Of a stretch of 46,325 nucleotides of DNA, positions 1 to 46,325 are shown piece by piece. The translations under genes were made by a program, and so were the position numbers. Location of the stretch: the IMG/VR virus record IMGVR_UViG_3300045988_046749. One strand, written 5' to 3'. The DNA is from a virus. Position 1 is the first letter of the stretch. The number at the start of each line of letters is the position of its first letter. The notes under the pieces were generated by a model that was given only the letters and a program-made list of their open reading frames with translations, searched no databases and was not told where the DNA came from.

Positions 1-55
1 GAACGGTAACTGATGGTGATTATCGGAATGGATTCTATCAGTACATGAACGAGAA
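1..55. repeat. Terminal overlap identical to 46271..46325
   Basis: Exact 55/55 nt identity between window start and window end. The frame of CDS 45943.. continues through it. Confidence 0.97.
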
Positions 56-134
56 CAAGGATAATGTGTTCAAGATTACCAGTGTAGGCGGTCCATATAC
101 ACTAATTCCACATTTTGAGATTTTAGGTAAGTGA
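1..134 (+). CDS. 3' part of a head-tail joining (head-closure-like) protein that starts at 45943 and crosses the circular junction
   Basis: Codons from nt 3 (T V T D G D Y R N G F Y Q Y M N E N K D N V F K I T S V G G P Y T L I P H F E I L G K) end at TGA 132-134. Joined to 45943..46270 this gives 462 nt, a 153-aa intact ORF. Confidence 0.75.
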   Translation, partial: TVTDGDYRNGFYQYMNENKDNVFKITSVGGPYTLIPHFEILGK

Positions 135-135
135 T

Positions 136-627
136 ATGAGTAAAATTCATCATTTTAAAGGATTCTCCGTAGTCGATGGAGATATGAAAATCAAGCTGAA
201 TATGGACAGGTTCTCCAGACAGTATCAAGAAGCTCAGTACCTCCTTGACGGAATGGTTATGGACAGTATGGTTTCATTTATGCCGATGATTACAGGGGAC
301 TTCATTAACCGAACAAGAATTGAGAGCACATCCTTGCAAGGAACTGGGAAAGTATGTGCTGCGGCAGCTCCTTATGGGCGTTTTCTGTATGAGGGAAAAG
401 GAATGGTTGACGAAGTAACCGGAAGTCCCTACGCAAGACGTGGAGCAAAGAAAGTTCTCGTTAGTCAGTTTTCTGGTCGGACAGCCGCAAAAGAAAATCT
501 TGAATACACCAAACAGGCTCACCCACAGGCACAGGCAAAGTGGTTCGATGCTGCTAAACGACAATACGGTGACACATGGATTCGCAAAGTAAAAGCACAG
601 GCAGGAGGTGGCAGACATGGCAGATAA
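136..627 (+). CDS. Head-tail joining / tail-completion protein (minor-capsid-protein-like)
   Basis: 163-aa ORF starting 1 nt after the previous stop. It sits between the connector genes and the major tail gene. Confidence 0.6.
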   Translation: MSKIHHFKGFSVVDGDMKIKLNMDRFSRQYQEAQYLLDGMVMDSMVSFMPMITGDFINRTRIESTSLQGTGKVCAAAAPYGRFLYEGKGMVDEVTGSPYARRGAKKVLVSQFSGRTAAKENLEYTKQAHPQAQAKWFDAAKRQYGDTWIRKVKAQAGGGRHGR

Positions 628-1117
628 GCCTATCGGAAAAGATGCAACCGGATACGAGATTCTGACAGATGCCATGAAAGCACTTCTGAACCAGTATCCG
701 GGACTGTATAAAAATGAAACAATCAAATTTGAGGAACTTGGCAAGGAATCAGGAATTGCTTTCTCAGCAGATAACGGGGCGCTGATCTATTCGGAAAAAG
801 AAGATGTTTGCGGTGTGATGCATCAGGTATGCCAGTATCCATTTTATGTAGTATATCGCACGGAATCCGACAAGGAAAGGCAGAAGTTATCTGTTCAGAA
901 GTTCCTTGACAATCTCGGTAAATGGATATGCCGAGAACCAGTTATCATAAATGGCTCTGAGACACGTTTGAATGCGTTTCCAGAGCTTTCACAGGGGCGA
1001 GTTATAAAACGTATCACGCGCGATAACTCCTATGGTTTAGAGCCTCAGGAGAGTGGCGTACAGGATTGGCTATTGCCATTATCAGTACGCTACGAAAACA
1101 CTTATGAAGTAATATAA
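617..1117 (+). CDS. Head-tail joining / tail-terminator-like protein
   Basis: ATG at 617 lies 6 nt after AGGAGGTG, so it is preferred over the track start at 608. The gene is directly upstream of the major tail protein. Confidence 0.55.
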   Translation: MADKPIGKDATGYEILTDAMKALLNQYPGLYKNETIKFEELGKESGIAFSADNGALIYSEKEDVCGVMHQVCQYPFYVVYRTESDKERQKLSVQKFLDNLGKWICREPVIINGSETRLNAFPELSQGRVIKRITRDNSYGLEPQESGVQDWLLPLSVRYENTYEVI

Positions 1118-1198
1118 AAAGTAACAACCGGCTATCAATTGGAGATAGTCGCTAACCTACACAGCCTTTTAAAAGTTATAGGCAGAAAGGACATTTCT

Positions 1199-1699
1199 AT
1201 GGCAGTTACAGGCAAAATTGACCGTAAATATATGGCTCATTATATCGATGCAGGTTCCCTCTGTGGAGGACTGACACCGAAGTATGAGCGTCTTGGAAAG
1301 GATCTGGAAGAATACAATGTAGACCTCAATCCAGATACTGAAACTTCTAAAAACATTCTCGGAGAATCCACGTTTAAACATAATGGCTACGAAGCTTCTT
1401 CTGACGCTGATCCGTTCTATGCAGACACTACTTCTGATCTGTTTACAGCATTGCAGAAGATTGTAGATGGACGTCTCAAAGACGACAACCTCAAAACAAA
1501 AGCAGTTGAAGTTCATCTCTGGACAGAAGCCACGGCAGGCAAGTATGAAGCATACCAGCAGGACTGCTACGTTGTACCGACCTCCTACGGCGGTGATACA
1601 TCCGGCTATCAGATTCCGTTTACTGTGAACTACGTTGGTGAGCGTGTAAAAGGAAAATTTGATATCAGTTCCGGTACATTCACAGCCGACAGTGAATAA
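1199..1699 (+). CDS. Major tail (tube) protein
   Basis: ~166 aa from ATG 1199. It lies directly before the chaperone pair and tape measure. The N-terminal pattern (YIDAG...YERLGKDLEEYNVDLNPDTE) is typical of siphovirus tube proteins. Confidence 0.65.
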   Translation: MAVTGKIDRKYMAHYIDAGSLCGGLTPKYERLGKDLEEYNVDLNPDTETSKNILGESTFKHNGYEASSDADPFYADTTSDLFTALQKIVDGRLKDDNLKTKAVEVHLWTEATAGKYEAYQQDCYVVPTSYGGDTSGYQIPFTVNYVGERVKGKFDISSGTFTADSE

Positions 1700-1725
1700 A
1701 CACATATACAAGGAGGACATGCTAA

Positions 1726-2151
1726 ATGGCAAAAATAATTAACACCAAAATTGATGATGGAATTCTCATTTTTACATTCACAAATAACAAAGACGAAGTT
1801 TTTTCCTCTTTCAAACTGAACCCGACGGATATCAATGTAGCAGCACGCGCAGAGGAACTGACAGAATATTTTGAACAATTCAAAGATTCTATTCAGAAAG
1901 TTACTTCCGGAAAAGAAATGGCAGAGTTAAATAAACAGCTCGAAGATAAGATCAACTATCTGCTTGGCTACGAAGCATCAAAAGACCTGTTTAAAGAACC
2001 AATTACCGCAACAACTGTATTCGGTAATGGCCAGGTATTTGCTTATATCGTTCTGGACAAGATCGCAGAAGCAATCGCACCGGAAATTGAAAAGAGAAAA
2101 AAGAAAATGCAGGCAGCAGTTAACAAGTATACGGAGAAATATGAAAAATGA
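1726..2151 (+). CDS. Tail assembly chaperone
   Basis: 141-aa acidic ORF between tube and tape-measure genes, with SD AAGGAGGA upstream. Confidence 0.6.
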   Translation: MAKIINTKIDDGILIFTFTNNKDEVFSSFKLNPTDINVAARAEELTEYFEQFKDSIQKVTSGKEMAELNKQLEDKINYLLGYEASKDLFKEPITATTVFGNGQVFAYIVLDKIAEAIAPEIEKRKKKMQAAVNKYTEKYEK

Positions 2152-2720
2152 CCGCCTATGAGCTTCCCACCTCACTGAACATAAGTGGGGTGGATTTTTC
2201 TATCAGAACGGATTTTCGAGCAATCATTGATATTCTCATTGCGCAGAATGATCCAGAGTTAGACGAACAGGCAAAAGCAGTTGTTATGTTGCAGATTCTG
2301 TTCGAGGATTGGCAAAGCATACCCTCAGAACATCTTGTAGAAGCTTGTCGGAAAGCTTGCGAGTTTATTGACTGTGGTCAAGTTGACGATAGTCCGAATA
2401 AACCCAAACCTCGCTTGATGGACTGGAAACAAGACGGAGATATGATCGTTCCGGCTGTAAACAAGGTTGCTGGTAAAGAAATCAGAGCCGTTCCATACAT
2501 GCACTGGTGGACGTTCTTTGGATACTTTATGGAATCCGGTGAATGCCTTTTTAATACAGTGGTTGGGATCCGTTCTAAAAAGGCGAAGGGCGAAAAGCTC
2601 GATAAATGGGAAAAGAAATTCTATCAAGAGAACAAGAACATTATTGATATAAAAACACGTCTCAGCGATGAGGAGCAAGCTTATAAAGATAAGCTGAATG
2701 AGATGTTGAACCTCAAATAG
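2148..2720 (+). CDS. Tail assembly protein, Gp15-like
   Basis: ATGA overlap with the previous gene. The N-terminus (ISGVDFSIRTDFRAIIDIL) resembles the phage Gp15 family found upstream of tape-measure genes. Confidence 0.55.
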   Translation: MTAYELPTSLNISGVDFSIRTDFRAIIDILIAQNDPELDEQAKAVVMLQILFEDWQSIPSEHLVEACRKACEFIDCGQVDDSPNKPKPRLMDWKQDGDMIVPAVNKVAGKEIRAVPYMHWWTFFGYFMESGECLFNTVVGIRSKKAKGEKLDKWEKKFYQENKNIIDIKTRLSDEEQAYKDKLNEMLNLK

Positions 2721-2735
2721 TTAGGAGGTGGACAC

Positions 2736-5717
2736 ATGGCTGCTGATGGCTCAATTATTATTGATACCAAGCTTGATACATCTGGAATTGATAATGGAGT
2801 ATCAAGGATTAAACAGTCATTTAACAGCCTTGGTAGTGCTGTAAAAAAAATCGGTCTACTGATTGGTGGGGCTTTTGCAGTTGGTAAGTTAGTACAGTTT
2901 GGAAAAGAGTGCGTTGCCCTTGGTTCCGACCTCGCAGAAGTTCAGAATGTGGTCGATGTTACATTTACCACCATGTCGGATAAGGTCAATGAATTTGCAA
3001 AGAATGCAATGGTCTCAGCCGGACTGTCAGAGACAATGGCAAAAAGGTATGTTGGTACGTTCGGAGCAATGTCTAAGTCATTCGGATTCTCAGAGGCACA
3101 GGCTTATGATATGTCAACGGCTCTGACACAGCTTACTGGTGACGTAGCATCATTTTACAATATCAGTCAAGACTTGGCTTATATCAAGCTAAAATCAGTG
3201 TTTACGGGCGAAACAGAAACGCTCAAAGACCTCGGCGTGGTAATGACCCAGTCGGCACTTGACCAATACGCACTTGCAAACGGCTATGGCAAAACCACAT
3301 CTGCCATGACCGAACAGGAGAAAGTTGCTCTCCGATTGGCTTTTGTGCAGAAACAGTTATCAGCCGCATCTGGAGACTTCATTCGTACTTCTGACAGCTG
3401 GGCGAACCAGGTGCGAGTGATGCAGTTGCAGTTGCAGTCTCTCAAGGCAACAGTCGGACAGGGATTAATTAATATTTTCACACCTGTTCTGAAAATAATC
3501 AATATTTTACTTGGTAAACTGGCAACTCTGGCGAATGCTTTCAAAAGCTTCACAGAGCTTATCACTGGAAAGAAATCTTCTGGTCAGATAAGTGGAAGTG
3601 GAGCAGGTCTTGCAGGAACAGACGTGATTGCAGATACAGCAGATCAGTATGGACAGGCTGCGGATAATGCAGAGAAATTGGCAGATGCCAATAAAGATAA
3701 TGCAACAGCTACGAAAAAAGCAAATAAAGAAACAAAAAATTATCTTTCTTCATTGGACGAAATACACAAAGCCACATCTACAGGTAGCAACTCATCGTCC
3801 ACGCTATCTCCATCTGGCGGAAGTGGTGGAGCGTCTGGAGGATTATCTGGAGCAGTAAACAATGTGGATTATGGCAGTTTAGCAGAGGGAGAGACAAAAC
3901 TTGATAAAATCAGCGATTCTGCTAAGAAGCTTGCAGATACGCTAAAAAAACTTTGGGAGCCATTTCAAGAAGCTTGGAAAAAAGAGGGAAAAGCCACTAT
4001 AACGGCGGCGAAGACGGCATTTTCGAGTTTGGGAAGTTTAATTGCAAGTATTGGAAGCAGTTTCGCCACAGTATGGACGAATGGAAGCGGTGAAAAGTCA
4101 TTAACTACGACTTTAAAGATTGTGCAGAATCTATTCAATACTATTGGAAATTTGGCACAGGCATTTAAAACTGCGTGGGAATATGCTGGAACTGGGACAA
4201 GTATTATTCAAAATATATTTGATATTGGAAATAGCATTCTAGGAACTATTGAAAGAATAACAGGTGCGACAGCAGATTGGGCTAAAACCCTTGATTTTAC
4301 ACCACTATTAACATCAATCAATACGCTCCTACAAAATTTACAGCCACTAACAGATAACATAGGAACCGGGCTTGAATGGTTCTGGAATAACGTTCTTTTG
4401 CCAATTGGATCCTGGACAATCCAAGATGCAGTGCCGACATTTCTACAAATGCTATCAAGTGGGATTACTGTTGTAAATTCAGTTATTGAAGCTCTTCAAC
4501 CTTTGGGTGGCTGGCTATGGGACAATTTTTTGCAGCCATTAGGCCAGTGGACGGGTGATCTCGTCATTACTGCCATGCAGACTTTATCTGATTTACTGGA
4601 TAGGTTTAGCACATGGATCCAGAACAATCAAGAACTTGTTCAGAACGTTACAATTGTGATTGGTAGTTTTTTCGCAGCGTTTGAACTTCACAGCATTATT
4701 AGCGGTGCAGTGACAGCGGTAACGAATTTTGTTGGACTGATTACTGGAGGCGGTGGATTGCTAGGGGCACTAAGTTCTGTTGTTGCTGCCCTAGGTGGTC
4801 CTGTAACAATTGCAATTGGTGCGGTAATTGCCGCTGGAGTGCTTCTGTGGCGAAATTGGGACAGTGTAAAAGAAGCTGCCAGTAAATTAAAAAAATGGGT
4901 TGTTGACAAAACAGTAGCACTGAAAAATGAGGCAGTGGAAGCATTCGAAAAGCTAAAAACAAATGCTGGAAATGCTCTTAAAGCGCTTCGCGATGACGTA
5001 AAACAAAAATGGGAAACGATTAAGTCTAAATTTTCATCTTTTTCGACTTGGTTGAGTGGTGTCTTTAATACGGATTGGACGGAGCAATTCGGTATATTTG
5101 GCGGCGTTTTAAACGGATTTTTCAAATCTGCAAAGGATGTGATTAAAGATGTTAAAGAAATATTTAAAGGGTTAAATACATTTGTCAGCGGCGTTTTTTC
5201 GGGGGACTGGTCTAAAGCCTGGGAAGGTATAAAAACTATTTTTTCAAACGTATTTAGTGGGTTGGCAGACATTGCAAAAACTCCAATTAATGCAATAATA
5301 GGAGGATTTAATAGTGTTCTGGGAGTTGTAAATGGACTAATTAGCAAACTCAACAACCTTAAATTTAGAATAACAGTGCCAAACTGGATTCCCGGAATCG
5401 GAGGCTCCTGGTGGGGCTTTAACGGCTTTAGCATTCCAACAATAGGGACGATTCCAATGCTTGCAAGTGGTGCGGTTATCCCACCTAGATCAGAGTTTCT
5501 TGCAGTCCTTGGAGACCAGAAAAATGGTCGCAACTTGGAAGCACCAGAAGACCTGTTAAGACAGATCGTAAGAGAGGAAACCGGCGGAAATCAGGGTGGT
5601 GGTGGAAATTACAGATTTACAGCGCAGTTGAACCGCAGAACGATATTTGATGAGATGATTGACGAAGCAAAGTTAAGGCGTGATGCAAGCGGTACGAATC
5701 CGTTTGAGCTGGCATAG
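2736..5717 (+). CDS. Tail tape measure protein
   Basis: 993 aa in the expected position. Contains a TP901-type core region (GFSEAQAYDMSTALTQLTGDVASFYN...SDSWANQVRVMQLQLQ) and Gly/Ala-rich hydrophobic stretches. Confidence 0.92.
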   Translation: MAADGSIIIDTKLDTSGIDNGVSRIKQSFNSLGSAVKKIGLLIGGAFAVGKLVQFGKECVALGSDLAEVQNVVDVTFTTMSDKVNEFAKNAMVSAGLSETMAKRYVGTFGAMSKSFGFSEAQAYDMSTALTQLTGDVASFYNISQDLAYIKLKSVFTGETETLKDLGVVMTQSALDQYALANGYGKTTSAMTEQEKVALRLAFVQKQLSAASGDFIRTSDSWANQVRVMQLQLQSLKATVGQGLINIFTPVLKIINILLGKLATLANAFKSFTELITGKKSSGQISGSGAGLAGTDVIADTADQYGQAADNAEKLADANKDNATATKKANKETKNYLSSLDEIHKATSTGSNSSSTLSPSGGSGGASGGLSGAVNNVDYGSLAEGETKLDKISDSAKKLADTLKKLWEPFQEAWKKEGKATITAAKTAFSSLGSLIASIGSSFATVWTNGSGEKSLTTTLKIVQNLFNTIGNLAQAFKTAWEYAGTGTSIIQNIFDIGNSILGTIERITGATADWAKTLDFTPLLTSINTLLQNLQPLTDNIGTGLEWFWNNVLLPIGSWTIQDAVPTFLQMLSSGITVVNSVIEALQPLGGWLWDNFLQPLGQWTGDLVITAMQTLSDLLDRFSTWIQNNQELVQNVTIVIGSFFAAFELHSIISGAVTAVTNFVGLITGGGGLLGALSSVVAALGGPVTIAIGAVIAAGVLLWRNWDSVKEAASKLKKWVVDKTVALKNEAVEAFEKLKTNAGNALKALRDDVKQKWETIKSKFSSFSTWLSGVFNTDWTEQFGIFGGVLNGFFKSAKDVIKDVKEIFKGLNTFVSGVFSGDWSKAWEGIKTIFSNVFSGLADIAKTPINAIIGGFNSVLGVVNGLISKLNNLKFRITVPNWIPGIGGSWWGFNGFSIPTIGTIPMLASGAVIPPRSEFLAVLGDQKNGRNLEAPEDLLRQIVREETGGNQGGGGNYRFTAQLNRRTIFDEMIDEAKLRRDASGTNPFELA

Positions 5718-5729
5718 GGGGGTGAGAAC

Positions 5730-6125
5730 ATGGCATTTTCGATAAGCAAATCAATAACTGATAGATACAAGATAAATGGGCTTCTCATCCCTCAGCCAGA
5801 TGAGGACATGCAGTGTAATTTTGAGACCACCTATTCAGAAGGAAGTAACCGAACTCAAAAAGGAGTTGCGCTAATAACTCCACTTTTTACAGTTATGCAA
5901 TATAGCTATAAAGCCACCAATGTGCCAGTTGATGAGAAATCAACTAATCTGGTAAATGCAATTATTAAAGGAAAGCCATTCATTTTACATCACTGGTTAG
6001 CACACAAAAATGAATGGCGTTCAGAAAAGTTTTACGTGGGAAAAATGAATTACAACATAAAACAAGTTGGGGAATACTATTCCGAAATATCATTTAATAT
6101 GCAGGGGGTGAATCCACTTGATTAA
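5730..6125 (+). CDS. Putative distal tail protein (short, Dit-like by position)
   Basis: 131-aa ORF between the tape measure and the large tail fibre gene, with SD GGGGGGTGA. The call rests on position only. Confidence 0.4.
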   Translation: MAFSISKSITDRYKINGLLIPQPDEDMQCNFETTYSEGSNRTQKGVALITPLFTVMQYSYKATNVPVDEKSTNLVNAIIKGKPFILHHWLAHKNEWRSEKFYVGKMNYNIKQVGEYYSEISFNMQGVNPLD

Positions 6126-9100
6126 TGTATCAAACACTTTTAAAGAAAAGTTGCAAGATGGTGAGCAAGTAATTGAAATCGTGGAGATCGCCTTTTCTGA
6201 CGGAACGAAAAAGACACTTGAAAACGAGATTATGATCGGCAACAATGAATTTTCTGATTGTGCGGAGAGCAGCAGCTTCCCGGTCGGCGCTACAGTTTGC
6301 AAAACAATGAAGCTTGAACTGGACAATACAGAGGATCAGTGGAAAGATTATAATTTCTATCAAGCTAAAGTACATGCCTATTTGAAGCTCCAGACTTCCG
6401 TAGCAGAACCAGCCAGTGAATCAATTTGGATGGATGATTTTTACGAGCCAATTCTTGATACTGATGGAAACAGCATAGTTCTGTCCAGAGCCGCGTCGGA
6501 AGACCGATACGAGACGATTGATAAGGGCGTCTATACAATTACCACGCCAGAGCAATACGGTGAAATATTGAGCTTTACGGCGCTTGATGATATGTACAAG
6601 ACAAATGCTAAATATTATAGCGCTTTGACGCTTCCACAGCCGATTATGGCGCTGGTAAGAGACGCTTGCGAGAGTTTGAATATCCCTATGGGGGTTTCAT
6701 CTATGGCGCATGGAAATGTAGTTGTCACAGCGCTCCCTGACAATATGACATTCCGTCAGCTGATCGGATGGGCGGCAATGTTGGAGACAGCAAACGCCAG
6801 AATTGACAATAGAGGGTATTTGCAATTTATAAAATGGAATTTTGGAGCTGTTGAAAACGGCTCCTTAGTTCCAATTAAATTAGAGGATTATGTGAATAGT
6901 CCAACTCTTTCCAGTGGTGATATTGTAATTACTGGAATCAGAGTAAAAAACAAAGAATCAGAATCCCTGTTTGGAACTGCTGGATATGTGCTGGAGTTAG
7001 AAAACAATCTTCTGTCTGACAGTGACCTTGGAACTGTAGCGGCATGGATTGGCGGTAATATGATCGGGGCCAGATTCCGAAATCTGCAAGGGGATCTGAT
7101 TTATAATCCTCTGTTAGAGTTTGGCGACATGGCATATAGCTTTGATCGGAACGGAAATAAATATCTTACACCGATTACTGATGTATCATCTCCGTTAAAT
7201 GGCATTACCACTGTAAAAACACAGGCAGATGATCCTATTCGGAACAGCAGTGCATATATGTCAGCAGCTACAAAAGCACTGGTAGAAGCAAGACAACTTG
7301 TTAAGGACGAGCGCACAGAGCGCGAAAAAGCCGTTGAAAGGCTTAATAATACACTGAAAACTTCTGGTGGTTTATACATGACTGTAGAGCCACAGGATGA
7401 TGGTAGCAATATCTATTATGCACATAATAAGCCTACACTGGAAGAATCTGATATTGTATGGAAGTTTACGGCAGAAGCAATCGGCATTTCCATGGATGGA
7501 GGAAAGACATATCCTTATGGATTAAATATTAATGGAGAGCTTATTGCAAGGCTTCTGTATGCAGAGGGAATCAATGCAAGTTATATTAATGCCGGTGCGT
7601 TAGTTGTTCGTGACGCAAATGGGAAGGTTATCTTCTCAGCCGATATTGATAATAACCAGATTGTTATTGACGGCGCATCTGTGCGAATCGGTGCATCGCC
7701 TTTGGATGGACTGTTAAGCAGCATGCAGGGGCAGATTGATGGGAATATAAACACCTGGACAGGAACCTCAGCGCCTACATTGAGCAATTATCCAGCTAAC
7801 GAATGGCTGGACGACACCGAAATGAGCAAGCATGTCGGAGATATTTACTATGATGGTAATAGCCATGCTTACCGATTTGTAAATGAGGGCAATGGGTATT
7901 ATTGGAAACAGTTGAAAGATACGGACGTTACAAAGGCACTGAAAGACTCTGAAGACGCATTAGCAGCGGCTAAACAGGCGCAGGAAGCGGCAGCTCTTGC
8001 CAAGAACATGACATTGCAGCTAAGCAATGAATACCAGGGCGTTTCTGTTGACTCTGATGGAAATTACGAAACGTTTCCGAGCAATGTGACTACACAAGCC
8101 GTCGTAATGTACGGAACGCAGGATATTACATCTGATTGTAAATTTACAATTATCAAATCAGATAGCGTAACAGGATCCTGGGACAATTCAACTAAGACAT
8201 ATACGGTAACAGCATTATCTGCTGACGATGGATGGGTAGATATTAAGGCAACGTATATCAGTGTTTTATCAGTAGTTAAAAGATTTTCGCTGGCTAAAAT
8301 TTACGCTGGCAAAAATGGTATAAACGGTGTTGACGGGCTCCAGGGACCGAAAGGAGATCAAGGCATACCGGGGCCACAAGGAGAAAAGGGGGAAGCCGGT
8401 CCGCAAGGCCCAAAAGGGGAACAAGGAATTGCCGGAACTCCCGGAGCAGACGGAAAGACCCCATATCTGCATATTAAATATGCTCCTGTCAAAAATCCAA
8501 CATCTTCGCAGCTTACTGAAACCCCAGATGTGTATATTGGTACATATACGGATTTTGAAATAAATGATAGTACGGATCCAAAAAAGTACACATGGGCGCA
8601 GTTTAAAGGAGATCAAGGTGTACAGGGACTGAAAGGCGAAGATGGAAAACCATCTTATACATGGATAAAATACGCCTCTATGCCAAACAGCGAAGATATG
8701 TCGGATAACCCCGATAGTGTTCCATGGATTGATACAGATGGGAATACAATATGTGATACGGCAGGAAATCCAATCTATCTGGAGCCGGAATATGTTGCGT
8801 ATATCGGAATTGCAAACAACAAAGATACGCCAATAGAAAGTGACAATCCAAAAGATTATACATGGACTCGATACAAAGGCGCTGATGGGGAAAACGGTTC
8901 TGATGGCAAGGATGGCATAAACGGAAAAGACGGAAAAACAAGTTATACACACATTGCTTACGCAAACAGTGCTGATGGAAAAACAGATTTCTCTGTGTCG
9001 GACAGTAATCGAAAATATATAGGCATGTATGTGGATTTTTCCGAACAGGACAGCACAAACCCAGATAGTTACGCATGGTCTCTGATCAAAGGTGCTGATG

Positions 9101-10500
9101 GCGCACAAGGTATTCCAGGAAAAGCAGGTGCGGACGGAAAGACACCATATCTCCATATAGCTTATGCGAACAGCGCTGACGGAAAAAATGGATTTGATAT
9201 AGTTGTTAGCTCTGGAAAACAATATATTGGACAGTATACTGATTATACACCAGGTGACAGCACTGACCCGACAAAGTATAGCTGGACGAAGATAAAAGGC
9301 GAACAGGGCGATAAAGGAGAGCAAGGTGTACCTGGTAGGACATATTTTATCGAGCTTTCATCCAATATCCTAAAGCGAGGTCAGAATGATAAGGTTTTAC
9401 CAAGTACAATTACGGCAAAAGCTTATTATCGAGATGGTGACAGCGCTGCAAGAACAGCATATTCTGGTAGATGGTATGTGCAGACTTCCACGGATGGCTC
9501 TACATTTACAAACGCATTGGTTTCAACTGTAAATGAGTCGAGTAAAAGTTATACTGTTAGCTCACTGGATAGAAGCGTTGTGTCTGTTAGATTTATTCTG
9601 TATGCTGCTGGCGGAACTACAAATCAGCTGGATATGCAATCTGTCCCTGTGGTGATAGATGTGGACGCACTTACCCACGAAGAGATATTTAATCTTCTTA
9701 CAAATAATGGTTCCATGAAAGGAATTTATAAAGAGGGCAACCAGTTATATATTTCGTTCACTTATGCAAAAGGCGGAGTATTGAAGCTTGGCGGTCCGAA
9801 TAATGGATATGGCACTTTTGAGGTGTACGACAAAGACGGAAATATTATTTGTAAAATAAATAACGAAGATGGCTTCAAAAACATAAAAGGAAGCGAATGG
9901 GCGCAGATAAAAGAATCTATATTTAGCGCTGGATTTGGAAACATAACTGATGGAATCCTTGATTTATCAGCGCAATATGAAAATAAAAGAAATGTTGTTT
10001 TGCAATCAATAACCGGTGATTTGATTCTTAAAGTAGCACAAAATTTTATGATTGAAGGAATGAAATCACTAACAGGTGGTAATCCAATGATGTTTAACCC
10101 ATCATATTTGTATGTTGGATATTCTTCATCATCCTCCATGCATTATAAAGTGCTTGGGAAAACCGTAAAAGAAGATGAACTGGAAGACCTATACAGAATC
10201 AAAGTAATCTGGGCGAAATACAAAGACGGGTATTTATCTGAACGAGATGAACGATATGGCAAAGAAATGCCAATGTTTATAGCTGAAGACATCGACCGAA
10301 GATTTCCAATCGCTGTTGACCATAATGAAAAAGGCAAAGCTGAGAACTGGAACTATCGTATTATGATTCCTTGTATGTTCGCTATGCTAAAAAATGAGCA
10401 TGAAAAAGTCAAAAATTTACAATCTGAGCTTGATTCCGTGAAAGCAGAATTAAATGAATTAAAGCAACTTATCAAACAACATATTTCAATGGAGGTATAA
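6118..10500 (+). CDS. Tail fibre / tail-associated structural protein with collagen-like repeats and a C-terminal intramolecular chaperone (S74-like) domain
   Basis: 1,460 aa with a TTG start after GGGGGTG. The N-terminal region looks like a phage minor structural/Tal protein. Five G-X-Y runs flank four ~50-75-aa modules. The C-terminus ([52 protein letters not shown]) matches the tail-spike chaperone domain pattern. Confidence 0.85.
   Translation: [1460 protein letters not shown]
8308..9336 (+). repeat. Collagen-like G-X-Y runs alternating with four repeated modules (coding repeat inside the tail fibre)
   Basis: [50 protein letters not shown] followed by (T/S)(P/S)Y(L/T)(H/W)I(K/A)YA...YIG.Y.D....DS..P..Y.W...KG, four times. 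Confidence 0.85.
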
Positions 10501-10504
10501 GACT

Positions 10505-10963
10505 ATGGCAAATAACATATGGAGTAATTACACAGAAAAAACAGCAACACCAGTAGATGCAGATGAAGTAATGGTTCGTGATTCCACAGACGGAAAAAAC
10601 AAAAGACTTCTTTTTGGCACTTTCTGGAAGTGGGTAGCTAAGAAATTAAACGAGGCTACCATTTCGGAATTGCAGACCAATAACAAGACAATCATCGGGG
10701 CAATAAATGCACTAAATAGTGAGCTCGATTTTGTGACATTCGCAAGTAGCAGCAATGAAGTAACTGGAATAAAGGAATATTTAATAACAAATAAACCAAA
10801 ATCAATTACAATTTTTAAAGTAGGAAATTCTGGATGTGCTATAGCAACTCCTTACAATACATATGGAGAAGGATACATCGGATTTTTATATTTTGATTAT
10901 TTTGCAAGTTCTCCATCTGACTTGAAATTATATTCTTATCAGAATGGAAAATGGATAAGTTAA
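10505..10963 (+). CDS. Hypothetical tail-fibre-associated protein
   Basis: 152 aa with SD GGAGGT. The N-terminus (TATPVDADEVMVRDSTDGKNKRLLFGTF) resembles N-termini seen on phage fibre/receptor-binding accessory proteins. Confidence 0.4.
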   Translation: MANNIWSNYTEKTATPVDADEVMVRDSTDGKNKRLLFGTFWKWVAKKLNEATISELQTNNKTIIGAINALNSELDFVTFASSSNEVTGIKEYLITNKPKSITIFKVGNSGCAIATPYNTYGEGYIGFLYFDYFASSPSDLKLYSYQNGKWIS

Positions 10964-10978
10964 ATAGCAACAGGAGAA

Positions 10979-11266
10979 TCATATTTTTGTTAATGTCATT
11001 ACAATCCACGTGTTAGTTGAAACTTTTAATGTATTACCATCTAAAGTAAAATTAGTTCCGGATAATTCTGGATTGACAGAAAGTATGCCACCAGTTTTTT
11101 CTTCTGACATTCTGCTAAGTGCTACAGCGAACCCTATGTCTACTATATTAGCTGCGTTTATTGTAGCATAGCAAATTAGATACGAACTTTCATCGTCTAA
11201 TATAATAGATTTGCCATCTGAAGGATTTATTGTAATATGTTCTGCATGAGTTAAGCTATTTATCAC
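10979..11266 (-). CDS. Hypothetical protein (reverse-strand ORF between tail and lysis genes)
   Basis: 95-aa ORF with protein-like composition and no competing + strand ORF. It has a GTG start and no clear SD, so it is uncertain. Confidence 0.35.
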   Translation of the reverse strand: MINSLTHAEHITINPSDGKSIILDDESSYLICYATINAANIVDIGFAVALSRMSEEKTGGILSVNPELSGTNFTLDGNTLKVSTNTWIVMTLTKI

Positions 11267-11367
11267 TATAGAGTTTATTGGAGAGATAAGAAAAAAAATA
11301 ACAAAACACTACCAAACATAAAATGAATATGATATAATCGGTATATCAAAATCGGAAAAACAAAAAG

Positions 11368-11407
11368 GGAGCTGAGTTCCCGTCTACCAAACAAAAAACT
11401 CAGCTCC
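11368..11407. other. Perfect 10-bp inverted repeat with 20-nt loop
   Basis: GGAGCTGAGT (11368-11377) pairs with ACTCAGCTCC (11398-11407). On the minus strand it is followed by CTTTTTGTTTTT. Confidence 0.6.
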
Positions 11408-11440
11408 AAGCACCACAAAGGGGTACGACTATATTATATA

Positions 11441-11480
11441 AAAATGTGGGGCTGAAATTCACAATTGCTCATTGTATCAT
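11441..11480 (+). promoter_or_regulatory. Late promoter copy A (AAATGTGGGG box + -10 TATCAT)
   Basis: AAAATGTGGGGC at 11441-11452 and TATCAT at 11475-11480, with the same 23-nt gap as copies B and C. It lies 30 nt upstream of the endolysin start. Confidence 0.6.
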
Positions 11481-11509
11481 GTACTTATCAATATGAAAGG
11501 AATGATACA

Positions 11510-12526
11510 ATGAGCAAATTACAGGAATTTTTAAACCTTGGTGATTATTACGCATCCAACTGCGGGTACCTTGAGAAGAAAAGTAATGCCTATCTGGATG
11601 ATTTTAAAAAGAATGCAGGATATAACAATTATACCAAATTTGCAAGAGATGTAAATTCTTGGGGACAGCCAGGATGCCAGGGGCAGCCGTGGTGCGCGGA
11701 ATATCAGTTCTGGAAGCTGGTAAAAGTAATTGGAATCACAAATGCCATCAAAATCATGGGCGGTGGTTTTTACAATTGCGTATCCATCACTAACTGGGCA
11801 AAGAAAAAAGGCACTTGGCATAATACTCCAAAGGTAGGTGCGCTTGTAATCTTCCGCAATGGTTCTCATGTTGGAAGCGTGCAAAGTTTTGATAGCTCGA
11901 GAATCTATACAAACGAAGGAAATACTTCTAGTGTAGCTGGAGTGGTAGCAAATGGCGGTGCTGTTCGCAATAAATCCTACTCCATCAACGATTCAGCAAT
12001 CGACGGATATGTTTGGATTGATTGGGAATCTTACGAAGGTACCGCAACCTGGAAAAAAACAGGAACCAGAGTGGCGACTGTGAACGATTTATACGTCCGC
12101 GAGACACCGAATGGTTACGTTATGGGTTCAATCAATAAAGGAACCGTTGTTGAAATTGACGGAAAGACAAACGGAAAGTGGACGCATGTTAAAGTTTCCG
12201 GAATTGGTATTGGTTGGATCTGGACTGGATACCTTGCAAAGGAATCGGTTAATAAACCGGTTAATAAGCCAATTGTAATTTCAAATAAACAGGATAAGAG
12301 CCAGGTTCTCTTCAAGGGGAATGTAACCGCAACCGTTCTGAATGTCCGAACTTGGGCCGGTGAGGAATATCCAAAAATTAAAAAATATCCGACACTCAAC
12401 CAGGGAAATGAAGTAGAAGTTATGAACTATACGCAGAAAGCCAAAAACGGCAGCAAATGGTATTATATCCGTATCGCAGGAAAGTATTATGGCTTTGTAT
12501 CTGCAAAATATGTTAAGAAACAGTAA
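11510..12526 (+). CDS. Endolysin: CHAP/NlpC-P60-like cysteine peptidase + two SH3-like cell-wall-binding domains
   Basis: Cys motif GQPWCAEYQ, His motif NGSHVGSV about 60 aa later, then NEGNTS. Two C-terminal SH3-like repeats are present (VNDLYVRETPNGYV...GWIWTGYL and VLNVRTWAGEEYP...YGFVSAKYV). Confidence 0.85.
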   Translation: MSKLQEFLNLGDYYASNCGYLEKKSNAYLDDFKKNAGYNNYTKFARDVNSWGQPGCQGQPWCAEYQFWKLVKVIGITNAIKIMGGGFYNCVSITNWAKKKGTWHNTPKVGALVIFRNGSHVGSVQSFDSSRIYTNEGNTSSVAGVVANGGAVRNKSYSINDSAIDGYVWIDWESYEGTATWKKTGTRVATVNDLYVRETPNGYVMGSINKGTVVEIDGKTNGKWTHVKVSGIGIGWIWTGYLAKESVNKPVNKPIVISNKQDKSQVLFKGNVTATVLNVRTWAGEEYPKIKKYPTLNQGNEVEVMNYTQKAKNGSKWYYIRIAGKYYGFVSAKYVKKQ

Positions 12527-12531
12527 AAATA

Positions 12532-12565
12532 TCCCGGGGAATTAGCCCCGGGAATTTCTTTTTTG
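12532..12565 (+). terminator. Rho-independent terminator after the endolysin (possibly bidirectional)
   Basis: TCCCGGGG / CCCCGGGA 8-bp stem with a 6-nt loop, followed by ATTTCTTTTTT. Confidence 0.8.
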
Positions 12566-12566
12566 A

Positions 12567-12618
12567 TTAATGACAACATCAATGAGCTAGTTCGCCAGTA
12601 CATAGAAGATATCATTAA
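12567..12618. other. Candidate attP core (imperfect inverted repeat next to the serine integrase)
   Basis: TTAATGA...TCATTAA ends. 17 of 24 positions are symmetric around about 12592/12593. It lies between the lysin terminator and the integrase stop. Confidence 0.35.
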
Positions 12619-14189
12619 TTATTCTTCTGGATTTTTGGGAAAATGTCGAGCTGAAAACCAATCTCGTTGCCCTTCCCATAAGCGTTTTTGGTATCTTTTG
12701 AGTATGTAACCTTTTCAATTAAACTCTTAAGCATTTTATTCTTGGATTCCGTGTCAAGGCTCCAATAGTTATCAAGCAGTTCTTCACAACGCGGGATAAA
12801 ATCCGACTGTTGTTTTATAATATTCTCGTCATGTTTGATTTCTTCTTTTAATTTTTCTATAGTGTCGGAGCATAACTGGATAGATGCGGATATTGTTTTG
12901 GCACGTTCAAGAAAAATCTCCGTGGTGTAGATTCCCTGTTCGAGCAGATCATATTGTTTTGCTTTTTGGGTATTTAAGCTTTCTAGTTCACTTTCTTTTT
13001 CACGTATAAGATTTTGCTTAGATACTATACCGGAATTGATAGCATTGGATGGAACATTAATATCATTATTCAGCTTATACTTCTCTGCTATTTCTTTGAT
13101 TCCATCAAGCACAGCTTTTTCGACTAGAGACAATTTGCTGCTCACTGTAGAGCAAGACGTATATGGACACATGAGAGTATCTTCCTGTCCACGTTTTTGA
13201 TAAGGGCGGCGGACCATAGCGCGACCACACTTGCTGCAATAGACAATTCCGGCAAGCGGATTGCGAATCGAGTTTGCTATACTAACTGGGCGAGGCGGGT
13301 TCTTTTTTCGTATTTCCTGTACGGAGTTAAACAGGTCCTCCGATATAATAGCTGGATGTAATCCTTCACAGACAAGGATGTCCCTGGACCGTGGGCGCGT
13401 CTTAATCACTTGTCCATTCTGTATAGTCTTTACAGTCTTTCTGCCATTCCACCGGATTTTCCCTGTATACACCGGATTTGTTAGAATTCCCTGTATGCTG
13501 GCAGGAGTCCAGTCGCCGCCTAGTGCAGATTCTATACCCATTTCATTTAATTTCCGCACAATCTTCGCGACTCCAATTTGTTCACAGCCATCACCTGCAT
13601 ACCAGGTGTAGATCATTTTTACAACCTCGGCTTGAGCTGGAACAGGCCTGAGAGTATAACCTTTTTCTTTTTCGAGTTTTACTCTTTTGTATCCGTAAGG
13701 TGGTTTGTTACCACAGTATTTGCCCTCTTTTACGGATGAAATTCTTCCAGCGTTCAGACGGCGCTTGATGGTTTTATATTCTCTTCGGCTCATAAATAGT
13801 CCAAACTCAAAATACTCTTCATCAAATTCGTTGTTCGGATCGTATATTTTTGTTGGGGTAATAATCTTCGTGTCAGAGTATTGAAAAGCTCTGGACACAA
13901 CACCTTGGTCGATGGTATCACCTCTGGCAAGACGTTCTACTTCGACAACTAGAACACCGTCCCACAGCCCGGATTCTACCTCATGCAGAAGTTGCTGCAT
14001 GACAGGACGGTCGGCGATAGTTTCCCCAGATACCACTTCGCGGTAAATTGCGCCTACAATGTACTCTTTTTTCTTTGCAAGATCTAACAGGATCCGTTCA
14101 TGTCTGGCGAGGGTTTCACCCTCTCCATGCGCTTCAGCTTCCCGATCGGCTCTGGATTTCCTTAGATAGATGCATACTGATTCGTTCAT
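12615..14189 (-). CDS. int: Large serine recombinase (integrase)
   Basis: 524 aa. N-terminal resolvase catalytic motif (YLRKSRADRE), a recombinase domain, a zinc ribbon (CSKCGRAMV...CPYTSC) and a C-terminal coiled coil. SD AGGAGA upstream. Confidence 0.93.
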   Translation of the reverse strand: MNESVCIYLRKSRADREAEAHGEGETLARHERILLDLAKKKEYIVGAIYREVVSGETIADRPVMQQLLHEVESGLWDGVLVVEVERLARGDTIDQGVVSRAFQYSDTKIITPTKIYDPNNEFDEEYFEFGLFMSRREYKTIKRRLNAGRISSVKEGKYCGNKPPYGYKRVKLEKEKGYTLRPVPAQAEVVKMIYTWYAGDGCEQIGVAKIVRKLNEMGIESALGGDWTPASIQGILTNPVYTGKIRWNGRKTVKTIQNGQVIKTRPRSRDILVCEGLHPAIISEDLFNSVQEIRKKNPPRPVSIANSIRNPLAGIVYCSKCGRAMVRRPYQKRGQEDTLMCPYTSCSTVSSKLSLVEKAVLDGIKEIAEKYKLNNDINVPSNAINSGIVSKQNLIREKESELESLNTQKAKQYDLLEQGIYTTEIFLERAKTISASIQLCSDTIEKLKEEIKHDENIIKQQSDFIPRCEELLDNYWSLDTESKNKMLKSLIEKVTYSKDTKNAYGKGNEIGFQLDIFPKIQKNN

Positions 14190-14285
14190 TTTATCATTCT
14201 CCTTTTTTTACTTGTACGATAATCCAGGAGATGATATAATTATGGTGTAGGTAAGATTTTCTCCGAGATTATCTTATTTATTAAA

Positions 14286-14324
14286 CCGGTTCCTGTTGGT
14301 CGCAGGAGCCGGCTTTTTTGTTTT
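14286..14324 (+). terminator. Hairpin + T-run between the integrase and the upstream Zn-ribbon gene (insulating/bidirectional terminator)
   Basis: CCGGTTCCTG / CAGGAGCCGG 10-bp stem (one G-U) with a 7-nt loop, followed by CTTTTTTGTTTT on the + strand. Confidence 0.6.
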
Positions 14325-14409
14325 AAATGCATAAAGATTAGTTATTTCCGTGCTGGTAGTAAAGGGGCGTTTTTTATTATGCGTTTTTCTTTTTCATATT
14401 CACTTCTCC

Positions 14410-14598
14410 TTAAAGTTTCACCTCAAATATTCTTCCACATTTTCTACAGCGGAATTTTTGCTTTCCCTTTAGCTTTGTATTTACCAGCGTAAAAGGGTGC
14501 AGAGGATTGAGATTAATTGTAGTTTTTTGGTTTCCACTCAAATACTCCACATCCGTACTACCGCAAAGAAACCCTGGACATTTAATTTTCTTTGCCAC
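14410..14598 (-). CDS. Small zinc-ribbon protein
   Basis: 62 aa with a GTG start 7 nt after GGAGGGA. Cys pairs CPGFLC and CRKC. Confidence 0.65.
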   Translation of the reverse strand: MAKKIKCPGFLCGSTDVEYLSGNQKTTINLNPLHPFTLVNTKLKGKQKFRCRKCGRIFEVKL

Positions 14599-14811
14599 TT
14601 AAATCCCTCCTTACATAGTTTATTTTATCTGATTGTACCACAGCGCAAAATAAAATAAAACATAATATTTCTAAATAAGATATAATAAGCGTGTCGAATT
14701 TTCTCGATTTTCGTCAAATACAACATTAATGTACGAAAATTTGTGCAAGATTGAGATATTGTATAATTGTTATATTGAGAGTATAATATAAACTAATTTG
14801 GGAGGAATTTT

Positions 14812-15147
14812 ATGAAAGGAATAAAAAAGCTGGTTATATTTTTTCTGTTTGGGATAATGCTCACATTTTCTGTACGTGCGCCGCTTTGTGAGAGTATCGA
14901 TCCAACAGATTCCGAAGTGATTATTAAGGCAAGTGCCAATAATCAACACATAATACATAATTATACACAAGCAGTTGTATCCGAGGCAGAGTATCAACCA
15001 TTTGTTGTAAATAAAAGCAATAATACTTCTGCGGAATGTAAATGCCATTTCTTTTTCAATCGTTCAAGGCAAAGGGAGGGTGCACTGTTTAAGCAGAGGG
15101 CAAGAAGTATGATCAGTCCGTTCTATATCACTGAGAAGAGGGTATAA
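14812..15147 (+). CDS. Small secreted/membrane-anchored protein (candidate lysogenic-conversion moron)
   Basis: 111 aa with an N-terminal signal-like segment (KKLVIFFLFGIMLTFSVRA). SD GGGAGGA, with TATAAT-like boxes upstream. Confidence 0.6.
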   Translation: MKGIKKLVIFFLFGIMLTFSVRAPLCESIDPTDSEVIIKASANNQHIIHNYTQAVVSEAEYQPFVVNKSNNTSAECKCHFFFNRSRQREGALFKQRARSMISPFYITEKRV

Positions 15148-15202
15148 TGAAATAAAAAGAGAACAAATGTTCTTGTTGTGCGATATTGGGAGGGACGGAT
15201 AT

Positions 15203-15319
15203 ATGGATTACAAAAAGGAAATTATTGAAATGATAGAGAATACTGAAAATGAGAGCAAGTTAAAATTTGTCTATACGATTCTTATTAAATATCTGAAATC
15301 AAAGGAGCAAGGGGATTAA
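15203..15319 (+). CDS. 38-aa hypothetical protein
   Basis: ATG 7 nt after GGGAGGGA. MDYKKEIIEMIENTENESKLKFVYTILIKYLKSKEQGD. Below the ORF-track cutoff. Confidence 0.45.
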   Translation: MDYKKEIIEMIENTENESKLKFVYTILIKYLKSKEQGD

Positions 15320-15337
15320 CCCTTGCTCTTTTTGTTT
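15305..15337. terminator. Bidirectional terminator between convergent genes
   Basis: GAGCAAGGG / CCCTTGCTC 9-bp stem with a 6-nt loop, followed by TTTTTGTTT. Confidence 0.75.
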
Positions 15338-15660
15338 AGCGATGAAACTATTTGTTTTATTGCTTTCTTATCTTCTTTATCGAGTGCTTTGTATTCCTCG
15401 ATAAAATCTAAGATGTCAGGTTCTGACATAAGATTTCCAATTATGGTTGCATAATCATCATCGCTTTTAGAACCCATGAGGTATGTCGGTGTTACTTCCA
15501 AAACGCCACATAGAAGTTCAATAGTGTCCATGTCTGGCTTACACTTATCTTTTTCCCAGTCACTAATTGAATTGTGCTTTGCATTGATTTTTTCTGCAAG
15601 TTGTTTCTGGGTCAGCTTCTTTACCGTTCTGGCTTGCTTGATTTTCTCGCCGAATGTCAT
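15316..15660 (-). CDS. CI-like repressor (XRE-family HTH, no S24 peptidase domain)
   Basis: 114 aa. HTH KKLTQKQLAEKINAKHNSISDWEKDK. Divergent from a Cro-like gene across an operator-rich region. Confidence 0.85.
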   Translation of the reverse strand: MTFGEKIKQARTVKKLTQKQLAEKINAKHNSISDWEKDKCKPDMDTIELLCGVLEVTPTYLMGSKSDDDYATIIGNLMSEPDILDFIEEYKALDKEDKKAIKQIVSSLNKKSKG

Positions 15661-15684
15661 TATCGTTTCCTCCCTTCATAACTA

Positions 15685-15713
15685 ATAATAATATAAAAAT
15701 TTCGGACTGTCAA
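15685..15713 (-). promoter_or_regulatory. Repressor-side promoter
   Basis: On the minus strand: TTGACA (15713-15708), a 17-nt spacer, then TATTAT (15690-15685). Confidence 0.6.
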
Positions 15714-15722
15714 TAAAATAAT

Positions 15723-15737
15723 TTCGATTTTTTCGAA
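15723..15737. promoter_or_regulatory. Operator O1 (TTCG-N7-CGAA; extended palindrome AATTTCGA-N5-TCGAAATT at 15720-15740)
   Basis: Perfect 8+5+8 inverted repeat. Confidence 0.7.
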
Positions 15738-15745
15738 ATTTCTTC

Positions 15746-15774
15746 TTGACATTCGGATATTTCGAAGTTATACT
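15746..15774 (+). promoter_or_regulatory. Cro-side early promoter
   Basis: TTGACA (15746-15751), a 17-nt spacer, then TATACT (15769-15774). Operator O2 fills the spacer. Confidence 0.65.
15752..15766. promoter_or_regulatory. Operator O2 (TTCG-N7-CGAA)
   Basis: TTCGGATATTTCGAA, centred 29 bp from O1. Confidence 0.6.
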
Positions 15775-15781
15775 ATAATTG

Positions 15782-15796
15782 TTCGATAGAAACGAA
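15782..15796. promoter_or_regulatory. Operator O3 (TTCG-N7-CGAA)
   Basis: TTCGATAGAAACGAA(ATT), centred 30 bp from O2, just downstream of the early -10 box. Confidence 0.6.
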
Positions 15797-15822
15797 ATTC
15801 AAGCAGAAAGGAGAAATGAAGA

Positions 15823-16029
15823 ATGTGCGTTGGTAAGAAAATCAAGTCATACCTTGAAAACAACGGCATAACACAGACATTTGTCGCCAACAAAACTGGC
15901 ATTCCTGTTCAGAAACTCAATCTTTCCCTCAATGGAAATCGCAGATTAGATTTCGATGAATACGAACTAATTTGCGGGGCATTATCTGTTGGGACTGACA
16001 AGTTTCTTGAACCAAAGTTACCGGAATAG
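15823..16029 (+). CDS. Cro-like HTH regulator
   Basis: 68 aa. HTH ITQTFVANKTGIPVQKLNLSLNG. SD AAAGGAGA. Confidence 0.8.
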   Translation: MCVGKKIKSYLENNGITQTFVANKTGIPVQKLNLSLNGNRRLDFDEYELICGALSVGTDKFLEPKLPE

Positions 16030-16041
16030 GAGGTAAAAAAT

Positions 16042-16131
16042 ATGAAACGCCATCCGATTATGGAATATGTGATTCCAGCAATTGTAGCAAGCGTGGCAAC
16101 AGTTTTAATCCGTTTAGTGCTAGGGTGGTAA
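16042..16131 (+). CDS. 29-aa hydrophobic peptide (MKRHPIMEYVIPAIVASVATVLIRLVLGW)
   Basis: Canonical SD AGGAGGT 8 nt before the ATG, directly after cro. Fully antisense to the 3' end of the minus-strand gene 16058..16450. Confidence 0.5.
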   Translation: MKRHPIMEYVIPAIVASVATVLIRLVLGW

Positions 16132-16450
16132 GAATCGAAACAATAATCGGAATAGCCACATCTTTCAATAACAACTTTTTAAATTCATGTTTTCTTTCAG
16201 CAATATAAGATTTTCCCTGTTCGGAAATCGCAATAGAGAGGGTTTTTCCTTTCACATATCTGACTTGACCGTCTTGATTGATTCTAGGAAAAGATTCTCT
16301 ATTAACAGAAACTAATTTTTCTTCTTCAAGAAAACTGGAAATTTTGATTTCATTTTCCGAAAGAGAAGAATATTCAATTTCTTCTTTGCTTGAAAGATAT
16401 TTCAAGAAATTAAATTGTTCTTTATTGAGATACAAAATATCACCTCCCAT
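16058..16450 (-). CDS. Hypothetical protein with C-terminal transmembrane helix
   Basis: 130 aa from the ATG at 16450. An alternative TTG start at 16435 sits 6 nt after GGAGGTGA. There is an extended -10 (TGATATACT) upstream on the minus strand. C-terminal TM: VAIPIIVSILTTLALNGL. Confidence 0.6.
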   Translation of the reverse strand: MGGDILYLNKEQFNFLKYLSSKEEIEYSSLSENEIKISSFLEEEKLVSVNRESFPRINQDGQVRYVKGKTLSIAISEQGKSYIAERKHEFKKLLLKDVAIPIIVSILTTLALNGLKLLPRLLQLLESHIP

Positions 16451-16646
16451 CTACTGGGAGTATATCACAAGAAAAGAGTGAGCGCATATCAAAAAGAAAT
16501 TATTTCATAGAGAAATAGGTGGTAAACAATGGGAGCAAATAATTTTACACACTTTACTGGAAAGAAATCTTCGTTCAAAACTAAAAAGAGAAAGAAGAAA
16601 GTAAAAGTGAAAAGAGTTCACAAAAACAAATATGAAAGGAGCGTAA

Positions 16647-16967
16647 ATGGACGCATTGCAATTTAATAAAGCCGTCAGTCGGCACTGCAAAGAATCTGGT
16701 GGAGACTGTTGCAAATGTGACCTACGGCTTTACTGTTACCTATCGCCAAGTGAGCGACCAGATGAGTTAGTGGGCCTGGTTATTGATTTTTTGCATAACC
16801 ACATTGAAAACCATGATCATTATACCCATCACACTGCGGCTTCATTTCCGTGTATTGATGATATGGACATGAGTACCGCAGTAGGCGGCGACTGTTACCA
16901 GAAACCTCATACTCTTCACAAACAGTCACATGCTTGTGAATCTTGTGGCAGTGATACAGTCGAGTGA
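16647..16967 (+). CDS. Cys/His-rich hypothetical protein
   Basis: 106 aa with SD AAAGGAG. Contains CKESGGDCCKCDLRLYC plus a His-rich centre. Confidence 0.6.
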   Translation: MDALQFNKAVSRHCKESGGDCCKCDLRLYCYLSPSERPDELVGLVIDFLHNHIENHDHYTHHTAASFPCIDDMDMSTAVGGDCYQKPHTLHKQSHACESCGSDTVE

Positions 16968-17073
16968 TTGTTTCAACCATATAGTTCTCCTTTCTCCATA
17001 CTCGGCATGGAGGTGCCTGTAATTACATTATAGGTAGGAGAGAAAGAAAAAGACAATAGAAAGGAGCAAATAA

Positions 17074-17202
17074 TTGAAAAAAGTAGACTGGTCGATAGTA
17101 GCAATCGTACTCAGCATACTTTCCGTTTTAATAAATCTTTGTTTTAGCGGACGAGATTTATTAAGAAATTTACGTTGGATATTATCTTGTCTAGGTTGGT
17201 AA
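17074..17202 (+). CDS. 42-aa membrane peptide
   Basis: TTG start 7 nt after AAGGAG. LKKVDWSIVAIVLSILSVLINLCFSGRDLLRNLRWILSCLGW. Like the 16042 peptide, it ends in LGW. Confidence 0.4.
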   Translation: MKKVDWSIVAIVLSILSVLINLCFSGRDLLRNLRWILSCLGW

Positions 17203-17242
17203 GTATTGAAAAGAAAGTTCTTAACATGGAGGTGAAAACAAA

Positions 17243-17569
17243 ATGTTAGACTGCACAGTCATTGAAAATATTATCGGCCAGGTTTTCGTTCGGCTTGAAA
17301 TGACGAGCCACGACTGGTCGAAATTAAAAACGTCAGGTGTGTGGAGTCAGGTGGAACAGATTCTAATGGAATCTGAAACACAAAATAGCCGCTGTTCCAG
17401 ACATAACTATGCCGAAGAAATTCCAAGTGAGCAGACAAATAATGAATATCTGAAAGAACAGTTCGGAATATATTCACGATATGTGAAATCATTATCCACC
17501 TGTACACACGTTTTAGCAGTTATTTCAATAATTGCTCTAATAATTTCAATAGTGGCTCTGATTGTATAG
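17243..17569 (+). CDS. Hypothetical protein with C-terminal membrane anchor
   Basis: 108 aa with SD GGAGGTGA. The C-terminus is VLAVISIIALIISIVALIV. Confidence 0.6.
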   Translation: MLDCTVIENIIGQVFVRLEMTSHDWSKLKTSGVWSQVEQILMESETQNSRCSRHNYAEEIPSEQTNNEYLKEQFGIYSRYVKSLSTCTHVLAVISIIALIISIVALIV

Positions 17570-17670
17570 AGATTGAGAAAAGACCGGTAATCAGCGCAAT
17601 GATGGACAGAACAGTGGTTATCCAGAATTGAGAAATATCTTGGAAGTATACCAAAAGAAAGGAGCAAATT

Positions 17671-17928
17671 ATGAGTAAAATTTTTATTCCACACGAGCTT
17701 AAAACCATCGAAGTTGACACAGAAAAGAAAATCTTCCGCATCAATGGAGAAGATTTTGGATATGGATGCACAGGTTTTATGATTTCCTGCACACCGGAGG
17801 ATTTCCGAATTGATATGGAAGTGGACACGACCGTACACTTTGTAAGCTATTCCAATAAAGGAGAATTGAGAGAGCAGGGAACATATAAAGCAGAAGTTCC
17901 TTTGGTTGAGTCACACAGAGCACCGTAA
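17671..17928 (+). CDS. Hypothetical protein
   Basis: 85 aa with SD AAAGGAG 7 nt upstream. Confidence 0.6.
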   Translation: MSKIFIPHELKTIEVDTEKKIFRINGEDFGYGCTGFMISCTPEDFRIDMEVDTTVHFVSYSNKGELREQGTYKAEVPLVESHRAP

Positions 17929-18009
17929 GATTCCAGAAGATGACCGGAAGTAAAAAGAAACAAACAGCATATCTTAACATAGTGAATGCATAAAAAAGGA
18001 GGTTTACTG

Positions 18010-18165
18010 ATGGCAGTAATCAAAACAATCAAAATGGGATCTGGGGTAATCAGAATACATGATGATTACTGCAAAGATAATACACCGGAGGACAATCAAA
18101 GGATTGTTGATGAATGCTCAAGAATTATCTTGGACTACTACAGAAGAAAAGAAGCAAAGGCATAA
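18010..18165 (+). CDS. 51-aa hypothetical protein
   Basis: ATG 7 nt after AAAGGAGGT. MAVIKTIKMGSGVIRIHDDYCKDNTPEDNQRIVDECSRIILDYYRRKEAKA. Below the track cutoff. Confidence 0.55.
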   Translation: MAVIKTIKMGSGVIRIHDDYCKDNTPEDNQRIVDECSRIILDYYRRKEAKA

Positions 18166-18290
18166 GCGCCCCGGAGGGAGTCACGACCTCCACCCCGGAG
18201 CAGTAAGCCACTAAACCTAACTTAGTGGATACAGGTAAATTATAATCCTCTATCCGCTAAAAAGTCAATATTAAGCGAGAGGAAAATAAC

Positions 18291-18476
18291 ATGGAAAATA
18301 AAAAAAATGTAACAAACAATGAAAAGATTACATGGAACGATTTGGAAACAATGCTGGCTACCGAAATCGTAAGAAAAGCAAAAAGAGAGACTAAGAAGTG
18401 GTTCAGTGCATGGCTTTTGACTGCCGCGCTGTTAATCCTTACTAATATCTTTTGGTATATTGCTTACAGTCTGTAA
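18291..18476 (+). CDS. Small membrane protein
   Basis: 61 aa with C-terminal TM WFSAWLLTAALLILTNIFWYIAY. Confidence 0.55.
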   Translation: MENKKNVTNNEKITWNDLETMLATEIVRKAKRETKKWFSAWLLTAALLILTNIFWYIAYSL

Positions 18477-18503
18477 TCTTTTTTCTTTTTGGAGGGAAAA
18501 AGA

Positions 18504-18659
18504 ATGAAATCACCCAGACAGAACAGAAAGGATATCGTAGTCAGTGCGATTATCGGGATCCTGCTTACTTTTCTTCCGTTGTGGATGTGGGAGAAGAGCT
18601 TGCAGCAGATCCTGGCAGGCATTGTATTTGCACTGTTTACGTATTTAGCACTGCTTTAA
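18504..18659 (+). CDS. 51-aa two-TM membrane protein
   Basis: ATG after GGAGGGAAAAAGA. MKSPRQNRKDIVVSAIIGILLTFLPLWMWEKSLQQILAGIVFALFTYLALL. Preferred over the overlapping track ORF 18452..18682. Confidence 0.55.
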   Translation: MKSPRQNRKDIVVSAIIGILLTFLPLWMWEKSLQQILAGIVFALFTYLALL

Positions 18660-18674
18660 GAAAGGAGAATGGAA

Positions 18675-19046
18675 ATGTTTGAAAAAGAAATCAAAGAGCT
18701 TTTTGAATTAGCGTGGAGGGTTTCAAACGAAACAGATTATTTTGTTTCGTTCGATATTGCTTCGCATGTGCATGCTTGCGATATCAACATTATGAATTCA
18801 AAGTGGGATTCGTGTAAGAAAATGGATGGCAATTATATAATCTATTTTGATAGTAAATTGCTTAAAGAGGAATCGGCTGAGCAGTGTAAGCTTGCAAAAG
18901 CACATCTTCTTAGGCTCTTAATAGATGGGAGGTGTCCGTTAAATGCTGAATCAGATGGAGTTGAAGCTCCTGCCGACAATGGAACTGATCACAACGGTGA
19001 ACGAGCTTCTGGGGGAGCTGAACAGACGGAAAGCATACATTCTTGA
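18675..19046 (+). CDS. Hypothetical protein
   Basis: The second ATG (18675) is 7 nt after AAGGAG. The last ~100 nt overlap the next gene. Confidence 0.5.
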   Translation: MFEKEIKELFELAWRVSNETDYFVSFDIASHVHACDINIMNSKWDSCKKMDGNYIIYFDSKLLKEESAEQCKLAKAHLLRLLIDGRCPLNAESDGVEAPADNGTDHNGERASGGAEQTESIHS

Positions 19047-19179
19047 TTGGGAAAATCCGGATATGTATCTGAACCATCTTGAGTACCATTGCGCCGGCGG
19101 AACATTTTCGAATGGCAAAAAAAATCTGGTGAGAGGGGATGGTTCTGACAATGTGTATTGCTTTTTTAAGGCGGTGTAA
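18943..19179 (+). CDS. Hypothetical protein
   Basis: 78 aa with SD GGGAGGTG 7 nt upstream. Confidence 0.55.
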   Translation: MLNQMELKLLPTMELITTVNELLGELNRRKAYILDWENPDMYLNHLEYHCAGGTFSNGKKNLVRGDGSDNVYCFFKAV

Positions 19180-19181
19180 AC

Positions 19182-19355
19182 ATGGAAGAACGCATTAATG
19201 AAATTGTTAGATTGATTGATACTCAGCTTGCTATTGTGCCGGATAATCCGATAGAGGAATCATACAAGTCAAGGATATTGGCGAGCTACGTACAAGCCTT
19301 AAATGGGCTTTTAACGGCTCAGAAATCATATAAGGAGGAAAGTATCAGTGAGTGA
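19182..19355 (+). CDS. 57-aa hypothetical protein
   Basis: ORF MEERINEIVRLIDTQLAIVPDNPIEESYKSRILASYVQALNGLLTAQKSYKEESISE, packed tightly between neighbouring genes. Confidence 0.45.
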   Translation: MEERINEIVRLIDTQLAIVPDNPIEESYKSRILASYVQALNGLLTAQKSYKEESISE

Positions 19356-19548
19356 ATTTGAAATCCGTATTCCGGCAAGGAAGAAGCAGCCTGCAACCGA
19401 TAAGGATAACCCTGTCGTGAAAGTATCGCCGGAAGCATACAACGCACTGGTTGAGATTTATAACGAATCAACCATATCAATGAAGGATATCGCAAGTTTG
19501 CTGATTGTTGAAGGAAGTAAGCATGTGGTTTATGACAAGGAGGAATAA
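19348..19548 (+). CDS. Hypothetical small protein (possibly DNA-binding)
   Basis: 66 aa with a GTG start after AAGGAGG. Confidence 0.5.
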   Translation: MSEFEIRIPARKKQPATDKDNPVVKVSPEAYNALVEIYNESTISMKDIASLLIVEGSKHVVYDKEE

Positions 19549-19550
19549 CT

Positions 19551-20201
19551 ATGGCGACACCCGTATTAATTATTGGAAAATCTGGTTCTGGCAAAAGTAC
19601 CAGTCTTAGAAACTGCCAGAATGAGCACTGGAATCTTATTAGAGTATTGAATAAACCGCTTCCATTTAAAGGAAAGATTGATGGATGGTTTACAGATGAT
19701 TACCAGCAGGTAATGAAGTGCCTGATCGCATCAAAAGCGGAGTCAATTGTAATTGATGATGCAGGTTATCTTATCACAAACCACTTTATGCGTGGACACG
19801 CTTCTGCCGGAAAAGGCAATGCGGTATTCGCTCTGTACAATGATATTGGAGACTATTTTTGGAATCTTATCCAGTTTATTGTCACGAAAGTGTCTCAGGA
19901 CAAGATTGTGTACATGATGATGCACGAAGAAAAGGACGATTCCGGAGATGTGAAGCCAAAAACCATTGGAAAGCTACTTGACGAAAAGATTTGTTTAGAA
20001 GGTCTTTTTACGATTGTTCTCCGCTGCATTGAAGAGAGTGGAAAACACTTATTTGTCACCCAGTCCAGCCAGGGAGCAGTAAGTAAGTCCCCGATTGGAA
20101 TGTTTGACAGTTTGACTATTGATAACGACCTTGCAGAAGTTGACAAGGTTATAAGAAATTATTATGAATTAGGAGGAACAGACAATGCAGAAACCAAATA
20201 A
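19551..20201 (+). CDS. AAA_24/Sak4-like P-loop ATPase (recombination/replication)
   Basis: Walker A at the N-terminus (LIIGKSGSGKST) and Walker B-like SIVIDDAG. Followed by an SSB-like gene, as in Sak4 modules. Confidence 0.6.
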   Translation: MATPVLIIGKSGSGKSTSLRNCQNEHWNLIRVLNKPLPFKGKIDGWFTDDYQQVMKCLIASKAESIVIDDAGYLITNHFMRGHASAGKGNAVFALYNDIGDYFWNLIQFIVTKVSQDKIVYMMMHEEKDDSGDVKPKTIGKLLDEKICLEGLFTIVLRCIEESGKHLFVTQSSQGAVSKSPIGMFDSLTIDNDLAEVDKVIRNYYELGGTDNAETK

Positions 20202-20796
20202 TTACGATACTACAAAGACAGCAGGAGAATTTGAACCGATTGTGCTCGGCGGTCACAAGATGGTTATCAAGCAGGTATCAGAAAAGAAATCACAGGGTGG
20301 GCTTAATATGCTTGTTATCTTGTTTGATTTCGCAGAAGGAGACGAACAGGCATGGTACTTTATGAAGCAGTTTGAGAACGATATCCGTCCAGACAAGAAG
20401 TATCCGAATGCCGGTACTAACTATATGGTTATTGACGAGAGTGTAGATTATGGTGTCCGTAACCTTAAAACATTTATCACATGCGTAGAAAAGTCAAATC
20501 CGGGTTTTGCTGTTAAGTGGGGTGACAACTTCGGACAGCAGTTTAAAGGTAAGCTAATCGGCGGTATCTTCCGTCTGGAGAAAGACTGGTACGAAAACAA
20601 AGAAGTAAAACGTCACAAGCTTGCATGGTTCCGTAGTATTGAGGGAATTAAGGATGCAGATATCCCAGAAGAGCGCACCACAAAAGCCTATGATGATCAT
20701 CTGAAAGAAGAAGCTATCATGGGAGCGAATCCGGCAGGTACGGACTTTATGAGTATTCCAGATAGCGTAGCAGATGATGTCCTTCCGTTCAATTAA
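20185..20796 (+). CDS. DUF669-like single-strand DNA-binding protein
   Basis: N-terminal pattern EFEPIVLGGHKMVIKQVSEKKSQGGLNMLVILF and an acidic SSB-type tail ending DDVLPFN. Confidence 0.55.
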   Translation: MQKPNNYDTTKTAGEFEPIVLGGHKMVIKQVSEKKSQGGLNMLVILFDFAEGDEQAWYFMKQFENDIRPDKKYPNAGTNYMVIDESVDYGVRNLKTFITCVEKSNPGFAVKWGDNFGQQFKGKLIGGIFRLEKDWYENKEVKRHKLAWFRSIEGIKDADIPEERTTKAYDDHLKEEAIMGANPAGTDFMSIPDSVADDVLPFN

Positions 20797-20811
20797 TATA
20801 GAGGTGAGTTA

Positions 20812-21432
20812 ATGGGATATACACATGGAATACCATGGAACGACGATCTTATCAAAGAAAATATCATGATAGTTGTTGAGAAATTGAATTTAGATCATTT
20901 TCCAACTCATTCCGAAATGATAGAAGTTTTTGGAAACAAAAGCCTTGCTTGCAAGATTGCAAAGCATAAAGGGACTGTATATTGGGCTGAAAAACTTGGA
21001 CTGCCTCTTAAATATTCTGATACAACTTTTGGAAACAAATATGAAATAAAAGCAATTTCAGATATTTACGAGAATGTCGGATTGAATAGTGTTCAAACAA
21101 GCTCAAGGCATCCTTATGATTTGCTTACTGATAACAGTGTAAAAATAGACGTAAAAGTATCTAAGGAATTTACAAACAATTGTAATTCAAAGGCATTTAC
21201 ATTCAACCTCGAAAAGAAAAATCCGACTTGCGACATCTTCCTTTTATATTGTTTGAATGATGATGAAACATATCGGAAGGTATTAATAATTCCTTCCTGT
21301 TCAACCATCGGAAAAACGCAAATAGGAGTAGGAGAGAATAGTAAGTGGAATCGTTACGAAAATCGTTGGGAGATTATAAAACAGTATAGTGAATTCTTTG
21401 GAAAATACAAATACAAGAAGGATGTGATCTGA
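20812..21432 (+). CDS. PD-(D/E)XK-like nuclease (candidate free-standing homing endonuclease)
   Basis: 206 aa and AT-rich. Putative catalytic pattern PYDLL...KIDVKVSK. Confidence 0.4.
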   Translation: MGYTHGIPWNDDLIKENIMIVVEKLNLDHFPTHSEMIEVFGNKSLACKIAKHKGTVYWAEKLGLPLKYSDTTFGNKYEIKAISDIYENVGLNSVQTSSRHPYDLLTDNSVKIDVKVSKEFTNNCNSKAFTFNLEKKNPTCDIFLLYCLNDDETYRKVLIIPSCSTIGKTQIGVGENSKWNRYENRWEIIKQYSEFFGKYKYKKDVI

Positions 21433-21930
21433 TTGGTCATACAATGTGATACACGTGAACATAAAAACGAATGGGAACGGATTCAAAAGCAGTTTGAAAA
21501 CCTCGGAGTACAATATTTCCGGTCAAAGTTATACTGTGGAGATTATCAGTCTTTAGACAATGCAAAGCTCTGTATTGACCGTAAAAAGGATTTACAAGAG
21601 CTTTGTGGAAATGTCTGCCAACAGCATGAAAGATTCAAAGCAGAGCTTATCAGAGCGCGTGAAGCAGGTATTCAGTTGATTATCCTGTGTGAACATGGTG
21701 AAGATATCAAATCAATTGTTGATGTGTATTTTTGGGAGAATCCAAGAAAACACAAAGCTATCTGGAAGACAGTAAACGGCAAAAAGGTTAAGACTGTAAT
21801 ATCGGACAAGGCTGTTGATGGTTGCCAGTTGTACAAATCTCTTTGCACGATCAGAGATAAATACGGCGTCCGATTTGAATTCTGTACAAAAGAAGAGACT
21901 GGACGGCGAATAGTGGAGTTGTTGTCATGA
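21433..21930 (+). CDS. ERCC4/Mus81-like structure-specific nuclease
   Basis: Motifs IQCDTREH, CGDYQS and IDRKKDLQEL, with a TTG start abutting the previous stop. Confidence 0.55.
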   Translation: MVIQCDTREHKNEWERIQKQFENLGVQYFRSKLYCGDYQSLDNAKLCIDRKKDLQELCGNVCQQHERFKAELIRAREAGIQLIILCEHGEDIKSIVDVYFWENPRKHKAIWKTVNGKKVKTVISDKAVDGCQLYKSLCTIRDKYGVRFEFCTKEETGRRIVELLS

Positions 21931-22424
21931 CAAAAGATGAAATCAAGCAATCAGTGAAAATGCCTGAGATTCTTTCTAGATATGGGCTTAAGCCAAATAG
22001 AGCCGGTTTTATATGTTGCCCTTTTCACAAGGAAAAGTCAGCGTCATGTAAGATCTACGATAATTCCTTTTATTGTTTCGGCTGCGGAATCGGCGGTGAT
22101 GTGTTTGATTTCGTGATGCAATACGAATCCGTCCCTTTTAGCACTGCATTTATTGAGCTGGGCGGTACTTATGTATCAAAAAAAGGTAAAAGCCGCAACC
22201 AGATTAGACACGAAGTGCGAGATATCAAATCAAAAAAATATAATCCCGCTCAGGATCCTAATGAACTTGAACAGGTAGAAAAGAACATACTTATGTACGA
22301 AACAGCGCTAAAAACCTTCCCTCCTGGTTCAGAAGAGTGGTATATGTGCCAGTTCAACCTTGAAAAAGAAAGAAGCAGATATGAAATATTGTCAGCTAAG
22401 GCAGGAGGTGAGAAGCATTCTTGA
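21927..22424 (+). CDS. CHC2 zinc-finger protein (DnaG-type primase N-terminal module only)
   Basis: CPFHKEKSASCKIYDNSFYCFGCGIGGDVFDF. Only 165 aa, and no TOPRIM region was recognised. Confidence 0.75.
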   Translation: MTKDEIKQSVKMPEILSRYGLKPNRAGFICCPFHKEKSASCKIYDNSFYCFGCGIGGDVFDFVMQYESVPFSTAFIELGGTYVSKKGKSRNQIRHEVRDIKSKKYNPAQDPNELEQVEKNILMYETALKTFPPGSEEWYMCQFNLEKERSRYEILSAKAGGEKHS

Positions 22425-24339
22425 AAATATTGAAAATTTGCAAGCGAATGATTTTATGCAGAAGCAACTGTATGAAGAACTTTTTTCAATAAAAAGTAAA
22501 ATCGACCGTTCGGAAGCTAAATTTAAGTTAATTGACAGGGCGAAGAGTGTAAGGGCAAAAAGCATAGCCGAGGAATTCATAAAAGAATTCCAGAAAGCAG
22601 AACAGGACAAGGAAAAAGAAGAAAAAGCAAATCGTTCTATGCAGTTAGTTGAAAATATCACAAACTTTTATGGGGATGATATTGGAAAAGAATATCCAAA
22701 CATGGCTTGTGGCAGCTGGATAGCTACAGAAAACGGAATATTTTCTTCTGAAACATCCAAGGCGAGAGAACTTGTATGCCACCATCCAATCATGCCGATA
22801 CGTCGACTGAAAAATATTGAAACAGGCGAAGAACAGATCACAGTGGCTTTTAAAAGAGATGGATGCTGGACAGAAATAACTGTTCCAAAAATCGACATTG
22901 TGACTTCCAGGGCGATAACTAATCTTGCAAGGTTCGGTGTGCAGGTCAACTCGGAGAATGCAAGGCTTCTTGTGAAGTATCTGGCGGACGTTGAAATGTA
23001 CAATGCCGATATGATCGACATACAGCACTCTACGAGCAAGTTGGGGTGGCATGGCAATGTATTTGTACCTTACGACCTTTCAATCGTCTTTGACGGCGAA
23101 TACCGCTTTAAAACACTATTCCAGAGTATACAGGAAAGTGGAGACTACTTCAAGTGGGTGACTCTGGCTAAACAGTTACGGTCGTGCGGACGATTAGAAC
23201 CACGAATAGCACTGGCGGCATCTTTTGCAAGTGTGCTTGTACAACCGCTTGATGCATTGCCGTTCATCGTAGACTTCTATGGACAGACAGGCGGCGGCAA
23301 GACAGTAACGATCAACATAGCTGCATCTATCTGGGGAAACCCGTCGCCAGGATCCTACGTTGGGAATTTCCGGTCAACAGATACGTCATTGGAGACAAGA
23401 GCAGACATGCTTAATAACTTTCCGATGATCCTCGATGACTCTAAGAACGCTTCTCAATATATTCGGGACAACTACGAAACATTGATTTACAATCTCTGTT
23501 CCGGTAAAGGGAAAGGAAGATCAAATAAGGACCTCGGAGCAGCTAAGGAGAATACATGGAGTAATGTAACCATTTGCAACGGCGAGAATCCTATTTCAGA
23601 ATTTGCAGATTCCGGTGGAGCAATCAACAGAATTGTTGAAATTGAGTGTTGCGAGGATATTTACGAGAATCCGGCAGAGATTAACAGCACTGTAATGAAA
23701 AATTATGGTTTTGCTGGAAGAGTATTTGTTGGAAATCTTAAAAAATTTACACCGGATGAGTTAAAAGAAATGAAGTCTGAGATTGAAAAGGGCTTTGATG
23801 GATATAATTTTCCGGCAAAACAGGTCATGGCTATATCCACGCTCCTACTGGCTGACAAATTAGCTACAGATTTCATATTTAAGGATGGACGTGAGCTGAC
23901 AGTCGAGGATGTTGTGGACATACCTACACGCAAGAAAGACGTATCGGAAGGACAGAGATGCTATGAATTTATCATCGAAAGTCTTTCTGTGTACGGGCAG
24001 CACTTTGATGCGCAATTCAGTTGCGATCAGTGGGGATTTAAGGAAACACTAGATGAGTATGGAGATGTATATGTATATTTTTATCCGAAACCTCTTGAAA
24101 ATCTCCTAAAGAACAACGGATTCTCCAGAAAAGCCTTTTCAGCATGGGCGATTAATCGAGAATTAATTAAGCATACGGGAAAAAGGGATACGGTAATAAA
24201 AAGAGATGGGGGAAGTGTAATGAGACTTGTTGCTGTAAAGATTATTGATATAAAAGATCTTGAAGACGAACAGGAAAATGAGCATGTTGAAGCTGATTTT
24301 ATACCTGCCAATACTGGAACAAGTGTTCCGTTTTCATGA
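22381..24339 (+). CDS. P-loop replicative helicase (DUF927/D5-like, SF3-type)
   Basis: Walker A YGQTGGGKT and Walker B MILDDSK. The start is uncertain (22360 TTG, 22381 ATG or 22455 ATG) and the ORF overlaps the zinc-finger ORF. Confidence 0.65.
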   Translation: MKYCQLRQEVRSILENIENLQANDFMQKQLYEELFSIKSKIDRSEAKFKLIDRAKSVRAKSIAEEFIKEFQKAEQDKEKEEKANRSMQLVENITNFYGDDIGKEYPNMACGSWIATENGIFSSETSKARELVCHHPIMPIRRLKNIETGEEQITVAFKRDGCWTEITVPKIDIVTSRAITNLARFGVQVNSENARLLVKYLADVEMYNADMIDIQHSTSKLGWHGNVFVPYDLSIVFDGEYRFKTLFQSIQESGDYFKWVTLAKQLRSCGRLEPRIALAASFASVLVQPLDALPFIVDFYGQTGGGKTVTINIAASIWGNPSPGSYVGNFRSTDTSLETRADMLNNFPMILDDSKNASQYIRDNYETLIYNLCSGKGKGRSNKDLGAAKENTWSNVTICNGENPISEFADSGGAINRIVEIECCEDIYENPAEINSTVMKNYGFAGRVFVGNLKKFTPDELKEMKSEIEKGFDGYNFPAKQVMAISTLLLADKLATDFIFKDGRELTVEDVVDIPTRKKDVSEGQRCYEFIIESLSVYGQHFDAQFSCDQWGFKETLDEYGDVYVYFYPKPLENLLKNNGFSRKAFSAWAINRELIKHTGKRDTVIKRDGGSVMRLVAVKIIDIKDLEDEQENEHVEADFIPANTGTSVPFS

Positions 24340-24341
24340 TT

Positions 24342-24641
24342 TGTAACCATGTAACCATGTAACCCGCGGAAAAGCATGTGTATAGGGAATAAAAAAATAT
24401 ATAAAAAAAGCATATATACATTGCAATCTCCTATAGGAAAACCTTGGTTACATTGGTTACACGGTTACACAACTCTGAAACCCGCATAAAATAAGGGTTT
24501 GCGGTGTAACCAAGGTGGTTGAAAAGTTGGTTACACATTGGTTACAAAAATAAAATGATTACACAAATTAAAAAATAAAATTAAATTGCATGAAAATTCA
24601 GATTGTTACAATTGGTTACTAAGGCATAAGGAGTGGTTACA
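24342..24641. repeat. Replication origin: TGGTTACA iterons flanking an AT-rich core
   Basis: 3x TGTAACC(A) at 24342-24365, an AT-rich stretch at 24388-24420, then 3x GGTTACA at 24445-24469. Further copies at 24505, 24528, 24539, 24613 and 24634, with degenerate ones at 24557 and 24603. Confidence 0.75.
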
Positions 24642-24644
24642 AAA

Positions 24645-26045
24645 ATGGAAAAAGAGAAGCTTAATAAAAAACAGCGGTACGCATTGGACACAATGTTGTC
24701 TGGCAGTAATGTTTTCCTTACAGGAGATGCAGGAACAGGTAAAACAACGGTTATCCAAACGTTTATTGATGAGGCGGAAAAAGCTGGTAAAAGTGTTCTG
24801 GTATCTGCTACTACCGGAATAGCTGCGGACAATATCGGATATGGAGCGACTACCGTACACAGAGCATTAAATATCTCAATCAAATTTGAGGATTACAAGA
24901 AAAAAGTGAAATCCAGAGTTGAACTGTTGAAGGAAGCGGATATTCTTATTATTGACGAGATCAGCATGTGCCGGTTCGATCTGTTCAATATGATTGCGAA
25001 GACGATCATCACGGAAAATGAAGAAAGAGCTGTTGGAAGGCTTTTGAGCGGAGAGGATAAAGAAGACGTTCAACTGATCGTAATCGGGGATTTCTACCAG
25101 CTTCCACCAGTTATTACGACAGATGATCGTAAAATCCTCTGCCGGATGTATGGATCTGATTACGGAAAGGGTGGAAAGTACGAACACGGATATGCTTTCA
25201 TGTCTGAATACTGGAAAGAAATGGGGTTTGAATATATCAAGCTTGATGAAGTATGCAGGCAGAATGATGAGGGGTTTAAGTATGTGCTGAATGATATTAA
25301 ATATGGCAACAATATTAGAAAATCCATTGCATATCTGGAAAATAACGAATCGGACAAGGTTATACCGGAAGCACCGTTCTTGGTTGGCACTAATGCAGAA
25401 GCTGATCGGATTAATAATACTTTTCTCGGAAAACTGGATGAAAAGACCGAAAAAGTGTTTCATGCAGCAGTTGACGGAGAATTAACGTCTGCTGATATTA
25501 AGAATATTGCATTTGCCAGAGAGAACTTAATTCTTAACATCGGTGCAAAAGTGATGATTACAGTCAATGATCTGTCTGGAAACTACGTCAATGGAACGAT
25601 TGGCATTATTCAGAAAATTGTGGACAACGGAGAATTTGAAGAATCCTATCTGGTTATCAAGACTGATAAGGGCAAAACAGTTAACTTGTACAGATACAGT
25701 AAAGACATTGAGAAACAGGTTATTGAGGAATCTGAACAAGAAAAGGATGGTCAGAAGATCGTGAAAGAGAAGATTGTCCGTAAGAAAGTTGGATCATTCT
25801 CTCAGTTCCCGGTAAAACTTGCCTGGGCAATCAGTATTCATAAATCACAGGGACAGACATTTGAAAAGATTAATATTGATCCTTGTTGTTGGGATCCTGG
25901 ACAGTTCTATGTAGCTGTTTCCCGGGCGAAATCCGCTAATGGCATACATTTTATCAGACCGATAAAACAGAGCTATATAAAGGCGTTTAGCAAGGATAAC
26001 GAGAGACTTCTTGAACAGAGTTTTGAGGTAGAAGAAGGTGTATAA
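24645..26045 (+). CDS. Pif1/RecD-family SF1 helicase
   Basis: Walker A GDAGTGKTT, Walker B IIIDEISM, GDFYQLPPV, and C-terminal ISIHKSQGQTF. Confidence 0.88.
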   Translation: MEKEKLNKKQRYALDTMLSGSNVFLTGDAGTGKTTVIQTFIDEAEKAGKSVLVSATTGIAADNIGYGATTVHRALNISIKFEDYKKKVKSRVELLKEADILIIDEISMCRFDLFNMIAKTIITENEERAVGRLLSGEDKEDVQLIVIGDFYQLPPVITTDDRKILCRMYGSDYGKGGKYEHGYAFMSEYWKEMGFEYIKLDEVCRQNDEGFKYVLNDIKYGNNIRKSIAYLENNESDKVIPEAPFLVGTNAEADRINNTFLGKLDEKTEKVFHAAVDGELTSADIKNIAFARENLILNIGAKVMITVNDLSGNYVNGTIGIIQKIVDNGEFEESYLVIKTDKGKTVNLYRYSKDIEKQVIEESEQEKDGQKIVKEKIVRKKVGSFSQFPVKLAWAISIHKSQGQTFEKINIDPCCWDPGQFYVAVSRAKSANGIHFIRPIKQSYIKAFSKDNERLLEQSFEVEEGV

Positions 26046-26047
26046 GT

Positions 26048-26317
26048 ATGAGAGTGACGCATGAGCAGATACCGAACACCATAAAGTTTTTACAAATCGA
26101 CTTTCCGGCGCTGGTCCTTCAGACTGCCGGAATAGAAGAAAGGGACGAATACTGGCAGCAGGTAGTTGAGCAGATACACGTTGTATCAAACAAATATAAT
26201 AAAAACGGCTTTGTGGATCACATGCTTACAGCCTATGCGGATTATCTAGACAAGATGCATAAGAAAGCTAAAAATCTGAGCAAGGAGAAAACCAATGAAC
26301 AAAATGAAGGAGTATGA
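26048..26317 (+). CDS. Hypothetical protein
   Basis: 89 aa with an SD-like GAAGGTG upstream. Confidence 0.55.
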   Translation: MRVTHEQIPNTIKFLQIDFPALVLQTAGIEERDEYWQQVVEQIHVVSNKYNKNGFVDHMLTAYADYLDKMHKKAKNLSKEKTNEQNEGV

Positions 26318-26678
26318 GCGAGGAAGAGAGGATGGTCTTGATTTGGCGCTCAGAATCGTTAGAGATGGCGGTATAGAAGCGCTTGAGAGGGAAATAAAAT
26401 TCCGGGGCATTACAGGAGTGCATACCTCTTTAGCTAGTAAGGACCTGGATAAAGCAGCGCAGAAGATTAAAGAAATGACACTTGATACATTTACAATCCT
26501 TGGAATTGCCGTTTTGCATGATGATTTCGGATTTGGACAGAAACGCTGTCAGAAATTCATGGACGGCATGGACAGGGGAGCTGATTATCTGATGGATGAT
26601 ATGGCAACCTGGGAAGATTATAGAAGATCAATCAAAGAGGAACTGAATCTTGATTTGAGATTCCGTATTAACGATTAA
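26295..26678 (+). CDS. Hypothetical protein
   Basis: 127 aa with SD AAGGAG 6 nt upstream. Confidence 0.6.
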   Translation: MNKMKEYERGREDGLDLALRIVRDGGIEALEREIKFRGITGVHTSLASKDLDKAAQKIKEMTLDTFTILGIAVLHDDFGFGQKRCQKFMDGMDRGADYLMDDMATWEDYRRSIKEELNLDLRFRIND

Positions 26679-26692
26679 GTGAGGTGTTATTG

Positions 26693-26953
26693 ATGGGAAA
26701 ATACAATACAGAGTGCAAACACAAAGAGGGACAGGAGATGTATAAAGCGGTATATCACTTTATCCTGAAATATTACCGTAAGCACCACTATATGCCGTCC
26801 ACAAGAAATATTGCGGATGGATTAGACATTTCAATGGCTACTGCCAGAAAACACTTTAATTTGCTCTTAGACAACGGATTGCTTGTTAGTGAGGATCCGA
26901 CAGAGCAGAGGGCGTATAGATTGAGTTATTCAAAGGTGGAAAATGGTGCGTAA
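26693..26953 (+). CDS. Winged-helix DNA-binding protein (LexA N-terminal-like)
   Basis: YMPSTRNIADGLDISMATARKHFNLLLDNGLL. The ATG is 6 nt after GAGGTG. Confidence 0.5.
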   Translation: MGKYNTECKHKEGQEMYKAVYHFILKYYRKHHYMPSTRNIADGLDISMATARKHFNLLLDNGLLVSEDPTEQRAYRLSYSKVENGA

Positions 26954-26986
26954 AGGAATTGGTTAGAAGATTTGGAGCGTGATGTT

Positions 26987-27583
26987 ATGAAAGTATGTTG
27001 GTTTTCAACAGGAATAAGCAGTTTTGTAGCGTGTTATCTAGCAAAGGATGTTGATGAGATTATTTATACTCACGTGTCGAATCAGCATCCCGACAGTCTA
27101 AGATTCTTACATGATTGCGAGAAGCTGTTGGGAAGAAAGATAACGATAATTCAGTCAGAGCAATATTCCAGTGTGGATGATGTGATCGAAAAAACCAGAT
27201 GTATCAACACTCCATTCGGGGCACCTTGTACAGATAAATTAAAGAAAAGGGTTCGCATGAAATGGGAGCGTGAACACCCAGACCATCACATCTATGTATG
27301 GGGATATGACCTGAACGAAAAGAATCGCGCAGACAGAGTATGCGAAAACGAGCGCTTTGGACGAACACGCAGAGGAAATCAAGCAACTCCTGAAAGAGGG
27401 AAAATCAAGAAATGTGATTGCCGAGAAATACAATGTAAGACCACAGACTGTAAATTACTGGATCAAAAAGCGAAAAATAATCACTTCAGACCAGCAAGCC
27501 CCCCCAACTCCCGGAAAGAAAAAGTGCCCCACCTGCATATTCAGGCAGACAGACAAGAACCTTGGAAATTGTGCTTACATTGA
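26987..27583 (+). CDS. PP-loop ATPase (PAPS-reductase-like) N-terminal domain; the 3' third is probably not genuine coding (truncation or frameshift)
   Basis: The N-terminus (KVCWFSTGISSFVACYLA...HPDSLRFLHDCEKLLG) is PP-loop-like. After about 27356 the frame gives low-complexity sequence, while the +1 frame carries a protein-like ORF. Confidence 0.45.
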   Translation: MKVCWFSTGISSFVACYLAKDVDEIIYTHVSNQHPDSLRFLHDCEKLLGRKITIIQSEQYSSVDDVIEKTRCINTPFGAPCTDKLKKRVRMKWEREHPDHHIYVWGYDLNEKNRADRVCENERFGRTRRGNQATPERGKIKKCDCREIQCKTTDCKLLDQKAKNNHFRPASPPNSRKEKVPHLHIQADRQEPWKLCLH

Positions 27584-27698
27584 GGTAATGGGACATACCA
27601 GAGGGTGCAGCGCAACAGAGTGCGATAAGTATGTGAAAGGCAAGCCGTTGAAGAAAAGAAAAGATTCAGGGACTAAGGCGGTGAATGAAGATGCTTGA
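27357..27698 (+). CDS. HTH + Cys-rich (zinc-ribbon-like) protein, overlapping the PP-loop ORF
   Basis: EIKQLLKEGKSRNVIAEKYNVRPQTVNYWIKK followed by CPTC...C...C...C. TTG start with no clear SD. Confidence 0.45.
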   Translation: MDEHAEEIKQLLKEGKSRNVIAEKYNVRPQTVNYWIKKRKIITSDQQAPPTPGKKKCPTCIFRQTDKNLGNCAYIEVMGHTRGCSATECDKYVKGKPLKKRKDSGTKAVNEDA

Positions 27699-27876
27699 CA
27701 TGATACAGGATGGCGTTAAGGCATATTGCTTGCCAGATGATAATTTTTGCCTTGCAGACGAAAAACACAGGAGCCCGCTAAATCTGGAAGAATGCCCCAT
27801 AGGAGAGAGACATTGTACAGGAGATTGCTTTTACTATTCGGAAGATACGGAAGAAAGGATAGAAGAGGTGAAATAA
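27685..27876 (+). CDS. Cys-rich small protein
   Basis: 63 aa (alternative ATG at 27691). Contains C...C...C..HC..DC. Confidence 0.5.
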   Translation: MKMLDMIQDGVKAYCLPDDNFCLADEKHRSPLNLEECPIGERHCTGDCFYYSEDTEERIEEVK

Positions 27877-27877
27877 A

Positions 27878-28570
27878 ATGAGAATAACTGCAATTGCAAG
27901 AGAGGATTTATCAAATATAGGGAATGGTTTAGTCCCAAACAAAATTACACTGGAACTCAGCGGGAAAATCGTACCAGACAGTTACGGAGAACATATTGGA
28001 CGATATGACGTAGAGAAAGAAGTATATGAGTCTTTCTTTAAAAAAGATAATGAAGCAGGAAATACGATGTATTTTGATGCATATAAAAAGTGCGATTGCG
28101 CTAGAGAAAAGAGACATGAGGTTTATACGGAAACCGGCATTAAAGAGGTAATTGATTATTATTTGATGTACGACATTGAGGAAAGCAGTAAAAATGAACC
28201 AACTGAAATCGAAACCGGCATTGATCGCGGATATTGCATAAACGGAAATTACAAATGCAGATATGAGCTTTTATTTGCCGCTAATGGACTTACCTCAAGA
28301 GTGGTTATCGAGTATCATACAAACAATATGCCGATGTACGATCTCATAAAAGATATGGAGGATGATATCAGGGAGGCCCTAGACGATGACTCTGACGAAG
28401 ACAATTTTTTCTATGGAATCATTAAAAACTCTGAAATTTGGATGTTTGATGAATTTGGTTGTGGAATAGGTGTTGAAATTAATAATGCAGATGAATTAAC
28501 TGCAATGTTGGCGTCTGCGAGATTACTTAGCTGTGAGTTTGTGAAAAAGGATGGATCAGATGGAAGATAA
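27878..28570 (+). CDS. Hypothetical acidic protein
   Basis: 230 aa with SD GAGGTGA and an acidic stretch DDIREALDDDSDEDN. Confidence 0.6.
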   Translation: MRITAIAREDLSNIGNGLVPNKITLELSGKIVPDSYGEHIGRYDVEKEVYESFFKKDNEAGNTMYFDAYKKCDCAREKRHEVYTETGIKEVIDYYLMYDIEESSKNEPTEIETGIDRGYCINGNYKCRYELLFAANGLTSRVVIEYHTNNMPMYDLIKDMEDDIREALDDDSDEDNFFYGIIKNSEIWMFDEFGCGIGVEINNADELTAMLASARLLSCEFVKKDGSDGR

Positions 28571-28709
28571 AACCTGCAAGACATGCAAAGACAACGAAGA
28601 CGGTCTATGTGATCGCAAAGGAATCCTGGTAGAAGATGATGATAGCTGCAGTAAATGGCAGCCAAGCTGGAAGGAACATTATATAACTAGATTTCTGAAA
28701 GTGAAGTGA
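28560..28709 (+). CDS. 49-aa Cys-rich protein
   Basis: MEDKTCKTCKDNEDGLCDRKGILVEDDDSCSKWQ... Overlaps the previous stop. Below the track cutoff. Confidence 0.45.
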   Translation: MEDKTCKTCKDNEDGLCDRKGILVEDDDSCSKWQPSWKEHYITRFLKVK

Positions 28710-28718
28710 GGAAAATAT

Positions 28719-28946
28719 ATGAGAGTTAAAATATGGCCAAGACAGTCAACTGATAGAGGCGGGTATGTGTGCATGCCATTATTTTCAAATGTACCAGTCG
28801 GAAAAAAAGGCTGGGAATTGACTAAATGCCTGGAGTGCGGAAGACTTTGTTGGAAAATGCCAGGAATAGCGGATCTGGAAGCGAAGCAAGGCACAAAGGC
28901 ATTATGCACATCATGTGCACTGACGAAAGGAGCCCAGGAAGGATGA
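28719..28946 (+). CDS. Cys-rich zinc-binding-like protein
   Basis: 75 aa with CLECGRLC and CTSC pairs. Confidence 0.55.
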   Translation: MRVKIWPRQSTDRGGYVCMPLFSNVPVGKKGWELTKCLECGRLCWKMPGIADLEAKQGTKALCTSCALTKGAQEG

Positions 28947-29173
28947 AAAAACCAATAAACAGATATGGTTTAAAGGCGTATCTTACAAAAGGATATGATC
29001 TAAAGCCTGGAAAACGGATCAAATATTCAGAACCAGGGGAGAACGGAACTACATACCTGTATGAAGTTGTAAAGCTATATCCTCACTGCATTTTGCTGAA
29101 AGATACTTTCGACGGAACGAGAATTTGTCCAGGTTATGAGAAGCTTATGTTGATGATGAGGGGCATGGAATGA
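28943..29173 (+). CDS. Hypothetical protein
   Basis: 76 aa from ATG 28943, with an ATGA overlap with the upstream stop. Preferred over the track start at 28826. Confidence 0.5.
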   Translation: MKKPINRYGLKAYLTKGYDLKPGKRIKYSEPGENGTTYLYEVVKLYPHCILLKDTFDGTRICPGYEKLMLMMRGME

Positions 29174-30072
29174 GAATAAGACTTATTGACGTTGATGGGC
29201 ATAATTTTCCAAACATCCCATTGATGAAAGTATCAGCCTACTACAAGAATAGAGAAAACGATGTAGCCTGGTACGATCCACTCACTGATTGGCATACGCC
29301 ACCGGATAAGGTTTTTATGAGTAAAGTTTTCACCTTCACGCCGGATTATCCACATCCTGTATGCGGAAAAGAAATTATTAAGGGAGGAACCGGATATAAT
29401 TACCCATCTGGCGGTGAAAAACTACCAGAAGAGATTGAGCATATTTATCCAGACTATGAACTGTATCCACAGTTCCGAAATACCGCTTATGGATTTCTAA
29501 CAAGAGGGTGTCCTAGAGGATGCAATTTCTGCATAGTCAAGGATAAAGAAGGGCAGAAAAGTGTAAAAGTTGCTAATCTAAGTGAATTTTGGAATGGACA
29601 GAAAAACATAGTTTTACTTGATCCTAACATGTTTGCCTGCAAAGCATGGAAAGAGTTGTCTATTCAACTGATAGAAAGCAAGGCATGGGTAGATTTTTCA
29701 CAAGGCTGTGATATCCGAATCATGGATGCTGAAAAAACAGAGCATTTAAAGCAAATAAAAGTGAAGCAAGTACATTTTGCCTGGGATAGATACGAAGACA
29801 GAGAGGTTATTCTTCCAAAGTTTAAGTTGGTAAAAGAAATACTTGGATGGGATAAGCGGAAACTTCCGGTGTATGTGCTTGTAAATTTCAACACAACGAT
29901 TGAACAAGATCTGGAAAGGATATACACACTTAGAGATTTAGGATATTGGCCGTATGTGATGATATACAACAAGCAAGACACAAAGCCGTCTGATCCAGTT
30001 AGGAGATTACAACGGTGGGTAAATATGAGGGCAGTATTTGATAGTGTATCTCGATTTGAAGATTATATATAA
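29170..30072 (+). CDS. Radical SAM enzyme (B12-binding-like N-terminal region, no SPASM-type C-terminal Cys cluster)
   Basis: CxxxCxxC motif in GFLTRGCPRGCNFCIV. ATGA overlap with the upstream gene. Confidence 0.8.
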   Translation: MRIRLIDVDGHNFPNIPLMKVSAYYKNRENDVAWYDPLTDWHTPPDKVFMSKVFTFTPDYPHPVCGKEIIKGGTGYNYPSGGEKLPEEIEHIYPDYELYPQFRNTAYGFLTRGCPRGCNFCIVKDKEGQKSVKVANLSEFWNGQKNIVLLDPNMFACKAWKELSIQLIESKAWVDFSQGCDIRIMDAEKTEHLKQIKVKQVHFAWDRYEDREVILPKFKLVKEILGWDKRKLPVYVLVNFNTTIEQDLERIYTLRDLGYWPYVMIYNKQDTKPSDPVRRLQRWVNMRAVFDSVSRFEDYI

Positions 30073-30088
30073 AGAAAAGGCGATAAGA

Positions 30089-30478
30089 ATGAGGATAAAA
30101 GAAAGATTATTGCAGTACAAACAGGAACTGCAGAAACAGACGATGTACAAGGAAGGATTGCCTGGGAGCTCGCTAGACATTGTGAATACTCTTTTGAATG
30201 ATCTGGAACAGGACGAGAAAGAAAATGGTTGGATTACAGTAAAATATCATCAGATATCAGAAAAAGAACGTGCAGAAGAATCCATATCAAATGATATACA
30301 ATATATGCTTGACTGCAAAATGCCAGATGACGGACAAGAAATATTGGTTACTAACGGAGAAACAACATGGCAAGATACAAGCTTTATTGATTGTAACGGA
30401 TATTATCTTGATAGCAATTATGATTGGATTGATATTACGGCATGGCGACCACTTCCAGAACCATACAAGGAGGGATGA
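30089..30478 (+). CDS. DUF551-like protein
   Basis: C-terminal pattern GWITV...MPDDGQEILVTNG...ITAWRPLPEPYKEG. Confidence 0.55.
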   Translation: MRIKERLLQYKQELQKQTMYKEGLPGSSLDIVNTLLNDLEQDEKENGWITVKYHQISEKERAEESISNDIQYMLDCKMPDDGQEILVTNGETTWQDTSFIDCNGYYLDSNYDWIDITAWRPLPEPYKEG

Positions 30479-30481
30479 GGA

Positions 30482-30712
30482 ATGCGGTTAATCGACACAG
30501 ATAAATTAAAAAAAGATATACTGCTTCAAAATATCTTAGGAGAACCAATACAGAAGATTATAGACAGATATATACATATTGTGGACAGTCAGCCAACAGC
30601 TTTTGATGTGGACAAGGTTGTGGAGCAATTAGAGAATTATTTATTTGAAAAATATTGTATAGAAGGAGATACAACAATTGATGAAATCGTGAAAGGCGGT
30701 GGAGTTGAATGA
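30482..30712 (+). CDS. Hypothetical protein
   Basis: 76 aa with SD GGAGGGA. Confidence 0.6.
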   Translation: MRLIDTDKLKKDILLQNILGEPIQKIIDRYIHIVDSQPTAFDVDKVVEQLENYLFEKYCIEGDTTIDEIVKGGGVE

Positions 30713-31149
30713 GAGAAATTCTTTTCAAGGGAAAGCGGAAAAATAACGGCGAATGGATTGAGGGATATCTTTTTGACAATGGATTTGACGGAGAAGAGAA
30801 AAAATATTTCATAGGTGGTTTGATTATTGAGAAATACAATGGAACTGCTTGCGATGAGTGGGATATTACAGGAATTGATTTTTGCGAGATTGACCCAGAA
30901 ACCCTCTGCCAGTTCACAGGACGTTGCGACAAGAATGAAAACAAAATCTGGGAAAATGACATCATCCAGTATGGCGCAGTTGCGGCTGTTGTTAAGTTTG
31001 GAGAATACGGTAATGGAAATTTAGGATTTTATGTAGATTTTCCAGAAGAAACCAATTATCGAAAAGATTTCTCGTATTGGGCGAAGAAAGTAGTCGTTAT
31101 TGGAAATGCGATTGACGATCGAAGTTTATTACAGGAGGTGCTGGAATGA
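30709..31149 (+). CDS. YopX-family protein
   Basis: FKGKRKNNGEWIEGYLF...IDPETLCQFTGRCDKNENKIWENDII. Confidence 0.75.
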   Translation: MREILFKGKRKNNGEWIEGYLFDNGFDGEEKKYFIGGLIIEKYNGTACDEWDITGIDFCEIDPETLCQFTGRCDKNENKIWENDIIQYGAVAAVVKFGEYGNGNLGFYVDFPEETNYRKDFSYWAKKVVVIGNAIDDRSLLQEVLE

Positions 31150-31424
31150 GTAAATCAGTATTAGTGATTGATACACCAGAGAAATGTATATGTTGTCCGC
31201 TATTAAACGGTGCAGATGAATGTACAGCACAAGATGATGATGCAAATTTCAAAGCTGGTGATTCATGGGATGAGTTAATGAAAGGATGCCCATTGAAGCC
31301 ATTGCCGGAGAAAATGAAAGCAACTGGGCTTTATAACTGCGAGCATTTCAAAGCGGGAGACAGGCCACCGAGCTATAAGATCGGCTGGAATAATTGTATT
31401 GATGAGATTGCAGGAGGAGAATGA
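31146..31424 (+). CDS. Cys-rich hypothetical protein
   Basis: 92 aa with an ATGA overlap. Contains PEKCICCPLL...C. Confidence 0.55.
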   Translation: MSKSVLVIDTPEKCICCPLLNGADECTAQDDDANFKAGDSWDELMKGCPLKPLPEKMKATGLYNCEHFKAGDRPPSYKIGWNNCIDEIAGGE

Positions 31425-31427
31425 TGC

Positions 31428-31604
31428 ATGGCAATGAATATAAACGAAACTGTGAAAAAGTGTAATGTTTGTGGCAAATGGAAAACCACAGCGTATGAAC
31501 CGGATTATCCGATACTTAATGATAGCCGTTTTAGGTATCCGAAAGCAATTTTTATTTGCGAAGAATGCGCGAAAAAGCGCGAAGAAAAGAATATATTTTT
31601 GTGA
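31428..31604 (+). CDS. 58-aa zinc-ribbon protein
   Basis: CNVC...CEEC, with SD AGGAGGA 9 nt upstream. Below the track cutoff. Confidence 0.5.
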   Translation: MAMNINETVKKCNVCGKWKTTAYEPDYPILNDSRFRYPKAIFICEECAKKREEKNIFL

Positions 31605-31614
31605 GGTGAAGTAG

Positions 31615-31935
31615 ATGATTGATCTGGCAAAGAAATGCGTATTAGTCAGAACACATGAAGAGTATGAAAATATTCTGAAAGTAGCAAAGAAACAGGGATA
31701 TAGATGGTACGGCGGAAAAGAAACGTATCCATATCCCTTCGAAAAACAGCAGATCCCGGATATATTAAAGTTCTATAGCAATAAAGAACTAACAAAAAAT
31801 GCCAGCCTTGCACCGGGATATGAATTAGTAGAAGCATCAGACATAATTGAATATGAGAAGAAACTTAAAAATGCTATAAGACTTGTTATAACATTTGCCA
31901 GAGTATTCGCTAAATACCAGACAAAACAGCGTTGA
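31615..31935 (+). CDS. Hypothetical protein
   Basis: 106 aa with SD GAGGTGA. Confidence 0.55.
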   Translation: MIDLAKKCVLVRTHEEYENILKVAKKQGYRWYGGKETYPYPFEKQQIPDILKFYSNKELTKNASLAPGYELVEASDIIEYEKKLKNAIRLVITFARVFAKYQTKQR

Positions 31936-32006
31936 CAGATCAATTTATTGAGTCCTTGAAGTTACTTGCAGATACCGTAGAAAGTCAGATGGAAGAGGTG
32001 AAGTAG

Positions 32007-32393
32007 ATGGAGAGATTAACAAAAAGAGATTTTTCAAGAATCACATATAACGAACGCCGAAGCATTATGTGCAGTTCATATTGCGATAATTGCTCACAGG
32101 GTGCAGGAAATTGCAAAACAGTAAAGAATATGATTAAAAAACTCGCCACTTATGAAGACTTAGAAGAACAGGGCTTGCTTGTGAGATTGCCGTTTCCTAT
32201 CGGCACAACTGTATGGGATATATGCGGAATGGATATTCGAGAAAACGTGGTAAGCGGAATTGAATGCGGCAAAGATGGTAAACAGTTTTTGTGGGCAAAC
32301 CATGATGAATGGATCGGAGAATTAAATGTTTTGGTATTCCTCACCCGTGAAGAAGCTGAAAATAAGTTGGAGGAACTCAAAAATGAAATTTAA
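32007..32393 (+). CDS. Hypothetical protein
   Basis: 128 aa with SD GAGGTGA. Contains KLATYEDLEEQGLLVRLPFP. Confidence 0.6.
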   Translation: MERLTKRDFSRITYNERRSIMCSSYCDNCSQGAGNCKTVKNMIKKLATYEDLEEQGLLVRLPFPIGTTVWDICGMDIRENVVSGIECGKDGKQFLWANHDEWIGELNVLVFLTREEAENKLEELKNEI

Positions 32394-32601
32394 AGAATTT
32401 GTAAACTGGTGCAATGAAAGAGCCTGTGACGGATGCTGGGGAATGCTGACAGCTATGGCGTGTATTGATTTAATCGGCAAGGTTAAAAAAGTTCCATTTT
32501 GGAAAAGAGAAAAATTCTGGAAAGAAAATTACGAGCAGCAAGTATTAGAAGAGATTATTAATCCGATAGAGAAGAAGTTGGAGGAGATGCAGAATGGATG
32601 A
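32383..32601 (+). CDS. Hypothetical small protein
   Basis: 72 aa from ATG 32383 after GGAGGA. Contains NERACDGCWG. Confidence 0.5.
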   Translation: MKFKEFVNWCNERACDGCWGMLTAMACIDLIGKVKKVPFWKREKFWKENYEQQVLEEIINPIEKKLEEMQNG

Positions 32602-33289
32602 TTATTTCTTTCCTACTATTGTTTGTGAAATAAAAGATTTGAAACCACTTAAAGAGCTTGGTGATATTTTGAAATGTAAATTTATTTTTTCTGATTTTAC
32701 TCTTAGATTGATTGATGGAGATAAAGTACATGAGGCACTTATACAACTTTACAGTCGAGAGTTATTGCTTGATGAAGGAATGGTAGTAGTTCCAGAGCCT
32801 ATACCAGAAAAAGAAGATAAATTTCCGGAAGTGTCGTATTATATTCAATTTTCAGAAAAATATGGCATGCAGATAATGGTGGGACAAGTTACGGATGTCG
32901 AGGATGAAGTATATCGGAGATACGAAAAAATTGACCACGACTATTGTACACTCATAATACGAGCATTGATAACCATAATGGAAAAGATTGAATCAAGGGA
33001 AAAAGCTATAAGAAAAGTAGATAGAAGCAGAAAAGTCAATAGCAGGGGGAAAAATCATTTGTCAAAAAAAGATAATAAAATTTTTCTTCTTGATGATTTG
33101 ATTGAATATGTTGTAGAGAATAATCTATATCAAAAATCCGTAAAACATAGTCAAATCAGCTACCCATGTTGGAGCGTAAGAGGGCATTACAGAACGTACA
33201 AAAGCGGTAAGAAAGTATTTGTAAAGCCATTTAATAAGGGGAAAGAACGTGGAAAAGCAGCACCAAAACAACATACTTATGTGGTTTAA
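32594..33289 (+). CDS. Hypothetical protein (basic C-terminus)
   Basis: 231 aa and AT-rich. The C-terminus is CWSVRGHYRTYKSGKKVFVKPFNKGKERGK. Confidence 0.6.
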   Translation: MDDYFFPTIVCEIKDLKPLKELGDILKCKFIFSDFTLRLIDGDKVHEALIQLYSRELLLDEGMVVVPEPIPEKEDKFPEVSYYIQFSEKYGMQIMVGQVTDVEDEVYRRYEKIDHDYCTLIIRALITIMEKIESREKAIRKVDRSRKVNSRGKNHLSKKDNKIFLLDDLIEYVVENNLYQKSVKHSQISYPCWSVRGHYRTYKSGKKVFVKPFNKGKERGKAAPKQHTYVV

Positions 33290-33304
33290 AGGAGTGACGT
33301 ATCT

Positions 33305-33400
33305 ATGATTGATAGTTTAATAGCATTTACATTCGGAATAATATTCGGATCATTTGGAACTATTTTCTTAGTTGCACATTTTGGTGGCAAGCGTAAATAG
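33305..33400 (+). CDS. 31-aa single-TM peptide
   Basis: MIDSLIAFTFGIIFGSFGTIFLVAHFGGKRK, with SD AAGGAG 10 nt upstream. Confidence 0.4.
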   Translation: MIDSLIAFTFGIIFGSFGTIFLVAHFGGKRK

Positions 33401-33421
33401 CAATGAAAAAGGAGTGATGAT

Positions 33422-33721
33422 ATGCGTACAAGGCAAAAGTCACTTGTTGATTTTGGTGTATATCCGGAGGACGTTAACCGTTTAAAGGATATATGCCAGA
33501 AAGCTACACCAGAGCAGAGACACGATATTTTACACTGCTGCATAAGTTCTTGCCCTCCAGGAATTGAACTTTTGGTGTACGAATCTATTGTAGCAAACAA
33601 ATCTTATGATCGTATTATGAAGACAAAGTACATACCGGCAAAGCGAGATGATTTCTACGCATACAAGCGCAAGGCAATGGCTATGTTTTACGATACTCTA
33701 AGAAAACTAAGAGAAATATAA
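33422..33721 (+). CDS. Candidate late transcriptional activator (ArpU/RinA-like by position)
   Basis: 99 aa, the last gene before late promoter copy B and terS. The C-terminal FYAYKRKAMAMFYDTL is reminiscent of small sigma-r4-like phage regulators. Confidence 0.4.
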   Translation: MRTRQKSLVDFGVYPEDVNRLKDICQKATPEQRHDILHCCISSCPPGIELLVYESIVANKSYDRIMKTKYIPAKRDDFYAYKRKAMAMFYDTLRKLREI

Positions 33722-33737
33722 TACTAAAATTAATATT

Positions 33738-33777
33738 AAAATGTGGGGACAAATTTTTCTGCCATGTATGGTAATAT
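33738..33777 (+). promoter_or_regulatory. Late promoter copy B (AAATGTGGGGACAA box + -10 TAATAT)
   Basis: Box at 33738-33752 and TAATAT at 33772-33777. It lies upstream of terS. Confidence 0.65.
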
Positions 33778-33835
33778 AGTATATATCTATGACTATATGC
33801 CATATGTGGCAGATTTTTTGTTTGGAGGTGAGAAC

Positions 33836-34288
33836 GTGGGAAAACAGGTAGGAAGACCACCAATATATAAGACGGTGAACGAAATTGAAGAAAAAATTGA
33901 AACATATTTCAAAGAATGCGAAGGCGAAATATTAAAAGATGATAATGGAAAAACTGTATTGAATAAATTTGGAAATCCGGTGGTTATTAATCGAAAGCCT
34001 CCAACAGTAACTGGTTTAGCTCTTGCATTAGGATTTACAAGTAGATTGGATTTATTAAGATATCAAGGAAAAAAGGAATTTTGTAACACGATAACGCGCG
34101 CGAAGAGTATGGTAGAGCAGTACGCAGAGGAAAGATTGTTTGATCGTGACGGTTCCAATGGTGCTCAGTTTAGCCTTAGAAACAACTTCAAGGGCTGGGA
34201 CGCTGATAAGAAAAATGATGATTTCAGAGACGGAAAGATTACGATTGTGAACAATATTCCGAGACCGGAGAAACAGGATGGAAAGTAA
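33836..34288 (+). CDS. terS: Terminase small subunit
   Basis: GTG start 5 nt after GGAGGTG. Contains GRPPIYKTVNEIEEKIETYF...PPTVTGLALALGFTSRLDLLRY...FSLRNNFKGW. Confidence 0.8.
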   Translation: MGKQVGRPPIYKTVNEIEEKIETYFKECEGEILKDDNGKTVLNKFGNPVVINRKPPTVTGLALALGFTSRLDLLRYQGKKEFCNTITRAKSMVEQYAEERLFDRDGSNGAQFSLRNNFKGWDADKKNDDFRDGKITIVNNIPRPEKQDGK

Positions 34289-35534
34289 TGCTATCAAGCT
34301 GAATGAGATTGTAGCACCGGCATTTTACAATGTGTTTTGGGATATTTTAGATGGCAAGCACACCTACTATGATCTGTACGGTGGACGAGGATCCACAAAA
34401 TCATCTTTTGTAGGCGGCATGATTCCGTTTCAGATGATGCAGGATGCAGAGAATGGCTTAATGTCAAATGCTGTAATCTTTCGGAAAGTCGGTAATACGC
34501 TCAGGGAATCTGTGTATGAACAGATTGCATGGGGGATTGACGCACTTGGAGTAAGTGATTTATGGGCTGACAGTTTAAGTCCTATGCAATACGTGTATAA
34601 GCCTACTGGACAAAAGATCATATTCAGAGGGCTAGATAAAGCAAAGAAAACAAAGTCCATAAAAGTAAAAAAAGGATACTTTAAGTATCTTTGGTTTGAG
34701 GAACTTGATGAGTTTGCAGGCATTGAAGAAATCCGTACAGTTCAACAATCTGTACTTCGTGGTGGGAGCAAATTTGAGGTATTTAAGACATTCAATCCAC
34801 CGATCAGCCGTAGTAACTGGGCGAACGTGTATGTAGAAGAGCCAAGAGCTGACAGTTACAGGCACAAGAGCGATTATAGATCAGTTCCTGTTGAATGGCT
34901 TGGACAGCAATTTATTGATGATGCGGAGCATTTGAGAAAGACAAATCAGAGAGCTTACAACCATGAATATCTTGGCCTTCCTGTTGGACTTGGCACAAAT
35001 ATTTTCGAACTGTTAGAAATTCGAGAAATTACAGATGAAGAGATTCAGAGCTTTCAAAGTATCTACCAGGGGCAGGACTGGGGGTGGTATCCAGATCCTA
35101 AAGCATTTCTCCGTGTAGCTTATGTCCCTAACCAGGAAAAAGTTTTTTTATTAGACGAACTTGGAGGCCCCAAGATAAGAAACAAGGAAATGGCTAACCA
35201 GATAAAGAAAAAAGGATATGACGATTATCCAATATCTTGCGGAGTTGATGAAGAAGAAAGTATTATTGACTTCCGAGATGCAGGGCTTCCAGCACGTAGG
35301 GCCATTGTTACACCGGGAAGCCGCAAATATACTTTTGAGTGGTTACAGTGCCGAACATTAGTCATTGATCCAGCGCGAACGCCTAGAGCATACAAGGAAA
35401 TTATCAATTATGAACATGAAGTAGATAGCAATGGAGAAGTTATCGCAGATTATCCAGATGGCAACGATCACTGGATAGATTCTCTCAGGTATGCGACAAG
35501 TCCATTGTCGATGAGGAGGGGGAACAGTGCATAA
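34278..35534 (+). CDS. terL: Terminase large subunit (PBSX/Terminase_3-like)
   Basis: Walker A-like YGGRGSTKSS. 418 aa, directly followed by the portal region. Confidence 0.9.
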   Translation: MESNAIKLNEIVAPAFYNVFWDILDGKHTYYDLYGGRGSTKSSFVGGMIPFQMMQDAENGLMSNAVIFRKVGNTLRESVYEQIAWGIDALGVSDLWADSLSPMQYVYKPTGQKIIFRGLDKAKKTKSIKVKKGYFKYLWFEELDEFAGIEEIRTVQQSVLRGGSKFEVFKTFNPPISRSNWANVYVEEPRADSYRHKSDYRSVPVEWLGQQFIDDAEHLRKTNQRAYNHEYLGLPVGLGTNIFELLEIREITDEEIQSFQSIYQGQDWGWYPDPKAFLRVAYVPNQEKVFLLDELGGPKIRNKEMANQIKKKGYDDYPISCGVDEEESIIDFRDAGLPARRAIVTPGSRKYTFEWLQCRTLVIDPARTPRAYKEIINYEHEVDSNGEVIADYPDGNDHWIDSLRYATSPLSMRRGNSA

Positions 35535-35725
35535 TGAATAGTAAAGAAAATATATCTAAATGTTTGGAAATTCTGGACAAATTCCAGTTCTTCCAAGGGC
35601 AAAGAGCTGGAAGAGAATTGTGGAATGACAAACCAGTAAAGATACAGAACGAAGATATAAAAAATTTCAATAAAGACATAGAGTTTATCAGAAGTGTGCT
35701 GAAATCAGCTAATTCAGGTGATTAA
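35534..35725 (+). CDS. Hypothetical small protein
   Basis: 63 aa, with an ATAATG junction to terL. Confidence 0.5.
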   Translation: MNSKENISKCLEILDKFQFFQGQRAGRELWNDKPVKIQNEDIKNFNKDIEFIRSVLKSANSGD

Positions 35726-37171
35726 ATGGGACTTATAACAACACTAAAAAGGTGGTTTAACATGATTTTTAAAAAACAAGCCGAAGAGGATTTTAATATC
35801 CAGGCAGCGGAATTTCCAGAAATGGAATCGCTGATTAACCGGTGTGCGAACATATACAGGGGCGTACCAGAGTGGCTAGATGATAAGAATAATATCAAGA
35901 CAATTAATTTCGCGAAATCTGTCTGCTCAGAGACAGCACGGCTCGCAACGCTGGCGATCGGTATTCAGATAGACAGTTCTGCAAGGGCAACATGGCTTCA
36001 GGAGCAAATCGATAAGGTATATTTCCAAATTCGGCACTGGGTGGAATATAGCTGCGCTTATGGAACAGTTTTTATTAAACCAAACGGTGAGAGCCTTGAC
36101 GTATTCACTCCGGCAGACGTGATGATCGTAGATTACGACAATCAGGAAATAAAGGGGATTATATTCAAGGATTCTTATACTGTTGGACGGAAATACTACA
36201 CAAGGCTTGAATATCATAGATTTGTTAAAACCACCGTGGATGGCGTGACAACCTATCCGTACTACGTTTCCAACAGGGCTTATGTATCAAAATCCCCTCA
36301 GTCAATCGGCGACAGAATCGACCTTAAACAGACCAAATGGGCCGACCTCATGGCAGATACGCCACCGATTCTAAAAGCGAATGGCGAGAAGCTGGACGGG
36401 CCGCTATATGGAGTACTGCGTACACCACAGGCGAACAATGTAGATATTAGTGCACCACTTGGACTTCCAATTTTTGCTGAGGCTATCGAAGAACTGAAAG
36501 ACCTCGACATTGCATACAGCCGTAATGCCGGAGAGATTTTTGATTCTCAGAAGATTGTTCTGGCAGATGATAGACTACTGATGCCAAGCGGTACACCTGT
36601 ATCAGCCATGTCACCACAGGGCATGGAGAACAGACGGAATGAAATGAACTTACCGCACTTTGTCAAGAATGTGTTCGGGCAGGACGAGAAAGAGTTTTAC
36701 CAAGAAATCAATCCGCAACTCAACACTGATACCCGTATAAGTGGCATAAACGCCCTTTTAAGCCAGTTGGGATACAAGATTGGATTCTCCAATGGCTACT
36801 TTGTTTTTAATGAATCTAGTGGCATTCAGACGGCTACGGGAGTGGAAGCGGAACAGCAGAGGACAGTGCAGTTTATCAAAGACGTTCGAGACAAACTGGA
36901 ATCCTGCCTGGATGAAGTAATCTACGCACTGAACGTTTACGCTGACTTGTACGGAATTGCGCCTGTTGGAGCTTATGAAGTCAATTATGATTTCGGTGAT
37001 ATCCTGTATGTGCGTGAAAACGACCGTGCACGATGGTGGCAGTATGTGACCACTGGCAAAGTTCCGGCATGGCTGTATTTCGTGAAATTTGAGGGAATGA
37101 CGAAAGACGAGGCGGTGGCAATGGTCAAAGAAGCTCAGCCAGACGAACCAACATTATTTGGAGATGAGTAG
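35726..37171 (+). CDS. Portal protein (SPP1 Gp6-like)
   Basis: 481 aa, positioned between terL and the MuF-like gene. Confidence 0.85.
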   Translation: MGLITTLKRWFNMIFKKQAEEDFNIQAAEFPEMESLINRCANIYRGVPEWLDDKNNIKTINFAKSVCSETARLATLAIGIQIDSSARATWLQEQIDKVYFQIRHWVEYSCAYGTVFIKPNGESLDVFTPADVMIVDYDNQEIKGIIFKDSYTVGRKYYTRLEYHRFVKTTVDGVTTYPYYVSNRAYVSKSPQSIGDRIDLKQTKWADLMADTPPILKANGEKLDGPLYGVLRTPQANNVDISAPLGLPIFAEAIEELKDLDIAYSRNAGEIFDSQKIVLADDRLLMPSGTPVSAMSPQGMENRRNEMNLPHFVKNVFGQDEKEFYQEINPQLNTDTRISGINALLSQLGYKIGFSNGYFVFNESSGIQTATGVEAEQQRTVQFIKDVRDKLESCLDEVIYALNVYADLYGIAPVGAYEVNYDFGDILYVRENDRARWWQYVTTGKVPAWLYFVKFEGMTKDEAVAMVKEAQPDEPTLFGDE

Positions 37172-37173
37172 TT

Positions 37174-38403
37174 ATGCTAAGCCCAGAATATTTACGACAG
37201 ATAACAGAGGGCAGTGAACAAATTGCAGAAGAATTGCACCAGTATATCATCTCTGAGATCGTGTCAAGGATGATGGCAAGAATCGGCAGAGGTGAGGACT
37301 ATATCCTGACCAATGCCGATGCGTGGAGAATCAGAACGTTACAGGAATCCGGTGAATTGCTAGAGGACATTCTAGCGGAACTATCCAAATACACCAAACG
37401 TGAACAGCAGGAACTTCTTGAAGCGTTTGAAGATGCCGGAATCACTGCGATGAACTACGATGATAAGATATACAAGGCGGCAGGATTAAGTCCTGTGCCG
37501 CTCGAACAGTCGCCGGCCATGATAAGGCTCATGGAGCGGAATATGCTTGCAACCATGGGCGAGTGGAAGAACTTCACAAGAACCGCCGCAAGCGCTGCTC
37601 AAAGACTCTATATCGAGCAGTGCGACCTTGCATATAATCATGTGATGACTGGGTCAGTTGGGTATATGCAAGCCATTAAAGAGGCAGTTAATAACATTAT
37701 ATCAGATGGTGTCACCGTCACATATCCATCCGGCAGAAAAGACACGATCGAAACAGCAGTTGCACGTTCTGTCAGAACTGGTGTGGCACAGGCTACGGGG
37801 GATATATCCCTAAAACGTATGGAAGAAATGGACTGGGATTTAGTTCTGGTCAGTGCGCACATGGGAGCCAGAACAGGTGATGGCGGTGAGAATCCGGGAA
37901 ATCACTCATGGTGGCAAGGTAAGATATACTCTCGTTCTGGCAAGAGTAAGAAATTTCCGCCATTCTCATTGACCGGATATGGGACAGCAAGTGGACTATC
38001 AGGAGTCAACTGTCGGCATAGTTTTGGAGCCAGTGACGGGGAATTTAATCCCTACGCAGAATTATCGACAAAGGATAAAGCCGACAAAGGCAAACAGTAT
38101 GAAAAAGAACAACGGCAACGTACTTACGAGCGAAGAATCCGCAAGACGAAGCGTGAAGTTCTCGGACTGCAAGCAGGAGTTGACAATGCACCGAACGAAA
38201 AGGCGAAATTCGCATTGCAACAAGACCTTGACCGGAAGTCTTATCTTTTACAGAAACAAAATGCTGCATATAAGGATTACTGTAAGCAGAACGACCTGAG
38301 GGAGCTGCAAGACCGGCTCATGATAGCGAAGTGGAACCGTCAGAACGCCGCAAAAGCCAGAGGAGCGGCGAAACGGTATAAAACAGCAAAGGGGATTGAC
38401 TGA
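37174..38403 (+). CDS. Minor head protein (Mu F / SPP1 gp7-like)
   Basis: GENPGNHSWWQGKIYS and SGVNCRHSF motifs, with a basic coiled C-terminus. Confidence 0.85.
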   Translation: MLSPEYLRQITEGSEQIAEELHQYIISEIVSRMMARIGRGEDYILTNADAWRIRTLQESGELLEDILAELSKYTKREQQELLEAFEDAGITAMNYDDKIYKAAGLSPVPLEQSPAMIRLMERNMLATMGEWKNFTRTAASAAQRLYIEQCDLAYNHVMTGSVGYMQAIKEAVNNIISDGVTVTYPSGRKDTIETAVARSVRTGVAQATGDISLKRMEEMDWDLVLVSAHMGARTGDGGENPGNHSWWQGKIYSRSGKSKKFPPFSLTGYGTASGLSGVNCRHSFGASDGEFNPYAELSTKDKADKGKQYEKEQRQRTYERRIRKTKREVLGLQAGVDNAPNEKAKFALQQDLDRKSYLLQKQNAAYKDYCKQNDLRELQDRLMIAKWNRQNAAKARGAAKRYKTAKGID

Positions 38404-38789
38404 TGAACAGATGGGAATATTACAATCCGAACCCTGCCGGGAATCGAGTCGGAGATTGCGTTGTCCGGGCAATATGCAAAGCAACCGGCTTTGATTGGGA
38501 AACGGTATTCGCCGGATTAATGGTACAGGCGTGTGCTCTGTCAGATATGCCAAGCGCCAATTATGTATGGGGATCATATTTAGCGAAGCATGGATTCCAC
38601 AGAAAGCTTGTGGAGCAGTCAGAGAGGTATATTTATACAGTAAATGACTTCTGCACAGATCATCCGACTGGTACATACATCCTCTGCATAGATGGACATG
38701 TGGTAGCAGTACAGAACGGCAAATATTATGATACATGGGATAGTGGTAATGAGATCCCGGTATATTACTTGGAAAAGGAGAATAAATGA
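38403..38789 (+). CDS. Hypothetical protein with Cys/His dyad pattern (possible papain-like peptidase fold)
   Basis: YNPNPAGNRVGDCVVRAICKA ... IDGHVVAVQNGKYYDTWD. ATGA-type overlap with the MuF-like gene. Confidence 0.35.
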   Translation: MNRWEYYNPNPAGNRVGDCVVRAICKATGFDWETVFAGLMVQACALSDMPSANYVWGSYLAKHGFHRKLVEQSERYIYTVNDFCTDHPTGTYILCIDGHVVAVQNGKYYDTWDSGNEIPVYYLEKENK

Positions 38790-39091
38790 GCATATCAGAA
38801 TTTGTACAGATTTTCCTCTCTATCTGCGGAGGAGTGTCTATTGTCGGGGGAGCGGCAGCCGTAATTTTTAAGTGGATTGCCCCGGCGTTTCGGCTCAATA
38901 AGCGAGTAGAGACACTGGAAGAACATGATAGGCGAGATTATGAAAGCCTTCGGAGAATCGCAGAGCGTGATTCATTAATTCTGGAAGTATTATCAACCAT
39001 GTTGGACAGTCAGATCAACGGCGACAATGCAGAGGAATTAAAAAAAACAAAACAGAAGCTTACAAATTATCTTGCACAGAATCAGCGTTAA
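38786..39091 (+). CDS. N-terminal TM + coiled-coil protein
   Basis: 101 aa. TM FVQIFLSICGGVSIVGGAAAVIF. Confidence 0.55.
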   Translation: MSISEFVQIFLSICGGVSIVGGAAAVIFKWIAPAFRLNKRVETLEEHDRRDYESLRRIAERDSLILEVLSTMLDSQINGDNAEELKKTKQKLTNYLAQNQR

Positions 39092-39114
39092 TTGCATTAA
39101 TAAGAGGTATGCTC

Positions 39115-39315
39115 ATGAAATTATATGTGTTCACAAAGAAAGATATAGACAGGTTCTTGATAGAGTGTAATTTCACGCCGGACGAAGAAAGACTGTTCCG
39201 GTTGAGATGTAAGGAATACACTCTTGAATACTGCGCTGAACAAATGAATGTGAGTATATCTACAGCGAAACGATTAAGCCGCCGAGTAAATAATAAAATA
39301 ATCAAAGTGTGTTGA
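39115..39315 (+). CDS. Small sigma-70 region-4-like HTH protein
   Basis: TLEYCAEQMNVSISTAKRLSRRVNNKI. The ATG at 39115 is 7 nt after AAGAGG. Confidence 0.5.
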   Translation: MKLYVFTKKDIDRFLIECNFTPDEERLFRLRCKEYTLEYCAEQMNVSISTAKRLSRRVNNKIIKVC

Positions 39316-39338
39316 TACTTTTTAGACACTAATTAGAG

Positions 39339-39369
39339 CCAGAAACGACCTGTTTCCGGTTCTTTTTTT
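39339..39369 (+). terminator. Rho-independent terminator
   Basis: CCAGAAAC / GTTTCCGG stem (7 of 8 pairs) with a 5-nt loop, followed by TTCTTTTTTT. Confidence 0.65.
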
Positions 39370-39403
39370 GTGCAAAAATATAATCAGAAAGGCGGTGTAT
39401 AAG

Positions 39404-39871
39404 ATGGCATTATATAACAATCCTTATCAATATAGTTTCGGCGTTCCAGGACAGATGAACCAGTTCCAGCAGCCTGTCCAGATGCCGGCCCAGCCAGTAC
39501 AACAACCTCAGCAGAATAGCAATGGTATCCTGTGGGTATCTGGCGAAGTTGGCGCAAAATCCTATCTGGTAGCGCCCGGGACAAGTGTTTTGCTGATGGA
39601 TTCAGAATCAGAGAAATTTTACATAAAATCCACAGATGTTTCCGGTATGCCACAGCCATTACGGACGTTTGAGTATCATGAAGTAGGCGCTCAGATGCCG
39701 CCTAAACAGCCTGTCCAAAACATGGACAATAAATACGTCACCAGACAGGAATACGACGATTTAAAAGCCAAATGCGAAGCTATAGCAAGTCGTTTAAATT
39801 CTTTTTCTGAACCTGTTAGGGCTAATACCACACAGGAATCAGCAGTCAAGGGAGGAAACGCAGATGAGTAA
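39404..39871 (+). CDS. Q/P-rich protein with conserved central domain
   Basis: 155 aa. The N-terminal 45 aa are Q/P-rich, followed by GILWVSGEVGAKSYLVAPGTSVLLMDSESEKFYIKSTDVSGMPQPLRTFEY. Confidence 0.6.
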   Translation: MALYNNPYQYSFGVPGQMNQFQQPVQMPAQPVQQPQQNSNGILWVSGEVGAKSYLVAPGTSVLLMDSESEKFYIKSTDVSGMPQPLRTFEYHEVGAQMPPKQPVQNMDNKYVTRQEYDDLKAKCEAIASRLNSFSEPVRANTTQESAVKGGNADE

Positions 39872-40085
39872 TCCATTATTCAATGTCCTCGGCGGTGGAA
39901 TACCGCAGGGAAACGGACCAATGCAGATGATACAGCAGTTTATGCAGTTTAAGCAGAATTTTAAGGGAGACCCGAAGGAAGAAGTTCAGAAGATGTTACA
40001 GTCTGGAAAGATTTCTCAGCAACAGCTTAATCAGGTTCAGCAGATGGCAGGACAGTTTCAGCACATACTAAAAGGAATGAAATAG
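39864..40085 (+). CDS. Q-rich small protein
   Basis: 73 aa with SD GGGAGGA. Contains QMIQQFMQFKQNF...QQQLNQVQQMAGQFQ. Confidence 0.55.
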   Translation: MSNPLFNVLGGGIPQGNGPMQMIQQFMQFKQNFKGDPKEEVQKMLQSGKISQQQLNQVQQMAGQFQHILKGMK

Positions 40086-40138
40086 TACATTACAATCTGG
40101 CCAGATTGATGTAAATACACAATAAAGGAGATTATATT

Positions 40139-40918
40139 ATGGATGGAAATTATAGCTTATCAGACATTGCAGCTGCTACTGGAAATGGCAGAAATAATGA
40201 CGGCATGTTTGGTGGAGATGGTAGCTGGTGGATTATTGTTTTATTCATTTTTGCTTTCTTCGGATGGGGAAACAACGGATGGGGCAATAACGGCAACGGC
40301 GGCGGATATACAGCCACAGCAGCTACTCAGGCAGACATTCAGAGAGGATTCGATAACTCCGCAGTAATCAGCAAGCTTGACGGAATCAATAGCGGCCTGT
40401 GTGATGGATTCTACGCCATGAACAACGGTATGCTTACCGGATTCAATGGAATCAACACAAATATTATGCAGACTGGTTTCGGCATTCAGCAGGCTATTAA
40501 TGCCGACACTGTAGCGAATATGCAGAATACAAATGCTTTACAGGCACAGCTTGCAAACTGTTGCTGTGAAACCAGAGAAGCTATCCAGGGCGTGAACTAC
40601 AACATGGCACAGAACACCTGTGCATTGCAGAACACCATGAACAGCAACACAAGAGACATTATTGACAGTCAGAATGCAGGAACAAGAGCAATTCTTGATT
40701 ATCTTTGCAACGAAAAGATTTCTAACTTGCAGGCTGAGAACAATGATCTCAGACGTGCCGCTTCTCAGGATCGCCAGAGCGCATTGCTCACAACTGCAAT
40801 GGCTTCACAGACACAGCAGCTCATTAATGCGATTAATCCGGCACCGATTCCGGCTTACCAGGTACCGAACCCGAACACATATTACGGATGCGGATGTAAC
40901 ACCGGATGTAATTGCTGA
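40139..40918 (+). CDS. Membrane protein with GWGNN repeats, an N/Q-rich ectodomain and a Cys-rich C-terminus
   Basis: 259 aa. TM WWIIVLFIFAFFGW, then GNNGWGNNGNGGG, a CCC triplet (LANCCCETRE), and an end of YYGCGCNTGCNC. Confidence 0.65.
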   Translation: MDGNYSLSDIAAATGNGRNNDGMFGGDGSWWIIVLFIFAFFGWGNNGWGNNGNGGGYTATAATQADIQRGFDNSAVISKLDGINSGLCDGFYAMNNGMLTGFNGINTNIMQTGFGIQQAINADTVANMQNTNALQAQLANCCCETREAIQGVNYNMAQNTCALQNTMNSNTRDIIDSQNAGTRAILDYLCNEKISNLQAENNDLRRAASQDRQSALLTTAMASQTQQLINAINPAPIPAYQVPNPNTYYGCGCNTGCNC

Positions 40919-41029
40919 TAACTTCATATCGAGAGTATCTTTCGATTGATTCGAATGTCGGCTTATGCCGTATTACACAGAGGGGCAGGCTGAGACCTGT
41001 CCTTTTGTGATATGAAAGGAGTAAAAATT

Positions 41030-41452
41030 ATGGCAGAATTTACAAGTGTAGCTGCTCAGACTGTAGCAGCAAATGGAAACGTAGTATTTTCAAACACAGC
41101 AGTTAAGGGCTCTAATTGCATTCAGCACAGAGAGGGAAGTGGAATTATTACACTGAGAGGACTTACTAACCAGTGCAAAGCGAGATTCTTTGTGGATTTT
41201 TCTGGCAATATCGCAATTCCAACAGGCGGTACTGTCGGAGCTATTTCTCTGGCTATTGCAATTTCTGGTGAGCCGGTTCTTTCTTCTCAGATGATCTCCA
41301 CACCGGCAGCAGTGGACCAGTACAATAATGTGTCCTCTGGTATCTACATTGATGTTCCTCGCGGCTGTTGCGTTAATATCGCAGTAGAAAATACGAGCGA
41401 TCAGGCGATTTCCGTTGCGAACGCAAACATTGTTGTGACTAGAGAAGCGTAG
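41030..41452 (+). CDS. BclA-C/ExsFA-like (C1q/TNF-like jelly-roll) protein
   Basis: 140 aa. The pattern AAQTVAANGNVVFSNTAV.G..IQHREGSGIITLRG...FFVDFSGN...ISLAIAISGEPV...NANIVVTR resembles Bacillus exosporium BclA C-terminal domains. Confidence 0.5.
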   Translation: MAEFTSVAAQTVAANGNVVFSNTAVKGSNCIQHREGSGIITLRGLTNQCKARFFVDFSGNIAIPTGGTVGAISLAIAISGEPVLSSQMISTPAAVDQYNNVSSGIYIDVPRGCCVNIAVENTSDQAISVANANIVVTREA

Positions 41453-41463
41453 GAGGTGCAGTT

Positions 41464-42027
41464 ATGAGAGACATTAAAGACTTATGCGCAAGAATTGAAG
41501 ACGAGCTGTCCAAAATCGCTGACAGTGGGTTGACTACTGGAAATCTGGAAATGACATACAAACTGATTGATATGTACAAAGATATAAAGAACACACAGTA
41601 CTGGGACAAAAAGGTGGAGTATTACAATACTGTCCTTGATGAGATGCGCAGTGGGTATAACGACAATTACAGCGAACGAGGTCGCAAACATGACAGTATG
41701 GGGAGATACAGCCGCAGTGATGGAAGAATGATGTACCCAGACTATGATCGTGGCAACTCTTACGGCGATGAAAGTCGCGACTACGGAACCGGAAGAGGGT
41801 ACTATAGTCGCTCCGATGGACGAGATGCTTATAGCGACTATATGACACAAAAACAAAGTTATCGATCTGGAAAGTCAGAGGAATGCAAGAGGAAAATGCT
41901 TTCCGCACTAGAAAAACACCTAAACGAACTCGCAACAGAATTGAGCGACATGTCCAAAGACGCAGAGTGCCGGGAAGAGCGTGATCTTGTTAAGAGATAC
42001 GTCGAGAAATTAAGAGATATACTTTGA
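41464..42027 (+). CDS. Protein with helical ends and an R/S/D/Y/G-rich disordered centre
   Basis: 187 aa with repeated YSRSDGR(M/D). SD AGGAGGTG. Confidence 0.6.
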   Translation: MRDIKDLCARIEDELSKIADSGLTTGNLEMTYKLIDMYKDIKNTQYWDKKVEYYNTVLDEMRSGYNDNYSERGRKHDSMGRYSRSDGRMMYPDYDRGNSYGDESRDYGTGRGYYSRSDGRDAYSDYMTQKQSYRSGKSEECKRKMLSALEKHLNELATELSDMSKDAECREERDLVKRYVEKLRDIL

Positions 42028-42033
42028 TTCTTG

Positions 42034-42076
42034 CAAATGTGGGGACAACTTTTTTAAAAGAATGTGATACTATAAT
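42034..42076 (+). promoter_or_regulatory. Late promoter copy C (AAATGTGGGGACAA box + -10 TACTAT/TATAAT)
   Basis: Box at 42034-42048. TACTAT at 42068-42073 overlaps a perfect TATAAT at 42071-42076. Confidence 0.65.
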
Positions 42077-42356
42077 CTTGCAAGGCATGGTGAACCTTGT
42101 AAGACTTGCTGATTAGAAGTTTTTGCTTTCTTTTTCATTTCATGTCCTCCTTTCTTTTGTGAATATGTCCTTAATAGAAACAGATTTGAGCGGAATCTGG
42201 AGGTTGAAAAGCGGGTGCAATTTCCGACATATTCATTAGCCAGTGTGATTGACTGGTGGAACACCTCATCATGAATGAAACAACATCTCCGTGAAAGTCG
42301 GATAGTGGTAGGCATAACACGATAAATACCTTGCTAACCCGGGAATCCGGGTTATG

Positions 42357-42425
42357 TGGAATGTACGCTAGTGGAAAACTGACAGAGTCGCTCTCTGGTC
42401 TCCGGTTCGATTCCGGGCGTTCCGC
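42357..42425 (+). ncRNA. tRNA-like element (acceptor stem + T-arm, no canonical D or anticodon arm)
   Basis: TGGAATG pairs with CGTTCCG (two G-U pairs). The T-arm is TCCGG-TTCGATT-CCGGG. The middle forms a 5-bp stem with a 5-nt loop. Only 68 nt long. Confidence 0.4.
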
Positions 42426-42544
42426 TTTGATTCGGTTAAAATTATGCTGTTTGCTTGCAAGCGGTCTATGATTTGGCTGAATTTATCTCATGAGAAAAGG
42501 TTATTGCTCATCCTGTTGTCTGGTGTCCGGATCAAAAAGCATAA

Positions 42545-42618
42545 TGGAATGTAGCTCAGTTGGAAGAGCGGAGGGCGCATAGTCCTTGACGTCGGTGGTT
42601 CGAGTCCACCCTTTCCGA
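42545..42618 (+). tRNA. tRNA-like gene with CAU anticodon (Met/Ile2-type), non-canonical features
   Basis: Manual cloverleaf: acceptor TGGAATG/CTTTCCG (one mismatch, one G-U), D-arm GCTC-AGTTGGAA-GAGC, anticodon arm GAGGG-CGCATAG-TCCTT (G at position 33), a 6-nt variable loop, and T-arm GGTGG-TTCGAGT-CCACC. Confidence 0.5.
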
Positions 42619-42695
42619 TTACCCTGCCAGTGGTCTAACTGGCTTAATCCAATACCTGCGGCGGCAGGTCAATAAACACGACCAGGAGGATATAT

Positions 42696-43328
42696 ATGCA
42701 GAAACTTATTGACACATTAAAATCATTTGGAATCGAAATCCCGGAGGACAAACAGGCAGATGTTAAGAAGGCACTCTCTGAGCATTACAAAAATGCAAAG
42801 GAAGTAGCAAAAACTCTGTCGAAAGTCGAGGGTGAACGTGATAGCTGGAAAGTACGTGCTGAGACAGCAGAAGAAACTTTGAAAGGCTTTGACGGTATCG
42901 ACCCGGCAAACATTCAGACAGAGCTTGCTGGATGGAAGAAAAAAGCCGAGGATGCAGAGAAAGAATTTAATGCAAAAATCTACGACCGTGATTTCTCAGA
43001 TGCTCTGAAAGCAGCGCTCGATGATGTTAAATTTTCCAGTGAAGCGGCTAAGAGGTCTGTTATGGCAGACATTAAAGAAGCAGGTCTTAAGCTGAAAGAC
43101 GGTAAAATCCTTGGGCTGAACGATCTGATCGAGCAGATGAAACAGTCTGACGCATCCGCTTTCGTGGATGAATCTCAGCAGCAGGCTCAGCAGAATCAGG
43201 CAAGATTTACTACTCACGTTGGACAGCAGCAGACACCGGGAAGCATGACGAAGAAAGATATTGAAGCAATCAAAGACCCGTCCGAGAGACAGGCTGCAAT
43301 TGCTCAGAATATCCAGTTATTCCAGTGA
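42696..43328 (+). CDS. Scaffolding protein (GP20-like)
   Basis: 210 aa, helical and charged, with a Q-rich tail. Immediately upstream of the major capsid gene. SD AGGAGGA. Confidence 0.8.
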   Translation: MQKLIDTLKSFGIEIPEDKQADVKKALSEHYKNAKEVAKTLSKVEGERDSWKVRAETAEETLKGFDGIDPANIQTELAGWKKKAEDAEKEFNAKIYDRDFSDALKAALDDVKFSSEAAKRSVMADIKEAGLKLKDGKILGLNDLIEQMKQSDASAFVDESQQQAQQNQARFTTHVGQQQTPGSMTKKDIEAIKDPSERQAAIAQNIQLFQ

Positions 43329-43339
43329 TTTTTTTACAC

Positions 43340-43363
43340 CGACTATACGCCAGAGTATAGTCG
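43340..43363 (+). other. Perfect 9-bp hairpin between the scaffold and capsid genes (no T-run)
   Basis: CGACTATAC / GTATAGTCG with loop GCCAGA. Confidence 0.6.
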
Positions 43364-43406
43364 CTAACCCAATACCTTAATAATTATGGGTAGAAAGGAT
43401 TTTTTT

Positions 43407-44573
43407 ATGCCAGCAAAAACAAATCTTATTATGACTAATGATATCCAGGTCACAGCACGTGAGATTGACTTTGTAACCAGATTCGAAAGAAACTGGCAGC
43501 ACTTACGTGACATTCTGGGTATCATGAGACCTATCAAAAAACAGCCGGGTGCTGTACTGAAATCTAAGTACGCAGAGGGTACTTTACAGAGTGGACTTGT
43601 CGGTGAGGGTGAGGAAATTCCTTACAGCAAGTTCACTGTAAAAGAAAAGAACTATGCGGAAATGACTATCGAGAAGTACGCAAAGGCTGTATCTATCGAA
43701 GCAATCAAGGATCATGGTTATGAGAACGCTGTTCAGATGACCGATGATGAATTCCTTTTCCAGCTTCAGACTGATGTTACCAGCAGATTCTATGACTATC
43801 TGAAAACCGGTACACTTACTTCCACAGAAACCACATTCCAGATGGCTCTGGCAATGGCCAAAGGTCGTGTTGAGAACAAATTCAAACAAATACACAGAAA
43901 TGTGACTGGCGTTGTTGGATTTGTGAACATTCTGGACGTATATGAATACCTTGGAGCAGCTGAAATCACCATTCAAAACCAGTTCGGCTTCCAGTATATG
44001 AAAGACTTCATGGGATTCAATACTATCTTCCTGCTATCTGACAGTGAGATTCCAAGAGGACAGGTTATCGCTACCCCTGTCGAGAACATCGTGCTGTACT
44101 ATGTAGATCCGAATGAATCTGACTTTGCAAGAGCAGGACTTGTATATACTGTTTCTGGCGAGACAAACCTGATTGGATTCCACACTCAGGGCAACTACCA
44201 CACAGCAGTGTCCGAAGCGTTCGCAGTAATGGGACTTACTCTTTTTGCAGAGTACATTGACGCAATCGCAGTAATTACCATTGACGAGACACCAACGCTT
44301 GGAACTCTGACAGTAACATCTGCGGCAGGGACAGCAAGTGGCGACACAAAAATCACTGTAAATCCAGCTAAAGAAAATGCCAACAACGTATATAAATACA
44401 AAGTTGCAGCGGATGCAGTAACTGTCGGATACGGACAGAATCTCAGAAACTGGAGCACTTGGGATGGAAAAGCCGATATCACAGCGGCAACCGGACAGAA
44501 GATCACAGTGGTTGAGTGCGATGGAACATACAAGGCGCTGAATGCCGGAAGTGCAAGCGTAACAGCAAAATGA
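43407..44573 (+). CDS. Major capsid protein with C-terminal Ig-like domain
   Basis: 388 aa from ATG 43407. N-terminal REIDFVTRFERNWQHLRDILGIMRPIKK. The C-terminal ~90 aa are Ig-like (TLTVTSAAGTASGDTKITV...ASVTAK). Confidence 0.85.
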   Translation: MPAKTNLIMTNDIQVTAREIDFVTRFERNWQHLRDILGIMRPIKKQPGAVLKSKYAEGTLQSGLVGEGEEIPYSKFTVKEKNYAEMTIEKYAKAVSIEAIKDHGYENAVQMTDDEFLFQLQTDVTSRFYDYLKTGTLTSTETTFQMALAMAKGRVENKFKQIHRNVTGVVGFVNILDVYEYLGAAEITIQNQFGFQYMKDFMGFNTIFLLSDSEIPRGQVIATPVENIVLYYVDPNESDFARAGLVYTVSGETNLIGFHTQGNYHTAVSEAFAVMGLTLFAEYIDAIAVITIDETPTLGTLTVTSAAGTASGDTKITVNPAKENANNVYKYKVAADAVTVGYGQNLRNWSTWDGKADITAATGQKITVVECDGTYKALNAGSASVTAK

Positions 44574-44594
44574 TGAATCTGGGAGGTAACTGGC

Positions 44595-45089
44595 ATGGCT
44601 TATGCAGATTATAAATTCTATACAGAATCATTCGGCAATGTCGTGCCAGAAATCGACTTTCCGCGGCTGGCAGAAAGAGCCAGTGATTTTGTGGACACAA
44701 TGACGTTTGACAGGTTGGTGGACGGACTGCCGAAAAATGAACGCTCGCAGAAGCGTATCAAAAAGGCGGTCTGTTCACTGGCTGAATTAATGTATCAGAT
44801 TGAACTTTCTGAGAAGAATGCTACCAATGCTGCTGTGAGCGGTACGTCAACCGCAATCGGGTCTGGTGGTAGCACGACAGGCATTGTAACATCTGTAAGT
44901 TCTGGCAGTGAATCCATTTCTTACGCCACTCCTCAGCAGAAAGCATCGGGCGCAAAGGAATGGAGCGCAGTGTATGCCGCCGCCGGAGATGTACAGAAAA
45001 CGAACGACTTGCTTCTTAAGACAGCGTTGCCACTTTTGATGGGAGTAAGGACGGATGATGGAATACCAGTATTGTATGCAGGAGTGTAA
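44595..45089 (+). CDS. Head-tail connector (gp6-like)
   Basis: 164 aa. N-terminal YADYKFYTESFGN...FPRLAERASDFVDTMTFDR. Directly after the capsid gene. Confidence 0.65.
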   Translation: MAYADYKFYTESFGNVVPEIDFPRLAERASDFVDTMTFDRLVDGLPKNERSQKRIKKAVCSLAELMYQIELSEKNATNAAVSGTSTAIGSGGSTTGIVTSVSSGSESISYATPQQKASGAKEWSAVYAAAGDVQKTNDLLLKTALPLLMGVRTDDGIPVLYAGV

Positions 45090-45094
45090 TTGAG

Positions 45095-45268
45095 ATGAAT
45101 AAAGTAATGTGTTTTTTGACTGGCGGGCATAAATTCAAAAGTCCTGCTGAATCAAAATGTAATGACAAAGAAAAGACTTGTACCATTACGGAAACTTGCT
45201 GTAAATGCGGGAAACAGTTTTTATTTACAGGTACATACAAACAGTTTAGTATTCCAGATGTGAGGTGA
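45095..45268 (+). CDS. 57-aa Cys-rich protein
   Basis: MNKVMCFLTGGHKFKSPAESKCNDKEKTCTITETCCKCGKQFLF... Below the track cutoff. Confidence 0.4.
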   Translation: MNKVMCFLTGGHKFKSPAESKCNDKEKTCTITETCCKCGKQFLFTGTYKQFSIPDVR

Positions 45269-45273
45269 AAATA

Positions 45274-45588
45274 ATGAAGAAGTTATTTATTTCTCAGCCC
45301 ATGAGGGGCAAGACAGATGAGGAAATTCTTGCGGTAAGAGAAAAGGCAATTAAAAGCGCAGAGAAGCAGGTTGGTGAACCTGTAGAAGTAATTGATTCTT
45401 TCTTCCAGTCAGCACCAGTTGACGCAAAGCCACTCTGGTATCTGGGTGAATCCCTCAAACTTCTGGCAGAAGCTGATGTGGCGTTTTTCGCTAAAGGATG
45501 GGACGAAGCCAGAGGATGCAAGATTGAGAATACTTGCGCTATCGAGTATGGCATTGAGACCATTATTGAAGATTATACGGAGGGTTAA
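45274..45588 (+). CDS. DUF4406 / nucleoside 2-deoxyribosyltransferase-like protein
   Basis: MKKLFISQPMRGKTDEEI ... LLAEADVAFFAKGWDEARGCKIENTCAIEYGI. The ATG at 45274 follows GAGGTGA. Confidence 0.55.
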   Translation: MKKLFISQPMRGKTDEEILAVREKAIKSAEKQVGEPVEVIDSFFQSAPVDAKPLWYLGESLKLLAEADVAFFAKGWDEARGCKIENTCAIEYGIETIIEDYTEG

Positions 45589-45590
45589 AG

Positions 45591-45926
45591 ATGGAAGCAT
45601 TATTTACAAATGTAACTCTGATTCTGGCAGTAATCAGCGTTCTGGCGTTTTGCGTATCTGTGATTACACAGGTGATTAAAAATGTCGGGTTCCTGTCGAA
45701 AATTCCGACAGATGCACTGGTACTTGTACTGTCCATTGGAATTACTGTAGCCGCTTTTGTGGCGTATATGCAGTATATCCACATGACAATCTTGTGGTAT
45801 ATGATTTTAGCTGCTATCATGGCTGGGTTTATTGTGGCGTTTATTTCCATGTTTGGATGGGAGAAGATTACGGAATTATGGAAGCGAACGTCCAAGGTTG
45901 ATGTGGATAAGCTGAAAAATAAATGA
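45591..45926 (+). CDS. Holin (Listeria A118 Hol118-like architecture)
   Basis: 111 aa with three hydrophobic segments. ITQVIKNVGFLSKIPTDALVLVLSIGITVAAF resembles the Hol118 segment [29 protein letters not shown]. The tail is charged. Confidence 0.6.
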   Translation: MEALFTNVTLILAVISVLAFCVSVITQVIKNVGFLSKIPTDALVLVLSIGITVAAFVAYMQYIHMTILWYMILAAIMAGFIVAFISMFGWEKITELWKRTSKVDVDKLKNK

Positions 45927-45942
45927 TTAAGGAGAGGGTATC

Positions 45943-46325
45943 ATGTATTCATCTAAAATTACACTTTTCAACTATTACGAAAGTGCCACAACTGGAGATG
46001 CGTACTGGTATCCTCATGTTTTATCCGGCGTTGACCTCATTACGGACAAGGGAGCAATACTCAAGAAGTACGGACCGGACGCAACAGACAATGCGCAGTT
46101 GCACGTCCGATATACCGTCCAGAACGGCGATATAACCATTGCTGATAAGGATGGAAAGATTCTCCCGTGGATACCGCCCAAAGAATGGAAAGGGCAGATT
46201 AACAACGCTTTGGAAGACACTATCACATTCTCGGACGAATCATTCTTCTGGGAGGGTGAGTGGACTGGCAGAACGGTAACTGATGGTGATTATCGGAATG
46301 GATTCTATCAGTACATGAACGAGAA
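45943..46325 (+). CDS. 5' part of the head-tail joining protein that continues at 1..134 through the circular junction
   Basis: ATG after AAGGAGAGGG, with an open frame to the window end. The 46271-46325 overlap is in phase with 1-55. Confidence 0.75.
   Translation, partial: MYSSKITLFNYYESATTGDAYWYPHVLSGVDLITDKGAILKKYGPDATDNAQLHVRYTVQNGDITIADKDGKILPWIPPKEWKGQINNALEDTITFSDESFFWEGEWTGRTVTDGDYRNGFYQYMNE
46271..46325. repeat. Terminal overlap identical to 1..55
   Basis: Exact 55/55 identity. Confidence 0.97.

Follow-up and report, generated by a model that had tools for sequence, protein, structure and literature searches.

A candidate mobile phage cassette encoding a predicted BclA-C-like jelly-roll protein between the MuF and scaffold genes of a human-gut phage

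Five genes lie between the MuF and scaffold genes of a human-gut phage, and their position raises the question of whether they belong to head morphogenesis. The window, the whole stretch of 46,325 nucleotides that was analysed (IMG/VR record IMGVR_UViG_3300045988_046749), comes from a phage that ranks among the human-gut phages assembled most often: IMG/VR has hundreds of contigs nearly identical to it. A serine integrase (12615–14189) marks the phage as temperate. Portal (35726–37171) and MuF (37174–38403) genes flank the locus upstream, and scaffold (42696–43328; PF06810, E 1e-21) and major capsid protein (43386–44573; phrog_544) genes flank it downstream. All five genes are on the forward strand: A (39404–39871, 155 aa, with an upstream TTG at 39368 as alternative start), B (39864–40085, 73 aa), C (40139–40918, 259 aa), D (41030–41452, 140 aa, with an alternative ATG at 41012), and E (41464–42027, 187 aa). 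An earlier sequence-only reading had placed five genes with marked composition biases at these coordinates, and all were found as it described. Each has a PHROG family match at E 7e-27 to 1e-61, so they are not chance ORFs. None resembles a standard virion component, as that reading had held: A–E are without a recognisable virion match, and no head-protein match was found in Pfam or the PHROG head category.

The genes are obligately linked in a fixed order across very divergent phages and many contexts. Around D, in 80 species genomes holding a D homologue, C and E are each present in 76, A in 69, a B-type gene in 66 and p128 (described below) in 51, with constant order. Absences in this sample are mostly on contigs that end early. 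Around C, in 95 diverse loci (denominators of 92–93 for single members), A is present in 83/92, a B-type gene in 80/92, a D-type gene in 89/93 and an E-type gene in 86/93. A small HTH gene is found in 62/95 of these loci, mostly directly upstream of A or p128. The cassette order is (p128)–(small sigma-region-4 HTH)–A–B–C–D–E. The sequence-only reading had proposed a check on co-occurrence, and the five genes do form a block. A peptidase-like gene mostly accompanies it, either the papain-like p128 or, in other versions, an HExxH protein. The cassette is distributed over thousands of gut phages. No match to any characterised family was found for A, B, C, E or p128, and no mention of the cassette's proteins was found in the literature. 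In crAss-type cassettes, the proteins in the D, A and E positions have no detectable homology to those of the window (hhalign probability <5%), and C and DUF7841 are the only link between these versions and the window cassette.

Three more forward-strand genes lie between MuF and A (38403–39315). At least two of them accompany the cassette in other phages, and the unit thus exceeds five genes. The boundaries first drawn, 39370–42027, were therefore too narrow, and a papain-like gene (p128, 38403–38789, 128 aa), a transmembrane/coiled-coil gene (p101, 38786–39091, 101 aa) and a sigma-region-4 HTH gene (p68, 39109–39315, 68 aa) belong too. The accessory member p128 lies directly upstream of A in four loci and downstream of E in four others. 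Its putative papain-like Cys-His-Asp residues, C19, H99 and D110, do not vary across 55 sequences; in the AF2 model (pLDDT 92.7) Cys19 starts a helix, His99 stands first in a strand and D110 last in the strand after it. Foldseek against the PDB gave no significant neighbour for p128, the best being the papain-like deubiquitinase Josephin-2 (E 0.15, TM 0.43), and no Pfam, NCBIfam or PADLOC match was found. The architecture of p101 is holin-like, with an N-terminal hydrophobic helix (maximum hydrophobicity at residues 6–20) and a C-terminal coiled coil. It has no Pfam match and may resemble BhlA/UviB-type proteins. Homologues of p101 lie between the endolysin and HTH genes in two loci and upstream of the endolysin in Butyrivibrio virus Ceridwen. 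Holins and endolysins lie upstream of the cassette in other loci, and the bona fide holins and endolysins of the window are at 10505–12526. The sigma-70 region-4-like HTH protein p68 (Sigma70_r4, E 0.007; phrog_1190 sigma factor, E 2e-6; TIGR02937, E 9e-5) is a putative cassette regulator, and its positional equivalent elsewhere is above the Pfam threshold (27.5 bits versus 24.1).

An intrinsic terminator (39339–39369, forward strand) lies between p68 and A. It had been predicted by the sequence-only reading and proves to be a genuine hairpin with a U-run behind it (dG −16.1 kcal/mol, z = −4.4; 0/200 shuffles fold as well). Many unrelated loci have an equivalent hairpin and T-run separating the HTH gene from A. 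A sigma-70-type promoter was looked for ahead of A and not found. The 668-bp gap between E and the scaffold gene (42028–42695) contains a RAGATH-21 RNA (42160–42235, forward strand; Rfam RF03097, 91.4 bits versus a gathering score of 70.3) and a tRNA-Met (CAT) (42545–42618, forward strand; ARAGORN; Rfam tRNA, 38.7 bits). tRNAs sit at the equivalent position in relatives, and the tRNA-Met is neighbouring cargo outside the cassette. The RAGATH-21 RNA recurs in the same place only in four head-context relatives; we read it as cargo that neighbours the cassette in one insertion zone, and its membership in the cassette is doubtful. A −10-like sequence, ATACTATAAT, occurs at 42067–42076, with copies upstream of TerS (33715) and at 15764. 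It had been read as a late-promoter copy that fences the block on the right. Its recurrence (4 matches versus 0.96 expected, reached in 2/100 shuffles) weakly fits promoter copies, but the gap that it was to close also holds the two RNAs.

Gene neighbourhoods bear directly on the head-operon question. Of the 95 C-anchored loci, 16 carry the cassette among head genes, 43 downstream of endolysin or holin, and 36 in other contexts, which include early/replication regions and integrase neighbours. The block comes after the endolysin in Butyrivibrio virus Ceridwen, between endolysin and integrase in Dulem virus 33, and between antirepressor and Gam/Erf in Clostridium perfringens phage XP41-N3; C. 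perfringens phage HMD-PC1 is a further carrier. It is also present in crAss-like phages, which are known as virulent. Relatives were found as prophages in Lachnospiraceae chromosomes. The cassette is co-oriented with late/structural genes in every case. In D-anchored loci, it surrounds D wherever the contig permits; MuF/scaffold or endolysin flanks were detected in a minority, and the other flanks are unannotated. In MT835513, homologous portal, MuF and scaffold genes are contiguous (19579–25598) and the cassette lies about 17 kb away. The block thus occurs, as a moron or autonomous cassette should, in at least three contexts with identical internal order and a conserved upstream terminator, although no sigma-70-type site was found ahead of A.

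The MuF–scaffold site could mean that the genes are integral to head morphogenesis, as an assembly compartment or extra scaffolding. The site recurs in the window and 15 related loci, and the Q/N-rich and R/S/Y/G-rich low-complexity regions could in principle drive condensates. Against this, the block is outside head operons in 79/95 loci, MT835513 keeps its head genes together with the cassette elsewhere, and the terminator parts the block from the upstream head genes. Synteny largely refutes this explanation, which we regard as very improbable, and the earlier statement that the module splits or belongs to head morphogenesis is not supported. Because the block is elsewhere in most phages and the MT835513 head genes are contiguous without it, the head-operon position arose secondarily, by insertion in a single lineage. 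That lineage, one of temperate Lachnospiraceae siphophages, took up the cassette between MuF and scaffold, and the cassette is not a head-morphogenesis unit.

A, B and E have strong composition biases, and A, B, D and E are without a signal peptide or hydrophobic segment. A (phrog_21718, E 7e-38) has a Q/P/N-rich N-terminus (residues 1–42: Q 26%, P 14%, N 12%), a conserved β-rich core of about 50 aa and a C-terminal helix. It has no Pfam or PDB match and falls into two sequence subtypes, which are homologous (hhalign probability 98%). B (phrog_22984, E 7e-27) is a small Q/M-rich protein with 22% Q; a 73–80-aa Q/M/N-rich gene lies between A and C in 80/92 loci, in two sequence types, B and B2. 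E (phrog_28802, E 4e-53) has helical N- and C-terminal parts around a disordered R/S/D/Y/G-rich centre (residues 61–135: R, S and Y 16% each; G and D 13% each). Among C-anchored loci 51/93 have it after D, and among D-anchored loci 76/80; other cassettes carry there either an R/D/Y-rich protein fused to DUF7841 (E 1e-29) or a third type, F2.

C is the cassette anchor and is predicted to be a single-pass membrane protein with invariant cysteine clusters. It has one hydrophobic segment, GSWWIIVLFIFAFFG (residues 28–42), GWGNN repeats and 10 Cys. Along with an acidic N-tail and a W-rich hydrophobic helix, the protein carries a G/N/W linker, an N/Q-rich helical region that holds an invariant CCC, a PxPxPAY motif and a GCGC-type Cys tail at the C-terminus. 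No positive charges flank the hydrophobic helix on either side. C matches phrog_16490 (E 2e-58) and has no Pfam or PDB match. Its family comprises 2,136 representative clusters (E ≤ 1e-3, 50% identity), with homologues in crAss-like, Bacteroides and Methanomassiliicoccales viruses; in archaeal viruses it adjoins a tail protein. A profile of C aligns weakly with the N-terminal part of influenza HA2 (E about 1, not significant).

D has a BclA-C/ExsFA C1q-like (TNF/C1q-like) jelly-roll fold, as judged from its structural model and orthologues. The window protein itself has no Pfam hit at E ≤ 1. Three orthologues (42–57% identical to D) match PF18573 BclA_C with 30.3, 27.7 and 20.6 bits (E 4.4e-7, 2.8e-6 and 4.4e-4), all under the gathering score of 38; two cover nearly the whole profile and the other covers positions 5–89 of 128. 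The AF2 model is all-β (pLDDT 77.3, pTM 0.73) and superimposes on the ten-stranded jelly roll of known exosporium structures. Its best Foldseek match in the PDB is F-BclA (9h38; E 5.8e-8, TM 0.72–0.75), followed by BclA (1wck, 3e-6), ExsFA (7r1m, 1.8e-5) and BxpB (8d02, 3.3e-5), with TM 0.67–0.75 across the four. The resemblance to BclA C-terminal/ExsFA proteins noticed by the sequence-only reading was thus upheld. The domain fills all 140 aa and a collagen-like GXY stalk is absent; collagen repeats in the window are confined to the separate tail-fibre gene (6118–10500). Cysteines are conserved at C30, C49 and in a GCC at 112–114. BFVD holds stand-alone phage proteins of about 135 aa with this fold, and D homologues were found in genomes of at least 169 species. 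In about one third of cassettes, the D position is taken by D2, which has an N-terminal Cys cluster before a β-rich body.

Exosporium proteins are the nearest known system. D shares the TNF/C1q-like jelly roll of ExsFA/BxpB and the BclA C-terminal domain (PF18573), is likewise a stand-alone domain of about 140 aa without a collagen stalk, and is encoded beside cysteine-rich proteins, as the exosporium has Cys-rich ExsY/CotY. The cassette products are also without signal peptides, like the coat and exosporium proteins that the mother cell produces. The earlier description of a spore-surface-like mix is fair as to composition, with a BclA_C fold beside Cys-rich, Tyr-rich and Gln-rich proteins. 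However, the sequence similarity of D to BclA/ExsFA is marginal (orthologues at 30 bits versus a threshold of 38), D was seen only inside the ordered cassette and never in a sporulation locus, and its partner C, a membrane protein, has no relation to ExsY. The 80 genome loci, with partly annotated flanks, yielded no sporulation gene beside a D homologue. Butyrivibrio, one host genus, is not known to form spores. Ena systems offer a second comparison: the best structural match of D is the C-terminal domain of the F-ENA tip fibrillum F-BclA, and the disulfide 'connector' of Ena subunits resembles the N-terminal Cys cluster of D2. D and D2 differ in having no Pfam match to DUF3992/Ena and no PDB sequence match, and the cassette gives no sign of fibre formation.

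Among phage systems, the cassette resembles morons and end-of-late-operon cargo in its variable position, upstream terminator, frequent lysis–integrase site, and neighbouring cargo (tRNA, RAGATH RNA) in the same insertion zone. Morons usually have 1–2 genes, whereas this block has 5–8 in fixed order, is kept across phages with unrelated structural genes and is shared by phages for which lytic growth alone is known. C recalls spanins and class I fusion proteins (HA2) in its hydrophobic N-terminal segment, rich in Gly and Trp, which precedes a long helical region, and in its frequent placement beside lysis genes. Unlike spanins, it has no lipoprotein partner, neither C nor p101 has a lysis-family match in Pfam or PHROG, and the cassette is carried by phages that infect Gram-positive bacteria and by viruses of Methanomassiliicoccales archaea, neither of which hosts is known to have an outer membrane. 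The start of p128 on the MuF stop codon recalls MuF-associated polyvalent/polymorphic-toxin proteins, in which papain-like and HExxH ('PolyVal') peptidase domains are typical; a PolyVal-annotated HExxH protein follows the crAss-/Bacteroides-type cassettes. p128 differs in being a separate gene, mostly beside A or E and far from MuF, and no toxin domain was detected.

Our best reading, held with low confidence, is that the cassette may encode a late-made, membrane-anchored, cysteine-rich, exosporium-like assembly, a model drawn by analogy of fold and composition. Transcription would occur with or after the late genes, since the cassette is always co-oriented with them, lies mostly after lysis genes and is also found in lytic-only phages. 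The products, having no signal peptide, would gather at the cytoplasmic membrane via C and build a cysteine-rich multi-protein assembly there, with D trimers on a C stalk, and with a matrix or linkers formed by A and B (rich in Gln) and E (rich in Tyr, Arg and Asp). A parallel would be ExsY, ExsFA and BclA, whose assembly takes place in the cytoplasm of the mother cell before lysis exposes them. The most likely role would fall at the end of the infection cycle (cell envelope, egress, or the fate of progeny at release), not in capsid assembly. Cytoplasmic cysteine clusters in strict anaerobes may bind metal instead of cross-linking. Adjacency to lysis genes may be functionally meaningless, because the post-lysis position is a classic site for unrelated cargo such as morons. 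With the transcription and membrane-assembly proposals included, the reading of the five genes as the core of a phage cassette that is autonomous and moves horizontally (here 38403–42027) stands in our estimate at slightly less than an even chance.

Two other roles compete with the membrane assembly. The products could instead be virion decoration, forming fibres or a cementing layer on capsid or tail, with D trimers at the tips, and giving particles stability or adhesion in the gut; this virion role is unlikely. BclA_C/C1q-like domains often tip phage and giant-virus fibres (BFVD collagen/C1q matches), and the window phage's own tail fibre (6118–10500) has a collagen stalk. Co-orientation with structural genes, the site among head genes in the window lineage, and the tail-protein neighbour of C in archaeal viruses also fit, as does crAss-like cr116_1, in which the cassette is upstream of MCP and a 379-aa putative scaffold ORF with an acidic N-terminus. 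The sharing of C by viruses of Firmicutes, Bacteroidota and methanogens would suit a role independent of host cell biology. Yet 36/95 loci are in the early, replication, integrase or other contexts, the membrane-type helix of C is unusual in a decoration protein, and D has no stalk or anchoring domain. A dedicated HTH with terminator, the accessory peptidases and the absence of homology to known decoration, scaffold or fibre proteins also argue against it.

The cassette could also serve lysogenic conversion or superinfection exclusion, expressed from the prophage under its own regulator, with C at the membrane blocking phage DNA or altering the cell surface. Its usual site, from lysis genes to integrase or attachment site, is the classic moron site, and it has its own upstream terminator, a small HTH regulator and a membrane protein; the window phage is temperate and relatives are resident prophages. 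Several observations make this quite improbable: the cassette occurs in phages without lysogeny genes or observed in lytic growth only (Ceridwen, PMC7372960; crAss-like phages), 5–8 linked genes far exceed known exclusion systems, and no sigma-70-type promoter was detected ahead of A. PADLOC gave no defence match, only insignificant ones (C to ZorA, E 0.007, 13 bits; E to Cas11a, E 0.02). An extended form of the membrane-assembly reading, which we also consider a long way from likely, is an undescribed gut-virus multi-protein system. It would build a cysteine-cross-linkable, exosporium-like layer or appendage inside the infected cell, with C as membrane stalk, D as trimer and a Gln-/Tyr-rich matrix, matured by a dedicated peptidase or transglutaminase-like enzyme. 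Freed at lysis, this would coat, tether or protect progeny virions or the lysed-cell envelope, and its exchange among tailed viruses of Firmicutes, Bacteroidota and methanogenic archaea would serve gut persistence, not a host-specific step.

The block should not be called head genes by annotators. Public records label C homologues 'spike protein/glycoprotein' (in crAss-like phages) and 'outer capsid protein/viral fiber', and these labels are corrected here. The cassette is common, with about 2,100 C-family clusters at 50% identity and D in genomes of at least 169 species; characterised families are matched only by D (BclA_C) and by the DUF7841 protein of other versions. That a fixed-order block of 5–8 genes moves among unrelated phages, and that C is also found in crAss-like and archaeal viruses, implies a strong selective benefit of a general kind. 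Knowing what this benefit is would account for a sizeable share of gut-phage 'dark matter' and would give the first functional context for BclA-C/ExsFA-fold proteins outside spores.

Bases 1–55 of the window recur unchanged at 46271–46325, and this 55-bp terminal repeat marks the window as a phage genome that is complete and closes into a circle of 46,270 bp. Hundreds of contigs near-identical to it are present in IMG/VR human-gut samples. The phage encodes a serine integrase (12615–14189) and a CHAP/SH3 endolysin (11465–12526), and is temperate. A 1,460-aa tail-fibre protein (6118–10500, forward strand) contains collagen-like GXY repeats (DNA repeats at 8323–8645) and a BppU-like C-terminal motif. 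In the C-terminal part of the major capsid protein (43386–44573, forward strand), residues 314–394 match an S-layer SbsC_C (Ig-like) domain (E 5e-16), likely a surface-exposed decoration domain.

Five forward-strand open reading frames, A (39404–39871), B (39864–40085), C (40139–40918), D (41030–41452), and E (41464–42027), are found where the sequence-only reading had put them, with portal and MuF genes upstream and scaffold (PF06810) and major capsid protein genes downstream. Each matches a PHROG of unknown function (E 7e-27 to 1e-61), so all are genuine conserved genes. Computed residue percentages agree with the composition biases described for four of the proteins: the A N-terminus is 26% Q and 14% P, B is 22% Q, C has a single hydrophobic segment, GWGNN repeats and 10 Cys, and the centre of E has 16% each of R, S, and Y and 13% each of G and D. 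The hairpin at 39339–39369 is convincing as an intrinsic terminator (dG −16.1 kcal/mol, z = −4.4). The module had been described as five genes between MuF and scaffold; the five are there, but three further genes, p128 (38403–38789), p101 (38786–39091), and p68 (39109–39315), lie between MuF and A. Pfam, NCBIfam, and PADLOC searches with the window proteins and 43 diverse homologues or positional equivalents returned nothing for A, B, C, E, p128, or p101, and phmmer and profile searches of PDB sequences gave nothing significant for A, C, or E.

Linkage of the genes was assessed in two independently taken samples of loci. The D-anchored sample had one genome per species and consisted of the best 80 of 169 stretches encoding D relatives. 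Profile searches detected C and E in 76/80 each, A in 69/80, a B-type gene in 66/80, and p128 in 51/80, and absences were mostly on truncated contigs. Gene order was always (p128)–(small HTH gene)–A–B–C–D–E. The great majority of the organisms are Clostridia of gut and rumen (Lachnospiraceae, Oscillospiraceae, and Acutalibacteraceae); the few assignments to other phyla rest on MAG contigs that are short or of phage size, and probably reflect binning errors. The C-anchored sample had 95 loci, comprising 80 diverse IMG/VR contigs, GenBank phages, and the window; the 80 contigs came from a single-sequence scan and were 33–64% identical to a divergent C. Here A is upstream of C in 83/92 loci, a 73–80-aa Q/M-rich gene lies between them in 80/92, a small beta-rich Cys-containing protein follows C in 89/93, and an R/D/Y-rich protein follows the D-position gene in 86/93. 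The D-position protein is D in 58 loci and an alternative type, D2, with a Cys cluster at its N-terminus, in 29. At the E position, 51 loci have E itself, 18 encode a fusion with DUF7841, and 16 have another protein type, F2. F2 appeared ferritin-like by eye, and this assignment was dropped for want of Pfam support. Because both samples show a linked, ordered block, independent occurrence of the genes is rejected. The five genes are an obligately linked, ordered cassette.

The cassette is found elsewhere than the head operon in most loci. Among the 95 C-anchored loci, 43 have it downstream of an endolysin or holin gene, 16 between MuF and scaffold, and 36 in other contexts, and all 16 head-context loci are relatives of the window phage. 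Butyrivibrio virus Ceridwen encodes p128-A-B-C-D after the endolysin and before an XRE/antirepressor region. The cassette lies between endolysin and integrase in Dulem virus 33, adjoins the integrase among replication genes in Dulem virus 39, and is between the antirepressor and Gam/Erf genes in C. perfringens phage XP41-N3. In the Dulem virus 33 cassette, B and C are separated by an inserted HNH endonuclease gene of opposite orientation (9178–9729, minus strand); the cassette tolerates homing-endonuclease insertion. Phage record MT835513 has contiguous homologues of the window portal, MuF, and scaffold genes (19579–25598), and its cassette is about 17 kb away, spanning the record ends. Because other loci differ in context and the MT835513 head genes are contiguous, the head-operon position is a secondary insertion in one lineage, and the earlier placement of the genes within a head-morphogenesis operon is not upheld. 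With high confidence, the genes make up a mobile cassette that is autonomous, rather than a module of head morphogenesis.

Of the cassette's components, C is the universal one. At 50% identity, its family counts 1,063 representative clusters with E≤1e-10 and 2,136 with E≤1e-3. Lengths are mostly 220–300 aa, shorter entries are fragment-like, and no domain fusions are evident. The conserved architecture is an acidic N-tail, a W-rich helix, a G/N/W linker, an invariant CCC, SQ and PxPxPAY motifs, and a Cys-rich C-terminus; the positive-inside rule gave no decision on topology. crAss-like phages, a Bacteroides uniformis phage, and viruses assigned to Methanomassiliicoccales encode homologues of C. 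Records from the first two groups name these "spike protein/glycoprotein" or "outer capsid protein/viral fiber", labels that probably stem from a weak similarity, not significant, between the C profile and the N-terminal portion of influenza HA2 (E about 1).

Downstream of C, crAss- and Bacteroides-type loci encode a beta-rich Cys protein, a protein judged by eye to combine a beta-rich N-terminal half with a coiled coil at the C-terminus, an R/D/Y-rich protein of 74–112 aa, and an HExxH protein. DUF7841 (PF25223) is encoded separately in the versions from the Bacteroides phage (L090, 9967–10368) and Dulem virus 40, and was not detected at the locus of crAss-like phage cr116_1. In some Firmicutes phages it is fused to the R/D/Y-rich region at the last cassette position (L132, 9119–9673; L124, 9247–9948). 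Alignment with hhalign of window-type D, A, E, and B against positional equivalents in C. perfringens- and crAss-type cassettes detected no homology except between two A subtypes. Conservation of the whole cassette in crAss-like phages is therefore not claimed; C and DUF7841 are the only families that demonstrably link the Firmicutes-type and crAss-/Bacteroides-type cassettes. In the Methanomassiliicoccales viruses vir215 (6878–7759) and vir335 (6860–7783), the C homologue adjoins a tail-protein gene and other cassette families are undetectable beside it; vir215 also has a reverse transcriptase nearby.

The window D protein has no Pfam match. Three orthologues (42–57% identical) match BclA_C (PF18573) below threshold (E 4.4e-7, 2.8e-6, and 4.4e-4), nearly over the whole profile in two and over about two-thirds in one. 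An AlphaFold2 model of D was built from a shallow alignment (pLDDT 77.3, pTM 0.73) and compared with the PDB using Foldseek. The best match was the F-BclA C-terminal domain (9h38; E 6e-8, TM 0.72–0.75), and others were the BclA C-terminal domain (1wck, 2z5w), ExsFA (7r1m), and BxpB (8d02), then the TNF and C1q families. In a viral structure library, the nearest proteins were stand-alone phage proteins of about 135 aa, followed by collagen/C1q proteins of giant viruses and phages. Because the orthologues match BclA_C and the model matches BclA, ExsFA, and BxpB, the resemblance suggested by the sequence-only reading was correct, and D is a BclA-C/ExsFA-type jelly roll without a stalk. Cys113 and Cys114 are invariant, and Cys30 and Cys49 nearly so. 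Searches of PDB sequences with phmmer and profiles gave nothing significant for D or D2. Within the BclA_C/C1q-like fold class, D is a new member, distantly related and encoded as a stand-alone domain.

Additional genes accompany the five. Many loci have p128 immediately before A, and others (L122, L129, L145, and L162) have it after E; its place varies and its linkage to the cassette is kept. Its Cys19, His99, and Asp110 are invariant. A confident model (pLDDT 92.7) has the Cys at a helix N-terminus, the His opening a strand, and the Asp closing the next strand, a predicted site geometry that is papain-like. Foldseek found no significant PDB neighbour for this model; the best was papain-like Josephin-2 (E 0.15). 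An HExxH (M78/SprT/PolyVal-like) protein replaces p128 in other cassette versions. A small sigma-70 region-4 HTH gene (p68 or related clusters) precedes A or p128 in 62/95 loci, typically with a hairpin and T-run between it and A, as in the window. A TM-plus-coiled-coil protein (p101 or its positional equivalent) is often encoded ahead of the HTH gene.

The right-hand border had been read as a late-promoter copy. A −10-like motif is present there and fits this reading, but the border is a 668-bp non-coding stretch with a RAGATH-21 RNA and a tRNA-Met, and not simply a promoter. The −10-like ATACTATAAT in the E–scaffold gap recurs upstream of TerS, although the recurrence is statistically weak. 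The motif ATACTA(T/A)AAT is common to 15764–15779, 33715–33730, and 42061–42076, with one copy directly upstream of TerS, one upstream of the RAGATH-21/scaffold region, and a TTGACA −35 only at the 15.7-kb copy. These sites are probably the proposed late promoters. The RAGATH-21 RNA (42160–42235, forward strand; RF03097, 91 bits with the gathering cutoff at 70) also occupies this position in the related phages L083, L153, L160, and L169. tRNA-Met (CAT; 42545–42618, forward strand) is just upstream of the scaffold gene. The MuF–scaffold gap of the window lineage has gathered a RAGATH-21 RNA and a tRNA as well as the cassette. About 130 bp upstream of tRNA-Met, a tRNA-like 3′ half (GGTTCGATTCCGGGCG...) at ~42330–42425 had no ARAGORN call and a weak match to the tmRNA model (E 0.064). 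A 22-codon minus-strand ORF (MKKKAKTSNQQVLQGSPCLARL; 42069–42137) has a strong GGAGGA ribosome-binding site, is directed away from the RAGATH-21 RNA, and could either encode a small peptide or have arisen by chance. Related contigs encode a skipping-rope RNA (L169, 15010–15093, forward strand) and a type II hammerhead ribozyme (L093, 21–88, minus strand). Small structured RNAs are abundant in the group to which the window phage belongs.

The cassette probably serves a late stage of the lytic cycle, because it is always co-oriented with late genes and is present in phages for which lytic growth alone has been observed, such as Ceridwen (PMC7372960, a paper without virion proteomics). A membrane-type segment is present only in C, and A, B, D, and E lack signal peptides; contact among the partners must therefore occur in the cytoplasm, on the inner side of the membrane, or after lysis. 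In fold and composition the inventory is like that of coat and exosporium proteins, which self-assemble in the mother-cell cytoplasm: an ExsFA/BclA-C-fold domain, vicinal Cys cluster proteins, Gln-rich and Tyr/Arg/Asp-rich low-complexity proteins, and a predicted papain-/transglutaminase-like or metallopeptidase enzyme. By this analogy, the best inference is tentatively that the products would form a Cys-rich assembly of several proteins, made late, anchored in the membrane, and acting as infection ends.

Other roles were weighed against this assembly. A virion decoration or fibre module is unlikely. An exclusion or conversion moron expressed from the prophage would suit a temperate phage and is slightly less likely still. 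Head assembly would accord with the neighbouring genes in the window lineage and, given the contexts of the other loci, is highly improbable. Any specific role is assigned with low confidence. Literature on DUF7841, the cassette PHROG identifiers, RAGATH-21, and BclA in phages yielded nothing relevant. As a whole, the cassette corresponds to no described phage system and is abundant and widely exchanged.

Follow-up and report, generated by a model that had tools for sequence, protein, structure and literature searches.

What does a phage encode, if not protein, in the roughly 670 bases that lie ahead of its capsid-assembly genes? We address this question for a viral DNA stretch of 46,325 nucleotides (IMG/VR record IMGVR_UViG_3300045988_046749; hereafter the window), in which a preliminary description, made by reading the letters, had noticed an untranslated, densely structured gap and suspected a single large structured RNA with two tRNA-like modules. 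Its first observation stands. Read from the window sequence, the gap is non-coding and densely folded: the longest open reading frame on the plus strand has at most 46 amino acids, the 619-nt leader folded as a whole has a z-score of -3.1 against shuffled sequences (0 of 20 shuffles fold as well), and all the structures that had been listed are present where they had been placed. The suspicion of a single large RNA does not stand, and the gap is instead a mosaic, a chain of small folded RNAs (Table 1), each of which is exchangeable separately. It is best explained as the leader of a head-morphogenesis operon, in which the scaffold gene (identified by PHROGs and Pfam matches) is followed by the major capsid gene, and as a slot for small non-coding RNAs made late in infection.

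Table 1. Elements of the leader ahead of the scaffold gene, in order along the plus strand of the window.
Element	Position	Strand	Evidence or remark
Late-promoter-like motif AAATGTGGGGACAA-N21-TATAAT	42035-42076	+	Second genome copy at 33739-33780
9-bp stem-loop at or near the transcript 5' end	42077-42103	+	-9.6 kcal/mol, z = -2.6
CCUCCUUUCUU box, anti-Shine-Dalgarno-like	42146-42156	+	CCUCC box kept upstream of RAGATH-21
RAGATH-21 RNA (RF03097), full length	42160-42235	+	91.4 bits, E = 7e-17
6-bp hairpin directly 3' of RAGATH-21	42239-42257	+	-7.7 kcal/mol, z = -3.5
Conserved pre-tRNA element with a terminal 8-bp hairpin (42335-42354)	42305-42356	+	
Module 1, tRNA-shaped, non-decoding	42357-42425	+	Covarying family of 19 sequences
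Structured spacer between cassettes, long hairpin and 3' domain	42426-42544	+	
Atypical tRNA(CAU)	42545-42618	+	ARAGORN tRNA-Met(CAT); Rfam tRNA 38.7 bits
Two-hairpin 5' UTR element	42619-42683	+	Hairpins 42626-42643 and 42654-42669
Ribosome-binding site AGGAGGAU and ATG of the scaffold gene (PF06810)	42684-42698	+	Direct reading

The IMG/VR viral contig collection holds at least 507 related stretches, and across 173 related contigs the gap varies from 335 to 1429 nt while its flanks stay constant. Within it, a fixed frame surrounds a variable slot. The 5' part of the frame consists of the promoter-like motif, the 5' hairpin, the CCUCCUUUCUU box and either RAGATH-21 or a 51-nt tRNA-like substitute; the 3' part runs from the pre-tRNA hairpin element, across the slot, to the two-hairpin 5' UTR and the scaffold ribosome-binding site (RBS). 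The slot contains one to several tRNAs or tRNA look-alikes or, in a few relatives, a ROOL or skipping-rope RNA (the latter in one relative), and in two relatives GP20-b replaces the two-hairpin UTR. In this phage, the slot cassettes are the non-decoding module 1, the structured spacer and a tRNA(CAU) whose anticodon loop is non-canonical. ARAGORN calls zero to three tRNAs per gap, of at least 10 anticodon types, and the slots that it leaves empty contain tRNA look-alikes. Among relatives with 97-99% identity in the scaffold protein, individual segments have been gained or lost independently of one another, and positions 42366-42541 are wholly absent from the commonest relatives. Many cassettes of the relatives are canonical tRNAs (Tyr, Asn, Ile-UAU, Thr, Val and Ser; 50-76 bits) that are likely to decode, and the slot therefore has a part in ordinary tRNA supply as well.

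The frame itself is well conserved. Its promoter-like motif occurs twice in the 46-kb genome (two matches were reached in 0 of 100 shuffles), and the second copy fronts the probable terminase small-subunit gene. The two copies do no more than suggest a late-promoter role. The motif is non-standard and was not recovered by a sigma-70 promoter scan; apart from the copies here and at 33739, no third one was found, the match at 15764 having the -10-like part only. The place directly after the -10 box, taken here by the 9-bp hairpin noticed earlier, is occupied by a hairpin in relatives with another type of promoter as well. The element ahead of the first cassette is nearly invariant across 63 distinct sequence versions, and its terminal 8-bp hairpin, 2-3 nt before the first tRNA-shaped module, folds at -12.9 kcal/mol (z = -4.0, matched by 0 of 200 shuffles) and covaries in the distant phage L192 (AACCGGcagaaGCCGGUU). 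On the other side of the slot, the 5' UTR element opens with UUACC right past the discriminator base, contains an invariant AAUCCA and is kept in all relatives with a UTR of the same type. Compensatory changes affect 5 of its pairs among 16 diverse sequences, and the hairpins previously noted at 42626-42668 prove to be two 6-bp hairpins that both covary.

The two tRNA-shaped modules both begin with TGGAATGTA and end in a GGTTCGA(T/G)TCC T-arm with a complementary acceptor strand, as had been recognized by eye. The second was already read as a cloverleaf with a CAU anticodon, G33 and a 6-nt variable loop; ARAGORN and Rfam agree, the latter with a score above its cut-off of 29 bits. It carries a U1-G72 pair and a U6-U67 mismatch, and CCA is not encoded. 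Its anticodon loop, CGCAUAG, combines G33 with A37, and C32 and G38 can pair. The loop departs from the canonical form (U33, purine at 37) in that position 33 is G or A throughout the family and never U. This loop, C-[G/A]-CAU-A-G, recurs on several anticodon-stem sequences, some of which differ by compensatory changes, and on two tRNA bodies.

Module 1 is called by neither ARAGORN nor the Rfam tRNA model. It has a 7-bp acceptor stem, a weak D arm, a 5-bp stem with a 5-nt loop (UCGCU), a 3-nt variable region and a canonical T arm (5-bp stem, UUCGAUU loop). The 5-nt loop and 3-nt variable region set it apart from decoding tRNAs, in which the anticodon loop has 7 nt and the variable loop 4-5 nt, and its acceptor/T stack and D-like arm, with compensatory changes, make it a tRNA-like structure. 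The earlier statement that it cannot decode is thus upheld, but not the statement that it lacks a D arm, since the D stem is defective and still present. Among 19 distinct sequences of the family, 96.5% of cells pair, 8 pairs have changed on both sides, and the observed score was reached by 0 of 500 shuffles. Because the family is conserved with compensatory changes, 'pseudo-tRNA', the name considered at first, is too weak. The spacer, which moves together with module 1 as a single cassette, has compensatory changes in 13 of its 36 predicted pairs among 12 distinct homologues. A consensus scan for intrinsic terminators in the gap returned weak sites only, with proper U tracts absent, and the candidate at 42446-42465 is the tip of the covarying spacer hairpin.

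Across the relatives, it is the decoding end of these cassettes that varies. In 25 cassettes that share one tRNA body, the differences per column amount to 0.48 in the anticodon arm and 0.16 elsewhere, and in some of them the arm is shortened by deletions. U33 is missing from 75 of 176 tRNA calls. At least one acceptor stem plus T arm is present in each of the 145 distinct leaders analysed, a combination that the same test also detects in RAGATH-21. Together, the variability of the anticodon arm, the missing U33 and the universal acceptor stem and T arm speak for a function independent of decoding. UUAC(C), or a sequence close to it, comes after the discriminator base at the end of nearly every cassette.

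Among the roles that the preliminary description had suggested for the tRNA-like pieces, that of RNase P/Z processing signals fits these comparative data best. On balance, we think it probable from the sequences that the leader is transcribed late and that its tRNA-shaped modules are excised by RNase P and RNase Z, maturing the scaffold-capsid mRNA. The late promoter would transcribe the entire leader; RNase P would cut at the 5' end of each tRNA-shaped module, and RNase Z past each discriminator base, a position predicted because CCA is not encoded and the trailer begins with UUA. The final cut, past A42618, would create the 5' end of the mature scaffold-capsid mRNA, shielded by the two hairpins, and the same cuts would detach this mRNA from an upstream leader whose anti-Shine-Dalgarno box may mask the scaffold RBS. 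The prerequisites for both enzymes (an acceptor/T-arm stack, no encoded CCA and a UUA trailer) are present. A processing role does not explain why a leader may hold several cassettes or ROOL, nor the constancy of the odd C-R-CAU-A-G loop.

The locus could also be read as an ordinary phage tRNA island, with one supplementary tRNA, a decaying pseudo-tRNA (module 1) and functionless spacer. Such islands are common in phages, the slots of relatives do contain canonical tRNAs, and some cassettes resemble deletion derivatives of tRNA-Ile(UAU). We nevertheless consider this unlikely, since neutral decay would not be expected to yield a covarying spacer and UTR, loops that are kept (the 5-nt loop of the module 1 family with its doubly changed pairs, and the purine-33 loop on several different stem sequences) or changes that gather in the anticodon arm of a nearly constant body.

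This focus of change on the anticodon arm fits a further reading, compatible with processing, in which the tRNA(CAU) and the look-alikes are counter-defence RNAs, either tRNAs whose altered anticodon loops resist the anticodon nucleases of the host or decoys that soak up such nucleases. Positions 33 and 38, where changes occur, fall on or next to sites that nucleases are known to cut, and the set of types present (Tyr, Asn, Thr, Met, Ile) overlaps with that of known targets. In published work, changes in the anticodon loops of phage tRNAs are predicted to block VapC, PrrC and colicins (van den Berg et al., 2023; PMC10264068), and infection is rescued by phage tRNAs from the effectors of retrons and PARIS (PMC11555353, PMC12409363). 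But no defence nuclease of Lachnospiraceae hosts is known to target these tRNAs, and neither the constant location within the scaffold leader nor the UUACC junction or the anti-Shine-Dalgarno box would be explained. We regard this role, too, as rather unlikely.

The processing model gives a place to the anti-Shine-Dalgarno box, CCUCCUUUCUU, whose sequence also forms the 3' tail of 16S rRNA in Bacillota. A CCUCC box, mostly in this form, lies at most 45 nt upstream of RAGATH-21 or its small substitute in 145 of 153 distinct leaders; on the plus strand of the whole window CCTCC occurs 12 times, compared with 49 GGAGG. Both the minimum free energy and the centroid folds close the leader by a 10-bp helix, AUGUCCUCCU:AGGAGGAUAU, in which the box pairs with the RBS of the scaffold gene. 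The pairing shows no covariation among relatives because both sequences are invariant, and inspection of the flanks of box and RBS revealed no co-variation between leader families. GGAGG within RAGATH-21 could be an alternative partner of the box.

RAGATH-21 is an orphan motif of Breaker and Weinberg from gut and phage sequences, and no paper in the library searched names it. The perfect 10-bp long-range pairing first seen between 42160-42169 and 42226-42235 is its closing stem, P1. The RNA covers model positions 1-76 of 76, well above the gathering score of 70.3 bits, with P1, a variable P2 hairpin, a GAAA-capped P3 and a P4 with the 7-nt loop UGCAAUU. The conserved junction CCUUAAUAGAAAC is present, every conserved nucleotide is kept, and the model alignment contains no non-standard pair in any of the four helices. 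Related loci yielded 52 distinct RAGATH-21 sequences with 27 distinct P1 strands, and pairing is kept in all 27. The RNA here is thus a full member of RF03097 with no difference in the RNA itself. What is newly seen is its context, as the first module of a scaffold-gene leader followed by tRNA cassettes. This context extends to other species, as a scaffold homologue (identity down to 27%) lies about 100-600 nt downstream in 13 of 13 RAGATH-21 loci from other-species genomes with enough flanking DNA. The hairpin proposed at 42240-42256 is real and has 6 bp, and in distant relatives a hairpin of unrelated sequence can be seen by eye 2-5 nt past RAGATH-21.

In about 20 distinct leaders, RAGATH-21 is replaced in place by the 51-nt element, which has in common with it P1 and the motif C[C/U]UUAAU[A/G]GAAA. 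The T arm of this substitute fits the tRNA consensus GGUUCGAAUCC, and the Rfam tRNA model aligns to it without the anticodon arm (19.6 bits, E = 0.24). RAGATH-21 has no match to the Rfam tRNA model, and the substitute none to the RAGATH-21 model; the case for homology of the two is based on their position, their P1 stem and a 13-nt motif picked post hoc. A tRNA-Tyr-like cassette of this same system has the T-loop UGCAACU and a D loop with AG for GG, and the same two changes occur in RAGATH-21. P1 would stack directly on a short hairpin with a T-loop-like 7-nt loop to give 13 stacked pairs; the tRNA counterpart has 12. In leaders without tRNAs, A-UUACC comes after RAGATH-21 P1. RAGATH-21 looks like a tRNA-derived module and, of all members of the array, is probably the oldest and the most constant.

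RAGATH-21 might alternatively be a cis-regulator of the late operon, either a ligand or protein switch or a put-like antitermination RNA, with the tRNAs as passengers. It always lies on the sense strand, about 60-85 nt past the promoter-like motif and upstream of the scaffold gene, next to the anti-Shine-Dalgarno box, and its junction nucleotides are highly conserved in the manner of a riboswitch. The RBS may lie up to about 1.2 kb away, across processed tRNAs, which speaks against a direct effect on translation. RAGATH-21 is not followed by a terminator or an expression platform, its place can be taken by a minimal tRNA-like element, and in the relative L037 it is absent. We therefore judge such a role improbable. 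The processing model can be extended to a joint scheme that we put forward only as a long shot. In this processing-activated switch, the box would mask the RBS across a loop of tRNA-shaped modules until RNase P/Z cuts freed the mRNA and the modules; RAGATH-21 would be tRNA-derived, its elbow altered (A18-G55 type); look-alikes that have a 5-nt loop or purine 33 would be kept because they act after release as nuclease-resistant tRNAs or decoys; and ROOL would share the launch pad.

A single ornate RNA of 670 nt (ROOL, GOLLD or a new class) is by now largely refuted, and we give it very little credence. The fold of the whole leader and the structure in nearly every segment are what such an RNA would show. 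But the segments come and go independently, one of them missing from the commonest relatives; the supported helices are all local to a module; and the sole long-range pairing, between box and RBS, lacks covariation. Covariance-model searches with Rfam returned only RAGATH-21 and one tRNA above threshold across the gap. Between 41500 and 43200, neither ROOL (RF03087) nor GOLLD is matched even at E <= 10, and nowhere in the whole 46-kb window does either reach the gathering score. The only tmRNA-model match has 10.5 bits against a cut-off of 47 (E = 0.13) and covers the T arm of module 1 only, and ARAGORN finds no tmRNA; a tag reading frame is absent. Weak Rfam matches in the gap (Pinc, DGCR5, a plastid UTR, the tmRNA T arm) are attributed to chance. 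The lead to ROOL was nevertheless partly right, since this RNA, absent from the window, occupies the same slot in four sister phages (371-386 bits), directly past a tRNA-Met.

That the gap encodes small proteins, on whichever strand, is scarcely credible: the complement of the CCUCC box is a perfect minus-strand RBS followed by the ATG of a 22-aa open reading frame (MKKKAKTSNQQVLQGSPCLARL), but the corresponding peptides in relatives are unrelated (1 to about 130 aa) or absent, with 32 leaders lacking a start codon, and the plus-strand frames overlap the tRNA-shaped modules and are lost in mosaic exchanges. The antisense frame noted at 42070-42315 exists (81 aa), and its peptides are likewise unrelated or absent in relatives.

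Parts of this arrangement have counterparts elsewhere. As in the Bacillota phage tRNA islands with ROOL or GOLLD, tRNAs are associated here with an orphan structured RNA, and GOLLD env-38 also lies downstream of a Met-tRNA (PMC12286853); the window, however, has neither ROOL nor GOLLD, and its island is tiny, with two cassettes. Unlike free-standing tRNA clusters, the island lies within the 5' leader of the scaffold-capsid mRNA. The changes are concentrated in the anticodon loop, as in the phage tRNAs analysed by van den Berg et al. (2023; PMC10264068), but here near-universal rules are broken (a purine for U33, 5-nt loops), so that some cassettes cannot decode at all. Module 1 and the 51-nt substitute resemble armless or minimal tRNAs and the tRNA-like domain of tmRNA in keeping the acceptor, T arm and a D-like element without a working, or any, anticodon arm, but they are elements of a phage leader, neither tmRNA nor organellar decoders. 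tRNA-mRNA co-transcripts and tRNA-shaped processing signals are known from the E. coli thrU-tyrU-glyT-thrT-tufB operon, mitochondrial tRNA punctuation and the mascRNA of MALAT1. As in these co-transcripts, tRNA-shaped elements lie upstream, on the same strand, of a highly expressed protein gene; since RNase P and RNase Z need no more than an acceptor stem and T arm, the anticodon arm can change or degenerate freely, which matches what is seen in the cassettes here. The array here differs in being hypervariable between close relatives and in including RAGATH-21 and the anti-Shine-Dalgarno box, and its processing is predicted.

Three conserved orphan phage RNAs, RAGATH-21, ROOL and skipping-rope, thus occupy one predicted transcription unit, the scaffold-capsid leader, which gives RAGATH-21 and ROOL a testable context. 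Conserved tRNA shapes that do not decode, together with a hot spot of change in the anticodon arm, bear on the question of why phages carry tRNAs, and RAGATH-21, if it is tRNA-derived, would be a further case of the tRNA scaffold reused for other jobs. The hosts of the phage group belong to the Lachnospiraceae, among them the cultured isolates Enterocloster hominis CLA-SR-H021 and Blautia sp. MSJ-19, which carry related prophages, and the group is very common in human gut samples.

Comparison with relatives confirmed the observation of a structured, tRNA-bearing gap ahead of the head scaffolding gene and showed the composition of this leader to be modular. The gap (42028-42695) is non-coding (longest plus-strand ORF at most 46 aa), and the hairpins and pairings listed in the preliminary description all fold as proposed, most of them beating shuffled sequences. 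In IMG/VR at least 507 relatives of the scaffold protein were confirmed, the best 80 with 97–99% identity. With both flanking genes as anchors, gaps of 335 to 1429 nt were extracted from 173 contigs and reduced to 119 distinct sequences. BLAST matches cover the window's gap unevenly (see table), and a block map of the gaps gives a constant frame enclosing a variable slot. The commonest relatives (476-nt gap) join 42365 directly to 42542; module 1 and the spacer therefore form one optional cassette, bordered by TGGAATGTA, the start common to both tRNA-like modules. Each gap holds 0–3 tRNAs by ARAGORN, with Met, Tyr, Asn, Ile(UAU), Val, Thr, Gln, Ser, Leu and Cys types in the slot; slots without a call hold tRNA look-alikes, either of the module 1 class or of a class with a palindromic CUAUAG hairpin.

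Coordinates of leader elements and neighbouring genes in the window, and of ROOL in related loci (L handles); coverage is out of 201 loci
Feature	Coordinates	Match or setting	BLAST coverage
ORF upstream of gap	41464-42027	phrog_28802	
RAGATH-21, full length	42160-42235	RF03097; 91.4 bits vs gathering score 70.3	about 165
Leader segment	42308-42360		about 178
Module 1	42357-42425		about 65-70
Spacer	42426-42544		about 50-55
tRNA(CAU)	42545-42618	Rfam tRNA, 38.7 bits	
Leader segment	42608-42695		about 187
Head scaffolding gene, downstream of gap	42696-43328	PF06810 (formerly Phage_GP20); phrog_194	
Major head protein gene, after scaffold gene	43386-44573		
ROOL	L052:2282-2843	sister phage, scaffold-leader slot	
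ROOL	L106:4213-4771	sister phage, scaffold-leader slot	
ROOL	L119:7044-7602 (-)	sister phage, scaffold-leader slot	
ROOL	L170:8633-9192 (-)	sister phage, scaffold-leader slot	

In the longest gaps there is a full-length ROOL RNA (371–386 bits), directly 3′ of a canonical tRNA-Met(CAU) whose 3′ end it overlaps by ~7 nt, with one or two tRNA-Ser genes downstream. Two further orphan Rfam motifs occur in the scaffold leader of relatives: skipping-rope RNA lies in one slot between two tRNA cassettes (L213:1190-1273 (-)), and GP20-b replaces the two-hairpin 5′ UTR before the scaffold gene in two (L202:4456-4520 (-), L215:5100-5163 (-)).

Two Rfam families reach gathering score in the window, the tRNA and RAGATH-21. 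The perfect 10-bp long-range pairing described earlier is the P1 stem of the catalogued RAGATH-21, for which our literature search found no paper using the name. Genomes of different species gave 14 RAGATH-21 matches, and a scaffold homologue (identity down to 27%) lies about 100–600 nt downstream in 13/13 with enough flank; RAGATH-21 therefore belongs to the scaffold-gene leader. Distant phages whose flanks do not match the window keep the order hairpin, U-rich stretch, CCUCC box, RAGATH-21, optional tRNAs, UTR element, RBS and scaffold gene. Four leaders are without any tRNA. In two of them (L171 and L205) A-UUACC and the two hairpins come immediately after RAGATH-21, and in the other two (L109 and L202) a GP20-b type UTR comes after it.

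RAGATH-21 looks tRNA-derived. As drawn in Rfam, its 3-bp P4, capped by the 7-nt loop UGCAAUU, runs gapless into the 3′ strand of the 10-bp P1, a 13-bp stack compared with 12 in tRNA. About 20 distinct leaders carry in its place, at the same position, a 51-nt element (GUGCGCACG-CUUUAAUGGAAAG-UUAAA-ACAGGUUCGAAUCCUGU-CGUGCGUA) that has in common with RAGATH-21 its type of P1 sequence as well as the motif C[C/U]UUAAU[A/G]GAAA. The T arm of this element agrees with the tRNA consensus, and the element aligns to the Rfam tRNA model, below threshold (19.6 bits, E = 0.24), as a tRNA that has no anticodon arm. A tRNA-Tyr-like cassette (L110:1884-1965; also L214) has the T-loop UGCAACU and AG in place of GG in its D loop, and RAGATH-21 shares both changes, a hint of an alternative tRNA elbow. 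Counting against a tRNA origin, neither the tRNA nor the RAGATH-21 covariance model recognised the other RNA. A generic acceptor-stem-plus-T-arm search picked up RAGATH-21 itself and found at least one such element in 145/145 distinct leaders analysed.

The leader modules are each structured on their own. Module 1 fits a cloverleaf in 19 distinct relatives, with 96.5% of cells paired (< 50% in slid controls), 8 pairs altered on both sides and 0/500 shuffles matching the observed score. As had been proposed, it cannot decode, because its "anticodon" stem bears a 5-nt loop (UCGCN) and its variable region is 3 nt; the D-arm reported as missing is, in the window's copy, a D stem that contains a bulge and a C-A mismatch, hence the earlier reading. 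The spacer has 13 compensatory pairs over 12 homologues, and the 5′ UTR element (42619-42683) has 5 in its two hairpins, with UUACC and AAUCCA invariant. Just ahead of the tRNA, 42305-42356 shows almost no variation across 63 versions. The second module is indeed a tRNA with a CAU anticodon, the only one called by ARAGORN in the window and a gathering-score match in Rfam.

One tRNA body (UGGAAUG acceptor, GCUCAG...GAGC D arm, GGUUCGAnUCC T arm) is common to 25 distinct cassettes, some with truncated anticodon arms and 5-nt loops; differences per column are nearly threefold higher in the anticodon arm (0.48 vs 0.16 elsewhere). This pattern indicates that the acceptor, D and T arms, which make up the body, are under selection irrespective of decoding ability. 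A purine at 33 with a Watson-Crick-capable 32/38 pair occurs in 75 of 176 ARAGORN calls, the majority with the loop C-[G/A]-CAU-A-G, like the window's tRNA. Because this loop is found on several anticodon-stem sequences (some with compensatory differences) and two tRNA bodies, it is maintained rather than drifting. Separately, 84–90-nt tRNAs of class II shape, the form with a long variable arm known from Ser, Leu and Tyr tRNAs, were seen with the glutamine anticodon UUG in L003, L062, L079, L082, L142 and L110:1970-2058; since Ser and Leu synthetases do not recognise the anticodon, CAA codons could be translated by these tRNAs with a different amino acid.

A CCUCC box lies just 5′ of RAGATH-21 or its substitute in 145/153 distinct leaders; its commonest form, CCUCCUUUCUU, is identical to the 3′-terminal sequence of Bacillota 16S rRNA. 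The whole-genome plus strand has 12 CCTCC vs 49 GGAGG. As a minus-strand RBS the complement is a perfect match, but in relatives it is followed by unrelated or very short ORFs or by none, so the box is a plus-strand feature. In the MFE and centroid folds, AUGUCCUCCU (42141-42150) pairs with AGGAGGAUAU (42684-42693), a predicted pairing, without covariation, that would close the whole array. The motif AAATGTGGGGACAA-N21-TATAaT, not found by a standard promoter scan, has two genome copies, in the leader and at 33739 before the probable terminase small-subunit gene, each followed by a hairpin. Relatives have other upstream sequence, likewise ending in TATAAT and a hairpin, and late transcription of the leader is plausible. 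The second copy (33739-33836; AAATGTGGGGACAA-N21-TATAGT, then a long hairpin and U-run) is a candidate late operon start with an attenuator-like structure. The leader of six distant phages (L086, L105, L109, L110, L134, L204) starts with the direct repeat GCCAG(T/A)CGCCAG(T/A)CGCAGAGCCA, about 60–120 nt upstream of RAGATH-21, right behind a small zinc-ribbon-like ORF (...LPVFCPKCK...) and followed by a long hairpin and U-run; it may serve this RNA array as another kind of promoter or regulator site.

We propose that the leader would be made as a late transcript, from which RNase P and RNase Z would release the tRNA-shaped modules; these have no encoded CCA and trailers beginning UUA, the RNase Z route in Bacillus. 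A cut after A42618 would give the scaffold-capsid mRNA two protective 5′ hairpins and detach it from the anti-SD-bearing leader. Precedents include the E. coli tRNA-tufB operon, mitochondrial tRNA punctuation and MALAT1 mascRNA. As far as sequence comparison reaches, it supports the earlier tRNA-like reading and processing-signal idea. Processing leaves the conserved purine-33 loop and the presence of ROOL in the slot unexplained; for these the main alternative, compatible with processing, is a role after release, e.g. as the nuclease-resistant tRNAs or decoys proposed for other phages (PMC10264068, PMC11555353, PMC12409363). A single large RNA or ROOL in this window is not supported, the gap being a mosaic and a permissive covariance-model scan of 41500-43200 (E ≤ 10) giving no ROOL or GOLLD match and, for tmRNA, a weak alignment to the module 1 T arm only. 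The leader is of the same kind as phage tRNA islands carrying orphan RNAs, here built into a capsid-operon leader, and provides a defined, testable context for RAGATH-21 and ROOL as well as conserved tRNA look-alikes incapable of decoding.

The window is a complete circular (or circularly permuted) phage genome of 46,270 bp, since bases 1–55 are repeated exactly at 46271–46325. Its close relatives come from human faecal viromes, and those in bacterial genomes are Lachnospiraceae prophages (Enterocloster hominis, Blautia sp. MSJ-19, Faecalimonas, Mediterraneibacter and Eisenbergiella among them). At its C terminus the major head protein (43386-44570) has a domain, residues 314–394, with a match to PF18316, the C-terminal domain of S-layer SbsC (E = 5e-16); this is a possible capsid decoration or Ig-like domain. 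A 1460-aa ORF (6118-10500), which we take to be a tail fibre, contains tandem collagen-like 9-nt periodic repeats (GGN-rich) at 8323-9331.
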